From: a virus
Lineage: Duplodnaviria; Heunggongvirae; Uroviricota; Caudoviricetes
IMG/VR virus record: IMGVR_UViG_3300029715_000189
Strand: one strand, 5' to 3'
DNA length: 64,000 nucleotides
Shown: positions 1 through 64,000 of the stretch, piece by piece
Layout: each line of letters begins with the position of its first letter
Position numbering within the stretch: position 1 is the stretch's first letter
The notes under the pieces: generated by a model
Databases searched by the model: none
Seen by the model: the letters and a program-made list of their open reading frames with translations, nothing else
What the model was told of the DNA's origin: nothing
Made by a program: the position numbers and the translations under genes

Positions 1-1
1 G

Positions 2-208
2 AAGATCTTGTTTGGCTTCAATGTCAGGTCGTTCTTGAATAGCTGTCTGATGTCTGTTTCAACAGAAGAGGTTTTAACCAAATCTATGAAGAAAATAGTT
101 TCCAAGACAGTGCTGTTTTTGTATAGGAGAGCGCTTAAGAACTATCGCCGGGCATGCGGTCTTAAGTATGATCCTGATTCGGGCGGTTTGTCTGCCGTAC
201 ATGATTGA
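2..208 (+). CDS. Possible 3' end of a gene continuing from upstream of the window, or a short ORF. No recognisable domain.
   Basis: The open frame runs from the window edge to the stop at 206-208. The ORF track lists 8..208 with a TTG start. Confidence 0.2.
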   Translation, partial: KILFGFNVRSFLNSCLMSVSTEEVLTKSMKKIVSKTVLFLYRRALKNYRRACGLKYDPDSGGLSAVHD

Positions 209-254
209 TTTTTAAACGTATCCCATAACGTTGGATTTTCTCGTTCGTTTCTCT

Positions 255-262
255 TATCTTTG
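255..262 (+). promoter_or_regulatory. TATCTTTG, an exact match to the Bacteroidota sigma-A -7 consensus TAnnTTTG, about 15 nt upstream of ATG 277.
   Basis: The motif is read directly from the sequence. Chance matches are frequent in AT-rich DNA, so this is suggestive only. Confidence 0.25.
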
Positions 263-276
263 TGAAAAAAGATAGT

Positions 277-3108
277 ATGAAATTACGAATCATAAAAAAT
301 CGTCCGATATTCGCTCCTGGCGGTAGTGTTCAGGATAAGAAACAGGATATTAATGTATCCTCTACTCAGCCTATTCTTGATTATGGAACGCCTGTTAATA
401 AATGGGGTGAATCTGATATTCAGAATATATATATGCCTTCTGATGTGATTTTAGAAACAGAGGAGGGGGAGATAAATCCATTTAGTAGTATGCCTACATC
501 CGATCCGTTTTTTGAAAATCATGATGCAGGATATGCAGGATATCTCGCTGATAATAGGGGTATGGTTAAAAACGTAGAGAAATCAGTCGTTGATAATGCA
601 ATGAATGTAGGTGGTGTTGATGCTGATTCTTCTAAAGAAAAACGTTCCCAAGATGGTAATCCTCTTGATCCTATGACTATGCCATATTACTCACCCGACC
701 TAACCAGCAGAGCTCAGATGTTCGGATCCAGCCTTGGCAGGATACGAGCCGGTAATAAGGTGGGTGCTAACGTGGCTCAAGCTGCCTTGTCTGGTGTTAG
801 TTTAGGATTAGGTCTTACCCGTAATATCATGGGAGCTTCATCTGCTGCGTATGCAGCCAGCAGAGACGAGCAGGCAGCGAGGGAAAAACTTGCCAAGGAG
901 CGTCGTCAGCAATTCATCAAGTGGGAACGTGAAGGTGGTGGCGTTAACCTTGGAAATGGACAGAGAATAGATACGTCTGATATGACAGGAGAATACATTT
1001 ACCCTCTTCCTGAATCTATGGAGGGTAATGCTAATGTTGAGATAGAAAAAGGAGAATACGTTTTGACTCCGGATGATGTTGGTCCTATGGAGGCAAAAGG
1101 TAACAGGCATGAAGACGGCGGCACTTCCGTTGATTTGCCGGAAGCTCATATTATTTCAGATTACCGTACTATCGATGATGATTTCGCTTCTTACGTAAGG
1201 GAAAATTATGGCATTAGAGCTACGGAAAAAGATACGTATGCTACGCTTCTTGATAGGTACAAGAAAAAAATAGGATTGTCCGAAAAGTATGATGATCAGG
1301 AACGTGTTTTCAAGAGATTGGAAAAGAATAAGGATGTTAAGGATAAAAATACTTCTGAGTTGAATAAGTCCATTCTTTCCAAGTACGTAAATGATAATCA
1401 AAAGGAAATAGACGAACTTGAGGTGCAATTCAGGTCTTTTGCTGATATTGTCTATAACAAACAAGAGGAATCCAAACGCCAAGAAAAGATAGATGCTTTC
1501 TTTAGAGATGGCGGAAAGGTTGATTTAAATGCCGTAAGAAAGCAGGCTAAGGCTCTTAACGTATCTGAATCTGATGCTAAAAATTGGATATACGATGAGT
1601 ATGTAAAGAGAGTTAGGAAAATGGCTGAAGGCGGCCCTACCAAAGAGCAAATAGAGTGGGGTAAGAAAGTACAGCAGCTTTTAATGAAGCAGTTTGGACG
1701 TGCTCTTAATATGTCTATAGTGGATGTTGCGGACAGAGAACAGATCCTTAGTCCTGATTCTGGTGTAAATTCTAATCAAAATCTGCAACACAGAAGTAGC
1801 GCCGGTTATGGTAGGGTAAATAACAAGGCTATTTCTAATTTGCTTGATATTAACCGTTGGGCTAATAAATACAATACGGATGGAGATTTTAATACAGAAG
1901 GATTCCAGACTGGATACAATAGCCAACTAAACAACCTATGGGCTTTGGCAGAATCAGGTGCTATAGCCAATGCCGAAAAAGCCAAGAAATTTAGAGACGA
2001 ATACGGATTTTGGGGAGAGGATGCTGGTAAGTACGACCAAGGAAGTAAATCGGCATATAACTCATTTGCCGTAGATGACAAATTTGGGCAAACTACGGCA
2101 ACCAGATCATTTTATGGATTGGATGTAGTTACTCCTGAACAAAAGAGATTGTTGAACGAAAAAGGGATAAAGAATTATGTTGACTTATTTGGTGATAAAT
2201 CTGATGCAGCTAAGAAGATTCTGGGTGCCGATTATAATAAGTTTGCTGCTTTAAAAGATAGCGGTTTGATGTCAGAAACAGACTTTATTTTAGAAGCCGT
2301 AAATCCGACATCAAAACCTATAGAAGCTGAACCTGTAGGAACCGGCGCTAAATCTCCCAACCCAGGTTCTCCAGGCAGGATAGAAGTGAAGAAAGAAAAT
2401 CCTGTTGTTAATACTACTGTAGAAACGGAAGCCGAGGAAGAAGATGATACAAACGGAAGAAAAGGTGTCAGTCCTGCTTTATCAGGCCCTATATTCCCTG
2501 AGATGTTGAGGATGCTTGATACTGGATTAGAGATAGAGGGATTGGAAAGGCATCAGGCTCCGAGAATAGATCCTGTTCTGCAATCTGCTGATCAGTATAT
2601 CAACGAGCTCAACCGCGCGACATCGGCTCAGTTGGACGCAGTAGGTGACGTGCCCGACTCCCAGCGTTCCGCTATTCTGGCTAATATGAACGCCATAGCT
2701 GGAAGCAATATAGCCAAGTACATTAACGAAGTAAATTTCAATAACGCAAGGCAAATAAACGAAGCTGATAGATTCAATGAAATGGCTTATGTTCAGACAG
2801 ACGATAAGAACATAGCGGAAAGGCAACGTTATGAATCTGGGTTATTGAAGGCTATGGCTATAAGGGATGAAAATCTTGCTCGTTATTATGATAGCATAAA
2901 CAGCGAAATACAGAATAAGTTCAATGTTCGTACATCGTTGAATACCATAGCTTCCATAGCTCCGAATATGAGAATGCTTCCAAGTGGCCAAATTATTTAC
3001 GTTCAAGGTAATCAGGATGTGATGAATATGGGTGATTATTCTACACCTTACTTGAGAAGTTTAAATGAAGAAGATGATGAAATTAAAAGAAGAAGGAGGA
3101 CCAAATAG
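277..3108 (+). CDS. Large protein (about 943 aa from ATG 277; the track ORF starts at GTG 262). It is the first of four giant plus-strand ORFs and is probably a virion or ejected (cargo or internal) protein.
   Basis: A long uninterrupted ORF that is co-directional and nearly abutting the next giant ORF. Its TAG stop overlaps the GTG start of the next gene. No catalytic motif was recognised. Confidence 0.85.
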   Translation: MKLRIIKNRPIFAPGGSVQDKKQDINVSSTQPILDYGTPVNKWGESDIQNIYMPSDVILETEEGEINPFSSMPTSDPFFENHDAGYAGYLADNRGMVKNVEKSVVDNAMNVGGVDADSSKEKRSQDGNPLDPMTMPYYSPDLTSRAQMFGSSLGRIRAGNKVGANVAQAALSGVSLGLGLTRNIMGASSAAYAASRDEQAAREKLAKERRQQFIKWEREGGGVNLGNGQRIDTSDMTGEYIYPLPESMEGNANVEIEKGEYVLTPDDVGPMEAKGNRHEDGGTSVDLPEAHIISDYRTIDDDFASYVRENYGIRATEKDTYATLLDRYKKKIGLSEKYDDQERVFKRLEKNKDVKDKNTSELNKSILSKYVNDNQKEIDELEVQFRSFADIVYNKQEESKRQEKIDAFFRDGGKVDLNAVRKQAKALNVSESDAKNWIYDEYVKRVRKMAEGGPTKEQIEWGKKVQQLLMKQFGRALNMSIVDVADREQILSPDSGVNSNQNLQHRSSAGYGRVNNKAISNLLDINRWANKYNTDGDFNTEGFQTGYNSQLNNLWALAESGAIANAEKAKKFRDEYGFWGEDAGKYDQGSKSAYNSFAVDDKFGQTTATRSFYGLDVVTPEQKRLLNEKGIKNYVDLFGDKSDAAKKILGADYNKFAALKDSGLMSETDFILEAVNPTSKPIEAEPVGTGAKSPNPGSPGRIEVKKENPVVNTTVETEAEEEDDTNGRKGVSPALSGPIFPEMLRMLDTGLEIEGLERHQAPRIDPVLQSADQYINELNRATSAQLDAVGDVPDSQRSAILANMNAIAGSNIAKYINEVNFNNARQINEADRFNEMAYVQTDDKNIAERQRYESGLLKAMAIRDENLARYYDSINSEIQNKFNVRTSLNTIASIAPNMRMLPSGQIIYVQGNQDVMNMGDYSTPYLRSLNEEDDEIKRRRRTK

Positions 3109-6100
3109 TGGCTTCACAGTATAGTATTTTAAGGCAATATGCCCCGTATGTTAGTCCTTACAACATAGATCTTGTTAAGGACGTCATGATGTACAAACAG
3201 CAGAAGGTTGATGCTGCTCGTGAAAAGATCTATACCCAGGTAGATTATCTTATGGGTCAAGAGATAGATAAGCCTGAAGCCCGCGCTTATATGGAAGATA
3301 AGATGTCAGGTGTGATTGCTAACATCAATCAAAAATTCAAAGGCGTGGATCTTTCTTCTGATGGTGTTACGAGAGCCATACAAGGAGAGATAAGTTCGGT
3401 GTTGGATGATACGGTCATTAACGCGATTGCCGGCACAAAAGAAGGCAAGAGGGTTATGAAGGAAATAGAATCTATAAAACAGAATCATCTTGAACTTTAT
3501 TCTCCTATTAATGAATGGTATGCTTTGGATCCTTATTACAAATGGAGGTCAGATGGTAAAGCAGGATCAAGGTTAGGAGGTCTTCATTATTCTCCTTATG
3601 TCGATTATACTAAGGAGATAAATAAGCTGGTTAGTGACTTTAGGAAAAATAACGAAGGCAAGAAGATTCAAACAACAGAATATGATGTTAAAGGTAATCC
3701 TACTGGTGGGATTATAGAAGTTAACGTAGATGAACTTACAGATTCCCAGATAAGGAATTTTGTGTCTGCTAACTTATCTGAAAACATGAGGAATCAGATG
3801 AGAATAGAGGCATCATATATGGCAGCTACCAATCCGGTGTTCAGTAATCCGGATTTGGTCAGTCAATACATTGGGTCTTATGTCGAAAGATACGATAGAC
3901 ACATAGGAGCATTGGAAGCGAAAAAGAAATCAGTAGGGGATAATAAAGATATTATTGATCGTATTGACAGTCAGATACAGGAAGCTAAAAATCAGAAAGC
4001 AGAAGCCAAGAGGGAGGCAGATATGATAATAGCTTCGTCAGATCCGGTAGCGGCCGCTAATTTTGTTGTTACCAATAATCTTTTCGATAAGATGACTGAT
4101 GCATGGAGATACGACAATACAAGTTTTGAAAGGAAGAAAGATGATCTTTATTTTGCAAGGTTGGCAGAGGATGAGGCTCAGCAAAAGTTTTTGACTGATA
4201 ATGCTAAGTCTATGGTTAAAATATCGTTGGCACAAGAGCAGCTTGCTCAGGCCAAGATTGAAACCGAATACATGCGTACTTACGGTGCCAAGATGGGAAC
4301 TGAAAGCTCATCCGCAGGCACGACAGGTGCAGGCGGTATGGGAGTGCCTATGGCTCCTATGGACGGGCCTATGGCTATTAACTCTGGAACAGGTAAGACA
4401 GGATCTGTTAATTTGGCCAATATTCCTTACGAGTTACTTAAATCTCATTCTACAGATCGTAAAGCCAATTTATTGAAATTATATAACTCATTATCTCCTA
4501 CAGATAGAAGCAATATCGTTGCAGCATCATACGAAGAAGAAAAAACTGATCCAGGATTGTATGCTAATATGACTCCTGAAGAGCGGGTATATTCTTATTT
4601 GAAAAACAATGGAGGTCAGAAAAACGGATATTTCGGGCAAGGCAATAACAGATTATCTGAAGCTTATGATGCTTTACTTCTTTCTGATTCTAAGGTAAAT
4701 GGAGCTACAAAGGCTATAAATAACATAACTGATTATCAAATCGATAATATAGTTACTGAAAAAAATAAGGATATTATCAGGAAAGTTCGTAATGCTAAGT
4801 TTATGAAAGGAAATTCTTTTATAAATCTTACCGATACAGATGATAAGGCTGGAGCTTTCCTACTCGCCACGGCCATAACAATTGGCGTATCTGATGCTGT
4901 AGGGCTTAGAAGGTACATGATGGGTCCTTCGAGAGGAATAAATATTCCTAGTGCTACATCTCCGTCATTAGGAGCTAAGGCGAGTGCCGGCAAGTTGGGG
5001 AAAAACATATCTGGTGCTATTACAGGCAAGGATAATGGTTCTTCTACTGGTACGTTGGCTCTTATTAATGGAATGAAGAAACTTAATGGTGATCCCGATT
5101 TTAATATATCCGATTATATGACTATAGATAAGGATGGTGATATAGATTTAAAAGATTATCAAGAAGGGGAGCCTTTGACTATTACTCAGTTAAGATATGC
5201 TGAGAAAAATAGTAGGGTGTCTGACATGATAGCAGGTCAGATGCAGGACGAGATAAAAATGTCTGTATCTTCCGATCAGATTTCTGATATTTTGTCTCAG
5301 TATCATTACCTTGATTCTTACAAAAGATACAATTGGAATGCTGATTCACCTGAAAAGTCTTTGCAGAAGGCTCAGTTTAGAAGATTGTCTGGTTACATGG
5401 CAGGAAAGGTAAATAATCTGGATCCTACTGCTATTAATACCATCAATATGGACGCCGAGATAGATAATGGCACTGTCAGAAGGTTCTTGACTGCTCAAGT
5501 AGGGTCTGGTAAAAACTCTTATGTTACAGAAAGGGTAGAGATCACAAATGATGAGCTTCTTAAGGCAGGTATAGATCCTTCGGTTGAGGAGCGCAATTAT
5601 CCAGTAGATGGTTACAAATCAAGTTTTGGAACTTGTGATTTTGTAGATACCGGAAAGAAGGAAGGCTATTCTTATGATAAGTATCTCATACGTAATGGTC
5701 TTCCCCGTTTGGCTTCTAAGGCTGATGTCAAGAATGATCTTTATGATATGGTAAAGGTTTATGGTTCTTACCTTAAGCCAGAAGAAATGAATGTTATTAA
5801 AACCCTTGTTGATAATTTTATTGACATGTCTGATAACATATCAGTTCAGTTGGAAGGAATGGATGACAGGGGTTCGAGAGAGGTAGCGGTCAATTTCTAT
5901 GACAAAAGGACTAAAAATTCTAAAAATCCTGCATTGTTGTTCTCGGATTTTGTTCCTTTGGATCCTGGTAATGATGAGTATGCGGATTACTGGAATAGCA
6001 TTCACCAGAAGTGTCCTCAGTACTTCTTTGTAAAATACGTGAAGGAGGCTATTCAAGAGCGTCTTGATCGGATGAGAGATCCGTATATGAGAGGAATAAA

Positions 6101-6167
6101 TATCATGCCCAACATGAATGACAAGTTTAGTAAGTTGAACGATTTTTTGCAAAAAAATTATGGCTGA
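3108..6167 (+). CDS. Large protein of 1019 aa with a Gly/Met/Pro-rich low-complexity segment (GTESSSAGTTGAGGMGVPMAPMDGPMAINSGTGKTGS). Putative virion or cargo protein.
   Basis: An AGGAGG Shine-Dalgarno sits 8 nt upstream of the GTG start. The gene is start/stop-coupled to its neighbours by ATGGCTGA and TAGTG overlaps. Confidence 0.85.
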   Translation: MASQYSILRQYAPYVSPYNIDLVKDVMMYKQQKVDAAREKIYTQVDYLMGQEIDKPEARAYMEDKMSGVIANINQKFKGVDLSSDGVTRAIQGEISSVLDDTVINAIAGTKEGKRVMKEIESIKQNHLELYSPINEWYALDPYYKWRSDGKAGSRLGGLHYSPYVDYTKEINKLVSDFRKNNEGKKIQTTEYDVKGNPTGGIIEVNVDELTDSQIRNFVSANLSENMRNQMRIEASYMAATNPVFSNPDLVSQYIGSYVERYDRHIGALEAKKKSVGDNKDIIDRIDSQIQEAKNQKAEAKREADMIIASSDPVAAANFVVTNNLFDKMTDAWRYDNTSFERKKDDLYFARLAEDEAQQKFLTDNAKSMVKISLAQEQLAQAKIETEYMRTYGAKMGTESSSAGTTGAGGMGVPMAPMDGPMAINSGTGKTGSVNLANIPYELLKSHSTDRKANLLKLYNSLSPTDRSNIVAASYEEEKTDPGLYANMTPEERVYSYLKNNGGQKNGYFGQGNNRLSEAYDALLLSDSKVNGATKAINNITDYQIDNIVTEKNKDIIRKVRNAKFMKGNSFINLTDTDDKAGAFLLATAITIGVSDAVGLRRYMMGPSRGINIPSATSPSLGAKASAGKLGKNISGAITGKDNGSSTGTLALINGMKKLNGDPDFNISDYMTIDKDGDIDLKDYQEGEPLTITQLRYAEKNSRVSDMIAGQMQDEIKMSVSSDQISDILSQYHYLDSYKRYNWNADSPEKSLQKAQFRRLSGYMAGKVNNLDPTAINTINMDAEIDNGTVRRFLTAQVGSGKNSYVTERVEITNDELLKAGIDPSVEERNYPVDGYKSSFGTCDFVDTGKKEGYSYDKYLIRNGLPRLASKADVKNDLYDMVKVYGSYLKPEEMNVIKTLVDNFIDMSDNISVQLEGMDDRGSREVAVNFYDKRTKNSKNPALLFSDFVPLDPGNDEYADYWNSIHQKCPQYFFVKYVKEAIQERLDRMRDPYMRGINIMPNMNDKFSKLNDFLQKNYG

Positions 6168-9100
6168 TAATAATATAGATAGATATAATCCTGCTGCTAA
6201 AACCACTTACGAAGATGTGGCAAGGCAAAGGAAATTAGCTGAAGAAGAAAATTACACTCCGGCTACATTACCAGAGACGACAACGCCTCTGGTTCCTAAT
6301 TATATGCCTGGTGAAGGTGTGTATGCCCAACCTGAATTTCCGGATTACGCATCAAGGATAGCTGCTGCCGAATACGAAGAACCGTATATAGCCAAGGAGA
6401 TAAGCAACAGCTACTCGGAGGCACTGGCTCGTAACAGCTACAGGGGGGCTACACCTGCCGCGCCGCCCCTTAATCCCTATGGACCGAAGGTAAGTATCCG
6501 TGAAAGTCATCAGATGGGTAATGATGGGGTATGGCGTACAAAATATCCCAACTATATTCCGGGTATAAATAATGAGGATTATTATGCCAGGAGACAGAGC
6601 GGGCGGAGTAAGTTTTGGAATGGTGTAGGTAAATTCGCTTTAAAGTCTGTATTGTACGGTGCGGAAGGAGTTGTGTCATTGCCTGACAAACTTATCAATA
6701 TGGCATCTGAGGGAAGTTATAAAGCTGCGTTAAACACTGACCTGGATAAGTTTGTAGGTGATCTTGACCGGCGAATAGACATGCTTCTTCCCCATTATTA
6801 CAAGAAAGAGGTAGAAGATTATAATTTCTGTCAGAAGCTTTTTAAGGATACCGGTAATTTCTTATGGAATGACGTCCTTGGTAATGGTATGTCTTTTACC
6901 GTAGGAGCCATGATATCAGCGTACATAACCGGAGGACTTGGGGTTGGATCATTGGGCAATATAGGCGCTAAATTAGGTGGAAGAATCGGAGCTAAGTTGG
7001 CAGCAAGGCAAGCTGCCAATAGGGGCATAGGAAACCTTAAAAGCGTGTTTAACAACTATGTAAGAAAAGGAGTTGCCACCGGAAGAAATGTAGGGGAGGC
7101 GGCTAAGACCATGACGTTGCTGGCTACCAGTGCCGGATTCGAGTCATCGGTTGAAGCAAATTCTTTTATGAAGCAATCCGAGTCTGATTTCAAGGATTAT
7201 TATCGTAAGATTTATGGTCGTGATCCCAATGTAGAGGAAATGGCTGTTTTTCGTAATTCTAATGCTGATGCAGGTAGTGCTATATTTGCCGCCAATATGG
7301 GTATAGTAGGATTATCCAACTGGCTTCTTTTCGGTAAGTATATAGGGTTAGGAGGCAAGGCTATACCTGGGTTGGAAAAGAAGCTCAACAAGCATTTATT
7401 TGGATTAGGGACGGAAGTTGCGAAGCCGGGAGAGATGGCTATTAAAATAACCAATCCCAATATAGGACAGGAGATAGCAGGCAATGTTTTCAATATCATG
7501 AAAAGGCCGGTGTCCGAAGGCTTATGGGAAGAAGGATCTCAAGGTGCTGTTCAGAATGCGGCTGAGGAATATGTTAAGTCAAGATATGATAATGTAGCCA
7601 TGAACGGAGCCGTTGATGTTCTTGATGCTATTTCTGAAGGATTTAAAAAGCAATATACGTCTAAAGAAGGATGGACTGAAATAGGAATCGGTGCTATTAT
7701 CGGTTCTTTGTTTGGTATGAGGGAAGGCTTCTTTGGGGTTAAAGAGTATAGCAATAGTCAGATCTTGCTGGAAAGGCAAGTGAATGAATACAACAAAGCA
7801 TCTTCTAATCTTAACACGGCGGCTTTGAATACGTTGAAAAAATCAATGAGTTTAGGGCCTCAAGTTCGTTCCGATGCCCAGTCTATGACTGACAAGGAGC
7901 TTGATGATGCTATGTTTGAAAAGATGTCTATTGACAACCAAATGGGAACCTTAGAGGATTCGGCTGAAAATTTTAGGCAGATGATTGATATGATGCCTAT
8001 TTCGGAAATAGCCGAAGCTAATGGAATGTCTTTGGAAGAGGCAAAGAAATACAAGGATTCTATTATTGATAATTATAACAATCGTCTTTCGGATTTCAGA
8101 TCTGCCCAGAGTTTTGCCGAAGATCTTATAGGTGATGATTCTAAGATTGAGTTTAGGAAATACGTGGCTCGTAATGTCTTCCTTGGTCTTCAATCAGAAT
8201 CAAGAATGAAAGACATAGCTTCTGTCATAGAAACGCTTTCGGGGCAGCCTCGCGTGGCGGATGCTCTAAGTACGTTCTCCCGGCTGTCGGACAGGGCAAG
8301 GGAGCGGGCGATGGCTATCCGTGGCATACGGTCAAGGATAGAAGAACTTGAATCCGAAATAGAAGATCTTGCTACTCGTCCTCGTAACGTAGATGGAAAA
8401 AATCCACAAGCTGAATACATACAACGAAAAACCAAAGAATTGGAAAGTCTTAGAACCAATTACAACAATTCGTTGTCTGAGTTATCAACGTTAATAGGAA
8501 AAGAGTTTTCGATAGAAGAGTTGGTAAGTAAAACCGAATCTGTTTTATCATCACCTCTTTCTCCTATAAGTTCACAAGATGTGATAGAAGCCTATGATAC
8601 GCTTGTGGCTTTTGATGATTATTTTAATGTAAAATCAAGACAGGAAAAGAAGTTTACAGCCAAAGACAAAGCCATGAGATCCTTGGTAAATGAATACCGA
8701 AGAAGTTTGATGGACTATAGGAATATGAATAACTTCTTGTCTAAGATGCTTGATAAAAGATTCTTAGCTGAGGAAAACAGGGGGTTTTCAAAAGCGCTGT
8801 CTTCTCTATGGTCTACTCCTTATAAAGGGGATGACAAGGTTCCTGATTTTGCAGAGTCTAATAAAGTTGGTAAATATGACACTGATGAGGTAGTAGATCA
8901 AGCTGTGTCAGAAGGTAAGATTTCGGAAGACGAAGCTTGGACTATCAAGGCTTTTATGCATGCTCTTGATAAAGTAAGGGAAGATAGGATGAAGGAAGCA
9001 GAAGATGATATAAAAGAGTCACCGCTTACGGAGTCTGTATCGGATGAAGATTATGAGGCTGCTATGGATAATCCTATTATGGTTCCGGCCGTAAGGCAGT

Positions 9101-12100
9101 CTATAATTGATAAACTATATACAGGTAATGCCGATCTTCTTACTGAGAGAGAAAAAGATGTGTATGATAAATACAAACAAGATTTTGATGATTATGTATC
9201 GTCTTTGGGTGACAGTCCCGTTAATCTCATAAAATCATTATCTGAAAAGGCTGATAGGCTTACAAGTCCGAGATCTGTGTATGAGGATAATAAAGCTATT
9301 ATTGATATGGCTAAATCCAATTTGGAACCAGATCAAAGGAAGGAACTTGATGATGCTATTTCTTCGTATGTTGATATAATGAACAGACGGGACAAAGGGG
9401 AGAAAGTTGACGAAGATAAGCTTGCCGATTCGGTATTTACCATAGAAGATCTTGGCCAGGTTGGAAACATCACGGATCTCCTTCCTTATATCGAACAAAA
9501 CAGGATTATTGATAAAGGTCGTATTTCCGAATCTACGTTAAGTAATTTTGGGGAGGATGATGCTAATATAGATTCTCTTGTAAATGAATTAGACGAATCT
9601 GATAATACGCCGGGAGCCAATATAGATAGCGCCCAGAATCCAGAGACGTTGATGGTAAGAAGAATCTCCAATGACGGCAATGAAAGGTATGAAATTGCAG
9701 GTCTTAGAGCCGATAAATTTATATCTTCTATAAAATCATTGGTTCCTATTCAAATAAGCTCTGAAACGAACGCTAATGGCACTAAAAGGTATTCTCTTAA
9801 TATAGGTGGAGAAACGGCTACTATAATTGAATTGCCTTATCATGCGAGATGGTCTATAGACAAAGAATCGGCTCGTGTTCTTAACCGTTACACAGACGTG
9901 TCTATTCAGGACGTGGGTAATTCCTATTCTTTGGTTTATAAGCGTCTTGATTCAGATGAGTTGGTTCCGTACAGAACAGGTGTTGGATTCGGAGAGAATG
10001 AGGTAGATAAAATAGATCAGGAAGCATTATCTTCTTTGAAAAAAGGAGATAAGGTTAATCTCGAAATAGATGTAAATGATACCTATAATCAGTCTCTTTT
10101 TGCCGAATACAATGATGCTGTTCAGTCCGGCGATAAAAAAAGAATAGAATCTGCTGAGAATAAACTGGTGTCCAATATGGTTATCAAGGTCATGAGTGGG
10201 AACCGATTCGTTTCTGTTGTAAAAGCTGATACAGGAGGCATAGATGGTATAAGTAAAATAAGAAGAACGGCTTTCAACAAGTGGAAGAAGGATGCCGGCC
10301 GGTCGGCTACCATCGGCGTCGGCACGCATGTTGTTGCCCAGACCCTTCCCGGAAGACCGGTGTTTAACATGAAGGTGAACGGTCAAGGATATGGCCAGGT
10401 AGAAAATCTCCCCATTACCGAAAAAGGTGCTGAAAAAATATCTGATGTAGGATATGTATTAAATGGCAAAGTCGTGCTTAAGAACGGCTCTAAATACACA
10501 GGCTTCCCATTTGCTTATTCTATATTAAATGACAAGGGGAATAATTACAAAAATGTAAGAGTTCCGGTAGTCGTCATCAAAGGTAAAAACGGTCTTAATT
10601 ATCTTTTCCCAGTTAGCCTACGTTCTGTAGAATCAGAGGAAGGGCAGAAATGGATGTCTTTTATAGATATGCTGCTTGAATCTGGTGATTCTGAATTGCT
10701 ACAGATGGGTCAAGATGACATACAAGATCTTAATGCGTATCTAACCAAGTTAGGTCTTGATCCGGCTTCGTATCAAGTATCGTATTTGAATCCTATTTCA
10801 GGGCTTAGAAAAGCTCGTGAGGCTATAGAAAAATTATCTACGGTTCCTGATGTTGTTAAGTGGGTAGAAGATGAAAGCAGGAATGTGAAAGACATTGTGA
10901 CGTCTGAAGTAGAATCTGGAATAGATTTCGAAGGTGAGATGTTTGTCGCTCCTAAGATCAGGATTCAGTTTGGCAAATCATCTTCCAGACCTAAATCGCT
11001 TATAGAGGATGATCTTCCTTTCTCTGATGAGGGTAAGACCGTTACTTCTAAGGTAGAAGATGTGGAAGTTTATGAAGAGGAAATGCCAGAGGAAGGGGCT
11101 GCCCGGGAGACTCAGCCGGCGCCATTAGCTCAGCCGGCTCCTGCGGCACAAGCTACGCAGTCTTTACCTGGCAAGAAGCGTACCTCCAGGAAAAACTTCT
11201 CTCTTATGTTAAACGAAATAGAATCTCATATAGAAAAAGAAGGATTGCCGTCTTATGCTAATATTTTTGATTTTATAGCAAGGAAGATTGTAGGAGGTGA
11301 TTTGAGGTTTCTTCGTGAGAGAGGTAATCCTAAAAGCCTTAAGGAAGAAATGGGATTAGAACCTAAAGGAACAGTAGGTGATAAAATATCCACTCCTTCC
11401 AGTAAAGGTGGTAAGATCTTAGAAGAATACGTTTCTTGGCTTCGTTCTCAAACAGATCAGGTGGTGGTTGATTATGTTGGGCCAAGATCTGACGAACAAA
11501 TTATATCAGAGTTGAAAAACTTTTTGAAATATATTAATTTTGTTCCAAGCAAGGCTTTGAATTATTCTCTTAGAGTCAATGGCATGGATACCCTAAAAGA
11601 ATATGGCACAAAAGAGGAAGTAGAAAAAATGGAATCTGATATCAATAGTTTGGTTTCTAAAGTTTTGCCTACGGTGGATAATAAAACTGTAGAAGATGTT
11701 TCTACTGCAATAAAATCAAACAACTTGCCTGCCATATGGGAGCCCGTGGAAAGCCTTGATATGACAAACGAGGAAAAAATAGAGTTTTTGAATAACGTAG
11801 CAGATTTCCTTAGCGGCATACCAGAGCATGATGCTGTCGTGGAGTCTATAGAGTCAGAATCAGATAATATTTTAAATGATGGAAAAGAAGGAAGTGCAGA
11901 AGGCGGTGCAGTACGCACTGAGGAAGATGGCGATAAAAAGGGAGATGGAGAAGGCAAAGGACAATCCAGAACAAATGTCGAAGTTGAAAGAAATGTCGAA
12001 TTACCTGGATCTGAAGAAGGAAGAGTAGATAACTATAGGAAGAACGGAGATAAGTTCTCTGACATTGCTGAAGTTACTTTATGGCTACTTAGAAGGGCTG

Positions 12101-12804
12101 CCGGCATAACCTCTATCCCGGAAGGAGAAGAGGTTTATGTAGAGGGAGATGAGGTTAATAGTATTATGACCGATATGGAATCAAGGTATGGTATAGACAC
12201 CATCAATCACTCGCATACGGCTAAGGCTATAAGGGACCTTAACGGCGTATCAGGTTATAAAGTAGAATACGGCTCAACCTTTTTGACATACGATCCTTTT
12301 ATTAGAATATCCAATCTAAGGAAAGGATCTAAGGCTGCGAAAGACGAACCTCGTATATCCGAAGAGTCGCTTACTCACATATCAAGGGTGACAACCCCTT
12401 ATTTCCTGTACGGCGGCGATGAAGCATATACATCTGTTCCGGCTAAGGTAGAACCTATACCGGAGAAGATAATGGGTCGTAATGGCATTAAATTTGGTAT
12501 GAGTGTAGTCGAGTTAACCAAATTAGGGTACAAAAAAGCTGGTGGAAACTGGATATATAAATTCTATATGAACTCAGGTGTGTATGATTTGTATAATATC
12601 AGTACCGGTGAAGCGTTTAGGGCAAAACCGGATCTTGGAGTTAAGATAAGTTCCAGCGCATTCATCCGTTCTTTATCTCAATCTGGTAGGAAAATACAAA
12701 ATATGATTAGTAATATGAGCCAGGAAGAGATAGATAGGAATAAGAATCTTGTAGAAGGTTCTGATAATTCGGATTCGATAAATGAGTTAAATAAGGAGTG
12801 TTGA
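6160..12804 (+). CDS. Giant protein of 2214 aa. The N-terminal region has Gly-zipper-like hydrophobic segments (GGLGVGSLGNIGAKLGGRIGAKLAA), and there are long acidic and coiled-coil stretches. Putative ejected or internal virion protein. A crAss-like virion RNA polymerase role was not confirmed.
   Basis: A 6.6 kb ORF with no internal stops. Its size class matches the giant proteins of crAss-like podophages. No DxDGD-type RNA polymerase motif was found. Confidence 0.85.
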   Translation: MADNNIDRYNPAAKTTYEDVARQRKLAEEENYTPATLPETTTPLVPNYMPGEGVYAQPEFPDYASRIAAAEYEEPYIAKEISNSYSEALARNSYRGATPAAPPLNPYGPKVSIRESHQMGNDGVWRTKYPNYIPGINNEDYYARRQSGRSKFWNGVGKFALKSVLYGAEGVVSLPDKLINMASEGSYKAALNTDLDKFVGDLDRRIDMLLPHYYKKEVEDYNFCQKLFKDTGNFLWNDVLGNGMSFTVGAMISAYITGGLGVGSLGNIGAKLGGRIGAKLAARQAANRGIGNLKSVFNNYVRKGVATGRNVGEAAKTMTLLATSAGFESSVEANSFMKQSESDFKDYYRKIYGRDPNVEEMAVFRNSNADAGSAIFAANMGIVGLSNWLLFGKYIGLGGKAIPGLEKKLNKHLFGLGTEVAKPGEMAIKITNPNIGQEIAGNVFNIMKRPVSEGLWEEGSQGAVQNAAEEYVKSRYDNVAMNGAVDVLDAISEGFKKQYTSKEGWTEIGIGAIIGSLFGMREGFFGVKEYSNSQILLERQVNEYNKASSNLNTAALNTLKKSMSLGPQVRSDAQSMTDKELDDAMFEKMSIDNQMGTLEDSAENFRQMIDMMPISEIAEANGMSLEEAKKYKDSIIDNYNNRLSDFRSAQSFAEDLIGDDSKIEFRKYVARNVFLGLQSESRMKDIASVIETLSGQPRVADALSTFSRLSDRARERAMAIRGIRSRIEELESEIEDLATRPRNVDGKNPQAEYIQRKTKELESLRTNYNNSLSELSTLIGKEFSIEELVSKTESVLSSPLSPISSQDVIEAYDTLVAFDDYFNVKSRQEKKFTAKDKAMRSLVNEYRRSLMDYRNMNNFLSKMLDKRFLAEENRGFSKALSSLWSTPYKGDDKVPDFAESNKVGKYDTDEVVDQAVSEGKISEDEAWTIKAFMHALDKVREDRMKEAEDDIKESPLTESVSDEDYEAAMDNPIMVPAVRQSIIDKLYTGNADLLTEREKDVYDKYKQDFDDYVSSLGDSPVNLIKSLSEKADRLTSPRSVYEDNKAIIDMAKSNLEPDQRKELDDAISSYVDIMNRRDKGEKVDEDKLADSVFTIEDLGQVGNITDLLPYIEQNRIIDKGRISESTLSNFGEDDANIDSLVNELDESDNTPGANIDSAQNPETLMVRRISNDGNERYEIAGLRADKFISSIKSLVPIQISSETNANGTKRYSLNIGGETATIIELPYHARWSIDKESARVLNRYTDVSIQDVGNSYSLVYKRLDSDELVPYRTGVGFGENEVDKIDQEALSSLKKGDKVNLEIDVNDTYNQSLFAEYNDAVQSGDKKRIESAENKLVSNMVIKVMSGNRFVSVVKADTGGIDGISKIRRTAFNKWKKDAGRSATIGVGTHVVAQTLPGRPVFNMKVNGQGYGQVENLPITEKGAEKISDVGYVLNGKVVLKNGSKYTGFPFAYSILNDKGNNYKNVRVPVVVIKGKNGLNYLFPVSLRSVESEEGQKWMSFIDMLLESGDSELLQMGQDDIQDLNAYLTKLGLDPASYQVSYLNPISGLRKAREAIEKLSTVPDVVKWVEDESRNVKDIVTSEVESGIDFEGEMFVAPKIRIQFGKSSSRPKSLIEDDLPFSDEGKTVTSKVEDVEVYEEEMPEEGAARETQPAPLAQPAPAAQATQSLPGKKRTSRKNFSLMLNEIESHIEKEGLPSYANIFDFIARKIVGGDLRFLRERGNPKSLKEEMGLEPKGTVGDKISTPSSKGGKILEEYVSWLRSQTDQVVVDYVGPRSDEQIISELKNFLKYINFVPSKALNYSLRVNGMDTLKEYGTKEEVEKMESDINSLVSKVLPTVDNKTVEDVSTAIKSNNLPAIWEPVESLDMTNEEKIEFLNNVADFLSGIPEHDAVVESIESESDNILNDGKEGSAEGGAVRTEEDGDKKGDGEGKGQSRTNVEVERNVELPGSEEGRVDNYRKNGDKFSDIAEVTLWLLRRAAGITSIPEGEEVYVEGDEVNSIMTDMESRYGIDTINHSHTAKAIRDLNGVSGYKVEYGSTFLTYDPFIRISNLRKGSKAAKDEPRISEESLTHISRVTTPYFLYGGDEAYTSVPAKVEPIPEKIMGRNGIKFGMSVVELTKLGYKKAGGNWIYKFYMNSGVYDLYNISTGEAFRAKPDLGVKISSSAFIRSLSQSGRKIQNMISNMSQEEIDRNKNLVEGSDNSDSINELNKEC

Positions 12805-12806
12805 GT

Positions 12807-13337
12807 ATGAGAAGGAGATTTTTTAATGCTGCGGATAATTTTATGGGAGGATGTTATAATAAGTTATCTAATGAAGATATAAAAAGGCTTGGAGGAAAAA
12901 GACCTTATGTATGTCAGTTTAATAAAATTCATATACATATAGGGCCTGTATTAAAAGATCATGATTCCGATGTTAGTTACATAATGTTTGATAGTGATTG
13001 GAATTATGGTGGTTATGAATCTATGGTTTATCATCATAGCAATAATGGTATTTTTATATTAGGTGAAAACAAAATTGGTAACATAGAAGATCATATGCAA
13101 GATCTAACATATTGGTACGAATATGATCCAAGCATTAATGAAAATTATTGTTATTTTTATTATGAGGCTAATAACAGCGGAAATGCTATCAAGTTGAATG
13201 GTGAGTTTAGTAGTACCAGTACTGTTTTCAACATTCCCAGCTTGGAAGTCACCACTCTTCGTGATGGCAGTTTGAGTTTTCCGGAGATTTATATAGAAGG
13301 AGTTTGGGATCCGTCATTGTATAAGTCGGTTTTATAA
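12807..13337 (+). CDS. Small protein (about 176 aa) with an N-terminal MRRRFF motif, one of three MRRRF-family paralogs. Function unknown.
   Basis: AAGGAG lies 8 nt upstream of ATG 12807 (the track ORF 12798 starts at GTG). Genes A and B at 29.2-30.6 kb share the MRRRF N-terminus. Confidence 0.7.
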   Translation: MRRRFFNAADNFMGGCYNKLSNEDIKRLGGKRPYVCQFNKIHIHIGPVLKDHDSDVSYIMFDSDWNYGGYESMVYHHSNNGIFILGENKIGNIEDHMQDLTYWYEYDPSINENYCYFYYEANNSGNAIKLNGEFSSTSTVFNIPSLEVTTLRDGSLSFPEIYIEGVWDPSLYKSVL

Positions 13338-13362
13338 TTAACTTTGCAAAAAAGTTAATTAT
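13334..13362. repeat. Perfect inverted repeat with 12 bp arms (ATAATTAACTTT gcaaa AAAGTTAATTAT) that overlaps the stop of the preceding gene, 107 bp upstream of TnpB#1.
   Basis: Read directly from the sequence. It could be a terminator-like hairpin or a subterminal IS-end hairpin. There is no U-tract. Confidence 0.5.
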
Positions 13363-13468
13363 TATGATGCAAAATAATATCAAAAATAATTAATTCTATT
13401 TCATAATCCAAATGAAATATGTGTCTTAGATACATGGTTTGTAAATAGCATTTAATGTATTAAAAATA

Positions 13469-14701
13469 ATGAGATTAGTATATAAGTTCAACATAGGGCA
13501 AAATGAAAATATATCATCTTTGTGCAAGATTAGCAACAACTTGTACAACCAAGCATTGTATATTTTCAGAGAAACACTTTCTAAAGAAGATAAGTGGTTA
13601 TCCTATTTTGAACTTGATGATATCATGAAGAATACCAAGAACTTAGATGGAGACATTAATTACAGATTACTAAAGGCGCAATGTTCTCAACAAGTTCTTC
13701 GTATTCTTGATAAAAATATTAAAAGTTATTACAAATCGGTCCAAGATTACAAAAAACATCCAACTAAGTATAAAGAAAAACCTGGTCTTCCAAATTACAA
13801 AAAGAGAGGTTATGAGTTCAATTTGTATTACACGAGTCAGAGTTGCAAAATAAAAGATGGGAAAATAATCCTATCAAAAGATATTTCAATACCCATTCCT
13901 CAATATGAGAAGTATTCTGATTTGATAAAAGATTTCAAACAGATTAGAATAAAACCATTAGCATGTGGATATAAAATAGAAATCATTTATGAGGTAAAAG
14001 ATGCTGAAGTATCTAAAGGTAGAGAAGAGAAGATTGCTTCAATCGATTTAGGGATTGATAATCTTGCAACTCTTATCAGTGAAGATTTTACTGTTCTATT
14101 TAGTGGTAAATTTGTTAAATCATACAATAAGCTATTCAATAAGACATTAGCCAAATTAAATAGTATCAAAGATTTACAAAAGATAAAAGGAACAACAAGA
14201 CGAATAAAGAAATTATATTATGATAGAGAACAGTACATAGAAGATGTCTTTCATAAAATCAGTGGAAAGATAGTTAATTTACTTATCGATTCCAAGATAA
14301 CAAAATTAATTGTAGGCTACAACAAGGGATGGAAACAAAATGTAAATATAGGTAAAAAGAATAATCGAAAGTTTACCCAAATCCCTTTTGCGAGATTGGT
14401 GAGTTACTTAGAATATAAATGTGAATTATCTGGTATTGAAATAGTTATTCATGAAGAGTCATATACTTCAAAATGTGATTCATTAGCATTTGAGAAGATA
14501 GGAAAACATGAAAACTATTTAGGAAAGAGGAAGAACCGAGGATTGTTTCAATCCTCGGTAGGAAAACTCATAAATGCAGACGTAAATGGAGCATTAAACA
14601 TTATGAGAAAAGTAGTCGGTGATTCCTGTGAATCAATTCGTAGGATAATCGATAGAGGGTTATTGTTTAACCCGGTGAGGATTACGAATGTATTTTGTTA
14701 A
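13469..14701 (+). CDS. tnpB: TnpB-like RuvC nuclease (IS200/IS605 OrfB / IS1341 type) of 410 aa. The RuvC triad is intact but the canonical CxxC...CxxC zinc finger is missing. No tnpA lies adjacent.
   Basis: The N-terminus YKFNIGQNE...LYNQAL matches the TnpB N-terminal pattern. RuvC-I is SIDLGIDN, RuvC-II is IVIHEESYTSKC, RuvC-III is INADVNGALNI. The ZF segment is replaced by a Cys-free stretch (DSLAFEKIGKHENYLGKRKNRGLFQSSVGK). Confidence 0.85.
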   Translation: MRLVYKFNIGQNENISSLCKISNNLYNQALYIFRETLSKEDKWLSYFELDDIMKNTKNLDGDINYRLLKAQCSQQVLRILDKNIKSYYKSVQDYKKHPTKYKEKPGLPNYKKRGYEFNLYYTSQSCKIKDGKIILSKDISIPIPQYEKYSDLIKDFKQIRIKPLACGYKIEIIYEVKDAEVSKGREEKIASIDLGIDNLATLISEDFTVLFSGKFVKSYNKLFNKTLAKLNSIKDLQKIKGTTRRIKKLYYDREQYIEDVFHKISGKIVNLLIDSKITKLIVGYNKGWKQNVNIGKKNNRKFTQIPFARLVSYLEYKCELSGIEIVIHEESYTSKCDSLAFEKIGKHENYLGKRKNRGLFQSSVGKLINADVNGALNIMRKVVGDSCESIRRIIDRGLLFNPVRITNVFC

Positions 14702-14767
14702 GAAGGTGCATTCTGAAACTTATAAAGAAATGTAATAAGTTTTATTGAATTTAATATTTTTCATAAC

Positions 14768-17026
14768 ATGGGTGTCAAATGTCAGATAGAAAAAAAGGAA
14801 AATGAAATAAAACGGGTTAAGGCTCCTAACGGGGAGCCTTCCGTTCTTTACGAAAGTGCTTTAAAAGTATTAGGAAACAGCGAGCGGGCTCTTCAGGTAT
14901 GGGCTAAGGCTTACACTCCTGGTTTTTTGTCGTATTACGGTCATTGGAATAACCCGGCTCCAGGGGAGATGTTTAACACCGATCCCAATGGCGAACCTCT
15001 TTTAGAAGATGTGCTGTCGTATATGAAGCGTCAGACTTATTTTGCTGATCCTTTAACGGCTCAGGATGTTAAGGATGTAAGGGATTTCCTTTTGTCTACT
15101 CATTATTTTTTCAATGCGTCTTCATTGTCTAATGCTATTCTCTTCGATTTTTATGTAGATGGCAGTTTGATACTGAATGAGCAGAAATTAAGGAGATCCG
15201 GTTTGTATGATGAAACAGAAATAAGTCGTATTTTATCCGATCCTTCTGTTTTAAACGAGGTTTCGACTTCCATGAGAAAGTTAATAGATTCTTCTATTAA
15301 CGAACATGATAGGGAAAAAGATAATTATTTTATGTCTATTGACTATCAGTATGGTCCTATTGTTTACAAGGAGGGAGTGTTTAACCAATTTGGTAAAAAA
15401 GTACCATATAATCCTTCTGAGCTTTATTATGCTATGCGTAAAACAGTAGCCGGCATAAAGAACTTTTCTGAATTTTCATCTGCTTTTGAATCGTTGAGAA
15501 ATTCATATCCTGAACTGGTTGAGAAATTCGTTTCTGATAAAGAATTTGCCGAATCTATGTTTGATGAGTTCTCATCTACGAATAAGATTCCGGTAATAAA
15601 CATAGAAGGGGATGATGTGGTGGAAGGCAAGAGAAGATCTTTGTCTAAGCTACAAGATCTTTCTTATTACAATCCTGGCAAAATAGAGTTCCTAAGAGCT
15701 CGTATATCAGCTTATTTACATAGGGTTAATGCCGACACCGAATCCGATTTAAGAAGCATGATATGGGATATAGAAGAGGCTTGTACGTGGTTTGGCATAG
15801 ATATAATAGGGACATCGGAAACTTATGATGGCACAGAAGAATCTTTGAATAAGATAGATAATTTGATGCTGGATCTTGATATTTATGTGGCCAGGCATAA
15901 TGATGTAAATTATGCTCCAACGCTGGCATCTTCTATAGATGATGTTCTTGGTGATAGTACAGACTATTATTTTGGATTATTGCCGGAGTATATGGATAAT
16001 TTGAATATCGTTTATTCTGAATCCGATATAGACCCAGTAGAAGCATTTGAGAAACATTCATTGCTTAAGGTAGGAGATAATCTATATCAAAGGATCAGCA
16101 AAGATGATCTTAACGAGATGTATCAAATATCAACAGTATTAGCCAAGCACAACCTAACTCATTTTTCTACTAAAATATATCCTGAATCTTGTTTTAAGAA
16201 CGGCGTTTTGGATAAAGAGAAAGTACGGAATGTAGATAACAATACGCTCATGGATTCCATTAAAAAATACGTCAGATCGTTCATGGATTCTCAGAACACG
16301 GAGGACATGATAATGACCAGGATGGCGTTTGGTCACCCGGCGGTACTTGACGTTCCTTACGTGGATGTGGATCGGGAGTATAGTCGATACATGAACAAAA
16401 AACAAGATAGCGAAAACCCATTATCCTTATTCGATTTATACCAATCTTACCTTGACAACAAACTCCATAAAACAAAATTATATGATAATGCCTATAAGTA
16501 TCTTGACTTTAAACCTGGTCCATCTTTGGGCCTTATTTCTGATGATCCTGATATTTTGAAATCAATAGAATTATCTTTATCTGGAAAAGACAGGTTGATG
16601 TTGTTTGATTATAGCATGACCAGTACCGACCCTTCTTTATCAGAATTGTTTTATTTGGAGAAGTATGACCCTTCGTATGCCGGGAATGATTTTGAACACT
16701 ATTTTTACACCAGGCACCCGTATTTGTTAAAAGAAAAATCGGGCCCTAATATCGTAGAGCAAGATGGTGTTATAACAGCCGAAGGTATTTATGATAATTT
16801 TATAAGAGTAGGTAATAAGATATGGTCTAAAGTAAGCGAGAGTAGTTCTGGCTCTATCTACCAAAATCTGACAGGAACCGAATCAGAGGTGAAATACGAT
16901 TCTACTCAGAAGGCTAAGACGGTAGAAACCGATTACGCTCCATACCAAAACAGATCTGGCTTGACGCAAGACATGACCGTAAGCAAGCCTGAATTGGATG
17001 ATCTTAATAAATTGGAATGCAGGTAA
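14768..17026 (+). CDS. Hypothetical protein of 752 aa with acidic, Asp/Tyr-rich composition. No recognisable domain.
   Basis: A long ORF immediately downstream of TnpB#1. A terminator hairpin follows at 17073-17101. Confidence 0.8.
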   Translation: MGVKCQIEKKENEIKRVKAPNGEPSVLYESALKVLGNSERALQVWAKAYTPGFLSYYGHWNNPAPGEMFNTDPNGEPLLEDVLSYMKRQTYFADPLTAQDVKDVRDFLLSTHYFFNASSLSNAILFDFYVDGSLILNEQKLRRSGLYDETEISRILSDPSVLNEVSTSMRKLIDSSINEHDREKDNYFMSIDYQYGPIVYKEGVFNQFGKKVPYNPSELYYAMRKTVAGIKNFSEFSSAFESLRNSYPELVEKFVSDKEFAESMFDEFSSTNKIPVINIEGDDVVEGKRRSLSKLQDLSYYNPGKIEFLRARISAYLHRVNADTESDLRSMIWDIEEACTWFGIDIIGTSETYDGTEESLNKIDNLMLDLDIYVARHNDVNYAPTLASSIDDVLGDSTDYYFGLLPEYMDNLNIVYSESDIDPVEAFEKHSLLKVGDNLYQRISKDDLNEMYQISTVLAKHNLTHFSTKIYPESCFKNGVLDKEKVRNVDNNTLMDSIKKYVRSFMDSQNTEDMIMTRMAFGHPAVLDVPYVDVDREYSRYMNKKQDSENPLSLFDLYQSYLDNKLHKTKLYDNAYKYLDFKPGPSLGLISDDPDILKSIELSLSGKDRLMLFDYSMTSTDPSLSELFYLEKYDPSYAGNDFEHYFYTRHPYLLKEKSGPNIVEQDGVITAEGIYDNFIRVGNKIWSKVSESSSGSIYQNLTGTESEVKYDSTQKAKTVETDYAPYQNRSGLTQDMTVSKPELDDLNKLECR

Positions 17027-17072
17027 TTTTTGTGTACATATATATAGTTTTTTCATAGTTATAATCTGGGAA

Positions 17073-17101
17073 GTGAGGCTTGTGAAAGTCTCACTTTTCT
17101 T
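17073..17101 (+). terminator. Putative rho-independent terminator (aGTGAGgcttgtgaaagtCTCACt followed by TTTTCT).
   Basis: A stem-loop plus T-run lies 47 nt after the stop of the 752-aa gene. Confidence 0.45.
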
Positions 17102-17522
17102 ATATATGTACGTATATCAATAACATACAAGAAAAGTTAGATTTTCATTGTTTATGAATTATTTTTGTTAAATTTGCGATATTAGTTTCAGGAAGGGATT
17201 ATAGAAATAGGAAAAAGTAAGAACCGGACGTAACTAATAACAGTAGGAAATGAGAATCAGTACCATCAAACGTAACAACAGCATTCATATTATGTATAAA
17301 AACATTATGAATGATTTAGGTCAATTAAGAACTGTAGTTTCAAAATCCTATATTTATAATCTGATACGAAATCAAACCGGATTAAGTATTAGAACTATAT
17401 CCCATGTACTTAACCATACCAAAGAATAGGATACAGATTCTTTGTGAAAAGCATACATTTTCATACATTTGTGTGTTCTTTAGTTTTTAGATTTAAGTTT
17501 TTCATGGTATTAGTTTAGAGAT

Positions 17523-17548
17523 CAGGGCTCGCAGTGATGCGGGCCCTG
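17523..17548 (+). other. Strong hairpin (CAGGGCtCGCAgtgaTGCGgGCCCTG) inside a 740 bp non-coding region. It may be regulatory or terminator-like.
   Basis: About 10 paired bases and GC-rich in an AT-rich context. Followed by GTTTGATTT. Confidence 0.4.
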
Positions 17549-17725
17549 GTTTGATTTACAGCGCTTTACCCAAAATAGGAAAAGCGAAAGTTGCTGATTA
17601 TCAAGTTTTCCCCTTAAATGGGAAAAATTACTCATTGTGTATTATTTTTCTATCTTTTCTGAAAATACTTCTCTTCTATAGGAAATAAACACACCCATAT
17701 TCCACCCTGCAATCATGATCTTTGT

Positions 17726-17744
17726 TACGTGCTTCATGCACGTA
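17726..17744. promoter_or_regulatory. Perfect palindrome TACGTGC-ttcat-GCACGTA, an operator-like site about 27 nt upstream of the ATG at 17771.
   Basis: 7 bp arms with a 5 bp spacer, read directly. Its position fits a repressor or activator site for the GC-rich islet. Confidence 0.35.
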
Positions 17745-17763
17745 TGTTTAACAATTAAATACT
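17744..17763 (+). repeat. 20-mer ATGTTTAACAATTAAATACT, repeated exactly at 57425-57444.
   Basis: An exact 20 bp match in two places. A chance match is unlikely. Both copies are in the same orientation although the local genes are on opposite strands. Confidence 0.6.
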
Positions 17764-17770
17764 ATAAATT

Positions 17771-17992
17771 ATGGGTGGTGATAAAATCGTCCTTTTAGAT
17801 GGAGCCGGGGCTAACGGCGGTGGTGCAGCAGCTACCAACGGTCTTCTTTCAATGATTCCCGGCATGTTTGCTAATTTGATAGGTGGTAATAAAATGGATC
17901 CGAATCTGGTGGCGGCTTTGATGAACGGTCGTAACAACCAGGACGGTTTCGGTGGGGCTAACGGATGTTGCAATAACAACGCTGCTGTCTGA
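17771..17992 (+). CDS. Small Gly/Asn-rich protein of 73 aa (MGGDKIVLLDGAGANGGGAAATNG...GCCNNNAAV). Function unknown.
   Basis: The ORF has markedly higher GC than its surroundings. It is the first gene of a compositionally distinct islet. Confidence 0.55.
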   Translation: MGGDKIVLLDGAGANGGGAAATNGLLSMIPGMFANLIGGNKMDPNLVAALMNGRNNQDGFGGANGCCNNNAAV

Positions 17993-18015
17993 TTTTATTA
18001 AGAAAGGAGGCTAAT

Positions 18016-18429
18016 ATGGCTTGTGTTTCTAAAATAGGATCGTTGTATGAGATGGTTACGAAGAATGTTATTGTCAGTACGACAAATACAGTCTTCGGTA
18101 TTAACCCACGGGCTTGGATCGCCCTTCCGTGTGAGGGTCTTATCCTTCTTAAGATAAGGCAAGTAGCCCCTACAGCCGGAAGTGCTCTACCGGTACAGAT
18201 TGCGGTCCCGGCAAACAGCACAGTTTCAACAGTAGGAGCCGACACCTGTTGCCCGGTTACGGGAGTGAATGTCGTGAACCCTGTTAACGTAGCTGTCACG
18301 GGTGCTGCTATGGTAAATGGCACAGAACGCCTTCTGTACTTCAATAAAGTTCGTGGCGTGTTAAGATTAATGGATTGCTGTGTTCCAGTAGCGGCAGCCC
18401 AGGCGTCTGAAGTTGAAGCAGGTAAATGA
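18016..18429 (+). CDS. Hypothetical protein of 137 aa, Val/Ala/Thr-rich with CC pairs. AGGAGG lies upstream.
   Basis: ORF with an AGGAGG Shine-Dalgarno (aagaaAGGAGGctaatATG). GC-rich islet. Confidence 0.6.
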   Translation: MACVSKIGSLYEMVTKNVIVSTTNTVFGINPRAWIALPCEGLILLKIRQVAPTAGSALPVQIAVPANSTVSTVGADTCCPVTGVNVVNPVNVAVTGAAMVNGTERLLYFNKVRGVLRLMDCCVPVAAAQASEVEAGK

Positions 18430-18479
18430 TTTCAGTAGGGTGATGAAGATCATCACCCTATTTTCACCTAACTAATATT

Positions 18480-18974
18480 TTGATCATGTTTTCAGATTTG
18501 AAGAAAGGGTTTCAGGTACATACCCTTGATACTAATACAGTACCTAAATACGAATTGGGAAAGGTAGTAGCCGTATCCGAACCCAGGTATCTTCCTCCTC
18601 AGCCAGGTCAGTATCAGGCGATGCAGACCCGCGTGGTGGATCTGACGGTAGAGCTCACTGGCGAAACCAAGACCTATACGGTCCCGGAATCCCAGAATGT
18701 GGCTAAGGCTATGGGCATAACATTATCTACCAGCATAGATCCGATTATGAACGAACTGAATGCCATAAAAAACACCAGTCAAGACATAATAGACAGCGTA
18801 GATGCCCATCGTGCCAAGATAGAGGCTTGTGAATCTATATTAGAAGATATCAATCCGGCATTCAAGCAAACGAGAGAGCAGGATCGTAAAATAGCTGGTA
18901 TAGAAAATAAGGTGAATGACCTTACTGATTCATTCGAAGATTTAAAGAAGTTAATTGTAGAACGTTTGAAATAA
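18480..18974 (+). CDS. Hypothetical protein of 164 aa with a coiled-coil C-terminus.
   Basis: ORF in the GC-rich islet. No domain recognised. Confidence 0.6.
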   Translation: MIMFSDLKKGFQVHTLDTNTVPKYELGKVVAVSEPRYLPPQPGQYQAMQTRVVDLTVELTGETKTYTVPESQNVAKAMGITLSTSIDPIMNELNAIKNTSQDIIDSVDAHRAKIEACESILEDINPAFKQTREQDRKIAGIENKVNDLTDSFEDLKKLIVERLK

Positions 18975-18981
18975 GTATAAT

Positions 18982-19359
18982 ATGATAGTATATGATTTAA
19001 ATTCAGGACACAGAGAATATCCTGGATATGACGAGATAGAAGACAGACGAGGTGGAGGCAGAGGCAGAAGCCGGCGTTCTGATGGGACGTACATGGAGTA
19101 CGGACATGGGTTCCTTCCTCCTTACGATCATTATGGTATGCATGAGAAGATGAAGGAAATGGAAGAACGCGAAAACGAGCTGGAAGAAAGGGAAAGAAGG
19201 CTCGAAGAGCGCGAACGTCGTCATGAAATGGAGGACCGGGAATACCGGAGGATGGGTTACGAATCCTACCCGACCGATTACTATGGAGACGACAGATACT
19301 ACGGTGACGGGCCTCAGATGCGCAGAGGTCGCGGACGTGGCAGAGGTCGTTCTTATTGA
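18982..19359 (+). CDS. RG/RGG-rich, Glu/Arg-repeat protein of 125 aa. It ends at a TGA that is in frame with the next ORF (19453-19746), so readthrough or a fusion is possible.
   Basis: RGRGRGRGRS and EERERRLEERERR low-complexity repeats are present. The frame stays open for 31 codons after the TGA up to ATG 19453. Confidence 0.6.
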   Translation: MIVYDLNSGHREYPGYDEIEDRRGGGRGRSRRSDGTYMEYGHGFLPPYDHYGMHEKMKEMEERENELEERERRLEERERRHEMEDREYRRMGYESYPTDYYGDDRYYGDGPQMRRGRGRGRGRSY

Positions 19360-19452
19360 GGAGCAGACGCAGAGGATCCAGCTTATCAGAAATATGTAGA
19401 TACTTACGGCTACCATTTTTCTAATGCTCTCGCTGATGAGGCGGTAAAGAAG

Positions 19453-19746
19453 ATGGTCAACGTCGATGGATCCAAGAGGATCTGGAAGCAGCCGGAAATA
19501 AAAGATATTTTTGAAAAGTGCGGAGCGAAGAAGCCGGATAAAGCGACATGGGGCGATGTCCAATATGTCTTTGCAATGTACTATTCGGATGGCTTTCCGA
19601 AGGTCTTCAAATGTGAGAACGAGTTGGTGAAAGCTACGTTAATGTATTTGGATGATCCGGATGCTCCCGAAGGAGTAGCCTTTATAAGATGGCTTGCCGT
19701 GCAAGATTACCTCGGCGAAAAAATAAACTGGAAGGATCTGACCTGA
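19453..19746 (+). CDS. Hypothetical protein of 97 aa. It may be the C-terminal part of the preceding RG-rich protein if TGA 19357-19359 is read through.
   Basis: Same frame as 18982..19359. GAGG lies 12 nt upstream of the ATG, so it could also be an independent gene. Confidence 0.5.
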   Translation: MVNVDGSKRIWKQPEIKDIFEKCGAKKPDKATWGDVQYVFAMYYSDGFPKVFKCENELVKATLMYLDDPDAPEGVAFIRWLAVQDYLGEKINWKDLT

Positions 19747-19851
19747 GATCCAGACCCAGGTCCTTCCGGTGGTGCGGGAGCCATAGTAAAAAATATGATT
19801 CCCGCATTCCCGTTTTTCCCGTTTGGAAAAAAAAGAATAAAAATGTTATAC

Positions 19852-19888
19852 CGGTCGGCGGGCAATAGAATACCCGTGGCCGGTTTGT
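19852..19888 (+). terminator. Imperfect GC-rich hairpin (CCGGTCGGCGGG...CCCGTGGCCGG) followed by TTTGTTT. Putative terminator after the GC-rich islet.
   Basis: Read directly. The stem has wobbles and one bulge. Confidence 0.3.
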
Positions 19889-19911
19889 TTCACATAACTT
19901 TTTTTTTGGAC

Positions 19912-20079
19912 ATGAATATAGCACACGAATCTAAATCGAATAAAACCCCCTTGTATTTAATAGGAGAGTTGATTGGCGTACCGAATACGGTTATGGACTC
20001 AGCATTGCATGAACTGAAAGATAGAATAGACAAAGACCCTGAATGGGTGATTATATACCACTTTACACCAAAAGCGTAA
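19912..20079 (+). CDS. Small protein of about 55 aa (MNIAHESKS...IIYHFTPKA). Its C-terminus is encoded by the conserved dispersed repeat.
   Basis: First ATG in the track ORF 19795..20079. It ends in ...YHFTPKA* inside repeat copy R1. Confidence 0.45.
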   Translation: MNIAHESKSNKTPLYLIGELIGVPNTVMDSALHELKDRIDKDPEWVIIYHFTPKA

Positions 20080-20098
20080 AGTAATACACATTTATACG
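20047..20098 (+). repeat. Dispersed repeat copy R1 (GTGATTATATACCACTTTACACCAAAAGCGTAAAGTAATACACATTTATACG).
   Basis: Near-identical copies lie at 22011-22057 (same orientation) and 59699-59749 (inverted). Confidence 0.7.
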
Positions 20099-20152
20099 GA
20101 AATTCGTACCGGGTTACATCAAAACCCTCTACCTTCTGGTAACATCGTTACA

Positions 20153-21357
20153 TCAAAGGATTCTTTTTTCCGATTTACGGATGATGTTAAAAGCACCATT
20201 GATATCAGCATTAATTGTCTTACCAGAAGAGGTTTTAAACAATCCTCGTTTAATCCTTCTTCCTTTGTAAGATTCATGTTTGCAAATCCGTTCATTATCT
20301 AAAAAGCTACATTTTGAAGTATAAGATTCTTCAACGATCTTAACATTAATACCTTCTAATGTAGCTTTATACGATATCATACTGATAAACGAATTAAAAG
20401 GAATAGATACAAAGTTCTGATTATTACGCTTTCCAATATTGATCTCTTGTTTCCGGCATTTGTTATGACCGATTATGATCGTATTAATACCATTGGAAAC
20501 TACGTGATTAACCAATATCCTACTTGCCTTATGCAGATAATCTTTGATCTTGTTATTCCTTTTGTTGGTTAATGACCTGATTTGTTTTGAAATTTGTTTG
20601 TTATCTTTTAATTTAGATTTTAAGAATGCTAACCTTTTGTTATAATATTGGTTAATAGACTTTAGTGGCCTACCATTGATGATAAAACAAGAACCGGTGT
20701 TTGAAACACAAGATGCTAAATTATCCAATCCTATGTCGATGCCAAGATAGTTCCCATTATCGGACATAAGATTCTTTTCCTTCTTATTGTAAACTATTTC
20801 AAGAACAATATACCCATTCTTAGGAATGAATCTAAGTTGTTGAATATTTTGCTTGTTAGTTCTTGTTGTAAAGGAAAACTGTTTTGGTAACTTAACAATG
20901 CCTTGTTTTATCCATTTTTGAGAAAAAGCATTTGTTGCAAAAAAACAGCAGGAAACAAACCACCCTTGTTGAGATACCTTGGCATTCTTACTTCCTCAGA
21001 ATACTCACCTCTATTCTTTTTATTAAAGAGATTGAAGAAAGATTTAAAGTTTCTATCAACCATCATCAACACTTGTTGAGCAACCGGTGCTGGTAAAGCA
21101 CGATAGTCAACATCATTTTCTGTTCTTAACTTCTTTTCGAGAGAATAGTAGTTTAGGTACTTATACTTTACAGTATTATCATCCTTGTATTGAAAATAAT
21201 ACTGTCTAACAACATATAACCCTTTATTGTATAAGTTTTTACACTTATGCAATAGATCATAAGGTTCATTGTAATAAACAGAACTTGGTTTGATCGTATG
21301 TTGTTCGACTAATCTCATGACATAAATATAGAAATTATTATTTATATATGAAAACAA
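20153..21357 (-). pseudogene. tnpB: Second TnpB-like gene (TnpB#2), split into an N-terminal ORF (20908-21357) and a C-terminal ORF (20153-20767 plus an upstream extension). The break is a -1 frame change at a T7 run. It may be a programmed frameshift, a pseudogene, or a homopolymer sequencing error.
   Basis: The C-terminal ORF carries GIDIGLDN, VEESYTSKC and NADINGAFNI. About 55% of residues match TnpB#1 over the RuvC region by eye, and the zinc finger is absent here too. The frames switch within minus-strand U UUU UUG (plus-strand A-run 20939-20945). A -1 slip gives ...PAVFFATNAFSQKWIKQG..., which is colinear with TnpB#1 ...NLYYTSQSCKIKDG... Confidence 0.8.
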
Positions 21358-21564
21358 ATTGGCGTATTTGTGGTGTAAAGTTGTATATAATTACCTAAAG
21401 ATGTTAAAAATTGGCTCGAATCTTTACCCAAGATCTGAACCTATTTTTTCAATACCAGGCCCGATGCGATTTTAACGTATCGGGTTTTTATTTTAATTCA
21501 TATTGTTTTATTTTAAATCTAATTAATTCATGAATGTCGTACATTTGTTGAAAAAGTATTCTAT

Positions 21565-21792
21565 ATGGAAAATAAGGAAGATTACGTTGGTTACGAAGAT
21601 CAAGAACTGTGTAACCGGTATTACAAAGAGGCTGAAGCCATGAGGCAAAAGCAGGACTGGCCTCGGCTTAGGGCTGTCTCTGCTCCGGCTAAGGGAACCC
21701 CATCGCCCGGCTGGGGTCAGCTTGGACGTGGAAATGATGTCCGTGTTAAGTATGTTAGTATCAACTCAGGATTGGGAGGAGATAGGTTATGA
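21565..21792 (+). CDS. Hypothetical protein of 75 aa.
   Basis: ORF with moderate GC. Its stop overlaps the next start (ATGA). Confidence 0.45.
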   Translation: MENKEDYVGYEDQELCNRYYKEAEAMRQKQDWPRLRAVSAPAKGTPSPGWGQLGRGNDVRVKYVSINSGLGGDRL

Positions 21793-22007
21793 CCGTAGAA
21801 GAGTTAGCCAGTAAAAGATACGGTGGCGAATTTGTTTTTATGTTTGGCCATCTTGAAGGTAGAACAAGATTCGTTTTTGAATGCTTTGATCCCAGACCTG
21901 ATCACGAAGGTAAAAACACTTATATGGTTTCCTATTTTGAAAAGGGACTTCATAGAAGAGATGTGGTAGATGTACCGTGTTATATGAATGTTTTGCAAAA
22001 ATCGTAG
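21789..22007 (+). CDS. Hypothetical protein of 72 aa. Repeat copy R2 follows its stop immediately.
   Basis: Translationally coupled to the previous ORF. Confidence 0.45.
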   Translation: MTVEELASKRYGGEFVFMFGHLEGRTRFVFECFDPRPDHEGKNTYMVSYFEKGLHRRDVVDVPCYMNVLQKS

Positions 22008-22010
22008 GTA

Positions 22011-22057
22011 GTTATATACAACTTTACACCAAAAGCGTAAAACAATATACATTTTTA
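22011..22057 (+). repeat. Dispersed repeat copy R2 (AGTTATATACAACTTTACACCAAAAGCGTAAAACAATATACATTTTTAT).
   Basis: It aligns with R1 and R3. Here the ...IYNFTPKA* reading frame sits just after a TAG stop. Confidence 0.7.
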
Positions 22058-22077
22058 TCACCTGAACAAATAATAAA

Positions 22078-22106
22078 GTCGGGCATGTAACTTGTCCGAC
22101 TTTTTT
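22078..22106 (+). terminator. Rho-independent terminator (GTCGGGCAtgtaacttGTCCGAC followed by TTTTTT).
   Basis: A stem-loop with a T6 run. Confidence 0.6.
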
Positions 22107-22120
22107 CGTATATTTGCGTT

Positions 22121-22441
22121 ATGGCAAGAGGTTATTATTGGATACCGCAGACAGATGAAACGTTAAATGGCATAAGCTATTACGTTACTAAGGTAGTAGG
22201 GGATATCACGTTTGATACTAAACGAAAAAGAATAGTGTTTCAAACTACCAGGTATTTCCCAGTAGACTCCGTATTTCATTTTACTCACAACTGCTTTAAA
22301 TACGTCATAACCTGCCGGCTCCGTAAGCCTGGGCTGTGGTATGAGGCAAGGAGGGAAGACTGCGGGCCAATTGGACCGGATGATGTGGAAAGGTTCGAAT
22401 CAGGAAGGTTTATTCACCGGGATGGGTACATACATACATAA
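22121..22441 (+). CDS. Hypothetical protein of 106 aa.
   Basis: ORF between the terminator and the giant gene. Confidence 0.5.
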   Translation: MARGYYWIPQTDETLNGISYYVTKVVGDITFDTKRKRIVFQTTRYFPVDSVFHFTHNCFKYVITCRLRKPGLWYEARREDCGPIGPDDVERFESGRFIHRDGYIHT

Positions 22442-22549
22442 GTTGAACTTGATGATTTTCGTCAGATTATAATTTTTTTTTCATATTATTTTTAAGCCAT
22501 CAGACTGAGAAGTTAGATGGCTTTATTTTCTATGATATGCTTGATTTTT

Positions 22550-22557
22550 AACTACCT
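22550..22557 (+). promoter_or_regulatory. TACCTTTG, an exact match to the Bacteroidota -7 motif TAnnTTTG, 27 nt upstream of the ATG at 22584.
   Basis: Read directly from the sequence. Suggestive only. Confidence 0.3.
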
Positions 22558-22583
22558 TTGTCTCATAACAAAAATGTTTTACT

Positions 22584-25500
22584 ATGACATCAACGTGTAT
22601 TATTAAAAGAGATAATAAAAAGAAAGTTGTTTCTGTCTCTACCAGATCAGGGGACAGGTCTATGCTGTTTGATAAAATAGCATCTGTTCCCCTTATGGAG
22701 AATAGGGAACGGGCTACTACTGTTTTTAAAACCGTATTTTCTAATAAGTTCTTAAAGGCTTTTGGTGACTGGAGAAAGAGGGTACCTATTAACAAACAGG
22801 CTTATAATAAGGTAAAATACAATATCGACCTTATTCCGGAAGCCTATAGAGAAAGGGTGCTGGATAAGGCTTCTAAGATGAGCAACCCTATTCTTGTGTC
22901 GAAATCAGATGCACCTTATGGGATTCAAGAATCAGGCTTTGGATTCTATAGCCAAGATCTGGGTGATAATATTATGTTGGTGGATGCTATGGTTCCGTCA
23001 AGCATTTCCGTACCGGAAGGACCTGGAATAGACGCCGGGCAGTATCTACAAGATGCTATATCTTCGGACTTTACTCCCGTATCTATGGTACAGGATGAGG
23101 GTGTTAATTATATGGTTATAAAAGACGGTCTTAAGATATTTAGCCCAGAAGAGTTACCACAGACAGATTCTAATCCTGTGGGTGTAACGTATCAGACCGG
23201 AGAGCCTCGTTTGTTTTTCATGAATGATCGTAATCAATTATTTGAAGATTACGGAGAAGCTCTTCGCTCTGGCGGGAATGATATTAGAATAGGATTCTTA
23301 TCAGGAACCGTTCAAGAATCTACCGTGGATGGCGTGGCAGACATTACTTACAAAGCTGGAAAGTATGTTCTTAATAATCCCAAGTCTTTTATACCGGTCA
23401 TGACCGCTTCTGCTTCTACTTCTTTATCAACGAAAGGCGGGATAATTAACTACCTTATAAAGAAAGGTCTTTTGTCCGGATCCAAGATATTCGATCCTGA
23501 AACAAGGAGCTATTATCTTACAGGAGAAGGACATACAGGACAAATTAGACTTTTCAATTCAGCCTTAGCTTATACCGAGCTCCGTAATCATTTTGGTTCC
23601 GATGTTTCCATGAACGACCAAGGTATGATAACCATAAGCTCGTTGGATAACAGTAAGGTAACTATGAGACTCGCCACCGGAGGAACGGAAAGGGTTAGTA
23701 GGGAACAGATAAAGAACGATCTTAAGTCAGGAAGATACAATGAATTGGACGCCAAGTACGATCATTTTGATGCGCTTGTGGTTTCATTCATATTAGAAGA
23801 TAACGATCTTTATGCTGATACTAAAGCTAAGATCGTATCAGATTATAGCAGGCAGGAACGTGACCAACGAAATTCTATTGTCGAGATACTGAAAACGCTT
23901 GGCGTTAGTGTCATAGGTATGACCGATTATATAGAGAAGTACCAAACCAAATACGGGCATGAACCTTCTGCTAAGGCATTGGCGGATATTGCCAATAACG
24001 TAATAGCAGTTGGTGAAGATGCTACTTTATCTGATTTAGTAGAAGAAACAGCCCACTTCCTTGTAGAGGCATACAGAGATCAGAATGCTGTTGAGGCTGT
24101 TCTGCAAGATGTAGAAGGTACGGAAGAGTGGAACCAATATGCAGGTCAGTATTATAATACATACGGTAAGGTATATGAAGGAGCTGAGCTTGATAATGCT
24201 GTTAGGAGAGAAATTCTTGGAAAGATCCTCGCCAGGGAGATGCAGACCGGCACAGCACAGGCGCCGGTAGAGCCCACCTCCTTCCTGGGGCGCGTCCGGC
24301 AGCTTCTCTCTGGAATAGTAAGCTGGCTTAAATCAGCTTTATCAACCCAAAGACAAGATTTGAATAACGTTATTAAAAACATTCGTGATCTTGCCATTAC
24401 TGACATAGATAAAGGATTTGACACCTCTCTGTTAAAGGATAATGACTTTACATTATACTCCCTTTCTTCTATGAACAAGAACAAGTTTCTTGAGTCTAAG
24501 ATCAGATCGCTAAGAAAAACATTAAGAGACTTACGTCAGATAAGCTCTGATAGGGCTGTAACTACGTCTATGACCCTTGCTCAGCTTAAGACCATAGAAG
24601 ATAAGATAAATAAGGTAGAGACCGAAATAGACAAGAATGAGATGGCGGCCGCCATGAACAGCATGATCTCCACAGCCGAAGCTCAGGTCAGATACTTAAG
24701 CAATGTGGTGAACACCATCCTTCATGGTGATACCAAAGACGGTAAGCTTCACTTCAATACCAATGATCGAAAGAACGTAGATATTATCAACAATCAGGTT
24801 CTTCCGATCATGAACGATCTTCGAGGATATATCCGTAACAGAAGTACCGAATTTGATGAGCGTGAAAAGCAGGATTATACAAATAGGATCAATACCGTCA
24901 TTGCCGACATCAATGGTATTCAGTCTGATATTAAATCAGTACAAGACCTTGATGAAAGTACGTTGCTTGATAAGTTAATGAACGAACTTCATGTGCCGGC
25001 AGATAAGGTAAAGAGAGTAAAAGAATTTTTCGACAAGGCTCAACACGATGTTTCTTGGATAAGTAGGTGGTTTGGTATATTAGAGCATTCTTCCAGTCCG
25101 TTCAATAACGCTCTTGGAGCTATGATTGCCAAAGACAATTACAATGCGATGGTGAATGCCCAGCCCGCCATATCCGACTTCCTGGCATATGCTAAAAAGC
25201 ATGGTTTTAACAAATCTGAATTTGAAAAACTGCTTCAGAAAGTAGACGGCAAAACTTCTAATTACCTTCGTAGTGCTCTTGATATGGCTAAATACGATCG
25301 TAATAAGAAGCTGGCGCAGATGCGAGCGTTTGCGACTGCCATGAACATAGAGATATCAGAAGAAGAAATTGGTGATGTGGTTGACAATAACCGTAATTAC
25401 GTATTTAAAAGAGAAGTAGTTGACAAGGATGGAAATACGGTTACTGAAAACGCTAAATTCAAACCATCGTCTGATAGAGTTAATACCGATATTTTTACCA

Positions 25501-28500
25501 TCGAGCAGGAAAAGATTTATACAGAACAGATGGAAAAGTGGGATGCTGAAAATTCGGAACTGGAATTTAGCGAAAGTTATGCCACAAGAATGGAATCCAT
25601 ATACAAAAAGGCTGAAGAAGAATTAGGGTATCCGGTTTCTCAAACAACCAAAGAATACCTTAATGCTCTATCCAGGCAAAAACGGATATTGAGGCAGCCT
25701 TTTATTGATAGCGGTGGTAATTTTGATGAGGTTGCCTATTTAAAAAGCAGCAATTACGAAGAAGAAGGACTGCTTCGTAAACAACGTAAGGAAGCAGCTT
25801 CAGAATACATATATGTGGGAACCAGGAGAGTGGAAAAAACCGGCGACCAACTTAAGATGGCTAAAGAAATACAAGCTATAAATGAAGTTTGGAGAAAGGA
25901 ATCAAATAATGTTACCAATGCCGTATCAGAATCGTTTTTGCAAAAATTAAGAACGATTCAGAGCGAGTCGGGAGGAGAAGCTGCGCTGAAGACACTTATG
26001 TTGGGAGGTCACCTGTCGTTCAATGATCGGTTTTGGAATGAAGTAGAATCGGAACAGTCGGCGCGTACCGGATCAAATAACAAGGCTTCGTATCTTAAAA
26101 TGGCGCATGATATCATTAGTTCTACGACAAGTGATAGAGATGCGACTGACGTGGATTCGATTGTGAAAGATATAGAAAAAAATAAGGCCATTATCAAGGA
26201 AATAATCGGAAACAACCGAGATGTGGCTGATATCGGAGAAATTAACGAAGCGACATTTACCTCATCTGAAAGAGATGCTTTTAGGGCCGCATCTGAAGCT
26301 ATTGAAGCTGATTACGCTATCTTAATAGATTATGTTAAGATGGTGGGTCTTGAAGATATTGATAAGTACCTTACTAAAAGCAGTAAGGCCGAAAACGAAG
26401 TAAATCAGTCTTATTTAAATGCTCTTGCTGACTCCAAGGAAGTGGAATGGAAGTTCGTACAACGTCATACTACGGCGAAGAAAGCAAAAAGGATTCAGGC
26501 TTTAAGGGATAAGCTGTTTAAGGCTGCTGATAACCGATATCTGTTTACCGTATCTGAAACCAACTACCTGTCAGAAAAGCTTGGTATAAGCAAAGAATTA
26601 GACGGTAGAGATTTCAGGAATGCTGTTAATGCTAAGATGGCCAGCTTGTTTTTAAATAATACAAGAGAAGAGGGCATAGAAGAGGCCAATGCTATTGTTA
26701 ATGAATTTGCCAGGAGCCAGGTCTTTTCGTACTATAAACGCATGGCGCCTACCGGATATGCGGCCATGATCGACAAAATAGGTCGAGGTGAGATAGATGT
26801 GGCGCAGATGGTTAAGGACGTACAAAACGGTACATCCACCCAAGATTATGGCATGGACATATCGTACCTGTCTTTCGATCCTGCAAGGGCATGGGTGGCT
26901 GAATCTGAAGCCGAAAATAGCGGCCGTAATCCCGATTATGTAAAAGATCATGGGTATGGTCATCGCATGCCTAAGAAAAGCCTGTATCGTGATGAATCGT
27001 ATTTCAATGACTTTGGTATCAAGTATGATGCTGACGGTAATGAAGTTGCTACTAAAAACGTAGAGCAGTGGAATATGATTCAAAAACTCAAGGAAATAAA
27101 AAGACAATCACTTGATCTATACGAAGAGCAGAGCCCGAACCTATATGCTATTCCACAGATATCAAAACAAGACATAGAACGTGTAGAAGGATTGGGTATT
27201 AACTTCAAAAATACGGTTCGTAATTTTGTATCAGATCTGTGCCTGGACAGAGTAGACGATTCTCTATACGGTAAAACCAGGCAAGGGGAAGTGTATGACC
27301 CGGAAGACAGACTTAGGTCTATACCTAAATACTACATATATGAATTGGAGAACCAAGATGATGTATCTCACGATTTTGGCTACTCTTATTCGATGCTTAT
27401 GATGCAGTCATCGTTATACAATGAAAAGCAGAAGTCTATAGAGCTCGCTCAAGGACTGGAGCAGATGTTACTGAATAAGCAATTTGAAGGCGGGAAGAAA
27501 GCTGAAGCGACTCAAGCATATCAGATGTTTAGGGACTTCTTCAACGATCATTATTATGGCATTAGGATGAACACCAAAAAACTTACGGTGAACATCGGAG
27601 GATATACGGTAGACCTTACAAGAATTATGATGGCTGTTGAAAGGTTTATGTCGGTCATGAACTTGGCACTGTCTCCGTTTGTGGCAGTTACCGGCGCCCT
27701 GACAGGTCATATCAACCTCATCATGGAATCTGCCGTAGGACAGTATATAAGCAAAGACTCCCTTAAATACGCATCGGCTGAGTTTTCACGTCTTGCGCCA
27801 TCTTGTATAGCAGAAACCGGAGACATAGACAGGAAAAGCAAATTATATGTCATAGGTGAGAGAATGGGGATATTCAATATCCGAAATCGTATGTATGGTG
27901 CCGGATACAATAGAGCGGCCAGGACCTTAATGCGTTCGCCTATGTATGCTTTTATGGAAATCCTGAACTACCCTCTTGATCCGCAGGTTATGATTGCTAC
28001 TATGGACAATGTTCGTTATTACAAAGGCCGGTTCTACACGTTCCAAGATTTCAAGATGGAAAAAGAACGCAATAAAGAACAGAGTACCATAAAAAGAGAA
28101 TGGAACGCATTAAAAGATCGTACTTTATGGAGTATGGTAGACGTTGTGGATGGAAAGGTGGTTGTAAAGCCGGGATCGGGTGTTACTGTTGAGGAAGTTG
28201 AAACCCAGATGGCTATAACCAGGAATCAAGTCCGTAGCTTGTCGCAGATATGTAACGGATCTTTGAATGAAGAAAACCGAACTGCCGCATCGCGCAACTG
28301 GATAGCCAGGTTCATGACCGCCCACCGAGGCTGGCTGGTGCTGGCAGCTCAACGTCTGTGGAAAAGACGTGGCTTCAATTTCCAGACAATGCAAGAAGAG
28401 GAAGGGTTGTTAATTACGTTAAAGAATATGATAGCCAAAACATTTAGCCTGGCTTCCGAGTCTGGTATGAAAAACATCATAGATGCCTGGAACGAAAATA

Positions 28501-29006
28501 AAGACAATATGGATGAGGTAGAAAAAACTAATCTCAAACGCCTCAGTGTCTATGCCGGCACGTTCCTTATCATGCAGGCCGTATCTATGCTTCTTGCCGG
28601 ATGGCGTGATGATGATGAAAACGAAGAAAGTTGGCTTACTCAATTTGGATCCTATGTCGGATTCAGAACCATAAACGAAACAGCTTCACAGATGCCGTTT
28701 ATTATGGAGCTTAACGTGGTAGATATCATTAACGATCCGTTTGTTATGGGGCGAAAACTGAAGGATCTTACCGATCTCAGGAATTATTCACTTGATAAAG
28801 TAACATCCGGTACATACAAGGGAGAGTCTAAGTTATTTAGGCAATTCGCCAAACAGACGTTTATCAAACAATGGTATAACATCAAGACGCCGGAAGACAT
28901 AGCGCGCGCCTATAATTGGTGGCAGCAGACAAACAACAAGTCAATGATGTTCTTCATCGGCGCCACTCCTGATTCGGAAGAGGACGATGATGTTAGCTAC
29001 AAATAG
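22584..29006 (+). CDS. Giant protein of 2140 aa. Putative ejected or internal virion (cargo) protein. An RNA polymerase role was not established.
   Basis: A 6.4 kb ORF with no internal stops. The C-terminal third carries hydrophobic helices. No recognisable catalytic motif. Confidence 0.85.
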   Translation: MTSTCIIKRDNKKKVVSVSTRSGDRSMLFDKIASVPLMENRERATTVFKTVFSNKFLKAFGDWRKRVPINKQAYNKVKYNIDLIPEAYRERVLDKASKMSNPILVSKSDAPYGIQESGFGFYSQDLGDNIMLVDAMVPSSISVPEGPGIDAGQYLQDAISSDFTPVSMVQDEGVNYMVIKDGLKIFSPEELPQTDSNPVGVTYQTGEPRLFFMNDRNQLFEDYGEALRSGGNDIRIGFLSGTVQESTVDGVADITYKAGKYVLNNPKSFIPVMTASASTSLSTKGGIINYLIKKGLLSGSKIFDPETRSYYLTGEGHTGQIRLFNSALAYTELRNHFGSDVSMNDQGMITISSLDNSKVTMRLATGGTERVSREQIKNDLKSGRYNELDAKYDHFDALVVSFILEDNDLYADTKAKIVSDYSRQERDQRNSIVEILKTLGVSVIGMTDYIEKYQTKYGHEPSAKALADIANNVIAVGEDATLSDLVEETAHFLVEAYRDQNAVEAVLQDVEGTEEWNQYAGQYYNTYGKVYEGAELDNAVRREILGKILAREMQTGTAQAPVEPTSFLGRVRQLLSGIVSWLKSALSTQRQDLNNVIKNIRDLAITDIDKGFDTSLLKDNDFTLYSLSSMNKNKFLESKIRSLRKTLRDLRQISSDRAVTTSMTLAQLKTIEDKINKVETEIDKNEMAAAMNSMISTAEAQVRYLSNVVNTILHGDTKDGKLHFNTNDRKNVDIINNQVLPIMNDLRGYIRNRSTEFDEREKQDYTNRINTVIADINGIQSDIKSVQDLDESTLLDKLMNELHVPADKVKRVKEFFDKAQHDVSWISRWFGILEHSSSPFNNALGAMIAKDNYNAMVNAQPAISDFLAYAKKHGFNKSEFEKLLQKVDGKTSNYLRSALDMAKYDRNKKLAQMRAFATAMNIEISEEEIGDVVDNNRNYVFKREVVDKDGNTVTENAKFKPSSDRVNTDIFTIEQEKIYTEQMEKWDAENSELEFSESYATRMESIYKKAEEELGYPVSQTTKEYLNALSRQKRILRQPFIDSGGNFDEVAYLKSSNYEEEGLLRKQRKEAASEYIYVGTRRVEKTGDQLKMAKEIQAINEVWRKESNNVTNAVSESFLQKLRTIQSESGGEAALKTLMLGGHLSFNDRFWNEVESEQSARTGSNNKASYLKMAHDIISSTTSDRDATDVDSIVKDIEKNKAIIKEIIGNNRDVADIGEINEATFTSSERDAFRAASEAIEADYAILIDYVKMVGLEDIDKYLTKSSKAENEVNQSYLNALADSKEVEWKFVQRHTTAKKAKRIQALRDKLFKAADNRYLFTVSETNYLSEKLGISKELDGRDFRNAVNAKMASLFLNNTREEGIEEANAIVNEFARSQVFSYYKRMAPTGYAAMIDKIGRGEIDVAQMVKDVQNGTSTQDYGMDISYLSFDPARAWVAESEAENSGRNPDYVKDHGYGHRMPKKSLYRDESYFNDFGIKYDADGNEVATKNVEQWNMIQKLKEIKRQSLDLYEEQSPNLYAIPQISKQDIERVEGLGINFKNTVRNFVSDLCLDRVDDSLYGKTRQGEVYDPEDRLRSIPKYYIYELENQDDVSHDFGYSYSMLMMQSSLYNEKQKSIELAQGLEQMLLNKQFEGGKKAEATQAYQMFRDFFNDHYYGIRMNTKKLTVNIGGYTVDLTRIMMAVERFMSVMNLALSPFVAVTGALTGHINLIMESAVGQYISKDSLKYASAEFSRLAPSCIAETGDIDRKSKLYVIGERMGIFNIRNRMYGAGYNRAARTLMRSPMYAFMEILNYPLDPQVMIATMDNVRYYKGRFYTFQDFKMEKERNKEQSTIKREWNALKDRTLWSMVDVVDGKVVVKPGSGVTVEEVETQMAITRNQVRSLSQICNGSLNEENRTAASRNWIARFMTAHRGWLVLAAQRLWKRRGFNFQTMQEEEGLLITLKNMIAKTFSLASESGMKNIIDAWNENKDNMDEVEKTNLKRLSVYAGTFLIMQAVSMLLAGWRDDDENEESWLTQFGSYVGFRTINETASQMPFIMELNVVDIINDPFVMGRKLKDLTDLRNYSLDKVTSGTYKGESKLFRQFAKQTFIKQWYNIKTPEDIARAYNWWQQTNNKSMMFFIGATPDSEEDDDVSYK

Positions 29007-29142
29007 ACGAAGAATATCGGACTTGCATTGTTTTTGTATGATTCCAATATGTTATATTAGCATCGTCAAAGAGTAGATTGTACGTTTTTTGTTCTTACTT
29101 GAAAGATTATGTAGGTTTAATTTTTTCTGAAATTGTTTTCTT

Positions 29143-29185
29143 ACCGGTTCTCAGTCAGAGATGATAGGGAACCGGTTTCTTTTAT
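29143..29185 (+). terminator. Hairpin ACCGGTTC...GAACCGGT with an 8 bp stem, followed by TTCTTTTAT. Putative terminator or attenuator upstream of gene A.
   Basis: Read directly. It lies 137 nt after the giant-gene stop. Confidence 0.45.
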
Positions 29186-29219
29186 GTTGTCAATTATTGC
29201 TATCTTGCAAACAAAAATC

Positions 29220-29840
29220 ATGAGACGAAGATTTCAAATAGGGATGGGGGGGGTAAATCCCTCGCTTATAATCAATAAAGGCATATATATCCAACATGTA
29301 GACGGAGGATTATATACGAAAGAAAATTGGTCTAATAAAGGATATTCCAATAATCTATGCAATGGAATAGCTCTTGTAGATAAAGTGTGTTTTGTTATAG
29401 CCACCGAATATATTGGCACATTTCGTTGGGGTAAGGATGGAGAAATAGACAATATATTTGCACAAGATAGTTCTAATATGGGAACCATTAAAAAGGATTA
29501 TTGGGGGCGTGAAAATCAGAATGCGTATCTTGAATATGATACCAGTAATACAGATTACGCTTTTAATAAAGCTAATAGCTATTTATTTAAAAATGGTCAA
29601 AATGGATATGTAGGTGGCGCCGGAGAGTTTTTTTTGATATCATTGTATGCGAATGAAATAAACGAATGCCTTTTAATGGTAGGAGGTACGATAATGAGTA
29701 ATAGAATGTGGACATCCACTCGAAATACAAAATTTTCCTATTCGTGGTATTATGATATAAACATCCAAGGAGATCATTTGGATACAGGTTCAAGGAGTAG
29801 TTCACATTATGTCCGTCCTTTTACTGAATTAATTTTATGA
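29220..29840 (+). CDS. MRRRF-family protein A (about 206 aa from ATG 29220). A G8 tract forms codons 10-12 (ATG GGG GGG GTA), and the gene is in frame in this assembly.
   Basis: The frame is continuous with track ORF 29133..29840. Its N-terminus MRRRFQIGMGGV is shared with gene B and the 12807 gene. Confidence 0.7.
   Translation: MRRRFQIGMGGVNPSLIINKGIYIQHVDGGLYTKENWSNKGYSNNLCNGIALVDKVCFVIATEYIGTFRWGKDGEIDNIFAQDSSNMGTIKKDYWGRENQNAYLEYDTSNTDYAFNKANSYLFKNGQNGYVGGAGEFFLISLYANEINECLLMVGGTIMSNRMWTSTRNTKFSYSWYYDINIQGDHLDTGSRSSSHYVRPFTELIL
29246..29253 (+). repeat. Homopolymeric G8 tract inside the 5' coding region of gene A.
   Basis: Counted directly: gggatGGGGGGGGtaaat. Confidence 0.9.
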
Positions 29841-29844
29841 AATT

Positions 29845-30581
29845 ATGAGAAGAAGATTTGAAAATAATGCTAAACTATATGAGTATAAGATAGTTAGCGA
29901 TTGTATAGGGGGGGGGTAATCGTAGAAGGAAAGAAAGTAGGCACCATTCCACAGGGTGGGCAATTTATCTTTCTGTCTAAAAAAGAACGGCTGGATTCCA
30001 TAAGTGTCCAAGGCGGTGTTCCAATGGAAGATAGGCAAGAGATCGATAGTCAGGTTGATACGACAGAGGAATTGCTTGAACAGGATTCGGTGGTTCTTGC
30101 TATTGCTTTAACAACCTCTCCTTATTATGGATTTGGAGTAAGTGTGATAGTACCTGATGAGTTTACGCTAAGAACAACCAATAGGATTAATAGAACCTTT
30201 TTAATAACAAGCTTTACCCCACCTGCTGCTATATACGGTGTAAACTTTGGTGATCCTATTGTCCTTAATTATGATAGTTACCAATATGAGATGCCAGATC
30301 TTGTAATTGATGGACCTCATGATAGAATAGTTAGGGCAGATCCTGATCTTACTTGGGCTGTAAGATGTACAGACGCCGACTTTACACCTTTGCCATATCC
30401 AGAATCATGGTCTGGCCAAGGTTTAAATTCTATGTTCTTATCAGAAATGAAACGTCTTGCTCCTGGTGATCATCATGTATCATATACAGCTTATATTAAT
30501 TTGGACTTGATAGATGATGACGGAAGTAAAGTTCATACTGAATACCTGATATTAGAAAAAACACTTAATTTTACGATATGA
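29845..30581 (+). CDS. MRRRF-family protein B. The ATG 29845 frame (MRRRFENNAKLYEYKIVSDCIGGG) stops right after the G9 tract. The long ORF (226 aa, TTG 29901..30581) lies two nucleotides later in a different frame. Inserting one extra G would fuse the two.
   Basis: Codon-by-codon reading: with 9 G the upstream frame reads GGG GGG GGG TAA. With 10 G it continues GTA ATC GTA GAA into the long ORF. Confidence 0.6.
29908..29916 (+). repeat. Homopolymeric G9 tract at the junction of the MRRRF leader and the long ORF of gene B.
   Basis: Counted directly: tgtataGGGGGGGGGtaatc. Confidence 0.9.
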
Positions 30582-30584
30582 CAA

Positions 30585-30623
30585 CAGTCCCCAACCGTAC
30601 GCCTATTGTATGGTTGGGGACTG
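30585..30623. terminator. Strong hairpin with a 12 bp perfect stem (CAGTCCCCAACC...GGTTGGGGACTG) between the convergent plus and minus gene blocks. Putative bidirectional terminator.
   Basis: Read directly. The U-tracts are weak, but the stem is very stable. Confidence 0.5.
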
Positions 30624-30670
30624 TTGTGGTTACCATCTTTTCTTGTATAAGCAGAACATGAAATAAGTTT

Positions 30671-31159
30671 CTAAGCATTAACTTCATGACCTCCCCTATC
30701 TGTGAAAACTAAACCAATACCTTCTATAATATATCCTACTACAGGAGCTTTGTCAAATTCCTCCTTCGTGGCCCAAGTGGCATTATCAGGCATCAGATCC
30801 TTAAATGCATCCGAAACATCACCTTGGCACCAGCAGTTATTTGATACAACAATGCCTTTCCCTTCGATATTGATATACATTTTTCTTCCACCGCATCCAA
30901 GGCAGTTCCATCCGTTTGGTACGTTTTTCACCATAGGCTTAAGCACCCAGCTTACACCGTCTATCCTAACCCATCCAGGATCGTCTTTGTGCTTGTCGTA
31001 CAAGTTTTGCCAAAAAGAGCATTCGTAGCACCATCCCATGTCTTCCATGACAGTTCTTATCTCACACCTTTCAAATCCATCTGCATCCATCGTGTGCGGA
31101 GAATGAGGCTGGTGAGGGGTGCCACATTTTGGACACACGAGTTTTAAATTCTTTTCCAT
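30671..31159 (-). CDS. Cys-rich (zinc-binding-like) protein of 162 aa.
   Basis: CPKCG...CYEC...CLGCGG...CWC motifs. It is the last gene of the minus-strand block. Confidence 0.65.
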   Translation of the reverse strand: MEKNLKLVCPKCGTPHQPHSPHTMDADGFERCEIRTVMEDMGWCYECSFWQNLYDKHKDDPGWVRIDGVSWVLKPMVKNVPNGWNCLGCGGRKMYINIEGKGIVVSNNCWCQGDVSDAFKDLMPDNATWATKEEFDKAPVVGYIIEGIGLVFTDRGGHEVNA

Positions 31160-31160
31160 A

Positions 31161-31394
31161 TTATTTAATTTTTACGATCTTAATAGAATCTCCGATATTG
31201 TATTCCCCTTGGTGTCCAACGAATTTTATGATTCTATTATGTTTAAATATTGAATTTCTTTCGTCTTCAGCATAATACATCACACGTCCACCCTGTAAAG
31301 GACGTAGATCATATATAACCCATCCGTCATTAACCTGATGATTATTTGAACATGATGATAATACTAATGTCATCAATAAAATAAAATACTTCAT
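31161..31394 (-). CDS. Small putative lipoprotein of 77 aa (N-terminus MKYFILLMTLVLSSC).
   Basis: A signal peptide with a lipobox-like LSSC. Confidence 0.55.
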   Translation of the reverse strand: MKYFILLMTLVLSSCSNNHQVNDGWVIYDLRPLQGGRVMYYAEDERNSIFKHNRIIKFVGHQGEYNIGDSIKIVKIK

Positions 31395-31401
31395 ATTATT
31401 T

Positions 31402-31593
31402 TCAGCATAAAAATTTGTAACCTGGTTTTACAGCTTCCGCTTCTTCTCCCGTATCAAACATTAAGGTAGTGACAGCTCCTATTCCTTCACAAACGTAAGA
31501 CACTTTCACCCACCACCTAAAAACCCCAGAGCCATAATCGTCATAGTACGGCTCAGAAAGAATCTCCTCTACATACCCATCCAAATAATTCAC
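31402..31593 (-). CDS. Hypothetical protein of 63 aa.
   Basis: ORF in the tightly packed co-directional block. Confidence 0.45.
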   Translation of the reverse strand: MNYLDGYVEEILSEPYYDDYGSGVFRWWVKVSYVCEGIGAVTTLMFDTGEEAEAVKPGYKFLC

Positions 31594-31886
31594 GATTGCT
31601 CCTCCTTATTTTTAGATTCTGCCTCTTTGAGTATGTTGATCACCTTATCAACAATATCCGAATCAGACATTTTCTCAATAAAAATATCCATTGCCTTAGT
31701 TATGTCATTGGCTTCTTTTTCTTCAAGAGCTATTTCTCCACCGGTAATAGCATCAGATAATGATGTAGATAAGTGTCTTATCTTATCAATGCTCATAAAC
31801 GTAAATGGATTACCACCCCAGCCTCCACCCATTTCTTTCATGATCTGATATCCACCTGAAATAAGTCTGCCTGATGTCGTGGCCAA
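31590..31886 (-). CDS. Hypothetical protein of 98 aa.
   Basis: ORF with a 4-nt start/stop overlap to its neighbour. Confidence 0.5.
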   Translation of the reverse strand: MATTSGRLISGGYQIMKEMGGGWGGNPFTFMSIDKIRHLSTSLSDAITGGEIALEEKEANDITKAMDIFIEKMSDSDIVDKVINILKEAESKNKEEQS

Positions 31887-31957
31887 AAAGGATACGATTA
31901 GGGACGGTACCGCAGTCGGATTTTTTAATGTAAAATCTTGCTCTAATCATATCGTTA

Positions 31958-32269
31958 TTAATCTAATAATTTTTCTATTTTAATTGATTTTGATGATAGA
32001 TACATATTCCACGTTCCTCTGCCTCTATCACCTTTTTCGTTTTGTTTTTGGATTGTCAAGTACAGATCTCCGTCTTCACATACTTCAACTTTTTTCAAGA
32101 AGCCTATCATTTCATCTCCTGCTTCGTGTAAAATACGGATCTTATCTCCTTCTTTTAACCCATAATTGGAATCAAAATATTCTTTTTTGATTCTATCAAT
32201 ATTGTCTTTATGGTTTTTTATAGCATAAAGCTCTTTTCTTAATAAATAATTTAGTTGTTCTATTGTCAT
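31958..32269 (-). CDS. Hypothetical protein of 103 aa.
   Basis: ORF coupled to the next gene by an ATGA overlap. Confidence 0.5.
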   Translation of the reverse strand: MTIEQLNYLLRKELYAIKNHKDNIDRIKKEYFDSNYGLKEGDKIRILHEAGDEMIGFLKKVEVCEDGDLYLTIQKQNEKGDRGRGTWNMYLSSKSIKIEKLLD

Positions 32270-32823
32270 TTCTTTTCCTCCTTATTTAATGGTATCAACC
32301 CTTTTCCATGCTTGTCATACCACAGCATAGCTATGCAGTTCCATGCACATTGTGCAAGATGAAAACATCCTGTATCGGAATCCACTCTTTCCCCTTTCAT
32401 GTATTCCATCAGGTGTCGAAACATCGCAGCACGGTACCGTTCAAATCCGTTGTCAAGGTTCTGCCAAGTATTAGGATCGTACTTTTTGGCTCCGGCATGA
32501 TAGACTTTTACAATGTCCTCAATCTCTTCCATTGGAAGCAAATCCCATCGTAGTTTATCATCAATGATGTCATTTTTCACCGATTTGTTTTCTATGGGGT
32601 CTTTGGTAAGAATAATATCCATAATATCCGTTTCTATGACGAACGTCTCCCCATTGCAACAAACCTCAGCATATTTATCATTTACTTCTATGTCTGATAC
32701 TGCCTCCGCTATAGCTCCTTTGACGATTTTAAATTCGGCACTGATTATATCATCTTTTAATATGCGAAAAATAGATCCTTTTGGATAAAGGATATTTTTA
32801 GTATTATCATCCATCTTTTCCAT
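32266..32823 (-). CDS. Protein with a dATP/dGTP diphosphohydrolase N-terminal-like domain (185 aa). Putative nucleotide-pool sanitising or modifying enzyme.
   Basis: HAGAKKYDPNTWQN...YRAAMFRHLMEYMKGERVDSDTGCFHLAQCAWNCIAMLWY resembles the G.KYG..NW...R.A..RH...D.SGL.HLAHA.WN.L.L pattern of that family. Recalled from memory and not searched. Confidence 0.45.
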   Translation of the reverse strand: MEKMDDNTKNILYPKGSIFRILKDDIISAEFKIVKGAIAEAVSDIEVNDKYAEVCCNGETFVIETDIMDIILTKDPIENKSVKNDIIDDKLRWDLLPMEEIEDIVKVYHAGAKKYDPNTWQNLDNGFERYRAAMFRHLMEYMKGERVDSDTGCFHLAQCAWNCIAMLWYDKHGKGLIPLNKEEKK

Positions 32824-32875
32824 TGCTTTATCGTTGTTTTACCTCATTTCGATAGTAATATAATCCATCTTCGTC

Positions 32876-33163
32876 TTATACCCTATCATTTCTGTTTTTC
32901 TCAAAATACTGTCTTACGGCTTCAATCGCCTTATCGTCATCAAAAGCCTCTACAAACCCCTCATAGAATCTATTTCGCTCCATAGAGAACGTATTGCTTC
33001 CATCCGGAATGGTTCTGAACACAACTACCTTCTCTCCATCTACGTTCGTTCCTATGATGTTGTTATGGAGAATAATAGAATACCGCCTAGAGTTTTTGTT
33101 CTGGACGACACTATGTTCGAGATTGTAGAGTCTAAGTAGTTCTCTTATTTCTTTTACTCCCAT
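32876..33163 (-). CDS. Hypothetical protein of 95 aa.
   Basis: ORF. Confidence 0.5.
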   Translation of the reverse strand: MGVKEIRELLRLYNLEHSVVQNKNSRRYSIILHNNIIGTNVDGEKVVVFRTIPDGSNTFSMERNRFYEGFVEAFDDDKAIEAVRQYFEKNRNDRV

Positions 33164-33164
33164 A

Positions 33165-33932
33165 TTATTTTACGTTTTTAGAAGTTACAGCCTCTTCTCC
33201 CCATTTCTTTACATATATAGATCTCATCATGTTCATTAAATTAGAGAAAGAAGAGATGGTTCCCATCTCTATGCAGAATGCAAGATTAGACTGTAGGGTT
33301 TCAAGTTCTTTCAACTGCTCCTGTGTAGCCCTATTTCTTATCATGCTTTCATACTCATTAAATACAATCCAATTTAAGCCTTTAGCCATCTTGGAGTAAT
33401 CGGCATCCGGAAATCTTGATATAGCTCTTGACAAGACATTGTATTTATCACCTGCCTCTATTCGGTTTAAGATAAGCTTATCTGTTAACCACGTAACAAC
33501 CTCAGCATACAACATAGGGTTTAGTTCCATAGCTACAAGCACCCATATATATGGATTACACATAGTTCTCCTATTCTCTCCTCTACCCATTGTCTTATAA
33601 GCTCCCATTTTTTTCATCACTTTTATAAGTGACTCTTTTTCAACAGATTGTATAAAACCAGGAAATCCTGATTCTATCTTATATCCTTGTTTTTCAAGGA
33701 TATAGTAAACACGTTCCGCACTCTCCTTATTAGATAGGATATTCTCTATTCTCTTTTCATTCCACCCCATCTCAACCCTCTTCTTCGTATAGGCTTCCTG
33801 AAGGTCTGTTAAGGACATAAACGAAGTTTTAGTGTCCTGCTTAATTATTACGCCAAATAATTCTCGGTCTTTTGATACCATTGTAACATTTGTTTTCATA
33901 AAATATAACACATAAAAAATAATACGATACAA
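33165..33932 (-). CDS. KilA-N-like (APSES-type DNA-binding) domain protein of 255 aa. Tentative.
   Basis: The N-terminus ELFGVIIKQDTKTSFMSLTDLQEAY...W resembles the KilA-N pattern. The C-terminus is unknown. Confidence 0.35.
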   Translation of the reverse strand: MYRIIFYVLYFMKTNVTMVSKDRELFGVIIKQDTKTSFMSLTDLQEAYTKKRVEMGWNEKRIENILSNKESAERVYYILEKQGYKIESGFPGFIQSVEKESLIKVMKKMGAYKTMGRGENRRTMCNPYIWVLVAMELNPMLYAEVVTWLTDKLILNRIEAGDKYNVLSRAISRFPDADYSKMAKGLNWIVFNEYESMIRNRATQEQLKELETLQSNLAFCIEMGTISSFSNLMNMMRSIYVKKWGEEAVTSKNVK

Positions 33933-33996
33933 AAATATGTATCGTATTATATCTATACAAATATATTGTGTTAAATTTTATGATTATATTTTTACG

Positions 33997-34359
33997 TTAT
34001 GCGCCTATGGCTGCCTCTAAATTCCCTATAATACCAGTTTCTATGTCATTGATTTTATCATCAATGGTTGAAACCGCATTCTCTAAATCCCCTACAATAC
34101 TTTCTATATCATCAACAACCGCCTCCATATTAGCTACAGCCTCATCTGATTGATAATATCTTTCTGTATCTTGTAACGACTCCGGCATATTATCTCTTGC
34201 TTCCGTCTCTTCGTCTAAAATCATATCAACATCATCCTTGGCTGAATCCAGATTATGCCTAACCTCTGACAGCTTTGATTTGATAAACTCAAGATCTGTT
34301 TTATGCTTTTCCAAATTGGAAATAATATCCTCTATTTTCTTACGTCTTTTGCTGTTCAT
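33997..34359 (-). CDS. Acidic coiled-coil protein of 120 aa.
   Basis: ORF that is Asp/Glu-rich. Confidence 0.5.
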   Translation of the reverse strand: MNSKRRKKIEDIISNLEKHKTDLEFIKSKLSEVRHNLDSAKDDVDMILDEETEARDNMPESLQDTERYYQSDEAVANMEAVVDDIESIVGDLENAVSTIDDKINDIETGIIGNLEAAIGA

Positions 34360-35777
34360 GCTTTTATTCTATTATAATATTCGATAATCTTTTCTTTCCT
34401 GTCTCCTGGTTTTACTGCCATATTCTCAGCCAAGAACCTAAAATACGACACTGGTATGTCCTTGAATCTAATTCCTTCATATTTTCCAAACCACATTATT
34501 ATGCTGTCAAGATCGTCTTCTCTCCTACCATCTCCATTCATAGATTTAAGCGAGGCTGCCCGACGAAGGATCTCGTCTTTGGTAATAATATCACCCATCC
34601 TTATATTAGACAGAAGTTGATCGCCGGCAAACATACACCAGCCCTTAGAAGGGAATTGCTCGATTGTCAGGTCTTCTATCCGACCAAAGCGTCTCATGTT
34701 GTCGCAGCAATCAACTATCAGCGCCTCTTTCTTGTTAGGATGGATGCGGACGGCGCGGCCTAATATTTGGTAATAAGTTGAATATGAGAAAGTTGGTCGA
34801 CCAAACATCACACAATCAAGTTCAGGAAAATCAAATCCGGTAGCAAGCGTTGAATAATTAAAAACCACCTTCAACTTACCTTCTTTGAAATCGGATATGA
34901 TTTGCTCTCTTTTCTTTTTGGTTGTTAGCGATGTTACGACACCGGTTATGGCTCCCATCCTGGCATTCATGAACTCTGATATTCTATTACATGATTCGAT
35001 AGAATCCATGCAAACCAAAATGGCTTTACGCTCGTTCATAAGTTGAAGAAGGCGCTTGTAGATAGAGTTGTTTAAGCCGTTTCGTACAATACTTTCTTTA
35101 ATAGATTCGTTGGTGTATTCGGCTCCGGTACTGTTTAGCATCAGAGCCGATTCATCAAACGACCATCGTTCGTACTTAAGTGGACACCAAAACCCTTGAG
35201 AAGTTAGTTCTTGTATTTGAGTCACATGAACTATTTTCTTGAAGAAGTTATGCTCGTCTTTCGTCAGCATATTGAGCTTGCTATAGTTCCCTTCCAGCAT
35301 GGAACTGTAGGTTCGGAGGCGGCAGGGAGTGGCGGTGAATCCCAGCACATTCGCCTCTGGAAACCCGTTCATAAACTCCATAAATTCAGAACCTTCCTCC
35401 GGGGAATACCCCGAGTGGCATTCGTCCACCAATAAGGTGTCTATCCCTATATCTTTCAACCTTGCTACGTCTTTCTTTATGCTTTTAAGTGTAGCATAAG
35501 TCATAGCCGACAGTTCCTTTATACCACATGAAGCAGAATATATAGTAGGTTTAGAACCGAATGATACAGCCTTTGCATAATTCTGCTCCAGAATCTCTTT
35601 TGAGGGCTGTAATATTAATGTCGGTCTATTTATTTCATGTGCTATCTTGGATATCAGAAGGCTCTTTCCACATCCGCATGGAGCTACGATTATGCCAGGC
35701 TTCTTAGATCTTCCTGTAAGAAACTTAAGCCCGGCATCTACTGCCTCTTTTTGGTAAGGTCTAAGTTCAAAGCCCAT
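34356..35777 (-). CDS. Superfamily-2 DNA helicase of the UvsW / RAD25 / type-III-res type, 473 aa.
   Basis: LRPYQ, Walker A APCGCGKS, DECH, and motif III FTATP. Confidence 0.8.
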   Translation of the reverse strand: MGFELRPYQKEAVDAGLKFLTGRSKKPGIIVAPCGCGKSLLISKIAHEINRPTLILQPSKEILEQNYAKAVSFGSKPTIYSASCGIKELSAMTYATLKSIKKDVARLKDIGIDTLLVDECHSGYSPEEGSEFMEFMNGFPEANVLGFTATPCRLRTYSSMLEGNYSKLNMLTKDEHNFFKKIVHVTQIQELTSQGFWCPLKYERWSFDESALMLNSTGAEYTNESIKESIVRNGLNNSIYKRLLQLMNERKAILVCMDSIESCNRISEFMNARMGAITGVVTSLTTKKKREQIISDFKEGKLKVVFNYSTLATGFDFPELDCVMFGRPTFSYSTYYQILGRAVRIHPNKKEALIVDCCDNMRRFGRIEDLTIEQFPSKGWCMFAGDQLLSNIRMGDIITKDEILRRAASLKSMNGDGRREDDLDSIIMWFGKYEGIRFKDIPVSYFRFLAENMAVKPGDRKEKIIEYYNRIKA

Positions 35778-36144
35778 CGCAATCTATTTTACTGTTTTTT
35801 GAAAGTTCTATTATCGCCTCTTTCAGCATTTCCCTTGCTTTATTCTCATTATCTTCGAGCAAGCATACACTGCACGATATGCCCATACGATCTCCATAAG
35901 CCTCGGCATTACCTAATGTGAATGCGCAGCAGTAATCATAATCCATGTTTTTTGCTACGGCAATAAACCGATTATCTTCTATCAGTACAGCATATTCAGC
36001 ATCAGTTTCACACATGATAATGGCTTTATCTTTTTTTATAGACAATACCTTGTTTCTGAAAAGTCCGTTATAAATCCATAGTTCCTTTCCTGCATTTTTA
36101 TAAAACGCAACCATATCTTCCTTGATTGTAACTTCTTTTTTCAT
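35767..36144 (-). CDS. Hypothetical protein of 125 aa.
   Basis: ORF. Confidence 0.55.
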   Translation of the reverse strand: MKKEVTIKEDMVAFYKNAGKELWIYNGLFRNKVLSIKKDKAIIMCETDAEYAVLIEDNRFIAVAKNMDYDYCCAFTLGNAEAYGDRMGISCSVCLLEDNENKAREMLKEAIIELSKNSKIDCDGL

Positions 36145-36147
36145 GAC

Positions 36148-36468
36148 TTACTTGTGTTTAACATCAGTAATTAAAACATATCTTTTAACAATATCTTCAA
36201 GCTCCATAGAAAATAATAAAGTTGGGCTTTTTCCGTACTCGTACAGAGCGAACCCTTCCTTTATGTCTAATATCTTAATCACATGCTTGCCTCTTTCAAA
36301 TGGATCCATGAAGTAGCCTTCGTATTCGTATCTTTGACCGACTTTTATTTTGTCGGTCTTCTTCTTCATCTTATACCGATCTATTGCCATGCTTATTTTT
36401 ATAAGAATCGTTACAAACAAGTATAATAATAAAAAGGCCGCTACTCCTGCTATCAATACTTCTTTCAT
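36148..36468 (-). CDS. Small membrane protein of 106 aa with an N-terminal transmembrane helix.
   Basis: The hydrophobic N-terminus is LIAGVAAFLLLYLFVTILI. Confidence 0.55.
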   Translation of the reverse strand: MKEVLIAGVAAFLLLYLFVTILIKISMAIDRYKMKKKTDKIKVGQRYEYEGYFMDPFERGKHVIKILDIKEGFALYEYGKSPTLLFSMELEDIVKRYVLITDVKHK

Positions 36469-47073: not shown

Positions 47074-47255
47074 GATCTTCCTCTAATCAATTCTTCTTTA
47101 ATACAATGTAACACTGTTTCCACTTCATCTTTATCTTTATCTTTCACTGCGATAGCTATATCCTTACCATAACTCTCTCTCTGTATGTGAGCATAAAAGA
47201 TAGTTTCATTGTCAGCTTCTATTCTTATTTTATAAAGTTTTCTCATATCTGTCAA
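47070..47255 (-). CDS. Hypothetical protein of 61 aa.
   Basis: ORF. Confidence 0.4.
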   Translation of the reverse strand: MTDMRKLYKIRIEADNETIFYAHIQRESYGKDIAIAVKDKDKDEVETVLHCIKEELIRGRS

Positions 47256-47745
47256 TTAGTTCAATAATTAATCTACCTCTTTCTTTAATCATTCCCCTGC
47301 TTTCCATATCCAGCACCTTCTTTACCGCATACTTCCATACAAAAGGAAATTCTGTTTCAAGTTTATCAAATTCCATCCGGTCAAGATACATGTCGAATAC
47401 CGTATGCTCCGATTCATGAAGGAAAACTATATTATCCCTGCAAGTAGCAACCGACTTATATATCCTTTTCGGAAGTATGTGACAGACGTTACATACTGTA
47501 GGAAAATGAATAGCCTTACCGGTCATAGACATTCGAATAGTATTCAACTCTTCCAGCATAAGACGAAAAAACCCGGATAAATCCGGGCTCTCTAACTTTT
47601 TCTTCTTGCTGCTGTTTTTAATGGATGTAATTCTGTCTTTTTTCTTCGGAGTCAACTCTTTGCTCCTGCAAGCCTGGCATAAGCCATGACTTCTTATCAT
47701 TACTTTTCGTCCGCATTTTTCGCAGACGTACAATTTCTTTTCCAC
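47230..47745 (-). CDS. Zinc-ribbon protein of 171 aa.
   Basis: CEKCG...CQAC. Confidence 0.55.
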   Translation of the reverse strand: MEKKLYVCEKCGRKVMIRSHGLCQACRSKELTPKKKDRITSIKNSSKKKKLESPDLSGFFRLMLEELNTIRMSMTGKAIHFPTVCNVCHILPKRIYKSVATCRDNIVFLHESEHTVFDMYLDRMEFDKLETEFPFVWKYAVKKVLDMESRGMIKERGRLIIELIDRYEKTL

Positions 47746-47933
47746 TCTTTATAATATCTCGATATAAGTGATATAGTTGAAAAGGATACCGCCGTTAAAG
47801 ACAACGTATATGGTAAGTTCATTAACCATCTTGGCACTTCTTCTGTATTGATCACTATCAGCAAAGTAGCACCTGCCACTACCAATAATACAATTGCTAT
47901 TGCAAGTGCTACACGGGAAACAACATCACTCAT
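47700..47933 (-). CDS. Small membrane protein of 77 aa.
   Basis: Hydrophobic helices. Confidence 0.45.
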   Translation of the reverse strand: MSDVVSRVALAIAIVLLVVAGATLLIVINTEEVPRWLMNLPYTLSLTAVSFSTISLISRYYKEWKRNCTSAKNADEK

Positions 47934-48396
47934 CAGTTTTCTTTTCTCCCAATTTTTCTACGCCTTTTCGCAGATCGTATTTAAACACTTCAATGATTTT
48001 CGTTTCTGCAATAGACTCGCAATTCCAGTCTCCCAACGTACCCTGCATACCTTTAGTCAACACAGCTTCGGCGTCTTTAGGATTGCCGGCCTGGACATAC
48101 ATATAGCATGGCGTTTTCTTTTCTTTACCTTTCTTTTCATTCAGTGTAATGTAATTCACCTTACACTTATACCAGTACTCAGCTTCTCCGTTGAAGAAGA
48201 TTTCCGACACTTTAATAGGATTTATTTTAATAATGTCGAACACTTGAAATAAACCCTTGAAAATCTCTAAAGATCTTGATTCTGCCTCTGTATAAGACAA
48301 GGCATCTACCAAATACTTTTCAGTTACTTTCTTTTTTTTGCCGTTCTCGATATTATCAATCTCGGCTTTTACCGTAATTTCAAACCAGCGATTCAT
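47926..48396 (-). CDS. Hypothetical protein of 156 aa.
   Basis: ORF. Confidence 0.55.
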   Translation of the reverse strand: MNRWFEITVKAEIDNIENGKKKKVTEKYLVDALSYTEAESRSLEIFKGLFQVFDIIKINPIKVSEIFFNGEAEYWYKCKVNYITLNEKKGKEKKTPCYMYVQAGNPKDAEAVLTKGMQGTLGDWNCESIAETKIIEVFKYDLRKGVEKLGEKKTDE

Positions 48397-48407
48397 TGTA
48401 CTAATGT

Positions 48408-48662
48408 TTAATTAGTTGATTTCTTTCCTTTCTCTATACTATTTTTAAATCTTTCAGAACACCACTGCAAAACATCCATCATCATCATCTCATTATTAGA
48501 TAAGATGCCTTTTATAATTAACGCCAATTGATGCTGCGACATTCTTAGGCTCATCTCAAATCTTCTTTCCTCTTCATTTACTATCGTGGCTACGAAATAC
48601 TTACACCCCTCTAAGTGCGTCAGGGCTTCAATCATAGCTTCTTTTATCTCTTTTTCTTCCAT
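48408..48662 (-). CDS. Hypothetical protein of 84 aa.
   Basis: ORF. Confidence 0.45.
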   Translation of the reverse strand: MEEKEIKEAMIEALTHLEGCKYFVATIVNEEERRFEMSLRMSQHQLALIIKGILSNNEMMMMDVLQWCSERFKNSIEKGKKSTN

Positions 48663-48737
48663 TCTGTTTGTTTTTTGGACAAAGATATGTCTTTTGATAA
48701 TAAAAAAGATTCAAAATGATTTAATTTAGCTTAATTA

Positions 48738-49403
48738 CTACTCTTTTGATTCGTCCGGCATAGGCATGTCAAACTTTTTCCTGATAAACGATTCTGTTTC
48801 TTCATTGAATGGATAGGCCTCCTTAATAAAATTCATAGCTACCTCCATATCACCGTCTGCTATATCTTTATACCTTTCAAAGATGCCAACCAGGTCATTG
48901 TTATATGAACGCTCTTGTTTTATGTTGTACACGTATCTCAACACCCTGTCTTTAATTTCATTGGCATTTTTCAAAGTGTTATTGAAGGAATTTATACTTT
49001 CCAATTCTGGATCTTGGTTTTCCTTGTTTACCTTATCAAACTCTTCTTTGCTATACCCCGCTTCCCCTTTAATAGCCGGGCAAACACTTTCTTTTATGAT
49101 CCAAAACTGTTCATACGATCCTGTCAGAAACCTTGATTCTATTTTAAATGCATTATATTTAACAAGCAAATTAGCCACCTCAGTTGCACCTTCTATGGTT
49201 CTAAAACCGATGCCGACATCTTTTAACATAAATACTGGAACTCCCGTTCTTGGATACACGACTTCTTTTTCGTTCTTTATATTCCAATTTTTAGCTTCAA
49301 TTGGAATACCCTTACCAACAAGCTCTTTGTCTATATACAGACTTATCTCTTCGTCTGTCAATGCCACAATCTCATCTCTGCTTAAATCAAAAACTGTTTT
49401 CAT
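48738..49403 (-). CDS. Hypothetical protein of 221 aa.
   Basis: ORF. Confidence 0.6.
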   Translation of the reverse strand: MKTVFDLSRDEIVALTDEEISLYIDKELVGKGIPIEAKNWNIKNEKEVVYPRTGVPVFMLKDVGIGFRTIEGATEVANLLVKYNAFKIESRFLTGSYEQFWIIKESVCPAIKGEAGYSKEEFDKVNKENQDPELESINSFNNTLKNANEIKDRVLRYVYNIKQERSYNNDLVGIFERYKDIADGDMEVAMNFIKEAYPFNEETESFIRKKFDMPMPDESKE

Positions 49404-49603
49404 TTCTTTTTATTTATTAAATTAAACAATCTACCTCTTTGTTCAGGCTCCGTATATTCCACCCATATATCGGCTGCCACATTTCTAAGAAATTCCATAA
49501 AGTCTTGATGATCCCTGTATTCAGCAGAATCAACTTTTCTCACAAAACTTAGAATTTCCTTTAACATCTTATTGTTTTCTTCAAGAGGTTCTCTGTCAGT
49601 CAT
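49400..49603 (-). CDS. Hypothetical protein of 67 aa.
   Basis: ORF. Confidence 0.45.
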   Translation of the reverse strand: MTDREPLEENNKMLKEILSFVRKVDSAEYRDHQDFMEFLRNVAADIWVEYTEPEQRGRLFNLINKKK

Positions 49604-49651
49604 AACCTTTCATATTTTCTTCTTTTCGCTTTCCATATTGTTTATCTTGTT

Positions 49652-49876
49652 TTAGGGTAATAAATCTTTGATGTATGCCCAACGCAAAATCTTGTTGTAA
49701 TAGCAAGATTTTACCCATTCATATTCAGAACGCCAATCAATACAAATGCAGACATTTCCGTCTATATCCATGTGTTCAACCAAACAATCCTTTCCTGGTT
49801 CAGCTATGTCACTCGGTTTGTGCCATACGCTGTTAATGCGCCACTCTGCACCAGCTTTAAAAAAGAGGAACAGCAT
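49652..49876 (-). CDS. Hypothetical protein of 74 aa.
   Basis: ORF. Confidence 0.4.
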   Translation of the reverse strand: MLFLFFKAGAEWRINSVWHKPSDIAEPGKDCLVEHMDIDGNVCICIDWRSEYEWVKSCYYNKILRWAYIKDLLP

Positions 49877-49939
49877 ATTCTATATCTTGTTTCATGTCTT
49901 ATTATTGTTTAATTAATTTAAATATTTTTAGTTTTGAAA

Positions 49940-50185
49940 TTATTTAATATGCTTATCGGCTGGATTGATTATCAATCCATCGTCACATGAAGGGAATGAT
50001 ATGTTAGATTCTCCATTATCAAGATTAGTCAGTTTAACCGTTCCAGCATATTCATCATCCACAAAAAACAATTGACCCGAAGAAACCACAAACCTGCATT
50101 GATATGCATTCATCATTGTCCCAAGTTGTCTAATCTTAGTTTTAATCTCTAAAAGTTGAGCGTTGTTGATTATATTCTTATTCAT
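49940..50185 (-). CDS. Hypothetical protein of 81 aa.
   Basis: ORF. Confidence 0.45.
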   Translation of the reverse strand: MNKNIINNAQLLEIKTKIRQLGTMMNAYQCRFVVSSGQLFFVDDEYAGTVKLTNLDNGESNISFPSCDDGLIINPADKHIK

Positions 50186-50367
50186 ATTTTATTAAAGTTT
50201 ATCTATTATTTTGTCACCCATTTCCTGCCATTCATCACTCACGCTTATAACCAATCCTATGACAGTTGATGATAATAACAATGTAAAAATAAGCCATAAC
50301 AGAAATAAGACACATCTCACCCAGTCTCCATGCTGCACCCCTTCGTATGTTATTGTTTTCATATTTG

Positions 50368-51111
50368 TTATCCATTTTTATTAGTTCCTAAAAGATGCTC
50401 ATTTCCTTGGTATGGAATACACTCTTTGTATCTCAAACCTCCCAAGCATTCATATTTGTATTCTTCTTCTCTTACTCTGGCAAATAAGTGTAGATTCCAA
50501 TTTCCCAAATTGCTTGCTCTCACCAAGACTTGATCGAATGGCTTAAAATCGCATTTCTTTTCTTTAGTCAGCAAGTATTCGTACTCACTTAGATATTGTT
50601 TAATTATTCCTGCTTTTTTAAGGTTTTCTGTATTAGCAATTCTTTCAGCAAAAGATTTTTTCTCTTCCTCTGTGGCTAATCTAACATACTTGGATTTATC
50701 CTCACCACACACACTTGTCCATATTGGAACTTCTTCAGATGTAATCTCGCCATATGCCGATATACCATATATGCATCCCATATCTCCTTCTCTATTAATA
50801 ATACCATTATATATAAATGGGTTCCCAAGCGTGCTTATTAATACATCTCCTTTCTTAAAATACGCTCCAGCCTCTACTTCCAATTCCAGAACGTTGTTGA
50901 AAAAAGTACGACCTTCTGTATCGGCATATATAGCACTTATCCCAGATTCATCTTTTTTTACAAAAAGTAAATTATAACGATCTGCACAGTCTTTTGACTC
51001 ATATACAAATTCTATTTTAATATTACCAATTAATACTGAACCTTCTATTTCTCCGCTTTTAATTTTTCTCGCCGTATTTAAATCAAACGGAACAATAATT
51101 GGATTTTCCAT
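50368..51111 (-). CDS. Hypothetical protein of 247 aa.
   Basis: ORF. Confidence 0.6.
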   Translation of the reverse strand: MENPIIVPFDLNTARKIKSGEIEGSVLIGNIKIEFVYESKDCADRYNLLFVKKDESGISAIYADTEGRTFFNNVLELEVEAGAYFKKGDVLISTLGNPFIYNGIINREGDMGCIYGISAYGEITSEEVPIWTSVCGEDKSKYVRLATEEEKKSFAERIANTENLKKAGIIKQYLSEYEYLLTKEKKCDFKPFDQVLVRASNLGNWNLHLFARVREEEYKYECLGGLRYKECIPYQGNEHLLGTNKNG

Positions 51112-51278
51112 ATCTTTTTATTTTTAATTATGTAATCAATAAAACAAGATGGGTTACTTAAACCCATCCCAGTTGTTTTGCTATTCTCTCCATTTCGTTA
51201 TATGCTATCCTATGACATCCAGCGGTTAGCAAATCGTTTTCGTACCGATTTAGACTCCCTCGTGATCTCCCCATCTCC

Positions 51279-52079
51279 TTATTCTTCCAGGTTATGTTCT
51301 TTCATTATTTCTTCTATCAATTCGTCTGTTTCCATATAATAACCCCAACAGGAATCAACCTTTTCCCATTCTTCTCCCTCTTCATCCTCCCTGGATTCAT
51401 CTTTGTATTTCTTGACAAATTTCACTTTCTTTTCAAGCACATACCCCTTTACATCTCCCCGTATCCACATACCTATGGATTTCACTTCATCATCAATCAA
51501 TTTGCCAATTTGGGTTTTCCAATCGGAAGTATTATTACTAACCATTTTTGTGTACCTCTCCTTTGTACAGAAAGCTATACCTTTAACATAATCCCCTTGA
51601 CTGTATCCTGTTGTGGACCATTCTTTGACAAATATATCTTTGCCTAAGTCTGAAAGAATCTGAATCAATTCTTCACATCCTAAGTCTTCTATAAATTCAT
51701 ACGTATAATCATACGTATGAAGATCTGATGGAGAAATGCTAAAAATTTCTTTATAATACCACATTTTATCACTGTTATCATATCTCAGTCGATAACCGTC
51801 AATCTTGCCTTTCTTAAAATAATTCAGCAAGTCTTTCCATTTAACATATTCACTAATAAGTTTATGTAGTGCATCTATAAGCGAGTGTTGGCTATCTCCG
51901 TATTTACCAAATACTTCTCTCCGATCGCACACATCTTGCAGTCGGGATGAACCGCTATATTCCCATAAGAAACATGCTGCCATATCCCAACTTTCACAAG
52001 GACATGTACTGTCAGTATCATAGTATATTTTTATACGATAATTCCCTACTTCTTTTATTGTAATAAGTCCTTCTTCCAT
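51279..52079 (-). CDS. Hypothetical protein of 266 aa.
   Basis: ORF. Confidence 0.6.
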   Translation of the reverse strand: MEEGLITIKEVGNYRIKIYYDTDSTCPCESWDMAACFLWEYSGSSRLQDVCDRREVFGKYGDSQHSLIDALHKLISEYVKWKDLLNYFKKGKIDGYRLRYDNSDKMWYYKEIFSISPSDLHTYDYTYEFIEDLGCEELIQILSDLGKDIFVKEWSTTGYSQGDYVKGIAFCTKERYTKMVSNNTSDWKTQIGKLIDDEVKSIGMWIRGDVKGYVLEKKVKFVKKYKDESREDEEGEEWEKVDSCWGYYMETDELIEEIMKEHNLEE

Positions 52080-52091
52080 GTTTTTTATATT

Positions 52092-52583
52092 TTAAATAGT
52101 TTTTAACTTCTCATCAATAAATACATCTATTACATCATAGTATGAACCATTAAAATCATAATTTTCATATTTTTCCGTAAACTCTTTAGCCCACTCTTGA
52201 ATGATGTTAAATGACTCTTCTCTGCTACATTCTTTTAGTCCTGATAGATAATCCACAGCTTCCACCGATAACTCTTGTAGATTTCGTAAGTAATTCAAAC
52301 TTATGCTATATGGTAGCTTACCTACTTCTATGCATACATGATGACCTTGTTTAAAGGCCTTCTGCAAGTCTTCAAGATTCTCTATTAATGACTCAGACTC
52401 ATCATCTACCCTCACCTTGTATAACTCAAAATCTTCATTTTCTGCCGACACCCATATCTTGTAGGCTTTTTCGTTGGACAATCTTTTCCAAACAAATCCG
52501 TCACTGAATATTATCAAGTTATCTGTTACAATCGTGTTTTTTATAACCATTTTACTCATTGATTCCACATATTTCCATATCAA
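52092..52583 (-). CDS. Hypothetical protein of 163 aa.
   Basis: ORF. Confidence 0.55.
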   Translation of the reverse strand: MIWKYVESMSKMVIKNTIVTDNLIIFSDGFVWKRLSNEKAYKIWVSAENEDFELYKVRVDDESESLIENLEDLQKAFKQGHHVCIEVGKLPYSISLNYLRNLQELSVEAVDYLSGLKECSREESFNIIQEWAKEFTEKYENYDFNGSYYDVIDVFIDEKLKTI

Positions 52584-52609
52584 TCACCTTACTCTCATGA
52601 TAATTTAAA

Positions 52610-52885
52610 TTACAAAGTAAATACTATGTATCTGACACCATAACTGTTATGTTTGTATGATACTAAGAAACCCTCAGAACGAGCAAAATCAATTGCCACC
52701 TGTTCATGTGCCATACGGATCGTGTTACCGTTAGGCGATACATCGGTTTCTCGAATATGCTTGTCGCAAATAAAACTTGCATATCCATACGCCTTAATTA
52801 GACGAGAGATTTTACTAATAAATTCGTCTTTACTGAATGGTGCTTCTTGCGCTATTTCCATACGCAATTTTTCTGCTGCTGTCAT
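52610..52885 (-). CDS. Hypothetical protein of 91 aa.
   Basis: ORF. Confidence 0.45.
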   Translation of the reverse strand: MTAAEKLRMEIAQEAPFSKDEFISKISRLIKAYGYASFICDKHIRETDVSPNGNTIRMAHEQVAIDFARSEGFLVSYKHNSYGVRYIVFTL

Positions 52886-52889
52886 AATA

Positions 52890-53204
52890 TTAATCTGTTA
52901 TTTTATAATAATAATCAAGTTCCTCTCCCTTAAAGTTGTTCATGGCATACTCGTCAGCTTCTCGCCATAACCGGTCATACAATGCAGCCAGTTTGCGATT
53001 GCTTTCATAATGTTGCCAGATTTTATGATTCAATACGAGCGTTAATTCCGTGAAAAACTTATAATCGTCTTCCCATTCACTGAATGCACGTTTGTAGGTA
53101 TCTTTGACACCTGCTACACCGTACTTGTCGGCTATGCTGAAATCTTCCCAAAAGGTAGTTATCAGGTCATAGCCGTTCTCCTGCATAAATTCTCGAAATG
53201 TCAT
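52890..53204 (-). CDS. Hypothetical protein of 104 aa.
   Basis: ORF. Confidence 0.5.
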   Translation of the reverse strand: MTFREFMQENGYDLITTFWEDFSIADKYGVAGVKDTYKRAFSEWEDDYKFFTELTLVLNHKIWQHYESNRKLAALYDRLWREADEYAMNNFKGEELDYYYKITD

Positions 53205-53238
53205 AAGCTATTATTTTAATCTTCTTTTTGCATTATGC

Positions 53239-53994
53239 TTACTTTTCCCAGCACCAAAAATTCACAGCATATTTTCCAGTAGTTATAAATATCTTACCTC
53301 CTCCTATCTCCGCAGGTATGTTCTTTCCAAATATCCTTGTAAGAAGCGGTATGTGCTTTGCATCTATAGGTAAATCCTGGGTTTCTTTTATAGGTCTATA
53401 TGGCACAAACGCTTTGTTCTCATATACTATCTTGAGATACAGTCCATCCGGTGATTCAAACACGTCTTTCCCTTTCTGCCTCATCCCAGATCGTATTATC
53501 CGTTCTTTCCAAGATTGAATATATGATTTTCTACGGGTCTCATTTATCTTATTAATAACCTCTTCCTTAAATTCGTAATACTTATATATACGACCTTTGT
53601 AGTCAGCTATCATTTCTTCAATCTTACTTTTGGATGCCCATAACCCATAATACACATAGCAATCCAATAATCTATCTACTGAAGAAACACCAATCAGTAC
53701 CATTTTAGAAAGTAGATTTCCCTCTTTTTCCAATTCTTCTCTTGCTCTGTCTGTCACCGCATCCCACCATTGCCCTTCACACTTCTCTATCTCCCCGTTG
53801 TCAAGTACTATATCGAACTTTCTACCTCCGAAAGCTTCTCTTCTCTCATTTCTCTTTGCAAGGAAATCATAGAATATACCTCCTATCCTTCCAATAATGG
53901 TATCATCTCCGTACTTTGTGTTAATTTTATCAGGCATTTCGTCGAAGACAAGAAACTTCAATTTTCCTGACTCTACTAAGTATAATAGCTTCAT
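53239..53994 (-). CDS. Hypothetical protein of 251 aa.
   Basis: ORF. Confidence 0.6.
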   Translation of the reverse strand: MKLLYLVESGKLKFLVFDEMPDKINTKYGDDTIIGRIGGIFYDFLAKRNERREAFGGRKFDIVLDNGEIEKCEGQWWDAVTDRAREELEKEGNLLSKMVLIGVSSVDRLLDCYVYYGLWASKSKIEEMIADYKGRIYKYYEFKEEVINKINETRRKSYIQSWKERIIRSGMRQKGKDVFESPDGLYLKIVYENKAFVPYRPIKETQDLPIDAKHIPLLTRIFGKNIPAEIGGGKIFITTGKYAVNFWCWEK

Positions 53995-54005
53995 GATTTA
54001 TCTCT

Positions 54006-54560
54006 TTAAATGTAAGTTATGCTGCCAACATTAATCTGCATTATATCGTTTTCCAGCGTAATGAAATTATTTTGTTTTATGGGTCCAAACATCAATCCGT
54101 ATACACTTACTGTATTAAACAGCCTAACAGTGTGAAAATCTTCATTTAGCTCTACCCTGTTTTTATCCCAATATCCCAAATCGTTGATAGTTGCCGGGAA
54201 TCCTCCTACGTCGTTATACTTATAGTAATCGTTTTGATTAAAAACGATTCCCTTTATTAAGAGGTTCCCGATGCTTTTCATGTTGAATCCGGACAACGCG
54301 ATCTGCTCTGAGATATAACTAATCAAACTGTTATGATACGTGTTTGGCTTATCTCCTCTCTCGTTAATAATTTTCTTCCATTTCTTCGTTAATGGAGCCC
54401 TAATATCCATATATGTACCAAATACGACTATGTTAGGACATTCTCCTTCAAACTTCGTTAAATCTTCTACTCTCATAATTAACAAACATTTGTATTGTTT
54501 TCGTCGTTCACTATCTGAGTAATGTACGGTCCTGGCCACAGACAGCCAGGACGATCTCAT
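54006..54560 (-). CDS. Hypothetical protein of 184 aa.
   Basis: ORF. Confidence 0.55.
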   Translation of the reverse strand: MRSSWLSVARTVHYSDSERRKQYKCLLIMRVEDLTKFEGECPNIVVFGTYMDIRAPLTKKWKKIINERGDKPNTYHNSLISYISEQIALSGFNMKSIGNLLIKGIVFNQNDYYKYNDVGGFPATINDLGYWDKNRVELNEDFHTVRLFNTVSVYGLMFGPIKQNNFITLENDIMQINVGSITYI

Positions 54561-54587
54561 GGCAGGGCAGGCGCCGCCTTACCCTGG

Positions 54588-54776
54588 CTATTCTACCCAC
54601 TCTCTGTACCCTACATTAAAACCAATAGGGTCATACCTTTTGATCATAGTACCATAATTCTCTCTACCGCAATACCTGTTCTTTCCTCCAATGATCCATG
54701 CCTCATCGTCTCTATCTGGAGATATTGAGTTAAGATACTTCTCATAATCTTTTCTACTCTTTTTGTTTAGATCCAT
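54588..54776 (-). CDS. Hypothetical protein of 62 aa.
   Basis: ORF. Confidence 0.35.
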   Translation of the reverse strand: MDLNKKSRKDYEKYLNSISPDRDDEAWIIGGKNRYCGRENYGTMIKRYDPIGFNVGYREWVE

Positions 54777-55339
54777 ATTCCACTATATTCCACTATATTT
54801 ATGTTATCGAATTTTTCTTTTATAATATCCAAGACTCCGTACTCGTTTGTTATCATAGCATGCATCCCTGGCTTCATTCTCCACAGATTAAAATACCTTG
54901 TCACATTCATAGTGGCATTAAATAATGATATCTCATATCTTGTGTTTCCATTTTTATCACACCCTATGTTTTTAATATAACATATGTCTGGCTTGTATTT
55001 GAAATAATTAAAAAGCCTATACCAGCCTTTCCCGTTACATGTCTCACAATTCCATATTCCAGCAAGCCTTCTGTATCCCCTTACTGGTATTTTCACTATT
55101 TCCCTTGGCACGATTTCAATATACTTTCCTTCTCCGATTGGTATAGTCATATTACCTGCCTCTTCCGTACAAAAGTATTCTATTTCAGATGCCATATCTT
55201 TATATACATAGAACCGGTATAGGTTCCCGCCAGGGTCTACCCGATCCATATAGTATAATATCACTTTGTCTACTTCTATTCTTATTTTCTCCATCTTTGT
55301 CCTCCTTCCTTGAATAAAAAAAACGACACCTATCTTCAC
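54767..55339 (-). CDS. Hypothetical protein of 190 aa.
   Basis: ORF. Confidence 0.55.
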   Translation of the reverse strand: MKIGVVFFIQGRRTKMEKIRIEVDKVILYYMDRVDPGGNLYRFYVYKDMASEIEYFCTEEAGNMTIPIGEGKYIEIVPREIVKIPVRGYRRLAGIWNCETCNGKGWYRLFNYFKYKPDICYIKNIGCDKNGNTRYEISLFNATMNVTRYFNLWRMKPGMHAMITNEYGVLDIIKEKFDNINIVEYSGIWI

Positions 55340-55372
55340 AGACCAGTTCCGGCAACTAACTTACATGGAAAA

Positions 55373-55783
55373 CTACTTAACTTCAACTAATTCTACAGAG
55401 CCGTAGAATTTAGTGAAGCTACCAACAAATTCTCTTATATTTTTATATTCTTCCGGTCGTTTTCTGCTACCGTCTTTTATGCAATTTACCCACAGTCTAT
55501 CCTCTATGTTCTTAATCGCATTCTCTATCGTAAATTTGTCGCTGACACACATTAAGCACGAAGATCCGGTTTTCTTATGTGGTTTGTACATTCTTGAAAA
55601 AGACCACATTTTTATTCTGTCATATATATATCCGTTATTAGGATAAACGAACCCTATTCGACTGTCACCTTCTTTAGCGTAAAACACACCTGGCTCTTTC
55701 CCACCCTTTCTATATACTACAAATCCTTTTTCTTTTAGGATCTTAACCACTTTATCTAATTTATTTTCCACGTTCATTTTCAT
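55373..55783 (-). CDS. Hypothetical protein of 136 aa.
   Basis: ORF. Confidence 0.55.
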   Translation of the reverse strand: MKMNVENKLDKVVKILKEKGFVVYRKGGKEPGVFYAKEGDSRIGFVYPNNGYIYDRIKMWSFSRMYKPHKKTGSSCLMCVSDKFTIENAIKNIEDRLWVNCIKDGSRKRPEEYKNIREFVGSFTKFYGSVELVEVK

Positions 55784-56234
55784 GCAAAAATTTAAAAACG
55801 ACCTTCATTACATTTTCGAAGTTCTCCACCTTAACCCACTCATGAGCTACTGCTCTAAGTACAGACGTTTCATATGTTGGAATATTGTCTTCTTCAATCA
55901 TCTTACAAGAAGCCAGAACTCCCTCGGTCGGCTTCAGTCCACGGTCATGCAGCTCGCATAGACCGTCCGGCCGGCGGAATGCGCACCACCCGTCTTTCAC
56001 TGTTGGCTGGACCATCGCTATTGGTTTTTCTTTCACTGCAAGATACCCTACCATCCACATTGTTTCTTTTAATCTGTCAGCGTATCCGGCATCTATGATA
56101 GCTTCTATGTCTTTTGGCGTACCAATACAAGGAACCTCACACATGTTCTTGCATTTATCACATGTACAAGGCTGCTCCCATCTATTATGATCTATGCCAA
56201 CCAACTTCTTTATCCGTTCTACTTCCTCTTTCAT
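55761..56234 (-). CDS. Cys-rich hypothetical protein of 157 aa.
   Basis: CTCDKCKNMCEVPC. Confidence 0.55.
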   Translation of the reverse strand: MKEEVERIKKLVGIDHNRWEQPCTCDKCKNMCEVPCIGTPKDIEAIIDAGYADRLKETMWMVGYLAVKEKPIAMVQPTVKDGWCAFRRPDGLCELHDRGLKPTEGVLASCKMIEEDNIPTYETSVLRAVAHEWVKVENFENVMKVVFKFLHENERGK

Positions 56235-56235
56235 A

Positions 56236-56520
56236 TTATACTGTCTCTGTTAGTTTTTCGTAATACAACTTCATTTCCGGTGAAGCGTATTCCATGAATG
56301 CTTCGAATAAGTGCGGTACCTCTATTATCATATTCACATTACAACCTTCTGTCTGTGAAAGCGATTCAAGATCATTACTGTACAGGCACGTAACATAGGC
56401 ACCTATATTAAATACATGCAAATCTATCCTTACGTATTCTATACATAAAGACAATGCATTAAACAAATTCTTTACTTCATTCTTGTCAAAAAGTTCCACA
56501 AATTCTCTCAACCCCATCAT
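56236..56520 (-). CDS. Hypothetical protein of 94 aa.
   Basis: ORF. Confidence 0.45.
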   Translation of the reverse strand: MMGLREFVELFDKNEVKNLFNALSLCIEYVRIDLHVFNIGAYVTCLYSNDLESLSQTEGCNVNMIIEVPHLFEAFMEYASPEMKLYYEKLTETV

Positions 56521-56900
56521 TTCACTACCCTTTCCACGTGTTTAATTAATACTACCGCCATTCCATTGCCGGTTTTTATCGCACATTCCGATCCTTTTAT
56601 CCATTCTACACATCCTACATACGTTTCCGTAGTATGAAATCCGGGATTATATTTTCCGGATGTAGTGAACTCTACTGTATCCCCTACCTTCAGATCATCA
56701 AAAGCAATAGACCATGTGGTCCAAATTCTGTCATGTCTCCCAGGTTGAATGGCTCCGATTACGCCCTTCTTACGACCGTTTTTTATTGCCTTTAGTATTA
56801 TCTTTCTATCACCTTCGATAAGGCTGCAAAAGCGCCCGTAAAAGGTTAAATCAACCTGTTTTCTTCCTATTTCTTCTCTTATTTTTGTTATTCTGTTCAT
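56517..56900 (-). CDS. Hypothetical protein of 127 aa.
   Basis: ORF. Confidence 0.55.
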   Translation of the reverse strand: MNRITKIREEIGRKQVDLTFYGRFCSLIEGDRKIILKAIKNGRKKGVIGAIQPGRHDRIWTTWSIAFDDLKVGDTVEFTTSGKYNPGFHTTETYVGCVEWIKGSECAIKTGNGMAVVLIKHVERVVK

Positions 56901-57144
56901 TTTCTGATTTTGTTTTATTTTTTTCTTTGTTTTTTCTATCTTCTATAGAAGATGATAATAACATTATCTTTTCCATGTTACTTTTTGACTGTAAAAAAGA
57001 ATCGCATTTCATTACCACTACCACCTTCTTAAGTTCCCCATTATCGTATAGCGATACACGCATCATGTTTTGTACCTCGTCCACTATCAGACCTGGAGTA
57101 GTCTTAGCCATTTTGCGTAGCTTATTATACTCCGGTCTTTCCAT
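56851..57144 (-). CDS. Hypothetical basic protein of 97 aa. Overlaps its neighbour by 50 nt.
   Basis: ORF with a Lys/Asn-rich C-terminus. Confidence 0.4.
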   Translation of the reverse strand: MERPEYNKLRKMAKTTPGLIVDEVQNMMRVSLYDNGELKKVVVVMKCDSFLQSKSNMEKIMLLSSSIEDRKNKEKNKTKSENEQNNKNKRRNRKKTG

Positions 57145-57436
57145 TTCCTCTGTTTATTACTCTATAGTATTTATCCTTATCCCCTTCTTCCAACTTCTCC
57201 AGATAGAAAATTCCATCATGTAAATGAGACAAACAAAACCTGTATCCGTATTTCTGCGTTCTTCTTACATGATCCCGCAGTCTTATTTCTTCACTTTTGT
57301 CTTGTACTTTGATCTTAATACTGTCTCCTTCTTTGATTGTGTATAAAATAGTTTGAATCTCTTCTTTTTTCATCTTATAAAATATTTTAACGGCAGCACC
57401 TATGCTCACACACCAATACTGCCTTATGTTTAACAA
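57125..57436 (-). CDS. Hypothetical protein of 103 aa.
   Basis: ORF. Confidence 0.5.
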   Translation of the reverse strand: MLNIRQYWCVSIGAAVKIFYKMKKEEIQTILYTIKEGDSIKIKVQDKSEEIRLRDHVRRTQKYGYRFCLSHLHDGIFYLEKLEEGDKDKYYRVINRGNGKTGV

Positions 57437-58360
57437 TTAAATACTTAACTCTTCAATGGTCAAGCCTTTTTCTTTTGCCCATTTTAACATTGCGCATAAT
57501 TCTGTTTCTGACTTATATTTCGGATCACGCCACGCCCATCCGTATTTATCCAGGACATGATGATATAATTCGTCGGCTTCTGCTGTATGCACATCATTGA
57601 ATAAATACTCCGAACCTTCCGGTATAAGCGTTTCCGTTGTTGCAAAATCGGAATACGACAAACATCCGTAAGCATATTCTGTTATTTCACTCCATGCTTC
57701 TCCGGCTTTAAATCCAAATTCTTTTACAAAAGCCAAAGTTAGATACATATTTAATAATATTGTTACATCATATCCGGAATCTGACTTTCTTTCTATTATT
57801 TCCTTTTCAAATTCATTTAAATCTTCAGGCCCTAAAAAGGTGTATCCTGATACCGATCGGTAATTAGCCTCCGCATACTTCCTGCATTTATCATCATTGA
57901 CAATCTTACCAATGTTAGATAACATCTTTTGCCTCCATTCATCACAAAACTCTACCCTTACATTCATCCAATCAGTACCATAATTGTATTCTTTTGGATA
58001 TCCGACCGATATTACCTTTATGTTATTCACACCATATTCATAAAGGCGTTCGCCCACCTTATTCGCCCATTCCTGTACAAAAGGAATAAACTTATTGTAA
58101 TAAGAATCAAAATCAAAATCCGATTCTTCTTCATATTCCGGCATCTCATCATATTCCTGTGAAAAGAAATGACGCGGGTCTGCTACTGTTTCATAAAAAC
58201 TTACGTTAATGAAACAAAATTCGTTGGTTGTTGTTTTTAATATCATATTTTTTTTTGTATTTACGTACATTTTTCTTGCCATAGAATCTACACATGGCAC
58301 GAATCTGACCATAAAATACTTTTGTCCTCCTGGCCTCAAAGTATTTAAACATTTCTTCAT
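57437..58360 (-). CDS. Hypothetical acidic protein of 307 aa.
   Basis: ORF. Confidence 0.6.
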   Translation of the reverse strand: MKKCLNTLRPGGQKYFMVRFVPCVDSMARKMYVNTKKNMILKTTTNEFCFINVSFYETVADPRHFFSQEYDEMPEYEEESDFDFDSYYNKFIPFVQEWANKVGERLYEYGVNNIKVISVGYPKEYNYGTDWMNVRVEFCDEWRQKMLSNIGKIVNDDKCRKYAEANYRSVSGYTFLGPEDLNEFEKEIIERKSDSGYDVTILLNMYLTLAFVKEFGFKAGEAWSEITEYAYGCLSYSDFATTETLIPEGSEYLFNDVHTAEADELYHHVLDKYGWAWRDPKYKSETELCAMLKWAKEKGLTIEELSI

Positions 58361-58564
58361 TCTTTGTTTCCCACACGTAATCCGTTTGAGAACTCATGTG
58401 ATTTTTGTCCTTGCGTGAATAATGGTAATATGATACCACAACACGTTTCGCACCATTCTTTACAGGTACGATATTCACATCTATGTTATTATCTGTCATA
58501 TTATTATCGTTCTATTCATTATACAAATACAAAGAGCGCATACCTTCACAGGCCGGCGCTCCTT

Positions 58565-58834
58565 TCAATAAAAATTAAAAACTAACATTAACATAAAATC
58601 CGTTTTCTGCTTCTTATGTTTTAATCTTTTAATAGCATCCTTTCTTGAGTATGCCATTACTTTAGTACCATTAATATCAAATTCTTTTTCTGTTCTGACA
58701 ATCTTTTCTCTTCTATCTGTAGATTGCATTCCTTTTCCCCTTTTAGTATTTAGCACAAAGGCATCATCTCCGCACATTGCAGCTAATATCATAGGGAGCA
58801 ACAGACCTCTGTATTTCATATTTTTCCTCCACAA
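58565..58834 (-). CDS. Small secreted or membrane-anchored protein of 89 aa with a signal-peptide-like N-terminus.
   Basis: N-terminus YRGLLLPMILAAMCGDDAFV. Confidence 0.45.
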   Translation of the reverse strand: MWRKNMKYRGLLLPMILAAMCGDDAFVLNTKRGKGMQSTDRREKIVRTEKEFDINGTKVMAYSRKDAIKRLKHKKQKTDFMLMLVFNFY

Positions 58835-59046
58835 TTATTATATCTGCCATATTCGTTTCTTCCATCATTCCGTATTTCAAAAATCATCTTCTTATGATCT
58901 TTGCCTGGTAACTTATCTTTAACAGCCGATATTACGCCCGCTATAGACGTGAATCCTGAATCTGTTATTGAACACAGCAACACACCTCTGTCGGCGCCGG
59001 TACTTATCGCTGACGCCTTTATAATATCATTCTTGCATATTCTCAT
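58816..59046 (-). CDS. Hypothetical protein of 76 aa.
   Basis: ORF. Confidence 0.4.
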   Translation of the reverse strand: MRICKNDIIKASAISTGADRGVLLCSITDSGFTSIAGVISAVKDKLPGKDHKKMIFEIRNDGRNEYGRYNNCGGKI

Positions 59047-59224
59047 AATCTTTCGTTTTATTATCTACAAACTTATCTATATCGTCTCTTATTCTTTTTA
59101 GCACTCCGGCTATAATTTCCGGCATCTCTCCTTCGGTACGGTTCAGAGTTTCCATCACCCCATCAATCCTACCAATTTGACGCCATAAGAAATTGGCGTC
59201 TTTCGCATTAAATTCCCCCATCAT
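59027..59224 (-). CDS. Hypothetical protein of 65 aa. It is the first gene of the minus-strand block.
   Basis: ORF. Confidence 0.45.
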   Translation of the reverse strand: MMGEFNAKDANFLWRQIGRIDGVMETLNRTEGEMPEIIAGVLKRIRDDIDKFVDNKTKDYENMQE

Positions 59225-59262
59225 GTCTTATTTTACTTCCATATGATTATGCTTTATTGTTT

Positions 59263-59357
59263 GTGAGATGCCCAGAATCGAACCAGAACCGACACATACA
59301 TACCGGCACGCCGCGTCATCCCCTCTATGATACAGAAATAGACATGCCTATTCTCAC
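59263..59357 (-). ncRNA. tRNA-like element. The minus-strand reading gives a 6 bp acceptor-like stem (GTGAGA/TCTCAC), a U8-like T, and a GGTTCGATTC T-loop. No canonical D or anticodon arms could be folded by eye.
   Basis: Plus-strand TGTGAGATGCCCAGAATCGAACC ... TTCTCAC. About 96 nt, which is too long and too irregular for a standard tRNA. It could be an intron-containing or degenerate tRNA, or a tRNA-like structure. Confidence 0.2.
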
Positions 59358-59698
59358 GAACCGACATGCCAAAACCCAAAACTTAACTTGATGAATAAAA
59401 TAGATTGACAAAAATACTATTCTAATTGGCGATTATATACTATTTTACACCATACATGTTGTAAAACATACATATGTTATTTAATTTCATATTCTTCTTT
59501 TCTAACTTTGTTTTACTCAATCGAATCAATAAGTCCCTTGTTTCGGACAAAACGGTTGAGTAAAAGAGGTCTTTGATATAAGGTTCCATCTTGAAAACGT
59601 AAGATGGGTAAAATCAAAAACGTTTTTGGTAAAAGAATCCGGCGATCTCACTTTTGAGCAACCGGTAGAGGGTATTGGTGATACCCAGTATGATACTT

Positions 59699-59749
59699 CG
59701 TACAAATGTATATTGTTTTACGCTTTTGTGTAAAGTGGTATATAATCAC
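59699..59749 (-). repeat. Dispersed repeat copy R3, inverted relative to R1 and R2. It overlaps the C-terminus (...YIPLYTKA*) of the 59718-59906 gene.
   Basis: Its reverse complement is GTGATTATATACCACTTTACACAAAAGCGTAAAACAATATACATTTGTACG. Confidence 0.7.
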
Positions 59750-59906
59750 CTTCTAATTCTTTTATAATATCTTTCACGATATTTAGCCTCACCTCCTTCG
59801 TTTCTGGACCAATACAGCCAAACCATCCATATATACTCCATTTTCCTTCTGGTTCTGTAGCCATACTTTTCTTTTCCTCCAATTCCGGGAAATATGTCTT
59901 CACCAT
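59718..59906 (-). CDS. Small protein of 62 aa whose C-terminus is encoded by repeat R3.
   Basis: ORF. Confidence 0.45.
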   Translation of the reverse strand: MVKTYFPELEEKKSMATEPEGKWSIYGWFGCIGPETKEVRLNIVKDIIKELEGDYIPLYTKA

Positions 59907-60080
59907 TTTATCTAAATATAACCCATAAAAGGATTCTATTTTTTTTAGGAGTACTGAAAAACCTGAATACTATATTTCTCAACATGACGCATATATAATT
60001 CCCATCCTCTAACCTTTCAATCTCCTCATATACCTTTTTTCAAATGAATAATCGCTCTTCTTTTGTAAACATATCTTTCT

Positions 60081-60428
60081 TTATTTTTGTGGTATTATTT
60101 GACTGTACGCAGACTTTTCCATGTACACAACACTATGTTCCTGTCCAAGTATTTTCTTTGCTGCTTCTTTCTTTATCGCGCAATATCTCCCTGTACGATA
60201 CGGATTCTTTTGATCTGATCCATCCTCGACTTCGATAATAAAACAACCTCCGTCATCTATTGTCTTTTTGCAATTGTCACATATTTCTCCCGTGCATATA
60301 TGATGCGGCGCCTGCCCCTTGATGTCATTCCCTAATAAAGCAATCCCCATCTCTTCGCCACATACCATGCAGACTTCTATAGACGGATTCAATCCGTGTT
60401 CTGGATGCAATTTAATGCCATCTTTCAT
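60081..60428 (-). CDS. Cys-rich (zinc-ribbon-like) protein of 115 aa.
   Basis: CMVCGEE...HHICTGEICDNCKK. Confidence 0.55.
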   Translation of the reverse strand: MKDGIKLHPEHGLNPSIEVCMVCGEEMGIALLGNDIKGQAPHHICTGEICDNCKKTIDDGGCFIIEVEDGSDQKNPYRTGRYCAIKKEAAKKILGQEHSVVYMEKSAYSQIIPQK

Positions 60429-60455
60429 TTTCTTTCCTCCTTTGTTTTTAATGTT

Positions 60456-60540
60456 GTGTGAGATCGCCGGAATCGAACCGACCTACCGCACCATGAATCC
60501 CATAAAGCGAGTGCTCCGATCTTCGCAGACGGGAGCGCTT
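60456..60540 (-). ncRNA. Second tRNA-3'-end-like element. The T-arm GTCGG-TTCGATT-CCGGC is followed by an acceptor-like GATCTCA-C. No canonical cloverleaf could be completed.
   Basis: Plus-strand TGTGAGATCGCCGGAATCGAACCGACC. It is paralogous over about 35 nt to the 59263 element. Confidence 0.2.
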
Positions 60541-61106
60541 TGTCTAAAGCATAAGAAAATTAATGAAGAAATTTTTCTCACTTACGCCATAGCATCTAAA
60601 ATAGCTATCAGCACTATTTCTATGACAAACATAATAGAAAATATCTTAAATGCCTTTTTCATATCGCTATCTACTCCTTTTTATTTTTTTAGTTCCACAA
60701 TAAACTGTTCCGGCTCTGCTCCGACCTACGTTCCACCTACAACCGCAGGCCTTAGCCCAAGGCGCCGCCTACTCCCCCTCTATGGCAGCCTGTTCGTACC
60801 TACAAAGCCAGTCTCCATCTACACAACTAACACTACGCGATAATAAACATTTATTCTTATAACAATCATCAAAAAAAAATACTCCCCTCACAACTGTAAT
60901 CCTTAACTTCTACACAGCTAACTACCTTAGCATATACTATACCATCACCGTCTTCTATTCCTTTCACCCCAAAAAAAGAACCTTCCACCTCCTTACTCAA
61001 ATCCAAGTCAGGCGCAAAGTCATATACGTTCATGTTGTTTATGTTTTAATTGTTATACATTCCGCTTGAAAAAAAAATACTCACATAATGCAGTCTTTAA
61101 CCCTTA

Positions 61107-61343
61107 CCTACAGAATGCTGTTTTAAAACGCTGATCTGTTGAATTTTGTTGGAAACCCCTACAAAATGCTGTTTAAAACGCTGATCTGTTGAATTTTGTG
61201 GGAAACCCCTACAGAATGCTGTTTTAAAACGCTATAGGTCTTGATTTTACAAAATGCTGTTTTAAAACGCTATAAGTCTTGATTTTGTTGGAAACCCCTA
61301 CAAAAATGCTGTTTTAAAACGCTGATCTGTTGAATTTTGTTGG
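61107..61343 (+). repeat. Tandem array of 5 direct repeats of about 41-51 bp, iteron-like. Each unit contains the palindrome GTTTTAAAAC. There are two unit subtypes (…GCTGATCTGTTGAATTTTG… and …GCTATARGTCTTGATTTTG…).
   Basis: Units at 61107, 61158, 61208, 61249 and 61297 were read directly. There are no unique spacers, so this is not a CRISPR array. Confidence 0.85.
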
Positions 61344-61440
61344 TGGGAAGTGTCCTCCCCCCTCCCCCTCTCCAACCCCGGCTAATCCTCCGGCTTTCCG
61401 CATAGAACCTGCGCTCTCGGCCTCACTACCGGCCTACGGA
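61344..61440. other. GC-rich structured element. A C-tract (CCTCCCCCCTCCCCCTCTCCAACCCC, G-quadruplex-capable on the minus strand) is followed by the hairpin GCGCTCTC...GAGAGCGC.
   Basis: Read directly. The composition is strikingly atypical for this genome. Confidence 0.6.
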
Positions 61441-61531
61441 GAGCGCTACAGGCTTATACTATGGCATGGGATATGGGGTGTTTGGAAATAATATCATTCC
61501 ATAGAGAGAATAGAGATCTTCGGCCCACGCC

Positions 61532-61717
61532 CTACCGTCTGCTCCTCCTATCAAAATAGATATTTAAACCTATAATCAAAGCCAATAAAGAAAAGCAAAA
61601 GACCATTGCAATATTATACTGATCCGGTCCGTACTCCAACATAGAACGAATACCAACCGATAGAAAATACAAGTCAGCTACTAATAAAAACCACCACATA
61701 AAATAAAAAAAATACAA
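61532..61717 (-). CDS. Small hydrophobic (two-TM) protein of 61 aa. Doubtful.
   Basis: ORF in an otherwise non-coding region. Confidence 0.3.
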   Translation of the reverse strand: MYFFYFMWWFLLVADLYFLSVGIRSMLEYGPDQYNIAMVFCFSLLALIIGLNIYFDRRSRR

Positions 61718-61872
61718 TAAGTGTGTCCGAAAATACGGGTATTATAAAACCTAACTAATTGATAATCAAGCATACCTCATTTTTGAGAAAAATACAATAA
61801 GCTTAATTTTCAATCCATAGAGACGAAAAAGGCGGCATCCGACACCCTATTTTGGGTCAGAAAACCGCCTAA

Positions 61873-61965
61873 AGTTTCGTTTTAGACCAATTTTAATGAC
61901 ATGATATAGACAAAATACCGGCATTATATCCAAACTATCATATTTTAGTTTCGTTTTAGACCAAT
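61873..61965 (+). repeat. Two copies of the 19-mer AGTTTCGTTTTAGACCAAT (61873-61891 and 61947-61965), 74 bp apart.
   Basis: Read directly. Confidence 0.7.
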
Positions 61966-62070
61966 ATAGCTCACATCCGCCGTTCGCTCTCAGAATATCC
62001 TACCCGTAAATAGAAAGAGTAGGATACAAAAATAGGGCTGCTCCGATATTCGGAACAATCCTACTCCTGT

Positions 62071-62277
62071 TTAAATACTGTTTATGTTTTCCTTCACGTA
62101 TGTTCGTGATGTATGGACTTTGCGTTTGCATTTGTCCTTTCCCGTATCGGCATGATACGCTTCTTTGAGATCACGATACAACATAAATTCACGATACGCT
62201 CTTTTTCGCTTTTCTTTAGCTTCTTTCCTGGACAGACCGCGGACATCTACCATATAAGATTTAAATTTCCTTTCCAT
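62071..62277 (-). CDS. Small highly basic protein of 68 aa (Lys/Arg-rich). Possibly nucleic-acid binding.
   Basis: ORF containing KEAKEKRKRAYREF. Confidence 0.45.
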   Translation of the reverse strand: MERKFKSYMVDVRGLSRKEAKEKRKRAYREFMLYRDLKEAYHADTGKDKCKRKVHTSRTYVKENINSI

Positions 62278-62298
62278 GTTATTATATTGTTTATAATT

Positions 62299-62370
62299 TA
62301 GAGGTTGCTCCGGAATCGAACCGAACGCGCATTCCTATCCTGTACGAATTTTATGCTACAACCAACAGCC
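62299..62370 (-). ncRNA. Third tRNA-3'-end-like motif (plus-strand CTCCGGAATCGAACCGAACGCGC). On the minus strand it gives TTCGG-TTCGATT-CCGGA plus GCAACCT. A truncated or degenerate tRNA-like structure.
   Basis: Shares CCGGAATCGAACCGA with the element at 60456. Only about 64 nt could be assigned. Confidence 0.15.
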
Positions 62371-62858
62371 CGTAATCAGTACGTAGTTCTTGTGTACAGG
62401 CCCGTACTATGTTGTTATTATATTTTCCGTCTGCTACACAACTTAGCCACAAATAAAGGCGATTGTGTCCTTGCGTTTTGATACGGCACGTCCCTACATG
62501 GCAGGCTACATGCTTGTACCCTGTAATTTAATCTACAGCCTTGTTCTGTTTTTCGTGTAAGCAAGTAAGACACGTTTCGATCTGAAGATAAACCTCGTAC
62601 AACGGCATGTTTTCCAAACTGTAATCACATACCTGACATAAACCATACCTATTCGGATGGTCCATGCAGTAATACCAGCCCTTTAATTGCCAACGGCAAG
62701 GGCAACGGTATATCTATCTCCAATATGTAAAATAACTCTCTTTTTGTCAGCTTCAGTCTAAAGCATACGCGGGACGTGCACCCACTGACAATAGCGTACA
62801 GGCGCGTTAAGGTACGCGACAGACCTTTGGAGAGCTTAACGGCGCTCTCCGTGCCTTG

Positions 62859-63404
62859 TTACTGCTGGTTGCTTTCATGTGCGGAATATTCACTTACACA
62901 CTTTGCCACAGTGCGAATAGAATAAGATTTGATCTTAACAGCCACATAAGTAGCTTTATACTCGTCGTTTTCTTTTATCAACCATCTAGCGCTTTTTTTG
63001 GTCCCCAATGATTCGGCAGTAGTAAAACCAAATGATTTATATTCGCTACCGTAAACCACATTCTCAGCGCACCAATCAGCCGTTTTAGCCTCAACGCCTT
63101 TCTCTTTGTCTGCATTGGTATCCTTATACACTTTAGAGTATAAAGCAAATTTAACAAATGTATCGTCAACTTTCGGTAACATTTGGCTACACACAGCTAC
63201 CAGGCGCTTTTTATCCTTGGCGAGGGCTGCAACCTTTACGGCGCATTCTGCCGGTATTTCCAAGGCCTTGCAAATAGACTTAAGATCAGCTCCGTTAGCA
63301 AATAAAGCGTTGTATAACTTTACGGCACCTACCAAATTTGCAGCATTTTCTTTGATAACAGCATTCTGTAGTTTGTTTACATTTTTTTTCGTAATCATAT
63401 CCAA
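62859..63404 (-). CDS. Hypothetical protein of 181 aa. The outermost gene on the minus strand.
   Basis: ORF. ATG with an A-rich upstream region. Confidence 0.6.
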   Translation of the reverse strand: MDMITKKNVNKLQNAVIKENAANLVGAVKLYNALFANGADLKSICKALEIPAECAVKVAALAKDKKRLVAVCSQMLPKVDDTFVKFALYSKVYKDTNADKEKGVEAKTADWCAENVVYGSEYKSFGFTTAESLGTKKSARWLIKENDEYKATYVAVKIKSYSIRTVAKCVSEYSAHESNQQ

Positions 63405-63807
63405 TATATTTTAATTGTTAAACAAATGATATTCAATTTAATGACCCACAATGCAGGCAATTATAGATACATATATAGTTCACCCGACGGGTACACTATA
63501 TAGGTTCACTATGTTAACTCGCGATCTCTCTCGATCACGACGCAAATATACGACATTTATCAATACTACAAATATATATGCTATCTTTTTTTTGTTAATT
63601 TGTATTAATTTCGATTATGTTATCTGATTATCAGCAAGTTATAAAAACATACAGGAGCGGTATTACACGCGTACATTAATATGTGGGATATATGCTTAAG
63701 TTGCTTATAATCAATATGTTATAATAACACATTGATTATTAATAATTTAAATAAGTGATTGATAATCAGCGAGTTTGTAGGTTTGATGTAAAAACCCGTT
63801 TTCGGTT

Positions 63808-63876
63808 TTCCGGCGAAGGGGGTGTGGGGGAGAAAACGCGTTTCGGGGGCGGGAGGTTCGTGATAGGTACCCCCTC
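63808..63876 (+). other. G-rich tract with at least 4 G-runs (GGGGGTGTGGGGGAG...CGGGGGCGGGAGG), G-quadruplex-capable, plus the palindrome AAACGCGTTT. Followed by CCCCCTCTCCC.
   Basis: Read directly. It mirrors the C-rich tract at 61352-61376. Confidence 0.6.
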
Positions 63877-63877
63877 T

Positions 63878-64000
63878 CCCACATCACATAAACATTTTCT
63901 CACATATCCCTTTTTTTTCATATCCCACATCACATAAACATTTTCTCACATATCCCTTTTTTTTCATATCCCACATCACATAAACATTTTCTCACATATC
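63878..64000 (+). repeat. 46 bp tandem repeat (CCCACATCACATAAACATTTTCTCACATATCCCTTTTTTTTCATAT) with 2.7 copies visible. It runs off the window end.
   Basis: Units at 63878, 63924 and 63970. Confidence 0.9.

Follow-up and report, generated by a model that had tools for sequence, protein, structure and literature searches.

The region between two giant genes in the phage DNA analysed here (a stretch of 64,000 nucleotides, hereafter the window) is very probably a native inter-gene region that varies in the phage population, into which two unrelated, non-autonomous TnpB elements inserted independently, one derived from IS607 (E1) and the other borne by an IS1595-type transposon (E2). The original prediction was that of a hypervariable cargo locus bounded and built by TnpB elements. 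The variability was borne out by comparison with related phages; the two elements were found neither to bound nor to build the locus, and the part of that idea that stood is that E2 remodels it, as indicated by deletions of neighboring genes in three relatives.

The region between the giant genes in related phages

Judging from its sequence, the window phage is an epsilon crAss-like phage from the gut. It shares 92-98% nucleotide identity with crAssE-Sib, a member of the epsilon crAss-like phages, in which TnpB genes occur sporadically (PMC11054128), and about 75% of positions 10000-25000 could be aligned to that genome, at 92-98% identity and with an unchanged gene order. The two giant genes, both on the plus strand, lie where they had been placed (giant ORF 3, 6160-12804; giant ORF 4, 22584-29006) and are separated by 9,779 bp. 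We compared 69 close relatives with loci spanning both genes. The gap ranged from 4,303 to 13,366 bp (median 10,232) and was zero in none of them, so that the break that had been taken for an island interrupting a contiguous giant-gene block is present in every relative examined, and the two genes, whose adjacency elsewhere had been proposed as a check, are never adjacent. The modules of the region were present or absent in many combinations. E1 occupied the locus in 6 of the 69 relatives and E2 in 10, while no relative had both, a pattern indicating that the TnpB genes are independent, non-autonomous insertions.

Two members of the region were constant: a 752-aa gene (14768-17026, plus strand), found in 69/69 relatives and with a coverage of at least 90% in 68 of them, and the segment directly upstream of giant ORF 4 (22073-22583, plus strand), which reached this coverage in all 69. 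Conserved content in relatives, which had been named as the mark of a core region, was therefore found for part of the interval only. The 752-aa gene has 263 relatives in IMG/VR and gave no match in Pfam or PHROG; the constant segment comprises a terminator-like hairpin (22075-22103) and a 106-aa ORF (22121-22441). The 740-bp stretch that follows the 752-aa gene (17027-17770) had been described as non-coding with hairpins. It does contain a terminator-like hairpin (17068-17099), but downstream of this it holds a 59-aa ORF (17250-17429, plus strand), at the homologous position of which a 74-aa CDS is annotated in crAssE-Sib.

The optional cassettes of the window were a 179-aa ORF and the GC-rich islet; an antirepressor and a DUF2829 block were further ones seen in relatives. 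The 179-aa ORF (12798-13337, plus strand), located directly 3' of giant ORF 3, did not align to crAssE-Sib and had at least 90% coverage in 50/69 relatives; a 192-aa gene holds the matching position in crAssE-Sib and was found in 26/69. As these two genes co-occur in some genomes, they are separate cassettes. No match to the 179-aa ORF was found in Pfam or PHROG.

The islet (17771-19746, plus strand) is indeed richer in GC, as had been noted: its GC content is 0.460, compared with 0.381 on average for the window (sd 0.027, windows of equal size), and no more than 0.2% of such windows attain this value. It shares 98.4% identity with its counterpart in crAssE-Sib and was complete in 45 of the 69 relatives, mostly without an adjoining TnpB, partial in 14 and absent from 10. 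It contains five small ORFs, encoding a Gly-rich protein of 73 aa (17771-17992), proteins of 137 aa (18016-18429) and 164 aa (18480-18974), an RG-rich protein of 125 aa (18982-19359) and a DUF7841 protein (19453-19746; 3.6e-17 with an extended version of the ORF). The Gly-rich ORF, which had been counted among small Gly-rich proteins, exists but is a 354-aa gene with an internal deletion. The 164-aa protein matched phrog_28898. An AF2 model of the 137-aa protein (pLDDT 75.5) had as closest folds a crAss-like DUF7841 protein and the C-terminal domains of phage fibres, and homologues of this protein included many chimeric fusions.

E1, a tnpA-less element of the IS607 lineage

E1 (13364-14769, plus strand; 1,404 bp for the element proper, GC 0.286) was delimited by comparing 76 IMG/VR loci, which provide dozens of independent contexts of insertion. 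At least 76 such loci exist there, with 78-100% amino-acid identity, varied contexts and identical ends. An AT dinucleotide is found at both junctions (13364-13365 and 14768-14769), as in all independent E1-type insertions examined, and the flank upstream of the copies, where the TAM (the short motif beside the target that TnpB requires) would be expected, has only a loose ..A-T-AT consensus. E1 has neither long terminal inverted repeats (TIRs) nor a target-site duplication (TSD) of several bp. Its position coincides precisely with the start codon (ATG) of the 752-aa gene; the empty site in crAssE-Sib reads ATCACT-AT-GGGTGTC (ATCACTAT joined directly to GGGTGTCAAATGTCAG).

The tnpB#1 gene (13469-14701, plus strand) is intact, as had been stated, and encodes 410 aa with both TnpB domains (Pfam OrfB_IS605, 1e-19; Cas12f1-like_TNB, 2e-12); the protein is 100% identical to that of locus L003. 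Inspection identified the motifs SIDLGID (D193), HEESYTSKC (E329/E330) and NADVNGA (D371), candidates for the D-E-D catalytic triad of RuvC. The sequence at the position of the canonical Glu is GYN, and a Glu is found six residues before the sole remaining Cys. A sequence search of the PDB with TnpB gave one weak match only.

None of the 116 stop-to-stop ORFs of 90-800 aa in the window contained a Y1 transposase, resolvase or DDE domain, and tblastn of the window with an IS607 TnpA and an IS1595 transposase gave no match, in agreement with the reported lack of tnpA. No transposase is encoded by crAssE-Sib either. In more distant relatives of E1 (L034, L046, L049, L056, L057 and L067; TnpB 77-85% identical by tblastn, 78-86% in the table of loci), a Resolvase-domain TnpA (2e-23) is encoded directly upstream of tnpB; the left ends of these elements likewise begin with AT and their right end is the same as that of E1. 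Since tnpA is missing in E1 and present in these relatives, E1 is a non-autonomous derivative, and thus an incomplete member, of the IS607 lineage.

A putative omegaRNA (reRNA) scaffold (14607-14769, plus strand) overlaps the 3' end of tnpB#1 and reaches the right end of E1. With 12 diverse copies, RNAalifold gave a consensus of 47 pairs, compensatory changes being seen in 6; no Rfam family, RAGATH-type RNAs included, matched this region. From the layout of the element, the guide of E1 would be the flank beginning with GGGTGTCAAATGTCAG, i.e. the 5' end of the 752-aa ORF.

E1 thus resembles IS607 elements (ISFba1, ISXfa1) in that close relatives of its TnpB are encoded directly after a Resolvase-domain TnpA, that only a core dinucleotide is shared at the junctions, as expected for crossover by a serine recombinase, and that a putative structured RNA region lies at its 3' end. 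It differs from complete members in having no tnpA, from IS607 RNAs in the lack of a match to an Rfam model, and by the apparent loss of the TnpB zinc-finger cysteines. Furthermore, IS607 elements usually end in GG (review PMC13565253), for which E1 and its tnpA-bearing relatives have AT, and the flanks of E1 are AT-rich, unlike the AGGAG or GAGGG TAMs of ISFba1-type TnpBs (PMC11061315).

E2, a TnpB element with IS1595-type ends

E2 (20046-21395, minus strand; 1,350 bp, GC 0.311) is bounded by TIRs of 28 bp (20046-20073 and 21368-21395) and has as its cargo tnpB#2 together with a putative omegaRNA. Comparison with crAssE-Sib and 58 other relatives with an empty site shows it to be a clean insertion: the filled site reads CCCT(A/G)AATG, followed by E2 and TAAAGATG, and the empty site CCCTAAATATAAAGATG. 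The tnpB#2 gene (20095-21318, minus strand) is a pseudogene, and its description as split was correct. Its three pieces (21318-20941, 20941-20165 and 20169-20095, as defined against the intact 407-aa protein of L080) were 97%, 97% and 88% identical to that protein by tblastn; as they are in different frames, two frameshifts must be present, both at homopolymer runs. The C-terminal piece contains the Pfam OrfB_IS605 and TNB domains, as does the intact 407-aa protein of this type.

Identity between the two TnpBs is 37% over their whole length and 47% over the RuvC half, i.e. less than the 55% or so that had been estimated for the RuvC region. By inspection, the CxxC cysteines of the zinc finger are missing from both, and their Glu is in the 'Ealt' arrangement, without the canonical Glu.

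The putative omegaRNA scaffold of E2 (20052-20159, minus strand) has a last long hairpin that enters the inner TIR. RNAalifold gave 39 pairs, 7 with compensatory changes, for 9 copies including miniature derivatives (MITEs), and no Rfam family matched.

More than 118 loci with these TIRs exist in IMG/VR, of which 118 were retrieved. Among the latter, 70 contained TnpB#2-type genes and 5 (L079, L095, L106, L137 and L191) a 307-aa DDE_Tnp_IS1595 transposase (4e-42) inside TIRs identical to those of E2. The transposase of these sister elements also has a Zn-ribbon, and the elements carry assorted passenger genes. Since the transposase is absent from E2 and present in elements with the same TIRs, E2 is a non-autonomous derivative of the IS1595 family. 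The norm for this family is a TSD of 8 bp. Perfect 8-bp TSDs were found at 6 of 31 unique E2-family sites, four of them flanking TnpB-carrying copies, and a 7-of-8 duplication at one more; the duplication is absent at the E2 copy of the window. Bacteroidales and other genomes contain the 21-nt motif of the TIR as well; of those loci, only one was near an IS1595 transposase, a distant one.

The window contains a second, 323-bp member of this family (59428-59750, plus strand), a MITE with both TIRs and an omegaRNA-like 3' region without tnpB. It is flanked by an 8-bp TSD (TTCTAATT, at 59420-59427 and 59751-59758), and crAssE-Sib has the empty site (ACTATCCTAATTCTTTTAT) and a MITE copy of its own elsewhere (L002, 18405-18736). 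The fold of the omegaRNA region is kept in E2-family MITEs.

The two copies of a conserved repeat that had been noticed were also found (51 nt, 20046-20096 and 22007-22057), with an identity of 86% where chance alone would give 0 matches. They are the end of E2 and a degenerate remnant of 56 bp in which two TIRs are fused, or mini-MITE (22007-22062, plus strand), which resembles a 51-bp fused-TIR element of L130. The remnant lies where relatives have about 2.2 kb extra (DUF2829 and small ORFs), and its state was shared by only 1 of the 69 relatives (L239). The 2.2 kb beside it were probably lost from the window by a TIR-anchored deletion. In three relatives (L197, L222 and L253), deletion junctions were exactly at the E2 terminus and the islet was lost. 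Because these deletions begin exactly at that terminus, we conclude that E2 remodels the locus and did not build it.

E2 shares with the IS1595 family its TIRs, which are common to autonomous copies, the 8-bp TSDs seen in its own family and the presence of MITE derivatives. It differs from IS1595 elements in lacking a transposase and in having as passenger a TnpB and guide-RNA module; 'transporter IS' derivatives of IS1595 with passenger genes are known from Siguier et al. (2009), as cited in PMC8496243. Both E1 and E2 resemble IS200/IS605 elements of the IS1341 group (a tnpB that stands alone and encodes OrfB_IS605 and TNB domains, a putative structured RNA at the 3' end and a length of about 1.35-1.4 kb). 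Unlike members of the IS200/IS605 family, which are characterised by a Y1 HUH TnpA, the lack of TIRs and TSDs, and insertion 3' of a fixed motif of 4-5 nt, they have no Y1 TnpA anywhere, the relatives of E1 use a serine recombinase, and E2 has 28-bp TIRs with 8-bp TSDs in its family, which IS200/IS605 elements never make (PMC13565253).

Alternative interpretations

An accessory island built or delivered by a bounding pair of TnpBs, in the manner of a composite transposon within a contiguous giant-gene block, would account for the physical flanking of the islet by two TnpB genes in the window, the foreign-looking composition of both elements, the high GC of the islet and the variability of the region. 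We consider this very improbable, since the two TnpBs occur together in no relative, most relatives have a complete islet, mostly without a TnpB nearby, the giant genes are adjacent in none, the 752-aa gene lying between the two elements is present in all, and a separate, exactly defined empty site exists for each element. A composite transposon, in which two copies of one element flank cargo and move with it as a unit, or a paired TnpB unit is excluded, as E1 and E2 belong to different families, have different ends, are only 37% identical in TnpB and never co-occur. Least probable of all is an ordinary conserved core region without mobile elements, its differences from crAssE-Sib being strain divergence. 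The extent, identity and gene order of the alignment with crAssE-Sib agree with such a region, but the wide variation in module content, the clean IS insertions with defined empty sites, the deletions anchored on the E2 terminus and the chimeric fusions among homologues of the 137-aa protein do not.

It is also conceivable, if unlikely, that the phage keeps the TnpB elements for RNA-guided attack on relatives infecting the same cell (marker exclusion) or for regulation, which would explain their abundance in epsilon crAss-like genomes. The intactness of E1 and its 78-100% identity over at least 76 viral loci point in this direction, as do the ratio of TnpB-carrying E2 copies to autonomous IS1595 copies (70 to 5) and the retention of the RNA region in MITEs. 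Moreover, the putative guide of E1 matches the start of a gene common to all competitors, so that unoccupied relatives would be cut. Against this stand the sporadic occupancy of the locus by E1 and E2, the decay of tnpB#2 in the window and the many scattered insertion sites, which are expected of selfish spread.

Discussion

Two independent insertions into a native, variable region very probably arose as follows. E1 derives from an IS607-type element with a serine-recombinase TnpA, since lost, that integrated at an AT dinucleotide now seen at both junctions; in front of the 752-aa gene, the duplicated AT restores the ATG. E2 would consist of a tnpB and guide-RNA module between the 28-bp TIRs of an IS1595-family DDE transposon, mobilised in trans by the IS1595 transposase of sister elements in other phage genomes, with formation of 8-bp target duplications. 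Its TIR ends are the fixed breakpoint of neighboring deletions, such as the loss of the islet in relatives. Each TnpB, with its putative 3' guide RNA, would be capable of homing, cutting the allele of a co-infecting relative that lacks the element, after which recombinational repair would copy the element into the cut allele. As tnpB#2 is frameshifted, only E1, of the two elements in the window, could still home.

A TnpB on an IS1595-type cut-and-paste shell is unusual in prokaryotes. Reviews call a DDE association of prokaryotic TnpB rare and mention none for IS1595: the DDE partners given in a 2026 review are limited to ISL2, IS630 and IS1031 (PMC13565253), and our literature search found no paper on a TnpB-IS1595 link. 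In eukaryotes, Fanzor and Fanzor2 have been captured by cut-and-paste (TIR/TSD) transposons, with the 3' end of the guide RNA overlapping the TIR (PMC10711439). E2 mirrors this capture, as it has an IS607-lineage TnpB-like nuclease inside a DDE-type TIR element and a putative guide that overlaps the TIR. By inspection, both TnpBs also appear to have the 'Ealt' arrangement known from Fanzor (PMC10711439), in which the Glu precedes the position of the first zinc-finger Cys by six residues. They differ in belonging to elements of prokaryotic viruses, in having D-L-G rather than DPG in RuvC-I and in being devoid of nuclear features, and the partner of E2 is IS1595 rather than one of the reported eukaryotic superfamilies. 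We give an even chance to the proposal that a Fanzor-like (Ealt, zinc-finger-less) TnpB and guide-RNA module of the IS607 lineage was captured by an IS1595 (Merlin-related) transposon and spreads among crAss-like phages mainly as non-autonomous copies and RNA-only MITEs, with the 3' end of the guide in the TIR.

The occurrence of TnpB genes in epsilon crAss-like phages was already known (PMC11054128), and our results mostly correct the reading of the region as an island. Beyond that work, they define the exact boundaries of both TnpB elements, the families to which these belong and their empty sites, and place a TnpB and putative guide-RNA module between IS1595 TIRs, with 8-bp target duplications in the family. 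E2 offers a compact natural system for the interplay of an RNA-guided nuclease and a cut-and-paste transposase, and the terminus-anchored deletions indicate that such elements shape the gene content of very abundant human-gut phages. If true, the IS1595-TnpB capture would be a previously undescribed partnership in prokaryotic viruses and the bacterial-virus counterpart of the capture of Fanzor by eukaryotic DNA transposons, and E2-type elements would actively drive deletions in the variable regions of phages.

The locus between the giant genes in related phages

A megablast search with 10000-25000 found one close relative, phage crAssE-Sib (OR575929.1, 151 kb, human gut; Sib hereafter), which has been placed among the epsilon crAss-like phages (PMC11054128). 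Whole-window blastn indicated the same gene order as in Sib, with 92-98% identity across most of the window. About 5 kb of the minus-strand early/replication region (50305-55121) was unaligned with the Sib locus L002 or only 76% identical, and represents another replaced segment. The four large plus-strand ORFs matched PHROGs labelled as virion structural protein or unknown function, and sequence searches of both giant proteins against the PDB gave no informative match. No enrichment of sigma-70 promoters was found in a promoter scan (39 sites versus 40.9 expected).

The original prediction gave the correct coordinates for the giant-gene ORFs (ending at 12804 and starting at 22584) and interpreted the DNA between them as an accessory island bounded by two TnpB genes. 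We retrieved 80 loci encoding, at 94-100% identity, the 752-aa protein whose gene begins directly right of E1 (the element carrying TnpB#1, 13364-14769), and mapped each segment of the region onto them. Presence/absence counts rest on the 69 loci extending to the giant genes on both sides. These two genes were adjacent in none of them, the gap ranging from 4,303 to 13,366 bp (median 10,232; 9,779 bp in the window). The 752-aa gene was present in all 69 relatives (68 at ≥90% coverage), as was segment 22073-22583 (all at ≥90% coverage). The optional pieces, variously combined, were the 179-aa ORF, the 192-aa ORF, the antirepressor, the full-length Gly-rich gene, the islet (a GC-rich cluster of small ORFs, 17771-19746) and a 2.2-kb DUF2829 block. 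Of the 69 relatives, 45 have the whole islet, 14 part of it and 10 none. E1 was found at the locus in 6/69 and E2 (the TnpB#2-carrying element, 20046-21395) in 10/69, but never both together. Therefore, the region is the phage's native, hypervariable locus, and it is coincidental that two TnpBs flank the islet, the outcome of two separate events in the window lineage. The predicted hypervariability was thus borne out, and the TnpB-bounded island had to be abandoned. The locus holds two TnpB insertions, non-autonomous and independent of each other, and one remnant of terminal inverted repeats (TIRs).

The distinct composition of the islet was confirmed, its GC content (0.460, against 0.381 ± 0.027 in same-size windows) being the maximum of the window. 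The 740 bp described as non-coding in fact contain a terminator-like hairpin and a 59-aa ORF, and the homologous position in Sib is an annotated CDS. With the 179-aa, 752-aa and islet proteins, Pfam gave DUF7841 alone and PHROGs two families without known function. For the 137-aa islet protein (18016-18429), a homologue search found no members beyond the present phage group. In a large protein database, many of its homologues were chimeras with DUF7841, an AntA/AntB antirepressor domain or a TnpB TNB domain, which suggests that rearrangement breakpoints may be frequent inside this gene across the phage population. Its AF2 model (pLDDT 75.5) showed similarity to a DUF7841 protein of crAss-like phages and a weaker one to phage-fibre C-terminal domains; these weak fibre-tip-like matches are no more than a hint. 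The Gly-rich 73-aa ORF (17771-17992) is an in-frame internal deletion (~778 bp) of a 354-aa protein (L001 19370-20434). The full-length protein, annotated as 'spike protein/glycoprotein' in Sib, combines a Trp-rich hydrophobic segment with Cys clusters and a coiled coil. A collagen-like nature of the gene was rejected on the basis of the full-length Sib protein.

E1 and its junctions

As predicted, TnpB#1 (13469-14701) is intact, with OrfB_IS605 and TNB domains; a sequence search against the PDB was uninformative. Both E1 (GC 0.286) and E2 (GC 0.311) have a lower GC content than the phage. Scanning IMG/VR with TnpB#1 yielded 76 loci at 78-100% amino-acid identity. The E1 alignments end at the same two points across dozens of unrelated contexts, with the junctions flank-AT-GRTGCAAAATAA ... 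TTTTTCATAAC-AT-flank. The empty site for E1 in Sib reads ATCACT-AT-GGGTGTC, and another locus (L013) carries E1 in precisely that context. With its flanks, the empty site for E1 is ATCACTAT|GGGTGTCAAATGTCAG; a further empty site reads TTATAA|TAAGTTATCTAATG. The more distant E1 copies each lie directly 3' of an ORF of 201-206 aa that carries a Resolvase domain (2e-23), and their left ends start with AT too. Transposition by a serine recombinase (IS607-type) leaves the same core dinucleotide at each junction, without a TIR or any longer duplication, and the E1 junctions, judged by their sequence, are what such a process would produce. E1 of the window has lost tnpA, and its left end differs from that of the tnpA-bearing copies.

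In the window, the 752-aa gene takes the first two bases of its ATG from the duplicated AT. E1-type copies are very often found directly before a start codon (...CATAAC-AT|G...; window 14762-14770 and the right ends in L005-L067), many of them at T|ATG, where the duplicated AT rebuilds the ATG of the downstream gene. Among the distinct right flanks of E1-type elements, 13/24 start with G. One E1 copy (L003 ~4290-4310) has its last 12 nt (TTTTTCATAACATTTTTCATAACAT) tandemly duplicated at the right junction.

The last ~160 nt of E1 showed a conserved fold with six compensatory pairs in 12 diverse copies. A putative E1 omegaRNA, with the flank GGGTGTCAAATGTCAG as its guide, would fit. Rfam yielded no omegaRNA, RAGATH or other family, either at gathering thresholds over the whole window or at E ≤ 1 on 12700-22700; four sub-threshold matches were dismissed as chance. 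The flanks disclosed only a loose A-T-AT preference as a TAM for E1, confounded with the recombinase core.

E2 and the IS1595 family

TnpB#2 is broken, as predicted, into three reading frames (21318-20941, 20941-20165 and 20169-20095) compared with an intact 407-aa homologue, the two frameshifts both lying at homopolymer runs. The low identity claimed for the two TnpBs held, though not the figure of ~55%: it is 37% overall and 47% over the RuvC half.

E2 is a clean 1,350-bp insertion relative to Sib and 58 other relatives, bounded by TIRs of 28 bp. A 21-nt TIR pattern matched more than 118 IMG/VR loci, of which 118 were retrieved. A TnpB#2-type gene was present in 70 of these, many being 1,347-bp copies in which the 407-aa ORF is intact. 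In 5/118, the TIRs enclosed a 307-aa protein with a DDE_Tnp_IS1595 domain (4e-42) and an IS1595 zinc ribbon, and passenger genes of assorted kinds accompany this transposase within E2-type TIRs. Target duplications of 8 bp (six perfect, one 7/8) were found among 31 unique TIR-bounded sites, and include those of four TnpB-carrying copies, one autonomous element and a 323-bp MITE, a miniature E2-family derivative. This MITE (59428-59750) contains both IS1595-type TIRs and an omegaRNA-like region without tnpB, between perfect 8-bp duplications (59420-59427 and 59751-59758; TTCTAATT). Sib has a matching empty site and its own MITE copy elsewhere (L002 18405-18736). The 3' RNA region of E2 has seven compensatory pairs, is kept in MITEs, and its last hairpin extends into the TIR. 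The TIRs shared with elements encoding the IS1595 transposase, together with the 8-bp duplications, identify E2 by sequence comparison as a non-autonomous IS1595-family element, with tnpB and a putative structured 3' RNA region as cargo.

In Sib, an intact E2-type copy lies 5' of the "muzzle" gene. The reported absence of tnpA from the window was found to extend to transposases of any type, none being detected by Pfam among all 116 ORFs of 90-800 aa or by tblastn. Because an IS1595 transposase gene is absent from both the window and the complete Sib genome, E2-type elements must be mobilised in trans. No target duplication was found at E2 of the window under several boundary choices; a G plus the element replaces one base of the empty site. 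A TAM could not be derived from the E2 flanks, as too few oriented sites had target duplications. In two other loci, E2-type copies lie inside the 179-aa ORF (L102 11749-13095; target duplication TAAGTTAT, equivalent to window 12862-12869) and a short distance 5' of the ATG of the 752-aa gene (L159 512-1858). Therefore, the same few kb have been hit repeatedly by both element types.

A scan of genome contigs with the exact 21-nt TIR motif revealed 27 bacterial loci (L277-L303), mostly of Bacteroidales. The motif was multi-copy in two MAGs (RUG10609 and the Defluviitaleaceae-labelled Co191P1bin84) and single-copy in several Bacteroidales genomes. None of the 27 loci contained TnpB#2, and only one had an IS1595 transposase nearby, a distant one; we therefore assign no host or transposase source.

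Deletions anchored at the E2 terminus

The conserved repeat noted in the original prediction was confirmed and measures 51 nt. Its second copy (22007-22062) consists of two TIRs fused in degenerate form, similar to a 51-bp element in L130, and is placed exactly where Sib has an extra 2.2 kb. In three relatives, the left terminus of E2 is joined directly to distant sequence, namely window position 17364 (L197), the Sib antirepressor (L253) or an antirepressor-like gene (L222). The right flank of E2 is constant in all three (one base different in L222), and the islet is missing from each. Deletions with one end fixed at an element terminus classically point to adjacent deletion by an IS, or to recombination between its copies. 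Some of the variability of the locus is therefore generated by E2-family elements, chiefly through removal of DNA.

Relation to known TnpB systems

On inspection, the canonical RuvC-II glutamate is missing from both TnpBs (LIVGYNKGWKQ and IIIGHNKCWKQ), which have EE six residues before the one Cys left in a degenerate zinc finger (HEESYTSKC). This placement of Glu appears to correspond to the Fanzor/pro-Fanzor-like 'Ealt' arrangement, which has been described for pro-Fanzors and Fanzors (PMC10711439).

TnpB genes of epsilon crAss-like phages have already been published, and the crAssE-Sib paper noted two of them, sporadic within the genus (PMC11054128). IS607-TnpB systems are well characterised, with GG ends (PMC13565253) and G-rich TAMs (PMC11061315), whereas E1 of the window and its relatives have AT ends. 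Prokaryotic TnpBs associated with DDE transposases are rare, a 2026 review listing ISL2, IS630 and IS1031 (PMC13565253), and a full-text search yielded no relevant paper on TnpB jointly with IS1595. Passenger-carrying members of the IS1595 family, termed "transporter IS", are known (Siguier et al. 2009, cited in PMC8496243). The closest analogy to E2 is eukaryotic, namely IS607-derived Fanzor2 captured by cut-and-paste transposons (PMC10711439). E2 thus joins known kinds in a new variant, and the chief interest lies in this IS1595-TnpB chimera and in the deletions anchored at the E2 terminus.

Follow-up and report, generated by a model that had tools for sequence, protein, structure and literature searches.

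A TnpA-less TnpB insertion in an epsilon crAss-like phage, probably an ordinary mobile element of the IS607 family

Our analysis indicates that positions 13364-14769 of the window (the whole 64,000-nucleotide stretch of phage DNA analysed) are, with good probability, a non-autonomous IS607-family insertion sequence residing in an epsilon crAss-like phage, whose tnpA has been lost. We consider it probable, too, that this unit is an ordinary selfish mobile element that retains only TnpB and its guide RNA. The IS607 family, known from IS607 of H. pylori and from the C. botulinum IS607/IStron studied by Zedaveinyte et al., combines a serine-recombinase TnpA with TnpB and an omega-RNA. In this family, excision by TnpA is scarless and takes place at a core dinucleotide, with a circular intermediate, and the element is restored by TnpB (bioRxiv 10.1101/2023.11.20.567912; review PMC13565253).

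Boundaries and family of the element

The sequence shared with 76 related phage loci begins and ends abruptly at 13364 and 14769 (Table 1), and the sequences beyond these two points are unrelated across copies of the element, with at least 12 left contexts and about 26 right contexts. The empty site is present in the closest sequenced phage, csAssE-Sib (locus L001), as TATCACT-AT-GGGTGTC. Set against the occupied arrangement, CACT-AT-[element]-AT-GGGTG, the empty CACT-AT-GGGTG reveals a scarless insertion with one shared dinucleotide, and no target duplication longer than this AT was found at 12 sites. A perfect terminal inverted repeat is absent from the termini; 22-nt subterminal segments with 82% complementarity are found there, a feature in which this element may differ from IS607.

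Table 1. Coordinates of the element and its parts in the window
Feature	Position	Strand	Remarks
TnpA-less (non-autonomous) IS607-family element, complete	13364..14769	+	1406 bp including the AT at both junctions
Left junction, ATTAT	13361..13365	+	Flank bases 13361-13363 plus shared core AT 13364-13365; predicted TAM position
Left end	13364..13468	+	105 bp; conserved in all TnpA-less copies
Subterminal repeat, left end	13378-13399		22 nt; 82% complementary to right-end 14744-14765
tnpB ORF	13469..14701	+	410 aa, intact; RuvC triad D193/E330/D371
Predicted omega-RNA scaffold	14608..14769	+	162 nt; four helices, one across the tnpB stop codon; AT-rich 3' tail to the right-end boundary
Right core dinucleotide, AT	14768..14769	+	The 752-aa gene (ORF 14768-17026) has its start codon ATG from this AT and G14770
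Predicted guide, GGGTGTCAAATGTCAGATAG	14770..14789	+	Right flank; also the 5' end of ORF 14768-17026

An earlier note on this DNA had reported that the tnpB has no TnpA partner, and none is found in the window, where a tblastn search with the family's own TnpA gives E = 0.02 at best. Five related phage contigs (L035, L043, L050, L057, and L058), however, carry a full-length IS607 serine-recombinase TnpA directly upstream of a tnpB that is 79-90% identical to that of the window and has the same right end. The L035 TnpA scores 169 bits on NF033518, and its gene overlaps tnpB. Decayed tnpA remnants occur in 9 further loci, and TnpA is also present in most members of two related groups, A and B. 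Because TnpA is absent here but adjoins tnpB in relatives that share this right end, the window copy is probably a non-autonomous derivative.

The resemblance to IS607 extends to the overlapping tnpA-tnpB layout of the autonomous relatives, to insertion without target duplication at one dinucleotide common to the target and both junctions, to a predicted omega-RNA scaffold that spans the end of tnpB as well as the right end and takes the right flank as its guide, and to the frequency of TnpA-less derivatives. Unlike IS607, the window lineage has a scaffold with no matching Rfam family and resides on the replicon of a virulent-type crAss-like phage.

The TnpB protein and its missing zinc finger

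On its sequence the window protein is an intact TnpB that has the whole RuvC triad and for which cleavage activity is predicted. Profile searches, as the earlier note had anticipated, place it inside the TnpB family: the NCBIfam guided_TnpB model NF040570 matches at 160.4 bits against a cut-off of 100 and covers residues 10-381, and the Pfam profiles OrfB_IS605 (PF01385; 1e-19, 71 bits) and Cas12f1-like_TNB (PF07282; 2e-12, 47 bits) match as well. The NCBIfam IS200_TnpB and IS607_TnpB "exception" models both fall far below their cut-offs, so the name OrfB_IS605 does not decide the element type. All three catalytic residues, D193 (IDLGIDN), E330 (HEESYTSKC), and D371 (NADVNG), are unchanged in each of 41 diverse relatives, and in a family-profile search they line up with the DLG, E/D-x-YTS, and NAD motifs in structures of Cas12f/TnpB. 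That 41-sequence profile was needed to reach these structures, as a single-sequence search of the PDB returned a designed nuclease only. The AlphaFold2 model (pLDDT 92.8, pTM 0.86) finds its best PDB matches in ISFba1 TnpB (8iaz; E 2e-16), AsCas12f, and ISDra2 TnpB. The gene is under purifying selection, with dN/dS of 0.05-0.13 against relatives. These data bear out the claim, made from the letters alone, of an intact 410-aa TnpB with all of its RuvC residues.

The model shares the overall fold of the ISDra2 TnpB and Cas12f structures (8EXA, 8H1J, 8J12, and 7WJU; Foldseek E 1e-12 to 1e-16), with RuvC D/E/D positions equivalent and a similar size of about 400 aa, whereas sequence identity is only 14-17%. 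Its RuvC-III motif is NADxN, as in the "derived TnpB" clade of Altae-Tran 2023 (PMC10691335), and not the DRDxN of ISDra2 TnpB and Cas12f. Where those proteins have the C4 zinc finger of the TNB domain, the window TnpB has KR..RGLF.S..G with a single Cys. Assignment to a type V CRISPR system (Cas12f) was rejected, given a score of 49 bits on the Cas12f2 model NF049972 (cut-off 450) and no adjacent array; no CRISPR repeat array was found in 9000-24000, apart from a 21-bp coding repeat at 19160.

The CxxC...CxxC segment between RuvC-II and RuvC-III is indeed absent. The replacement had been described as Cys-free, and C336 is the only one of the four zinc-finger cysteines to remain. Of 128 cluster representatives, 127 have lost the zinc finger, as have all 80 best cellular relatives, which upholds the proposal that it is a family trait and not a lesion. 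The replacement module is conserved clade-wide and modelled at a pLDDT of at least 92, and the Cys-poor segment thus appears, from the predicted structure, to be an ordered substitute shared by the clade. Nor is the loss specific to phages; the sequences compared make it a trait of a very large clade spanning bacteria and archaea. The absence of C4 is no bar to TnpB membership because the zinc finger is reported as lost or mutated in large TnpB branches (Altae-Tran et al. 2023, PNAS, PMC10691335). Those C4-less branches are, like the window lineage, large, catalytically intact, mobile, and associated with serine recombinases. RIIIr-4, the zinc-finger-less clade described in the main text of that study, has His in place of the RuvC-III Asp; since the window TnpB keeps Asp371, it belongs to a different zinc-finger-less branch.

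A second tnpB in the window, TnpB#2, shares the zinc-finger loss, as had been noticed, but is itself a frameshifted pseudogene carrying +2 and +1 indels relative to an intact 408-aa copy in csAssE-Sib; these indels rule out stop-codon reassignment. TnpB#2 lies within IS1595-type inverted repeats flanked by 8-bp target duplications and, unlike the window element, has a GenBank phage match. A megablast search of the element against INPHARED (GenBank phage records) gave no match.

Guide RNA and target choice

Synonymous diversity in the last 33 tnpB codons is 0.103, lower than in all 344 other windows of the comparison. Across 35 distinct scaffold sequences, 93.9% of the cells in the pair count form pairs, in a covariance-model alignment that was fitted to the model structure and leans towards it; 28 of the 35 pairs change on both sides, and pairing falls to 35-46% in a control in which the partners were slid. 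This alignment was used because plain MAFFT misaligned the variable hairpin of the divergent omega-RNAs and lost helices 3 and 4. The same helices also appear, at z = -3.8, in a minimum-free-energy fold of the window sequence alone. The scaffold in Table 1, the expression and exact ends of which are predicted, is supported by covariation together with the suppressed synonymous change. This structured region lies close to the 14600-14770 that had been expected for the omega-RNA, save that the element ends one base earlier. Two long-range pairings proposed by RNAalifold, one joining 14545-14551 with 14739-14745 and the other AAAAGTA with TAYTTTT, showed one-sided changes or G-G mismatches only, and neither was adopted. 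Rfam searches at gathering scores over the whole window, and at E <= 5 over 13300-21500, returned no omega-RNA, no RAGATH-18 (IS607-linked), and no group I intron. An IStron was also considered and dropped, given the lack of a group I intron in that search and a left end of only 105 bp.

The 20 bases that follow the element match the csAssE-Sib empty site (L001 position 7029) at 20 of 20 positions and are preceded there by ACTAT; we infer that this flank serves as the guide. At 10 of 12 independent left flanks, AT stands directly before the core AT, which yields NATAT. The two variants of the window site read ATTAT and ACTAT, and flanks in the TnpA-carrying groups A and B likewise end in TAT. 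On these flanks, which number only about 24, the predicted TAM of the window lineage is ...TAT. If so, the donor is not a target of its own nuclease, because the right end of the occupied locus reads …AACAT where the empty site shows ...CTAT.

Canonical IS607 elements have a GG core and G-rich TAMs (TGGG, AGGAG, or GAGGG; PMC13565253). The core, in contrast, is AT in the window group and in group A, and GT at the right end of group B. Extrapolation from CboTnpA/TnpB is therefore indirect, and we regard the absence of a GG core as peculiar to this lineage, a matter of which targets it chooses and not of how it is built. About one-third of independent insertions fall exactly on a start codon, and their guides then lie within coding sequence.

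Mobility and the role of the nuclease

The most likely role of TnpB is that of an RNA-guided homing nuclease that keeps the element in place and spreads it among co-infecting phages. On the pattern of the established IS605/IS607 TnpB mechanism, a transcript that runs through tnpB and the right end and on into the flank would give an omega-RNA, with the initial 16-20 nt of the neighboring gene, from 14770 onward, as its 3' guide. TnpB with this RNA would recognize element-free genomes, in which the left flank, ending in the predicted TAM, abuts sequence matching the guide, and would cut them there. Recombinational repair from an element-bearing genome could then copy the element in, which would account both for its retention after excision and for its spread among co-infecting phages. 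The 18 IMG/VR contigs in which the window site is occupied could, however, go back to vertical descent and not to homing. New sites would be reached by TnpA supplied in trans from autonomous copies in related phages, with the serine recombinase exchanging strands at the AT core, scarlessly and without target duplication. We also put forward, as a tentative extension, that a phage-adapted IS607 lineage may have replaced GG by AT as its recombination core and adopted ...TAT as its TAM, and hence would land preferentially on or just before the AT-rich context of start codons in phage genes, with ATG rebuilt at about one-third of sites. Its zinc-finger-less TnpB might then cut element-free genomes at the 5' end of the neighboring gene, which would make it an RNA-guided gene drive among crAss-like phages in co-infection.

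Distribution bears directly on the earlier suggestion of domestication, in which a TnpB lacking TnpA and zinc finger would serve the phage as an RNA-guided nuclease or regulator that no longer moves. The intact, selectively constrained ORF, the missing TnpA, and the occupation of the same site in 18 IMG/VR contigs would all suit such a role. The same 1.4-kb unit, however, recurs with the same ends at about 26 independent sites, as judged from distinct right flanks; the window site is empty in 66 contigs, the closest sequenced phage included; autonomous copies exist; and about 11 of 76 copies, roughly one in seven, carry premature stops. The guide, being simply the flank, differs at every site. 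The known domesticated TldR regulators, nuclease-dead TnpB-like repressors of which some are phage-encoded, offer an instructive comparison: they too are phage-borne homologues without a transposase, but their RuvC is inactivated, their guides are fixed against promoters, and they are immobile, whereas the window TnpB has an intact RuvC, a local guide, and a mobile setting. Domestication is largely refuted by this distribution, and we consider it very unlikely. That the locus is instead a decaying insertion-sequence fragment without current activity, as the missing TnpA, the frameshifted TnpB#2 nearby, and the many broken copies of the family might suggest, is highly implausible for a full ORF with every catalytic residue, a dN/dS of about 0.1, both ends intact, and an omega-RNA region with compensatory changes and suppressed synonymous change.

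Least credible of all is a single-strand transposon of the IS200/IS605 type, as the earlier note had supposed, which can draw on the Pfam name and on a palindrome just upstream that was taken for a left-end hairpin. The palindrome is real, with perfect 12-bp arms at 13334-13345 and 13351-13362, but it lies in the phage flank, one base short of 13364, and is absent from every other insertion context, which already refutes this reading. No strong hairpin lies inside the element, the only one being this context-specific one, and the partner in the relatives is a serine recombinase and not a Y1 HUH enzyme. Hairpins at either end are in any case unexpected because the element is of the IS607 type, whose serine recombinase acts on double-stranded DNA. 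A further alternative retains the homing mechanism and assigns the benefit to the phage, with TnpB attacking insertion-free competitors at the 5' end of their 752-aa gene and so excluding their markers. Homing endonucleases of T-even phages exclude the markers of competitors in this way during co-infection. The guide does target the start of a large conserved phage gene with a perfect match to the empty allele, the same phage population holds many empty alleles, and start-codon insertions with coding-sequence guides recur. Frequent pseudogenization and insertion sites that are scattered, and not concentrated in essential genes, nonetheless weigh against such a weapon, which sequence alone would not separate from selfish homing; we judge it unlikely.

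The identity of the protein as a TnpB is in itself routine, and the locus offers a lesson for annotation: a TnpB that is TnpA-less, zinc-finger-less, and in a phage should not be taken as domesticated on those grounds. Genome-editing work may find interest in a TnpB as compact as this (410 aa), zinc-independent and with a scaffold defined at 162 nt. The element documents an IS607 lineage with an AT and not a GG core and with an AT-rich predicted TAM. Hundreds of near-identical phage genomes with or without a 1.4-kb TnpB/omega-RNA element at defined sites constitute a clean natural system, and, because these phages differ at such sites and their empty allele is a known sequence, homing between viruses under RNA guidance, a form of gene drive, is directly testable.

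Ends, target and partner of the TnpB#1 element

Comparison across 76 related IMG/VR loci places both ends of the element that carries tnpB#1. In all contexts the match to the window breaks off at 14769 (...TTTAATATTTTTCATAACAT), where ~26 different flanks follow, and it begins at 13364 (AT, then GATGCAAAATAAT...), where at least 12 different flanks precede it. The empty site in csAssE-Sib, the closest GenBank record to the window, reads TATCACT-AT-GGGTGTCAAATG, and CACT-AT-[element]-AT-GGGTG is the reading in occupied genomes. Hence the insertion left no scar, and the target and both junctions have one AT in common. A single shared core dinucleotide is the mark of a serine recombinase (mechanism: bioRxiv 10.1101/2023.11.20.567912). 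A 201-aa IS607 transposase (TnpA; NF033518, 169 bits) lies directly 5' of tnpB, overlapping it, in L035, L043, L050, L057 and L058, truncated TnpA remnants are found in nine other loci, and TnpA is almost always present in groups A and B, the more distant relatives (about 60% identity). The IS605 assignment of the earlier note is not supported by the scarless AT-core insertion and the serine-recombinase TnpA of the relatives, which indicate an IS607-type element with exact ends. No TnpA occurs in the window, so this copy is a deletion derivative that would need TnpA in trans.

Canonical IS607 elements have GG ends, GG insertion sites and G-rich transposon-adjacent motifs (TAMs) (review PMC13565253), whereas the lineage of the window has AT ends (GT in one subgroup) and left flanks that end in ...TAT at about 20 of 24 independent sites. 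The kind of element is known, a non-autonomous IS607-family TnpB element, here with an AT core specific to this lineage. Among the right-end junctions of the window and of L004-L079, a G follows the right end at 15 of ~26 sites, so that the terminal AT restores an ATG. This ATG opens a co-oriented ORF of at least 90 aa at 8 sites, including the 752-aa gene of the window (ATG at 14768-14770), and an ATG lies 1-10 nt 3' of the right end at several other sites. The element tends to insert on start codons, and at such a site the guide would correspond to the start of the coding sequence that follows.

Several loci carry rearranged copies. L023, L040, L042 and L062 have one left flank in common and right flanks that differ as a nested series, consistent with deletions adjoining the right end, and the right-end terminus of L004 bears a 13-bp tandem duplication (TTTTTCATAACAT twice). 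L002 and L003 (4001-5287) hold a 428-aa fusion ORF in which the N-terminal 144 residues of an IS607 TnpA are followed in frame by a C-terminal portion of TnpB; it is a deletion derivative that gene callers annotate as a single Resolvase+OrfB protein.

The perfect 12-bp-arm palindrome at 13334-13362, previously proposed as a left-end hairpin, does exist. It runs into the stop codon of the preceding ORF and occurs at this site alone, in some of the genomes; others that carry the element here show a differing 17-nt flank. We rejected it as a left-end hairpin because it lies in the phage flank and is absent from all other insertion contexts. IS607 elements do not use left-end hairpins of this type.

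The window derives from an epsilon crAss-like phage. It is 87-98% identical to csAssE-Sib (OR575929.1, 151 kb, human gut) over aligned segments of the structural-gene block around the element; the genus of csAssE-Sib has two TnpB-family 'transposase' genes, in some members only (PMC11054128). Immediately 5' of the element, a 179-aa ORF (12820-13337) has only its first ~22 bp in common with the 192-aa ORF that occupies the corresponding place in csAssE-Sib (L001 6419-6984) and is otherwise unrelated to it; a variable gene cassette adjoins the insertion site. L014 combines a csAssE-Sib-type left flank with the element. Further downstream, the window lacks ~1.1 kb of csAssE-Sib at 17558-17647 (L001 9813-10918, which includes the annotated antirepressor gene) and ~0.8 kb within an annotated spike/glycoprotein gene at about 17960-17970 (L001 11239-12018). 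A long hairpin or palindrome at 17085-17145, 3' of the 752-aa ORF, came up through weak microRNA-family matches on both strands when Rfam was searched at relaxed thresholds, and it is probably a terminator.

The TnpB#1 protein, its predicted omega-RNA and its predicted guide

TnpB#1 scores above the curated cut-offs (NF040570, 160 bits against 100; PF01385 and PF07282 too), a profile of 41 of its relatives matches Cas12f and TnpB structures, and its AlphaFold2 model (pLDDT 92.8) is best matched by ISFba1 TnpB, AsCas12f and ISDra2 TnpB. The RuvC triad (D193, E330, D371) is invariant among the 41, dN/dS against relatives is 0.05-0.13, and the NADVNG motif places the protein in the 'derived TnpB' clade (NADxN; Altae-Tran et al. 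2023). What the earlier note observed in this sequence was largely right. The stretch that separates RuvC-II from RuvC-III reads SKC-DSL...KRKNRGLFQSSVGKLINAD, with C336, the first of the four canonical zinc-finger cysteines, as their sole survivor. Among 128 full-length cluster representatives (clustering at 50% identity; 35-56% identical to TnpB#1), this Cys-poor pattern recurs in 127, the exception being one with CxxC...CxxC. CxxC is likewise absent from the zinc-finger segment of 80 of the 80 best cellular-genome matches, which come from Prevotellaceae (46-58% identity), then Asgard and methanogenic archaea, cyanobacteria, Chloroflexota and Firmicutes. AlphaFold2 confidently models the replacing segment as a small beta-hairpin module. 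These comparisons uphold the earlier reading of zinc-finger loss as a family trait. The loss is a known clade trait, neither a lesion nor a phage peculiarity, and large branches of TnpB that lack the zinc finger were described before (Altae-Tran et al. 2023, PMC10691335).

The predicted omega-RNA also fared well. Synonymous diversity over the last 33 codons of tnpB#1 is 0.103 against a gene mean of 0.232, a value that 0 of 344 other 33-codon windows reach, and the 68 nt from the stop codon to the element boundary are highly conserved. RNAalifold finds four helices in close relatives, and the window sequence folded alone yields the same helices (z = -3.8). A covariance model built from nine close sequences was used to align 35 distinct sequences, including relatives at ~60% protein identity; in this alignment, itself fitted to the model, pairing holds for 93.9% of cells (74% after shuffling, 35-46% with partners slid), and both-sided changes occur in 28 of 35 pairs. 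The unaligned sequences agree on inspection: GGGTTA/TAACCC is changed to GGGCG/CGTCC in some and to GGGCA/TGTCC in others, and an entirely different hairpin takes the place of the one at the stop codon. No Rfam family matches the scaffold (14608-14769). The predicted guide, which starts directly 3' of it at 14770 (GGGTGTCAAATGTCAGATAG), equals the csAssE-Sib empty site at 20 of 20 positions and is preceded there by ACTAT. At the occupied locus AACAT precedes the guide-matching sequence; if TAT is the TAM, this would spare the donor.

TnpB#2 and its IS1595-type ends

TnpB#2, the second TnpB of the window, shares 42% identity with TnpB#1 in the C-terminal half and likewise lacks the zinc finger. 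The window copy is a pseudogene, with +2 and +1 frameshifts relative to an intact 408-aa copy elsewhere in csAssE-Sib; it has no target duplication, and 2 bp of target were lost. IMG/VR contains at least 587 relatives of the family. Its elements are bounded by terminal inverted repeats of 24 bp (GGTGATTATATACAACTTTACACC), and the flanks show an 8-bp duplication, perfect or nearly so, at 17 of 43 independent sites (controls, 0 of 215); the duplicated 8-mer always begins with T, with T-W-A directly 5' of it. The same inverted repeats flank larger elements (2.8 and 3.5 kb) that lack tnpB and code for an IS1595-family DDE transposase (PF12762, 145 bits). An 8-bp duplication is the known mark of the IS1016 group of the IS1595 family (PMC10045372). 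By the shared repeats and the duplication, TnpB#2 is a tnpB/omega-RNA cassette inside IS1595-type ends, and an IS1595-type transposase probably moves it in trans. No paper on a functional IS1595-TnpB association was found in the literature searched. With T-W-A placed 8 bp from the left end, a guide made of the duplicated 8-mer and downstream sequence would be able to match naive sites.

Coordinates of the tnpB genes and of elements with TnpB#2/IS1595-type ends
Feature	Position	Strand	Remarks
tnpB#1 ORF	13469-14701	+	410 aa
TnpB#2 element	20045-21395	minus	1347-bp tnpB-only element; neither IS605- nor IS607-like
Further TnpB#2-type copies	L080 1501-2849; L325-L404		
IS1595-type elements	L418 1973-5482; L429 9431-12260		307-aa transposase; IMG/VR contigs
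Miniature (MITE-like) of TnpB#2-type element	59428-59750	+	323 bp; both inverted repeats, no tnpB
Solo end, TnpB#2/IS1595-type	22003-22072 (at 22007)		GGTAGTTATATACAACTTTACACCAAAAGCG...

The miniature, which lies between flanks TTCTAATT(g) and TTCTAATT, carries an omega-RNA-like scaffold (covariance model R1, 39.5 bits at 59631-59782). It is a predicted orphan guide-RNA gene, whose cognate TnpB#2 is broken in the same genome. The solo end falls exactly at the junction of a 2.2-kb deletion relative to csAssE-Sib (L001 14711-16947, including a DUF2829 gene), which looks like an IS-associated adjacent deletion.

Population distribution and proposed copying of the TnpB#1 element

The exact empty junction is present in 66 IMG/VR contigs and the occupied junction in 18, several genomes that are empty at this site have the element elsewhere, and about 11 of 76 element copies contain premature stops. 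Domestication, raised in the earlier note, is not supported by these counts and by the ~26 right flanks; the distribution fits an active or recently active selfish element instead of a domesticated gene. The mechanism with the best support is the one established for IS605/IS607 TnpB, in which a guide-directed cut of the element-free allele would lead to recombinational copying of the element (review PMC13565253; bioRxiv 10.1101/2023.11.20.567912). The same mechanism could serve the phage itself through marker exclusion of competitors, a benefit that sequence alone cannot separate from selfish homing and that we consider unlikely. In the present case, cleavage and copying would run between co-infecting phage genomes.

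Follow-up and report, generated by a model that had tools for sequence, protein, structure and literature searches.

Poly-G/C SSR contingency loci are well known from the surface-structure genes of Haemophilus, Neisseria and Campylobacter. Phage structural genes are, for their part, known for −1 programmed frameshifting, as in lambda G/GT, and for Ig-like domains that are appended by frameshift. Length-variable homopolymers have also been described in phages themselves. Campylobacter Fletchervirus phages carry poly-G tracts of 7–11 G in their receptor-binding protein (RBP) genes (Sorensen et al. 2021, Cell Rep 35:109214, as summarized in bioRxiv 10.1101/2025.10.21.683753), and contingency loci that arise from short homopolymers have been described in T2/T4 and other coliphages (Gomez, Barrick and Waters 2025, bioRxiv 10.1101/2025.10.21.683753). 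In the clade studied here, the RBP that has been described is a DGR-diversified C-type lectin protein (PMC11054128).

Our analysis concerns a 64,000-nucleotide stretch of phage DNA, hereafter the window, in which two adjacent genes, A and B, each carry a poly-G tract close to their 5′ end. The length of these runs differs between near-identical phage genomes, so that both genes are found ON or OFF in all combinations. Judging from sequence comparison, we consider it probable that A and B are unrelated small accessory genes that together form a slipped-strand poly-G contingency locus, acting as a bet-hedging device. Contingency loci are a known kind of system, but one has not previously been reported in crAss-like phages.

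To the extent that the Fletchervirus system is set out in the summary cited above, it resembles the present locus in having several tracts of 7–11 G per genome, in their placement in structural or host-interaction genes, in ON and OFF subpopulations that differ by tract length, and in a host known for phase-variable surface structures. Going by that same summary, Fletchervirus phages are myoviruses of Campylobacter, whereas the phage described here is a crAss-like podovirus of Bacteroidia whose proteins share no sequence similarity with theirs. Here the tracts go together with an N-terminal MRRR tag and lie in a common G(n)TAA(A)TC context, the RBP role is only putative, and the A/B locus is known from comparative metagenomics, in contrast to the experiments summarized for Fletchervirus. 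The coliphage loci likewise rely on short homopolymers that give reversible frameshifts and bet-hedging diversity. However, those loci consist for the most part of runs of at least 6 bases, spread over many gene classes and established by deep sequencing of cultured phages, whereas the present phage has a few very long G runs (8–11) in an AT-rich genome, at the 5′ ends of one small class of accessory genes. With bacterial SSR loci the arrangement shares the 5′-proximal homopolymer, the ON/OFF frameshift, and several independent loci that generate combinatorial diversity. Unlike those loci, it is borne by a virus, so that switching would occur during phage genome replication and the resulting phenotype would be heterogeneity of virions or of infection rather than variation of the cell surface.

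The window derives from an epsilon crAss-like phage of the human gut, assigned to Epsilonunovirus following the published classification (PMC11054128; Babkin et al. 2024). It is ~95% identical to csAssE-Sib (OR575929), with 95% nucleotide identity across 84% of a 6-kb query and a shared gene order. A search for the host through the TnpB gene was uninformative, as the best genome matches, to archaea and clostridia, reached 34–43% identity. Genes A and B come last in the late (virion) gene block; all features given below lie on the plus strand, apart from the bidirectional terminator, which is assigned to neither strand. Upstream of gene A, a predicted terminator at 29143–29176 consists of a stem-loop (ΔG −19.6 kcal/mol, z −3.8, equalled in 0 of 200 shuffles) followed by a U-rich stretch, with UUUCUUUUAU after the stem. 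This is likely the intrinsic terminator of the preceding structural gene of 2140 aa, and it likely separates the A–B pair as a unit of its own. The unit is closed by a bidirectional terminator at 30581–30627, an inverted repeat forming a perfect hairpin with 20-bp arms (ΔG −38.9 kcal/mol, z −7.2) where the late (+) and early (−) gene blocks converge.

Gene A (29220–29840) starts with the ATG at 29220 and encodes 206 aa beginning MRRRFQIGMGGVNPS, with the N-terminus MRRRFQIGMGG. Its tract of eight G (29246–29253) occupies codons 9–11 in frame, which places the gene in the ON state in the window. Gene B is OFF. Its 5′ leader of 24 codons (MRRRFENNAKLYEYKIVSDCIGGG; 29845–29919) runs through a tract of nine G at 29908–29916 (codons 22–24) directly into a TAA at 29917–29919, and its body of 221 codons plus stop (29916–30581) is set in the −1 frame with respect to the leader. 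The gain of one G, or the loss of two, fuses the leader to the ORF ending at 30581 and yields a protein of 245 aa. These assignments agree with the sequence-only reading, as does its observation that the two tracts lie in a near-identical AT(R)G(n)TAA(A)TC context. A third gene starting with MRRRF, which that reading also noted, is present as gene C (12807–13337; 176 aa). Gene C has GGA GGA in place of a G tract, and directly after its MRRR lies a T6 run (12819–12824) that is T6 in 72 of 80 relatives, T7 in six and T5 in two, both of the latter lengths causing a frameshift.

The G8 and G9 tracts are the only runs of G or C of at least 7 nt in the window. Their number alone is only mildly unusual, given that dinucleotide-preserving shuffles contain on average 0.68 G8 matches and 8 of 100 reach three. 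It is their position, inside the opening 70 nt of two neighboring genes starting with MRRRF, together with codon choice, that marks the tracts as non-random. GGG is the rarest glycine codon in this phage (13%), and none of the 42 Gly-Gly pairs in long ORFs is encoded by GGG-GGG. Tract B encodes a Gly-Gly(-Gly) that is conserved in the N-terminal domain, G22 and G23 being nearly invariant across the family.

Tract lengths were compared across about 80–150 related metagenomic contigs, all of them consensus metagenome assemblies. The tracts are present in these relatives, with ON and OFF lengths both common, which disposes of the concern that they might be absent from all related genomes. In 59 relatives, tract A has the lengths G4 (two), G5 (46), G6 (six), G8 (three) and G9 (two), where G5 and G8 are ON and G4, G6 and G9 are OFF. 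The 195 codons downstream of the tract are intact in all eight G6 or G9 OFF alleles. Tract B, for which G10 or G7 is ON and G9 is OFF, was recorded across 77 contigs as G8 in eight, G9 in 22, G10 in 24, G11-like in four and an interrupted ON form of 10 nt in four. The interrupted alleles are in keeping with slippage: G5AG4, G6AG3, G7AG2 and G5TG4 each keep the frame with 10 nt in all, and G8AGG is out of frame. In a diverged set of B alleles (type 2), the register is displaced by one, with G8 being OFF and G9 being ON. The intact downstream frame is again retained in OFF alleles of gene B: the 221-codon ORF was complete in 18 of 18 in a first set, and in a larger set the 34 OFF alleles with complete downstream sequence hold 221–223 codons, with no exception among those of type 1.

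These length changes are recent and frequent. Alleles of B that differ by 0–3 nt over 663 nt carry G8, G9 or G10, and parsimony places at least 12 length changes in tract A and at least 10 in tract B on the tree, an excess of about 20–40 fold per tract over the point-substitution rate. An excess of this size is ordinary for homopolymers of 8–10 nt. Control homopolymers are stable: conserved genes show no variation in their coding A6–A8 runs (74/74, 30/30 and 12/12), and a G7 run within the 2140-aa gene is likewise invariant (7/7). The OFF state accounts for about 40% of the copies of A and roughly half of those of B. All four combinations of A and B states are found among relatives, with both genes OFF in 9–10 genomes, so the pattern of one gene ON and one OFF seen in the window does not hold as a rule. 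The locus thus has 5′-proximal G tracts above the length of about 7 G/C at which homopolymers become hypermutable, occurs in both ON and OFF lengths alongside stable controls, and keeps its OFF frames intact. Variable tracts, intact OFF ORFs, recent changes, codon choice and independent states together provide good support for slipped-strand phase variation, and the central proposal of the sequence-only reading, that the tracts act as hypermutable frameshift switches, is borne out across related genomes.

A second frameshift-prone tract lies inside gene A, where a T8 run (29628–29635; codons E-F-F-L) that the sequence-only reading does not mention is variable in length, being T7 in five relatives, T8 in 44 and T9 in seven. 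The T7 and T9 alleles cut gene A short at 137–147 aa. In the population, gene A is also often deleted internally or chimeric, and its homologs are confined to this phage clade. With the variable T8 run, these deletions and chimeras make part of the variation in gene A look like decay.

The products of the two genes offer a partial view of what is being switched. Gene B is a real gene, with diverged full-length homologs of 245 aa down to 32–56% identity and a confident AF2 model of an all-beta, three-domain Ig-like beta-sandwich protein. A fold search with this model returned generic Ig, FN3 and transglutaminase-barrel matches only, with no informative match among viral targets. For gene A, the AF2 model was unusable (pLDDT 35), and its match to Pfam Lcl_C/DUF1566 (PF07603; E 0.46) scored 11.2 bits, below the gathering cut-off of 34.9. 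Sequence searches of Pfam, PHROGs and the PDB with A, B, C and the alternative cassette B′ gave nothing significant, and a PEGA-like N-domain considered for B found no Pfam support, even with E allowed to rise to 1. Pairwise blastp among A, B, C and B′ found similarity limited to residues 1–7. Of the suggestion that these are tandem paralogs of an MRRRF family, the common N-terminus stands, but relatedness does not, since across A, B, C and B′ nothing beyond the MRRRF(EN) tag of 5–7 residues is detectable. The searches linked neither A nor B by homology, nor B by its fold, to a known tail fibre, tailspike or RBP domain or to a location in the virion tail. The receptor-binding or host-range role once suggested for them is accordingly unproven; the clade RBP is a different protein, encoded ~60 kb away in csAssE-Sib, and structure prediction gave a generic Ig-like sandwich for B and an unusable model for A. 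The switched proteins are probably exposed, host-interacting accessory proteins of the virion or of infection. Gene B evolves fast, with a surplus of amino-acid-changing substitutions. In this it is like the DGR of the clade, and the locus would provide a second route to diversify a host-interaction protein, although by length slippage and not by mutagenic retrohoming. Gene B was also considered as a DGR target and rejected, as neither a TR/VR repeat nor an RT is present in the window, and the substitutions in B are transition-dominated rather than adenine-specific.

In the slipped-strand model, the polymerase would slip on the G run during phage DNA replication, and progeny genomes would gain or lose one, or sometimes two, G. 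At either tract, a change of ±1 G leads to a stop after 18–44 codons. The frame shift would thus give either the full protein (G5 or G8 for A; G10 for B) or such an early stop, and because the length change would be both heritable and reversible, the population would always mix A+/− and B+/− particles. A high slippage rate within one population, its reversibility, selection for it and the roles of the proteins are what we infer, the first two indirectly, from the repeated length changes on the trees and the differing lengths of alleles 0–3 nt apart.

The same observations can be read as decay, with A and B being dispensable genes under relaxed selection in which homopolymers, as the most mutable sites, pile up loss alleles and no selected reversible switch exists. 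The high OFF shares, including genomes in which both genes are OFF, would be expected under decay, and whole cassettes are missing or replaced in many relatives. Besides the lesions at its T8 run (12 of 56 copies), gene A is disrupted at a G5 run, through in-frame deletions and in A/B and B′/A chimeras. In addition, pN/pS is near 1 (0.92, or about 0.9, for A; 1.30, or about 1.3, for B overall and 0.82 for its OFF alleles only), which relaxed selection also gives. However, pN/pS reaches 4.5 among ON-only alleles, which indicates diversifying rather than neutral change, and the OFF B alleles described above are free of secondary lesions, with no nonsense change among 168 substitutions against about 4.7 expected. 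The retention of B at full length in its most diverged homologs also speaks against decay, as does the preservation of pure G tracts in diverged subtypes despite the strong codon bias against GGG. Moreover, tract lengths among near-identical sequences center on ON and ON minus one, implying rapid back-and-forth change. We therefore regard decay as an unlikely account of the locus. Far less probable still is that the tracts reflect homopolymer errors of sequencing or assembly, such that the true tract is G10, both genes are ON and the contigs differ through error. Some platforms are prone to errors in long G runs and the data are assemblies throughout, but this would require about half of the contigs to be wrong, while coding A7, A8 and G7 homopolymers are invariant across the same contigs. 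In terms of reading frame, the pattern made by the G8, G9, G10, G11 and interrupted alleles is coherent, and an independent Logan assembly of run ERR912072 contains an identical 3,621-nt stretch in which both G8 and G9 are present.

A different question is whether the G9 allele of B is truly OFF. Some of the ribosomes that reach the TAA could shift by −1 on G GGG GGG with the aid of a hairpin, or RNA polymerase could add a G, giving a reduced, set level of full-length B together with a 24-aa peptide. The site has the architecture for this, as a −1 shift on G9 leads precisely into the frame of the 221-codon body, and the G GGG GGG heptamer is followed by a 6-nt spacer and an RNA hairpin at 29923–29979 (ΔG −20.2 kcal/mol, z −3.2, 1 of 200 shuffles). 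In each of the two B subtypes, the OFF allele seen most often falls one G short of ON (G9 for type 1, G8 for type 2), and since this is the sole state that a −1 shift can rescue, it was counted in favor of recoding. The arrangement is in these respects like −1 programmed frameshifting in phage structural genes such as lambda G/GT, with a body in the −1 frame, a homopolymeric slippery stretch, a 6-nt spacer, a hairpin and an Ig-like product. Unlike such sites, however, tract B is variable in length, and its in-frame G10 alleles are equally common. Programmed sites are conserved, yet tract B spans G8 to G11; the G10 alleles need no shift, and the G8 alleles (eight contigs) would require +1 or −2. 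Type-1 alleles retain the hairpin without covariation, and type-2 alleles with a G8 or G9 tract lack it. It is thus not conserved across the subtypes, and the OFF alleles of gene A have no comparable structure (z −0.7). Pure G heptamers are also not known to belong to the classical efficient slippery sites, which further counts against recoding. The hairpin could stimulate −1 ribosomal frameshifting or could be incidental, and we judge recoding to be quite improbable as the explanation of tract B, for which slipped-strand switching of A and B is the reading we favor.

Tracts of this type extend beyond A and B. The sole G run of at least 7 nt in csAssE-Sib is a G11 that precedes another MRRR gene by 19 nt. 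It shares the G(n)TAATC context with tracts A and B and varies from G7 to G10 in relatives, a recurrence across the clade that we count in favor of slipped-strand switching. One related tract sits in the promoter or 5′ UTR of a Gly-rich 240-aa gene, where it resembles the promoter tracts of Neisseria and Bordetella. These observations allow a broader reading, possible though rather unlikely, in which the MRRR tag and the G(n)TAA(A)TC tract form a portable 5′ module placed on several unrelated, fast-evolving accessory virion proteins. On this reading, its carriers would include A, B with its subtypes, and the Gly-rich 240-aa gene with its 5′ UTR tract. The module would be a dedicated modular switch of epsilon crAss-like phages that counters the phase-variable capsules of Bacteroidia, possibly graded by −1 frameshifting on ON-minus-one alleles. 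Because the module would then sit on several genes, each burst would hold a combinatorial mix of particle types.

No viruses of the human gut are more abundant than crAss-like phages, which persist beside Bacteroidia that constantly vary their surfaces. The known answers on the phage side are DGRs and host-range mutations. If the slipped-strand reading of A and B is true, poly-G switching of accessory proteins would be a second, cheaper route of diversification in phages that already bear DGRs. The frameshifted or truncated ORFs found at these loci in databases, such as the 221- and 226-aa calls, are then probably switch states rather than errors or pseudogenes.

The window shares ~95% identity with the human-gut phage csAssE-Sib (OR575929; 151 kb). 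csAssE-Sib is an Epsilonunovirus, an epsilon crAss-like phage, and CRISPR spacers predict Bacteroides, Parabacteroides and Porphyromonas as hosts of the epsilon group (PMC11054128). Two adjacent + strand genes, A (ATG 29220 to stop 29840; 206 aa, beginning MRRRFQIGMGGVNPS) and B (start 29845, five bases past the gene A stop), end the late (+ strand) block, just 3′ of a 2140-aa virion structural protein (PHROG match). Upstream of the pair is a terminator-like hairpin (29143-29176). Downstream, a near-perfect hairpin with 20-bp arms (30581-30627; -38.9 kcal/mol, z -7.2) stands between the convergent late and early blocks; it is kept in relatives, where it served as our locus landmark.

As the sequence-only reading stated, gene A contains an in-frame G8 (tract A, 29246-29253), and the gene B leader, MRRRFENNAKLYEYKIVSDCIGGG, runs through a G9 (tract B, 29908-29916) directly to TAA. 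Its claim that one inserted G restores gene B also holds: adding one G, or removing two, fuses the leader with the ORF ending at 30581 to form a protein of 245 aa. No other G or C run of at least 7 occurs in the 64-kb window (38% G+C). Dinucleotide shuffles of the window contain a mean of 0.68 G8 matches, so by count a pair of runs is only slightly out of the ordinary. Tract placement and codon use are non-random; of the glycine codons, GGG is used least (13%), and GGG-GGG is found at none of the 42 Gly-Gly pairs of long ORFs. Across all six frames, MRRRF opens only three ORFs, namely A, B and gene C at 12807.

Tract lengths were compared in 80 related loci retrieved by the structural-protein C-terminus, of 217 in IMG/VR, and in a second set of all 77 contigs with the gene B leader. 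This comparison of related genomes, which had been proposed from the sequence alone, found both tracts present in ON lengths, which leave the full ORF in frame, and in OFF lengths, which lead to an early stop. Tract A is G5 (n = 46) or G8 (n = 3) when in frame and G4 (n = 2), G6 (n = 6) or G9 (n = 2) when out of frame. In the main subtype of gene B, tract B is G8 (n = 8), G9 (n = 22), G10 (n = 24), G11-like (n = 4) or an interrupted, in-frame 10-nt tract (n = 4; G5AG4, G6AG3, G7AG2, G5TG4), and in a second subtype with a diverged body G8 is OFF (n = 4) and G9 is ON (n = 4). Alleles differing at 0-3 of 663 positions bear G8, G9, G10 or an interrupted tract, and parsimony on neighbour-joining trees puts the minimum number of length changes at 10 for tract B and 12 for tract A. 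The initial description of one gene ON and one OFF is true of the window (A ON, B OFF), but this is one of four A/B combinations among relatives (ON/ON 10-11, ON/OFF 10, OFF/ON 3-4, OFF/OFF 9-10).

The sequence-only reading also treated the MRRRF genes as paralogs. A, B and gene C (12807-13337) do all start MRRRF, but similarity among them and B′, a 149-aa cassette found in place of B in csAssE-Sib and many relatives, is limited to MRRRF(EN). They are not paralogs but distinct proteins that share an N-terminal tag, which is disordered in an AF2 model. The gene B family is small and confined to these phages, with a conserved N-terminal domain of ~60 residues (MRRR[FY]..N..KLYEY.I.SNC.GG.V.V.G..VGT.P...GGVP). 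Because G22 and G23 are nearly invariant in this family, tract B encodes structurally conserved glycines. Among near-identical phages, 77 of the 221 codons of the gene B body (29916-30581) vary, mostly non-synonymously and by transitions, with clusters near codons 144-182 and 195-217; overall pN/pS is 1.3, and it reaches 4.5 when only ON alleles are considered. These substitutions are not of the DGR type, and no DGR repeat was found within the window. The suggested receptor-binding function is conjectural; the receptor-binding protein described for the clade is another gene, encoding a DGR-diversified C-type-lectin protein (csAssE-Sib 43.8-45.9 kb; PMC11054128).

Gene A has a sub-threshold Lcl_C/DUF1566 match, and structure prediction gave no usable model of it. 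Its T8 run (29628-29635, codons EFFL) is a second frameshift-prone tract; 12 of 56 relatives have T7 (n = 5) or T9 (n = 7) instead, and either length cuts the protein short at 137-147 aa. Many deletion and chimeric forms of A exist in the public protein collection. The A/B locus (29220-30581) is a cassette site in relatives (L002-L081), holding A and B, A and B′, just one of B and B′, or different content. Public proteins (P0181, P0182, P0126, P0127) include chimeras of the B′-A and A-B types as well as versions of A with in-frame deletions, which points to frequent recombination there.

A sequencing artefact is an unlikely source of the tract polymorphism. Control runs in conserved coding sequence are invariant (A7 at 26176, 74/74 contigs; A7 at 56918, 30/30; A8 at 48332, 12/12; a G7 within the 2140-aa gene of some relatives, 7/7), which excludes general assembly noise as the cause, and the G8 and G9 recur within an identical 3.6-kb stretch when run ERR912072 is assembled independently (Logan). 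Alternatively, G9 alleles of gene B could be expressed by recoding. A -1 shift on G9 would enter the body frame exactly, and a hairpin (29923-29979; -20.2 kcal/mol, z -3.2) beginning 6 nt past tract B has a geometry suited to a -1 frameshift stimulator. However, tract B varies in length, G10 alleles are as common, G8 alleles are beyond rescue by a -1 shift, and the second B subtype does not have this hairpin.

The tracts could also reflect decay of dispensable genes, consistent with the numerous further lesions of gene A and with pN/pS close to 1. This fits poorly with the deep conservation of B, with tracts kept against codon bias, and with the intact OFF alleles. The full 221-codon body of gene B is retained in 18/18 OFF alleles of the first set, and 34 OFF alleles of the larger set whose downstream sequence is complete retain 221-223 codons. 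Leaving out two alleles (216 and 220 codons), no nonsense change occurs among 168 substitution events in the body, versus ~4.7 expected under neutrality. Similarly, 195 codons are intact in 8/8 G6/G9 alleles of gene A. Judged by their sequences, OFF alleles are probably not pseudogenes.

Gene C is without a G tract. Directly 3′ of its MRRR codons, a T6 run (12819-12824) has another length in 8 of 80 relatives (T7, n = 6; T5, n = 2), and all three MRRRF genes thus have a length-variable homopolymer within their first 25 codons. In csAssE-Sib, scanned save for ~2 kb, the sole G run of at least 7 is a G11 (63256-63266; 11257-11267 in L220 coordinates). It is flanked as in TATATATG(n)AATAATCC and sits 19 nt 5′ of a further gene with the MRRR tag, which encodes a Gly-rich protein of 240 aa. 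The equivalent run in relatives (L300-L376) is G7 (n = 2), G8 (n = 3), G9 (n = 11) or G10 (n = 10), and these G7-G11 tracts lie 16-19 nt 5′ of the ATG. The tract at this gene, which is not in the window, looks like a promoter or 5′-UTR length switch. Most relatives' G7-G10 runs read TATATA(T)G(n)TAATCC, and the csAssE-Sib tract itself is followed by AATAATCC. The context previously recognized around tracts A and B, G(n)TAA(A)TC, is therefore a motif common to them and the tract of the 240-aa gene. Unrelated small late-block genes starting MRRR[FYL] are found at 29220, 29845 and 12807 in the window and at 63285, 64017 and 92029 in csAssE-Sib (L220 11286, 12018 and 40030), and distant gene B homologs retain the tag as MRRRL, MRRRS or MRRST. 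Docking, packaging or translation are guesses at its role. The early (- strand) region of some relatives has two more variable G tracts, one of G6-G10 that follows an AAGGAG motif and precedes the next ATG (L082-L118, near 10800) and one of G6/G8/G9 inside a small ORF (L089, L090 and L101, near 10680).

Other elements of the window include two TnpB/IS605-OrfB-type genes, one (13469-14701, +) directly 3′ of gene C and the other (20153-21357, -) split into two ORFs. A 51-nt repeat occurs at 20046-20096 and 22007-22057; an inverted copy of it (21368-21397) overlaps the 3′ end of the upstream fragment of the split TnpB, and a weaker copy (67% identical) is at 59428-59478. A ~50-nt unit present as four tandem copies and a 46-nt segment perfectly duplicated in tandem (61122-61362 and 63877-63968), with a T8 run in each copy, lie in a non-coding AT-rich stretch that may be an origin or regulatory region.

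The proposed mechanism is that of bacterial contingency loci, and phage examples are already known, namely the poly-G tracts in RBP genes of Fletchervirus phages of Campylobacter and the contingency loci recently described in T2/T4 (bioRxiv 10.1101/2025.10.21.683753). A full-text literature search found no paper tying homopolymer phase variation to crAss-like phages, and the available portion of the csAssE-Sib description makes no mention of it (PMC11054128). The additional features here are the common MRRR tag and the common G(n)TAA(A)TC context. With length variation specific to the tracts, maintained ORFs and biased codon use, the tracts are best read, from sequence comparison, as a set of simple-sequence contingency loci. 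The rate and reversibility of switching within one population are what we infer, as are its selective value and any role of the switched proteins in adsorption. Polymerase slippage on G runs during phage DNA replication would make small, fast-evolving accessory proteins vary between ON and OFF in a heritable and reversible way.
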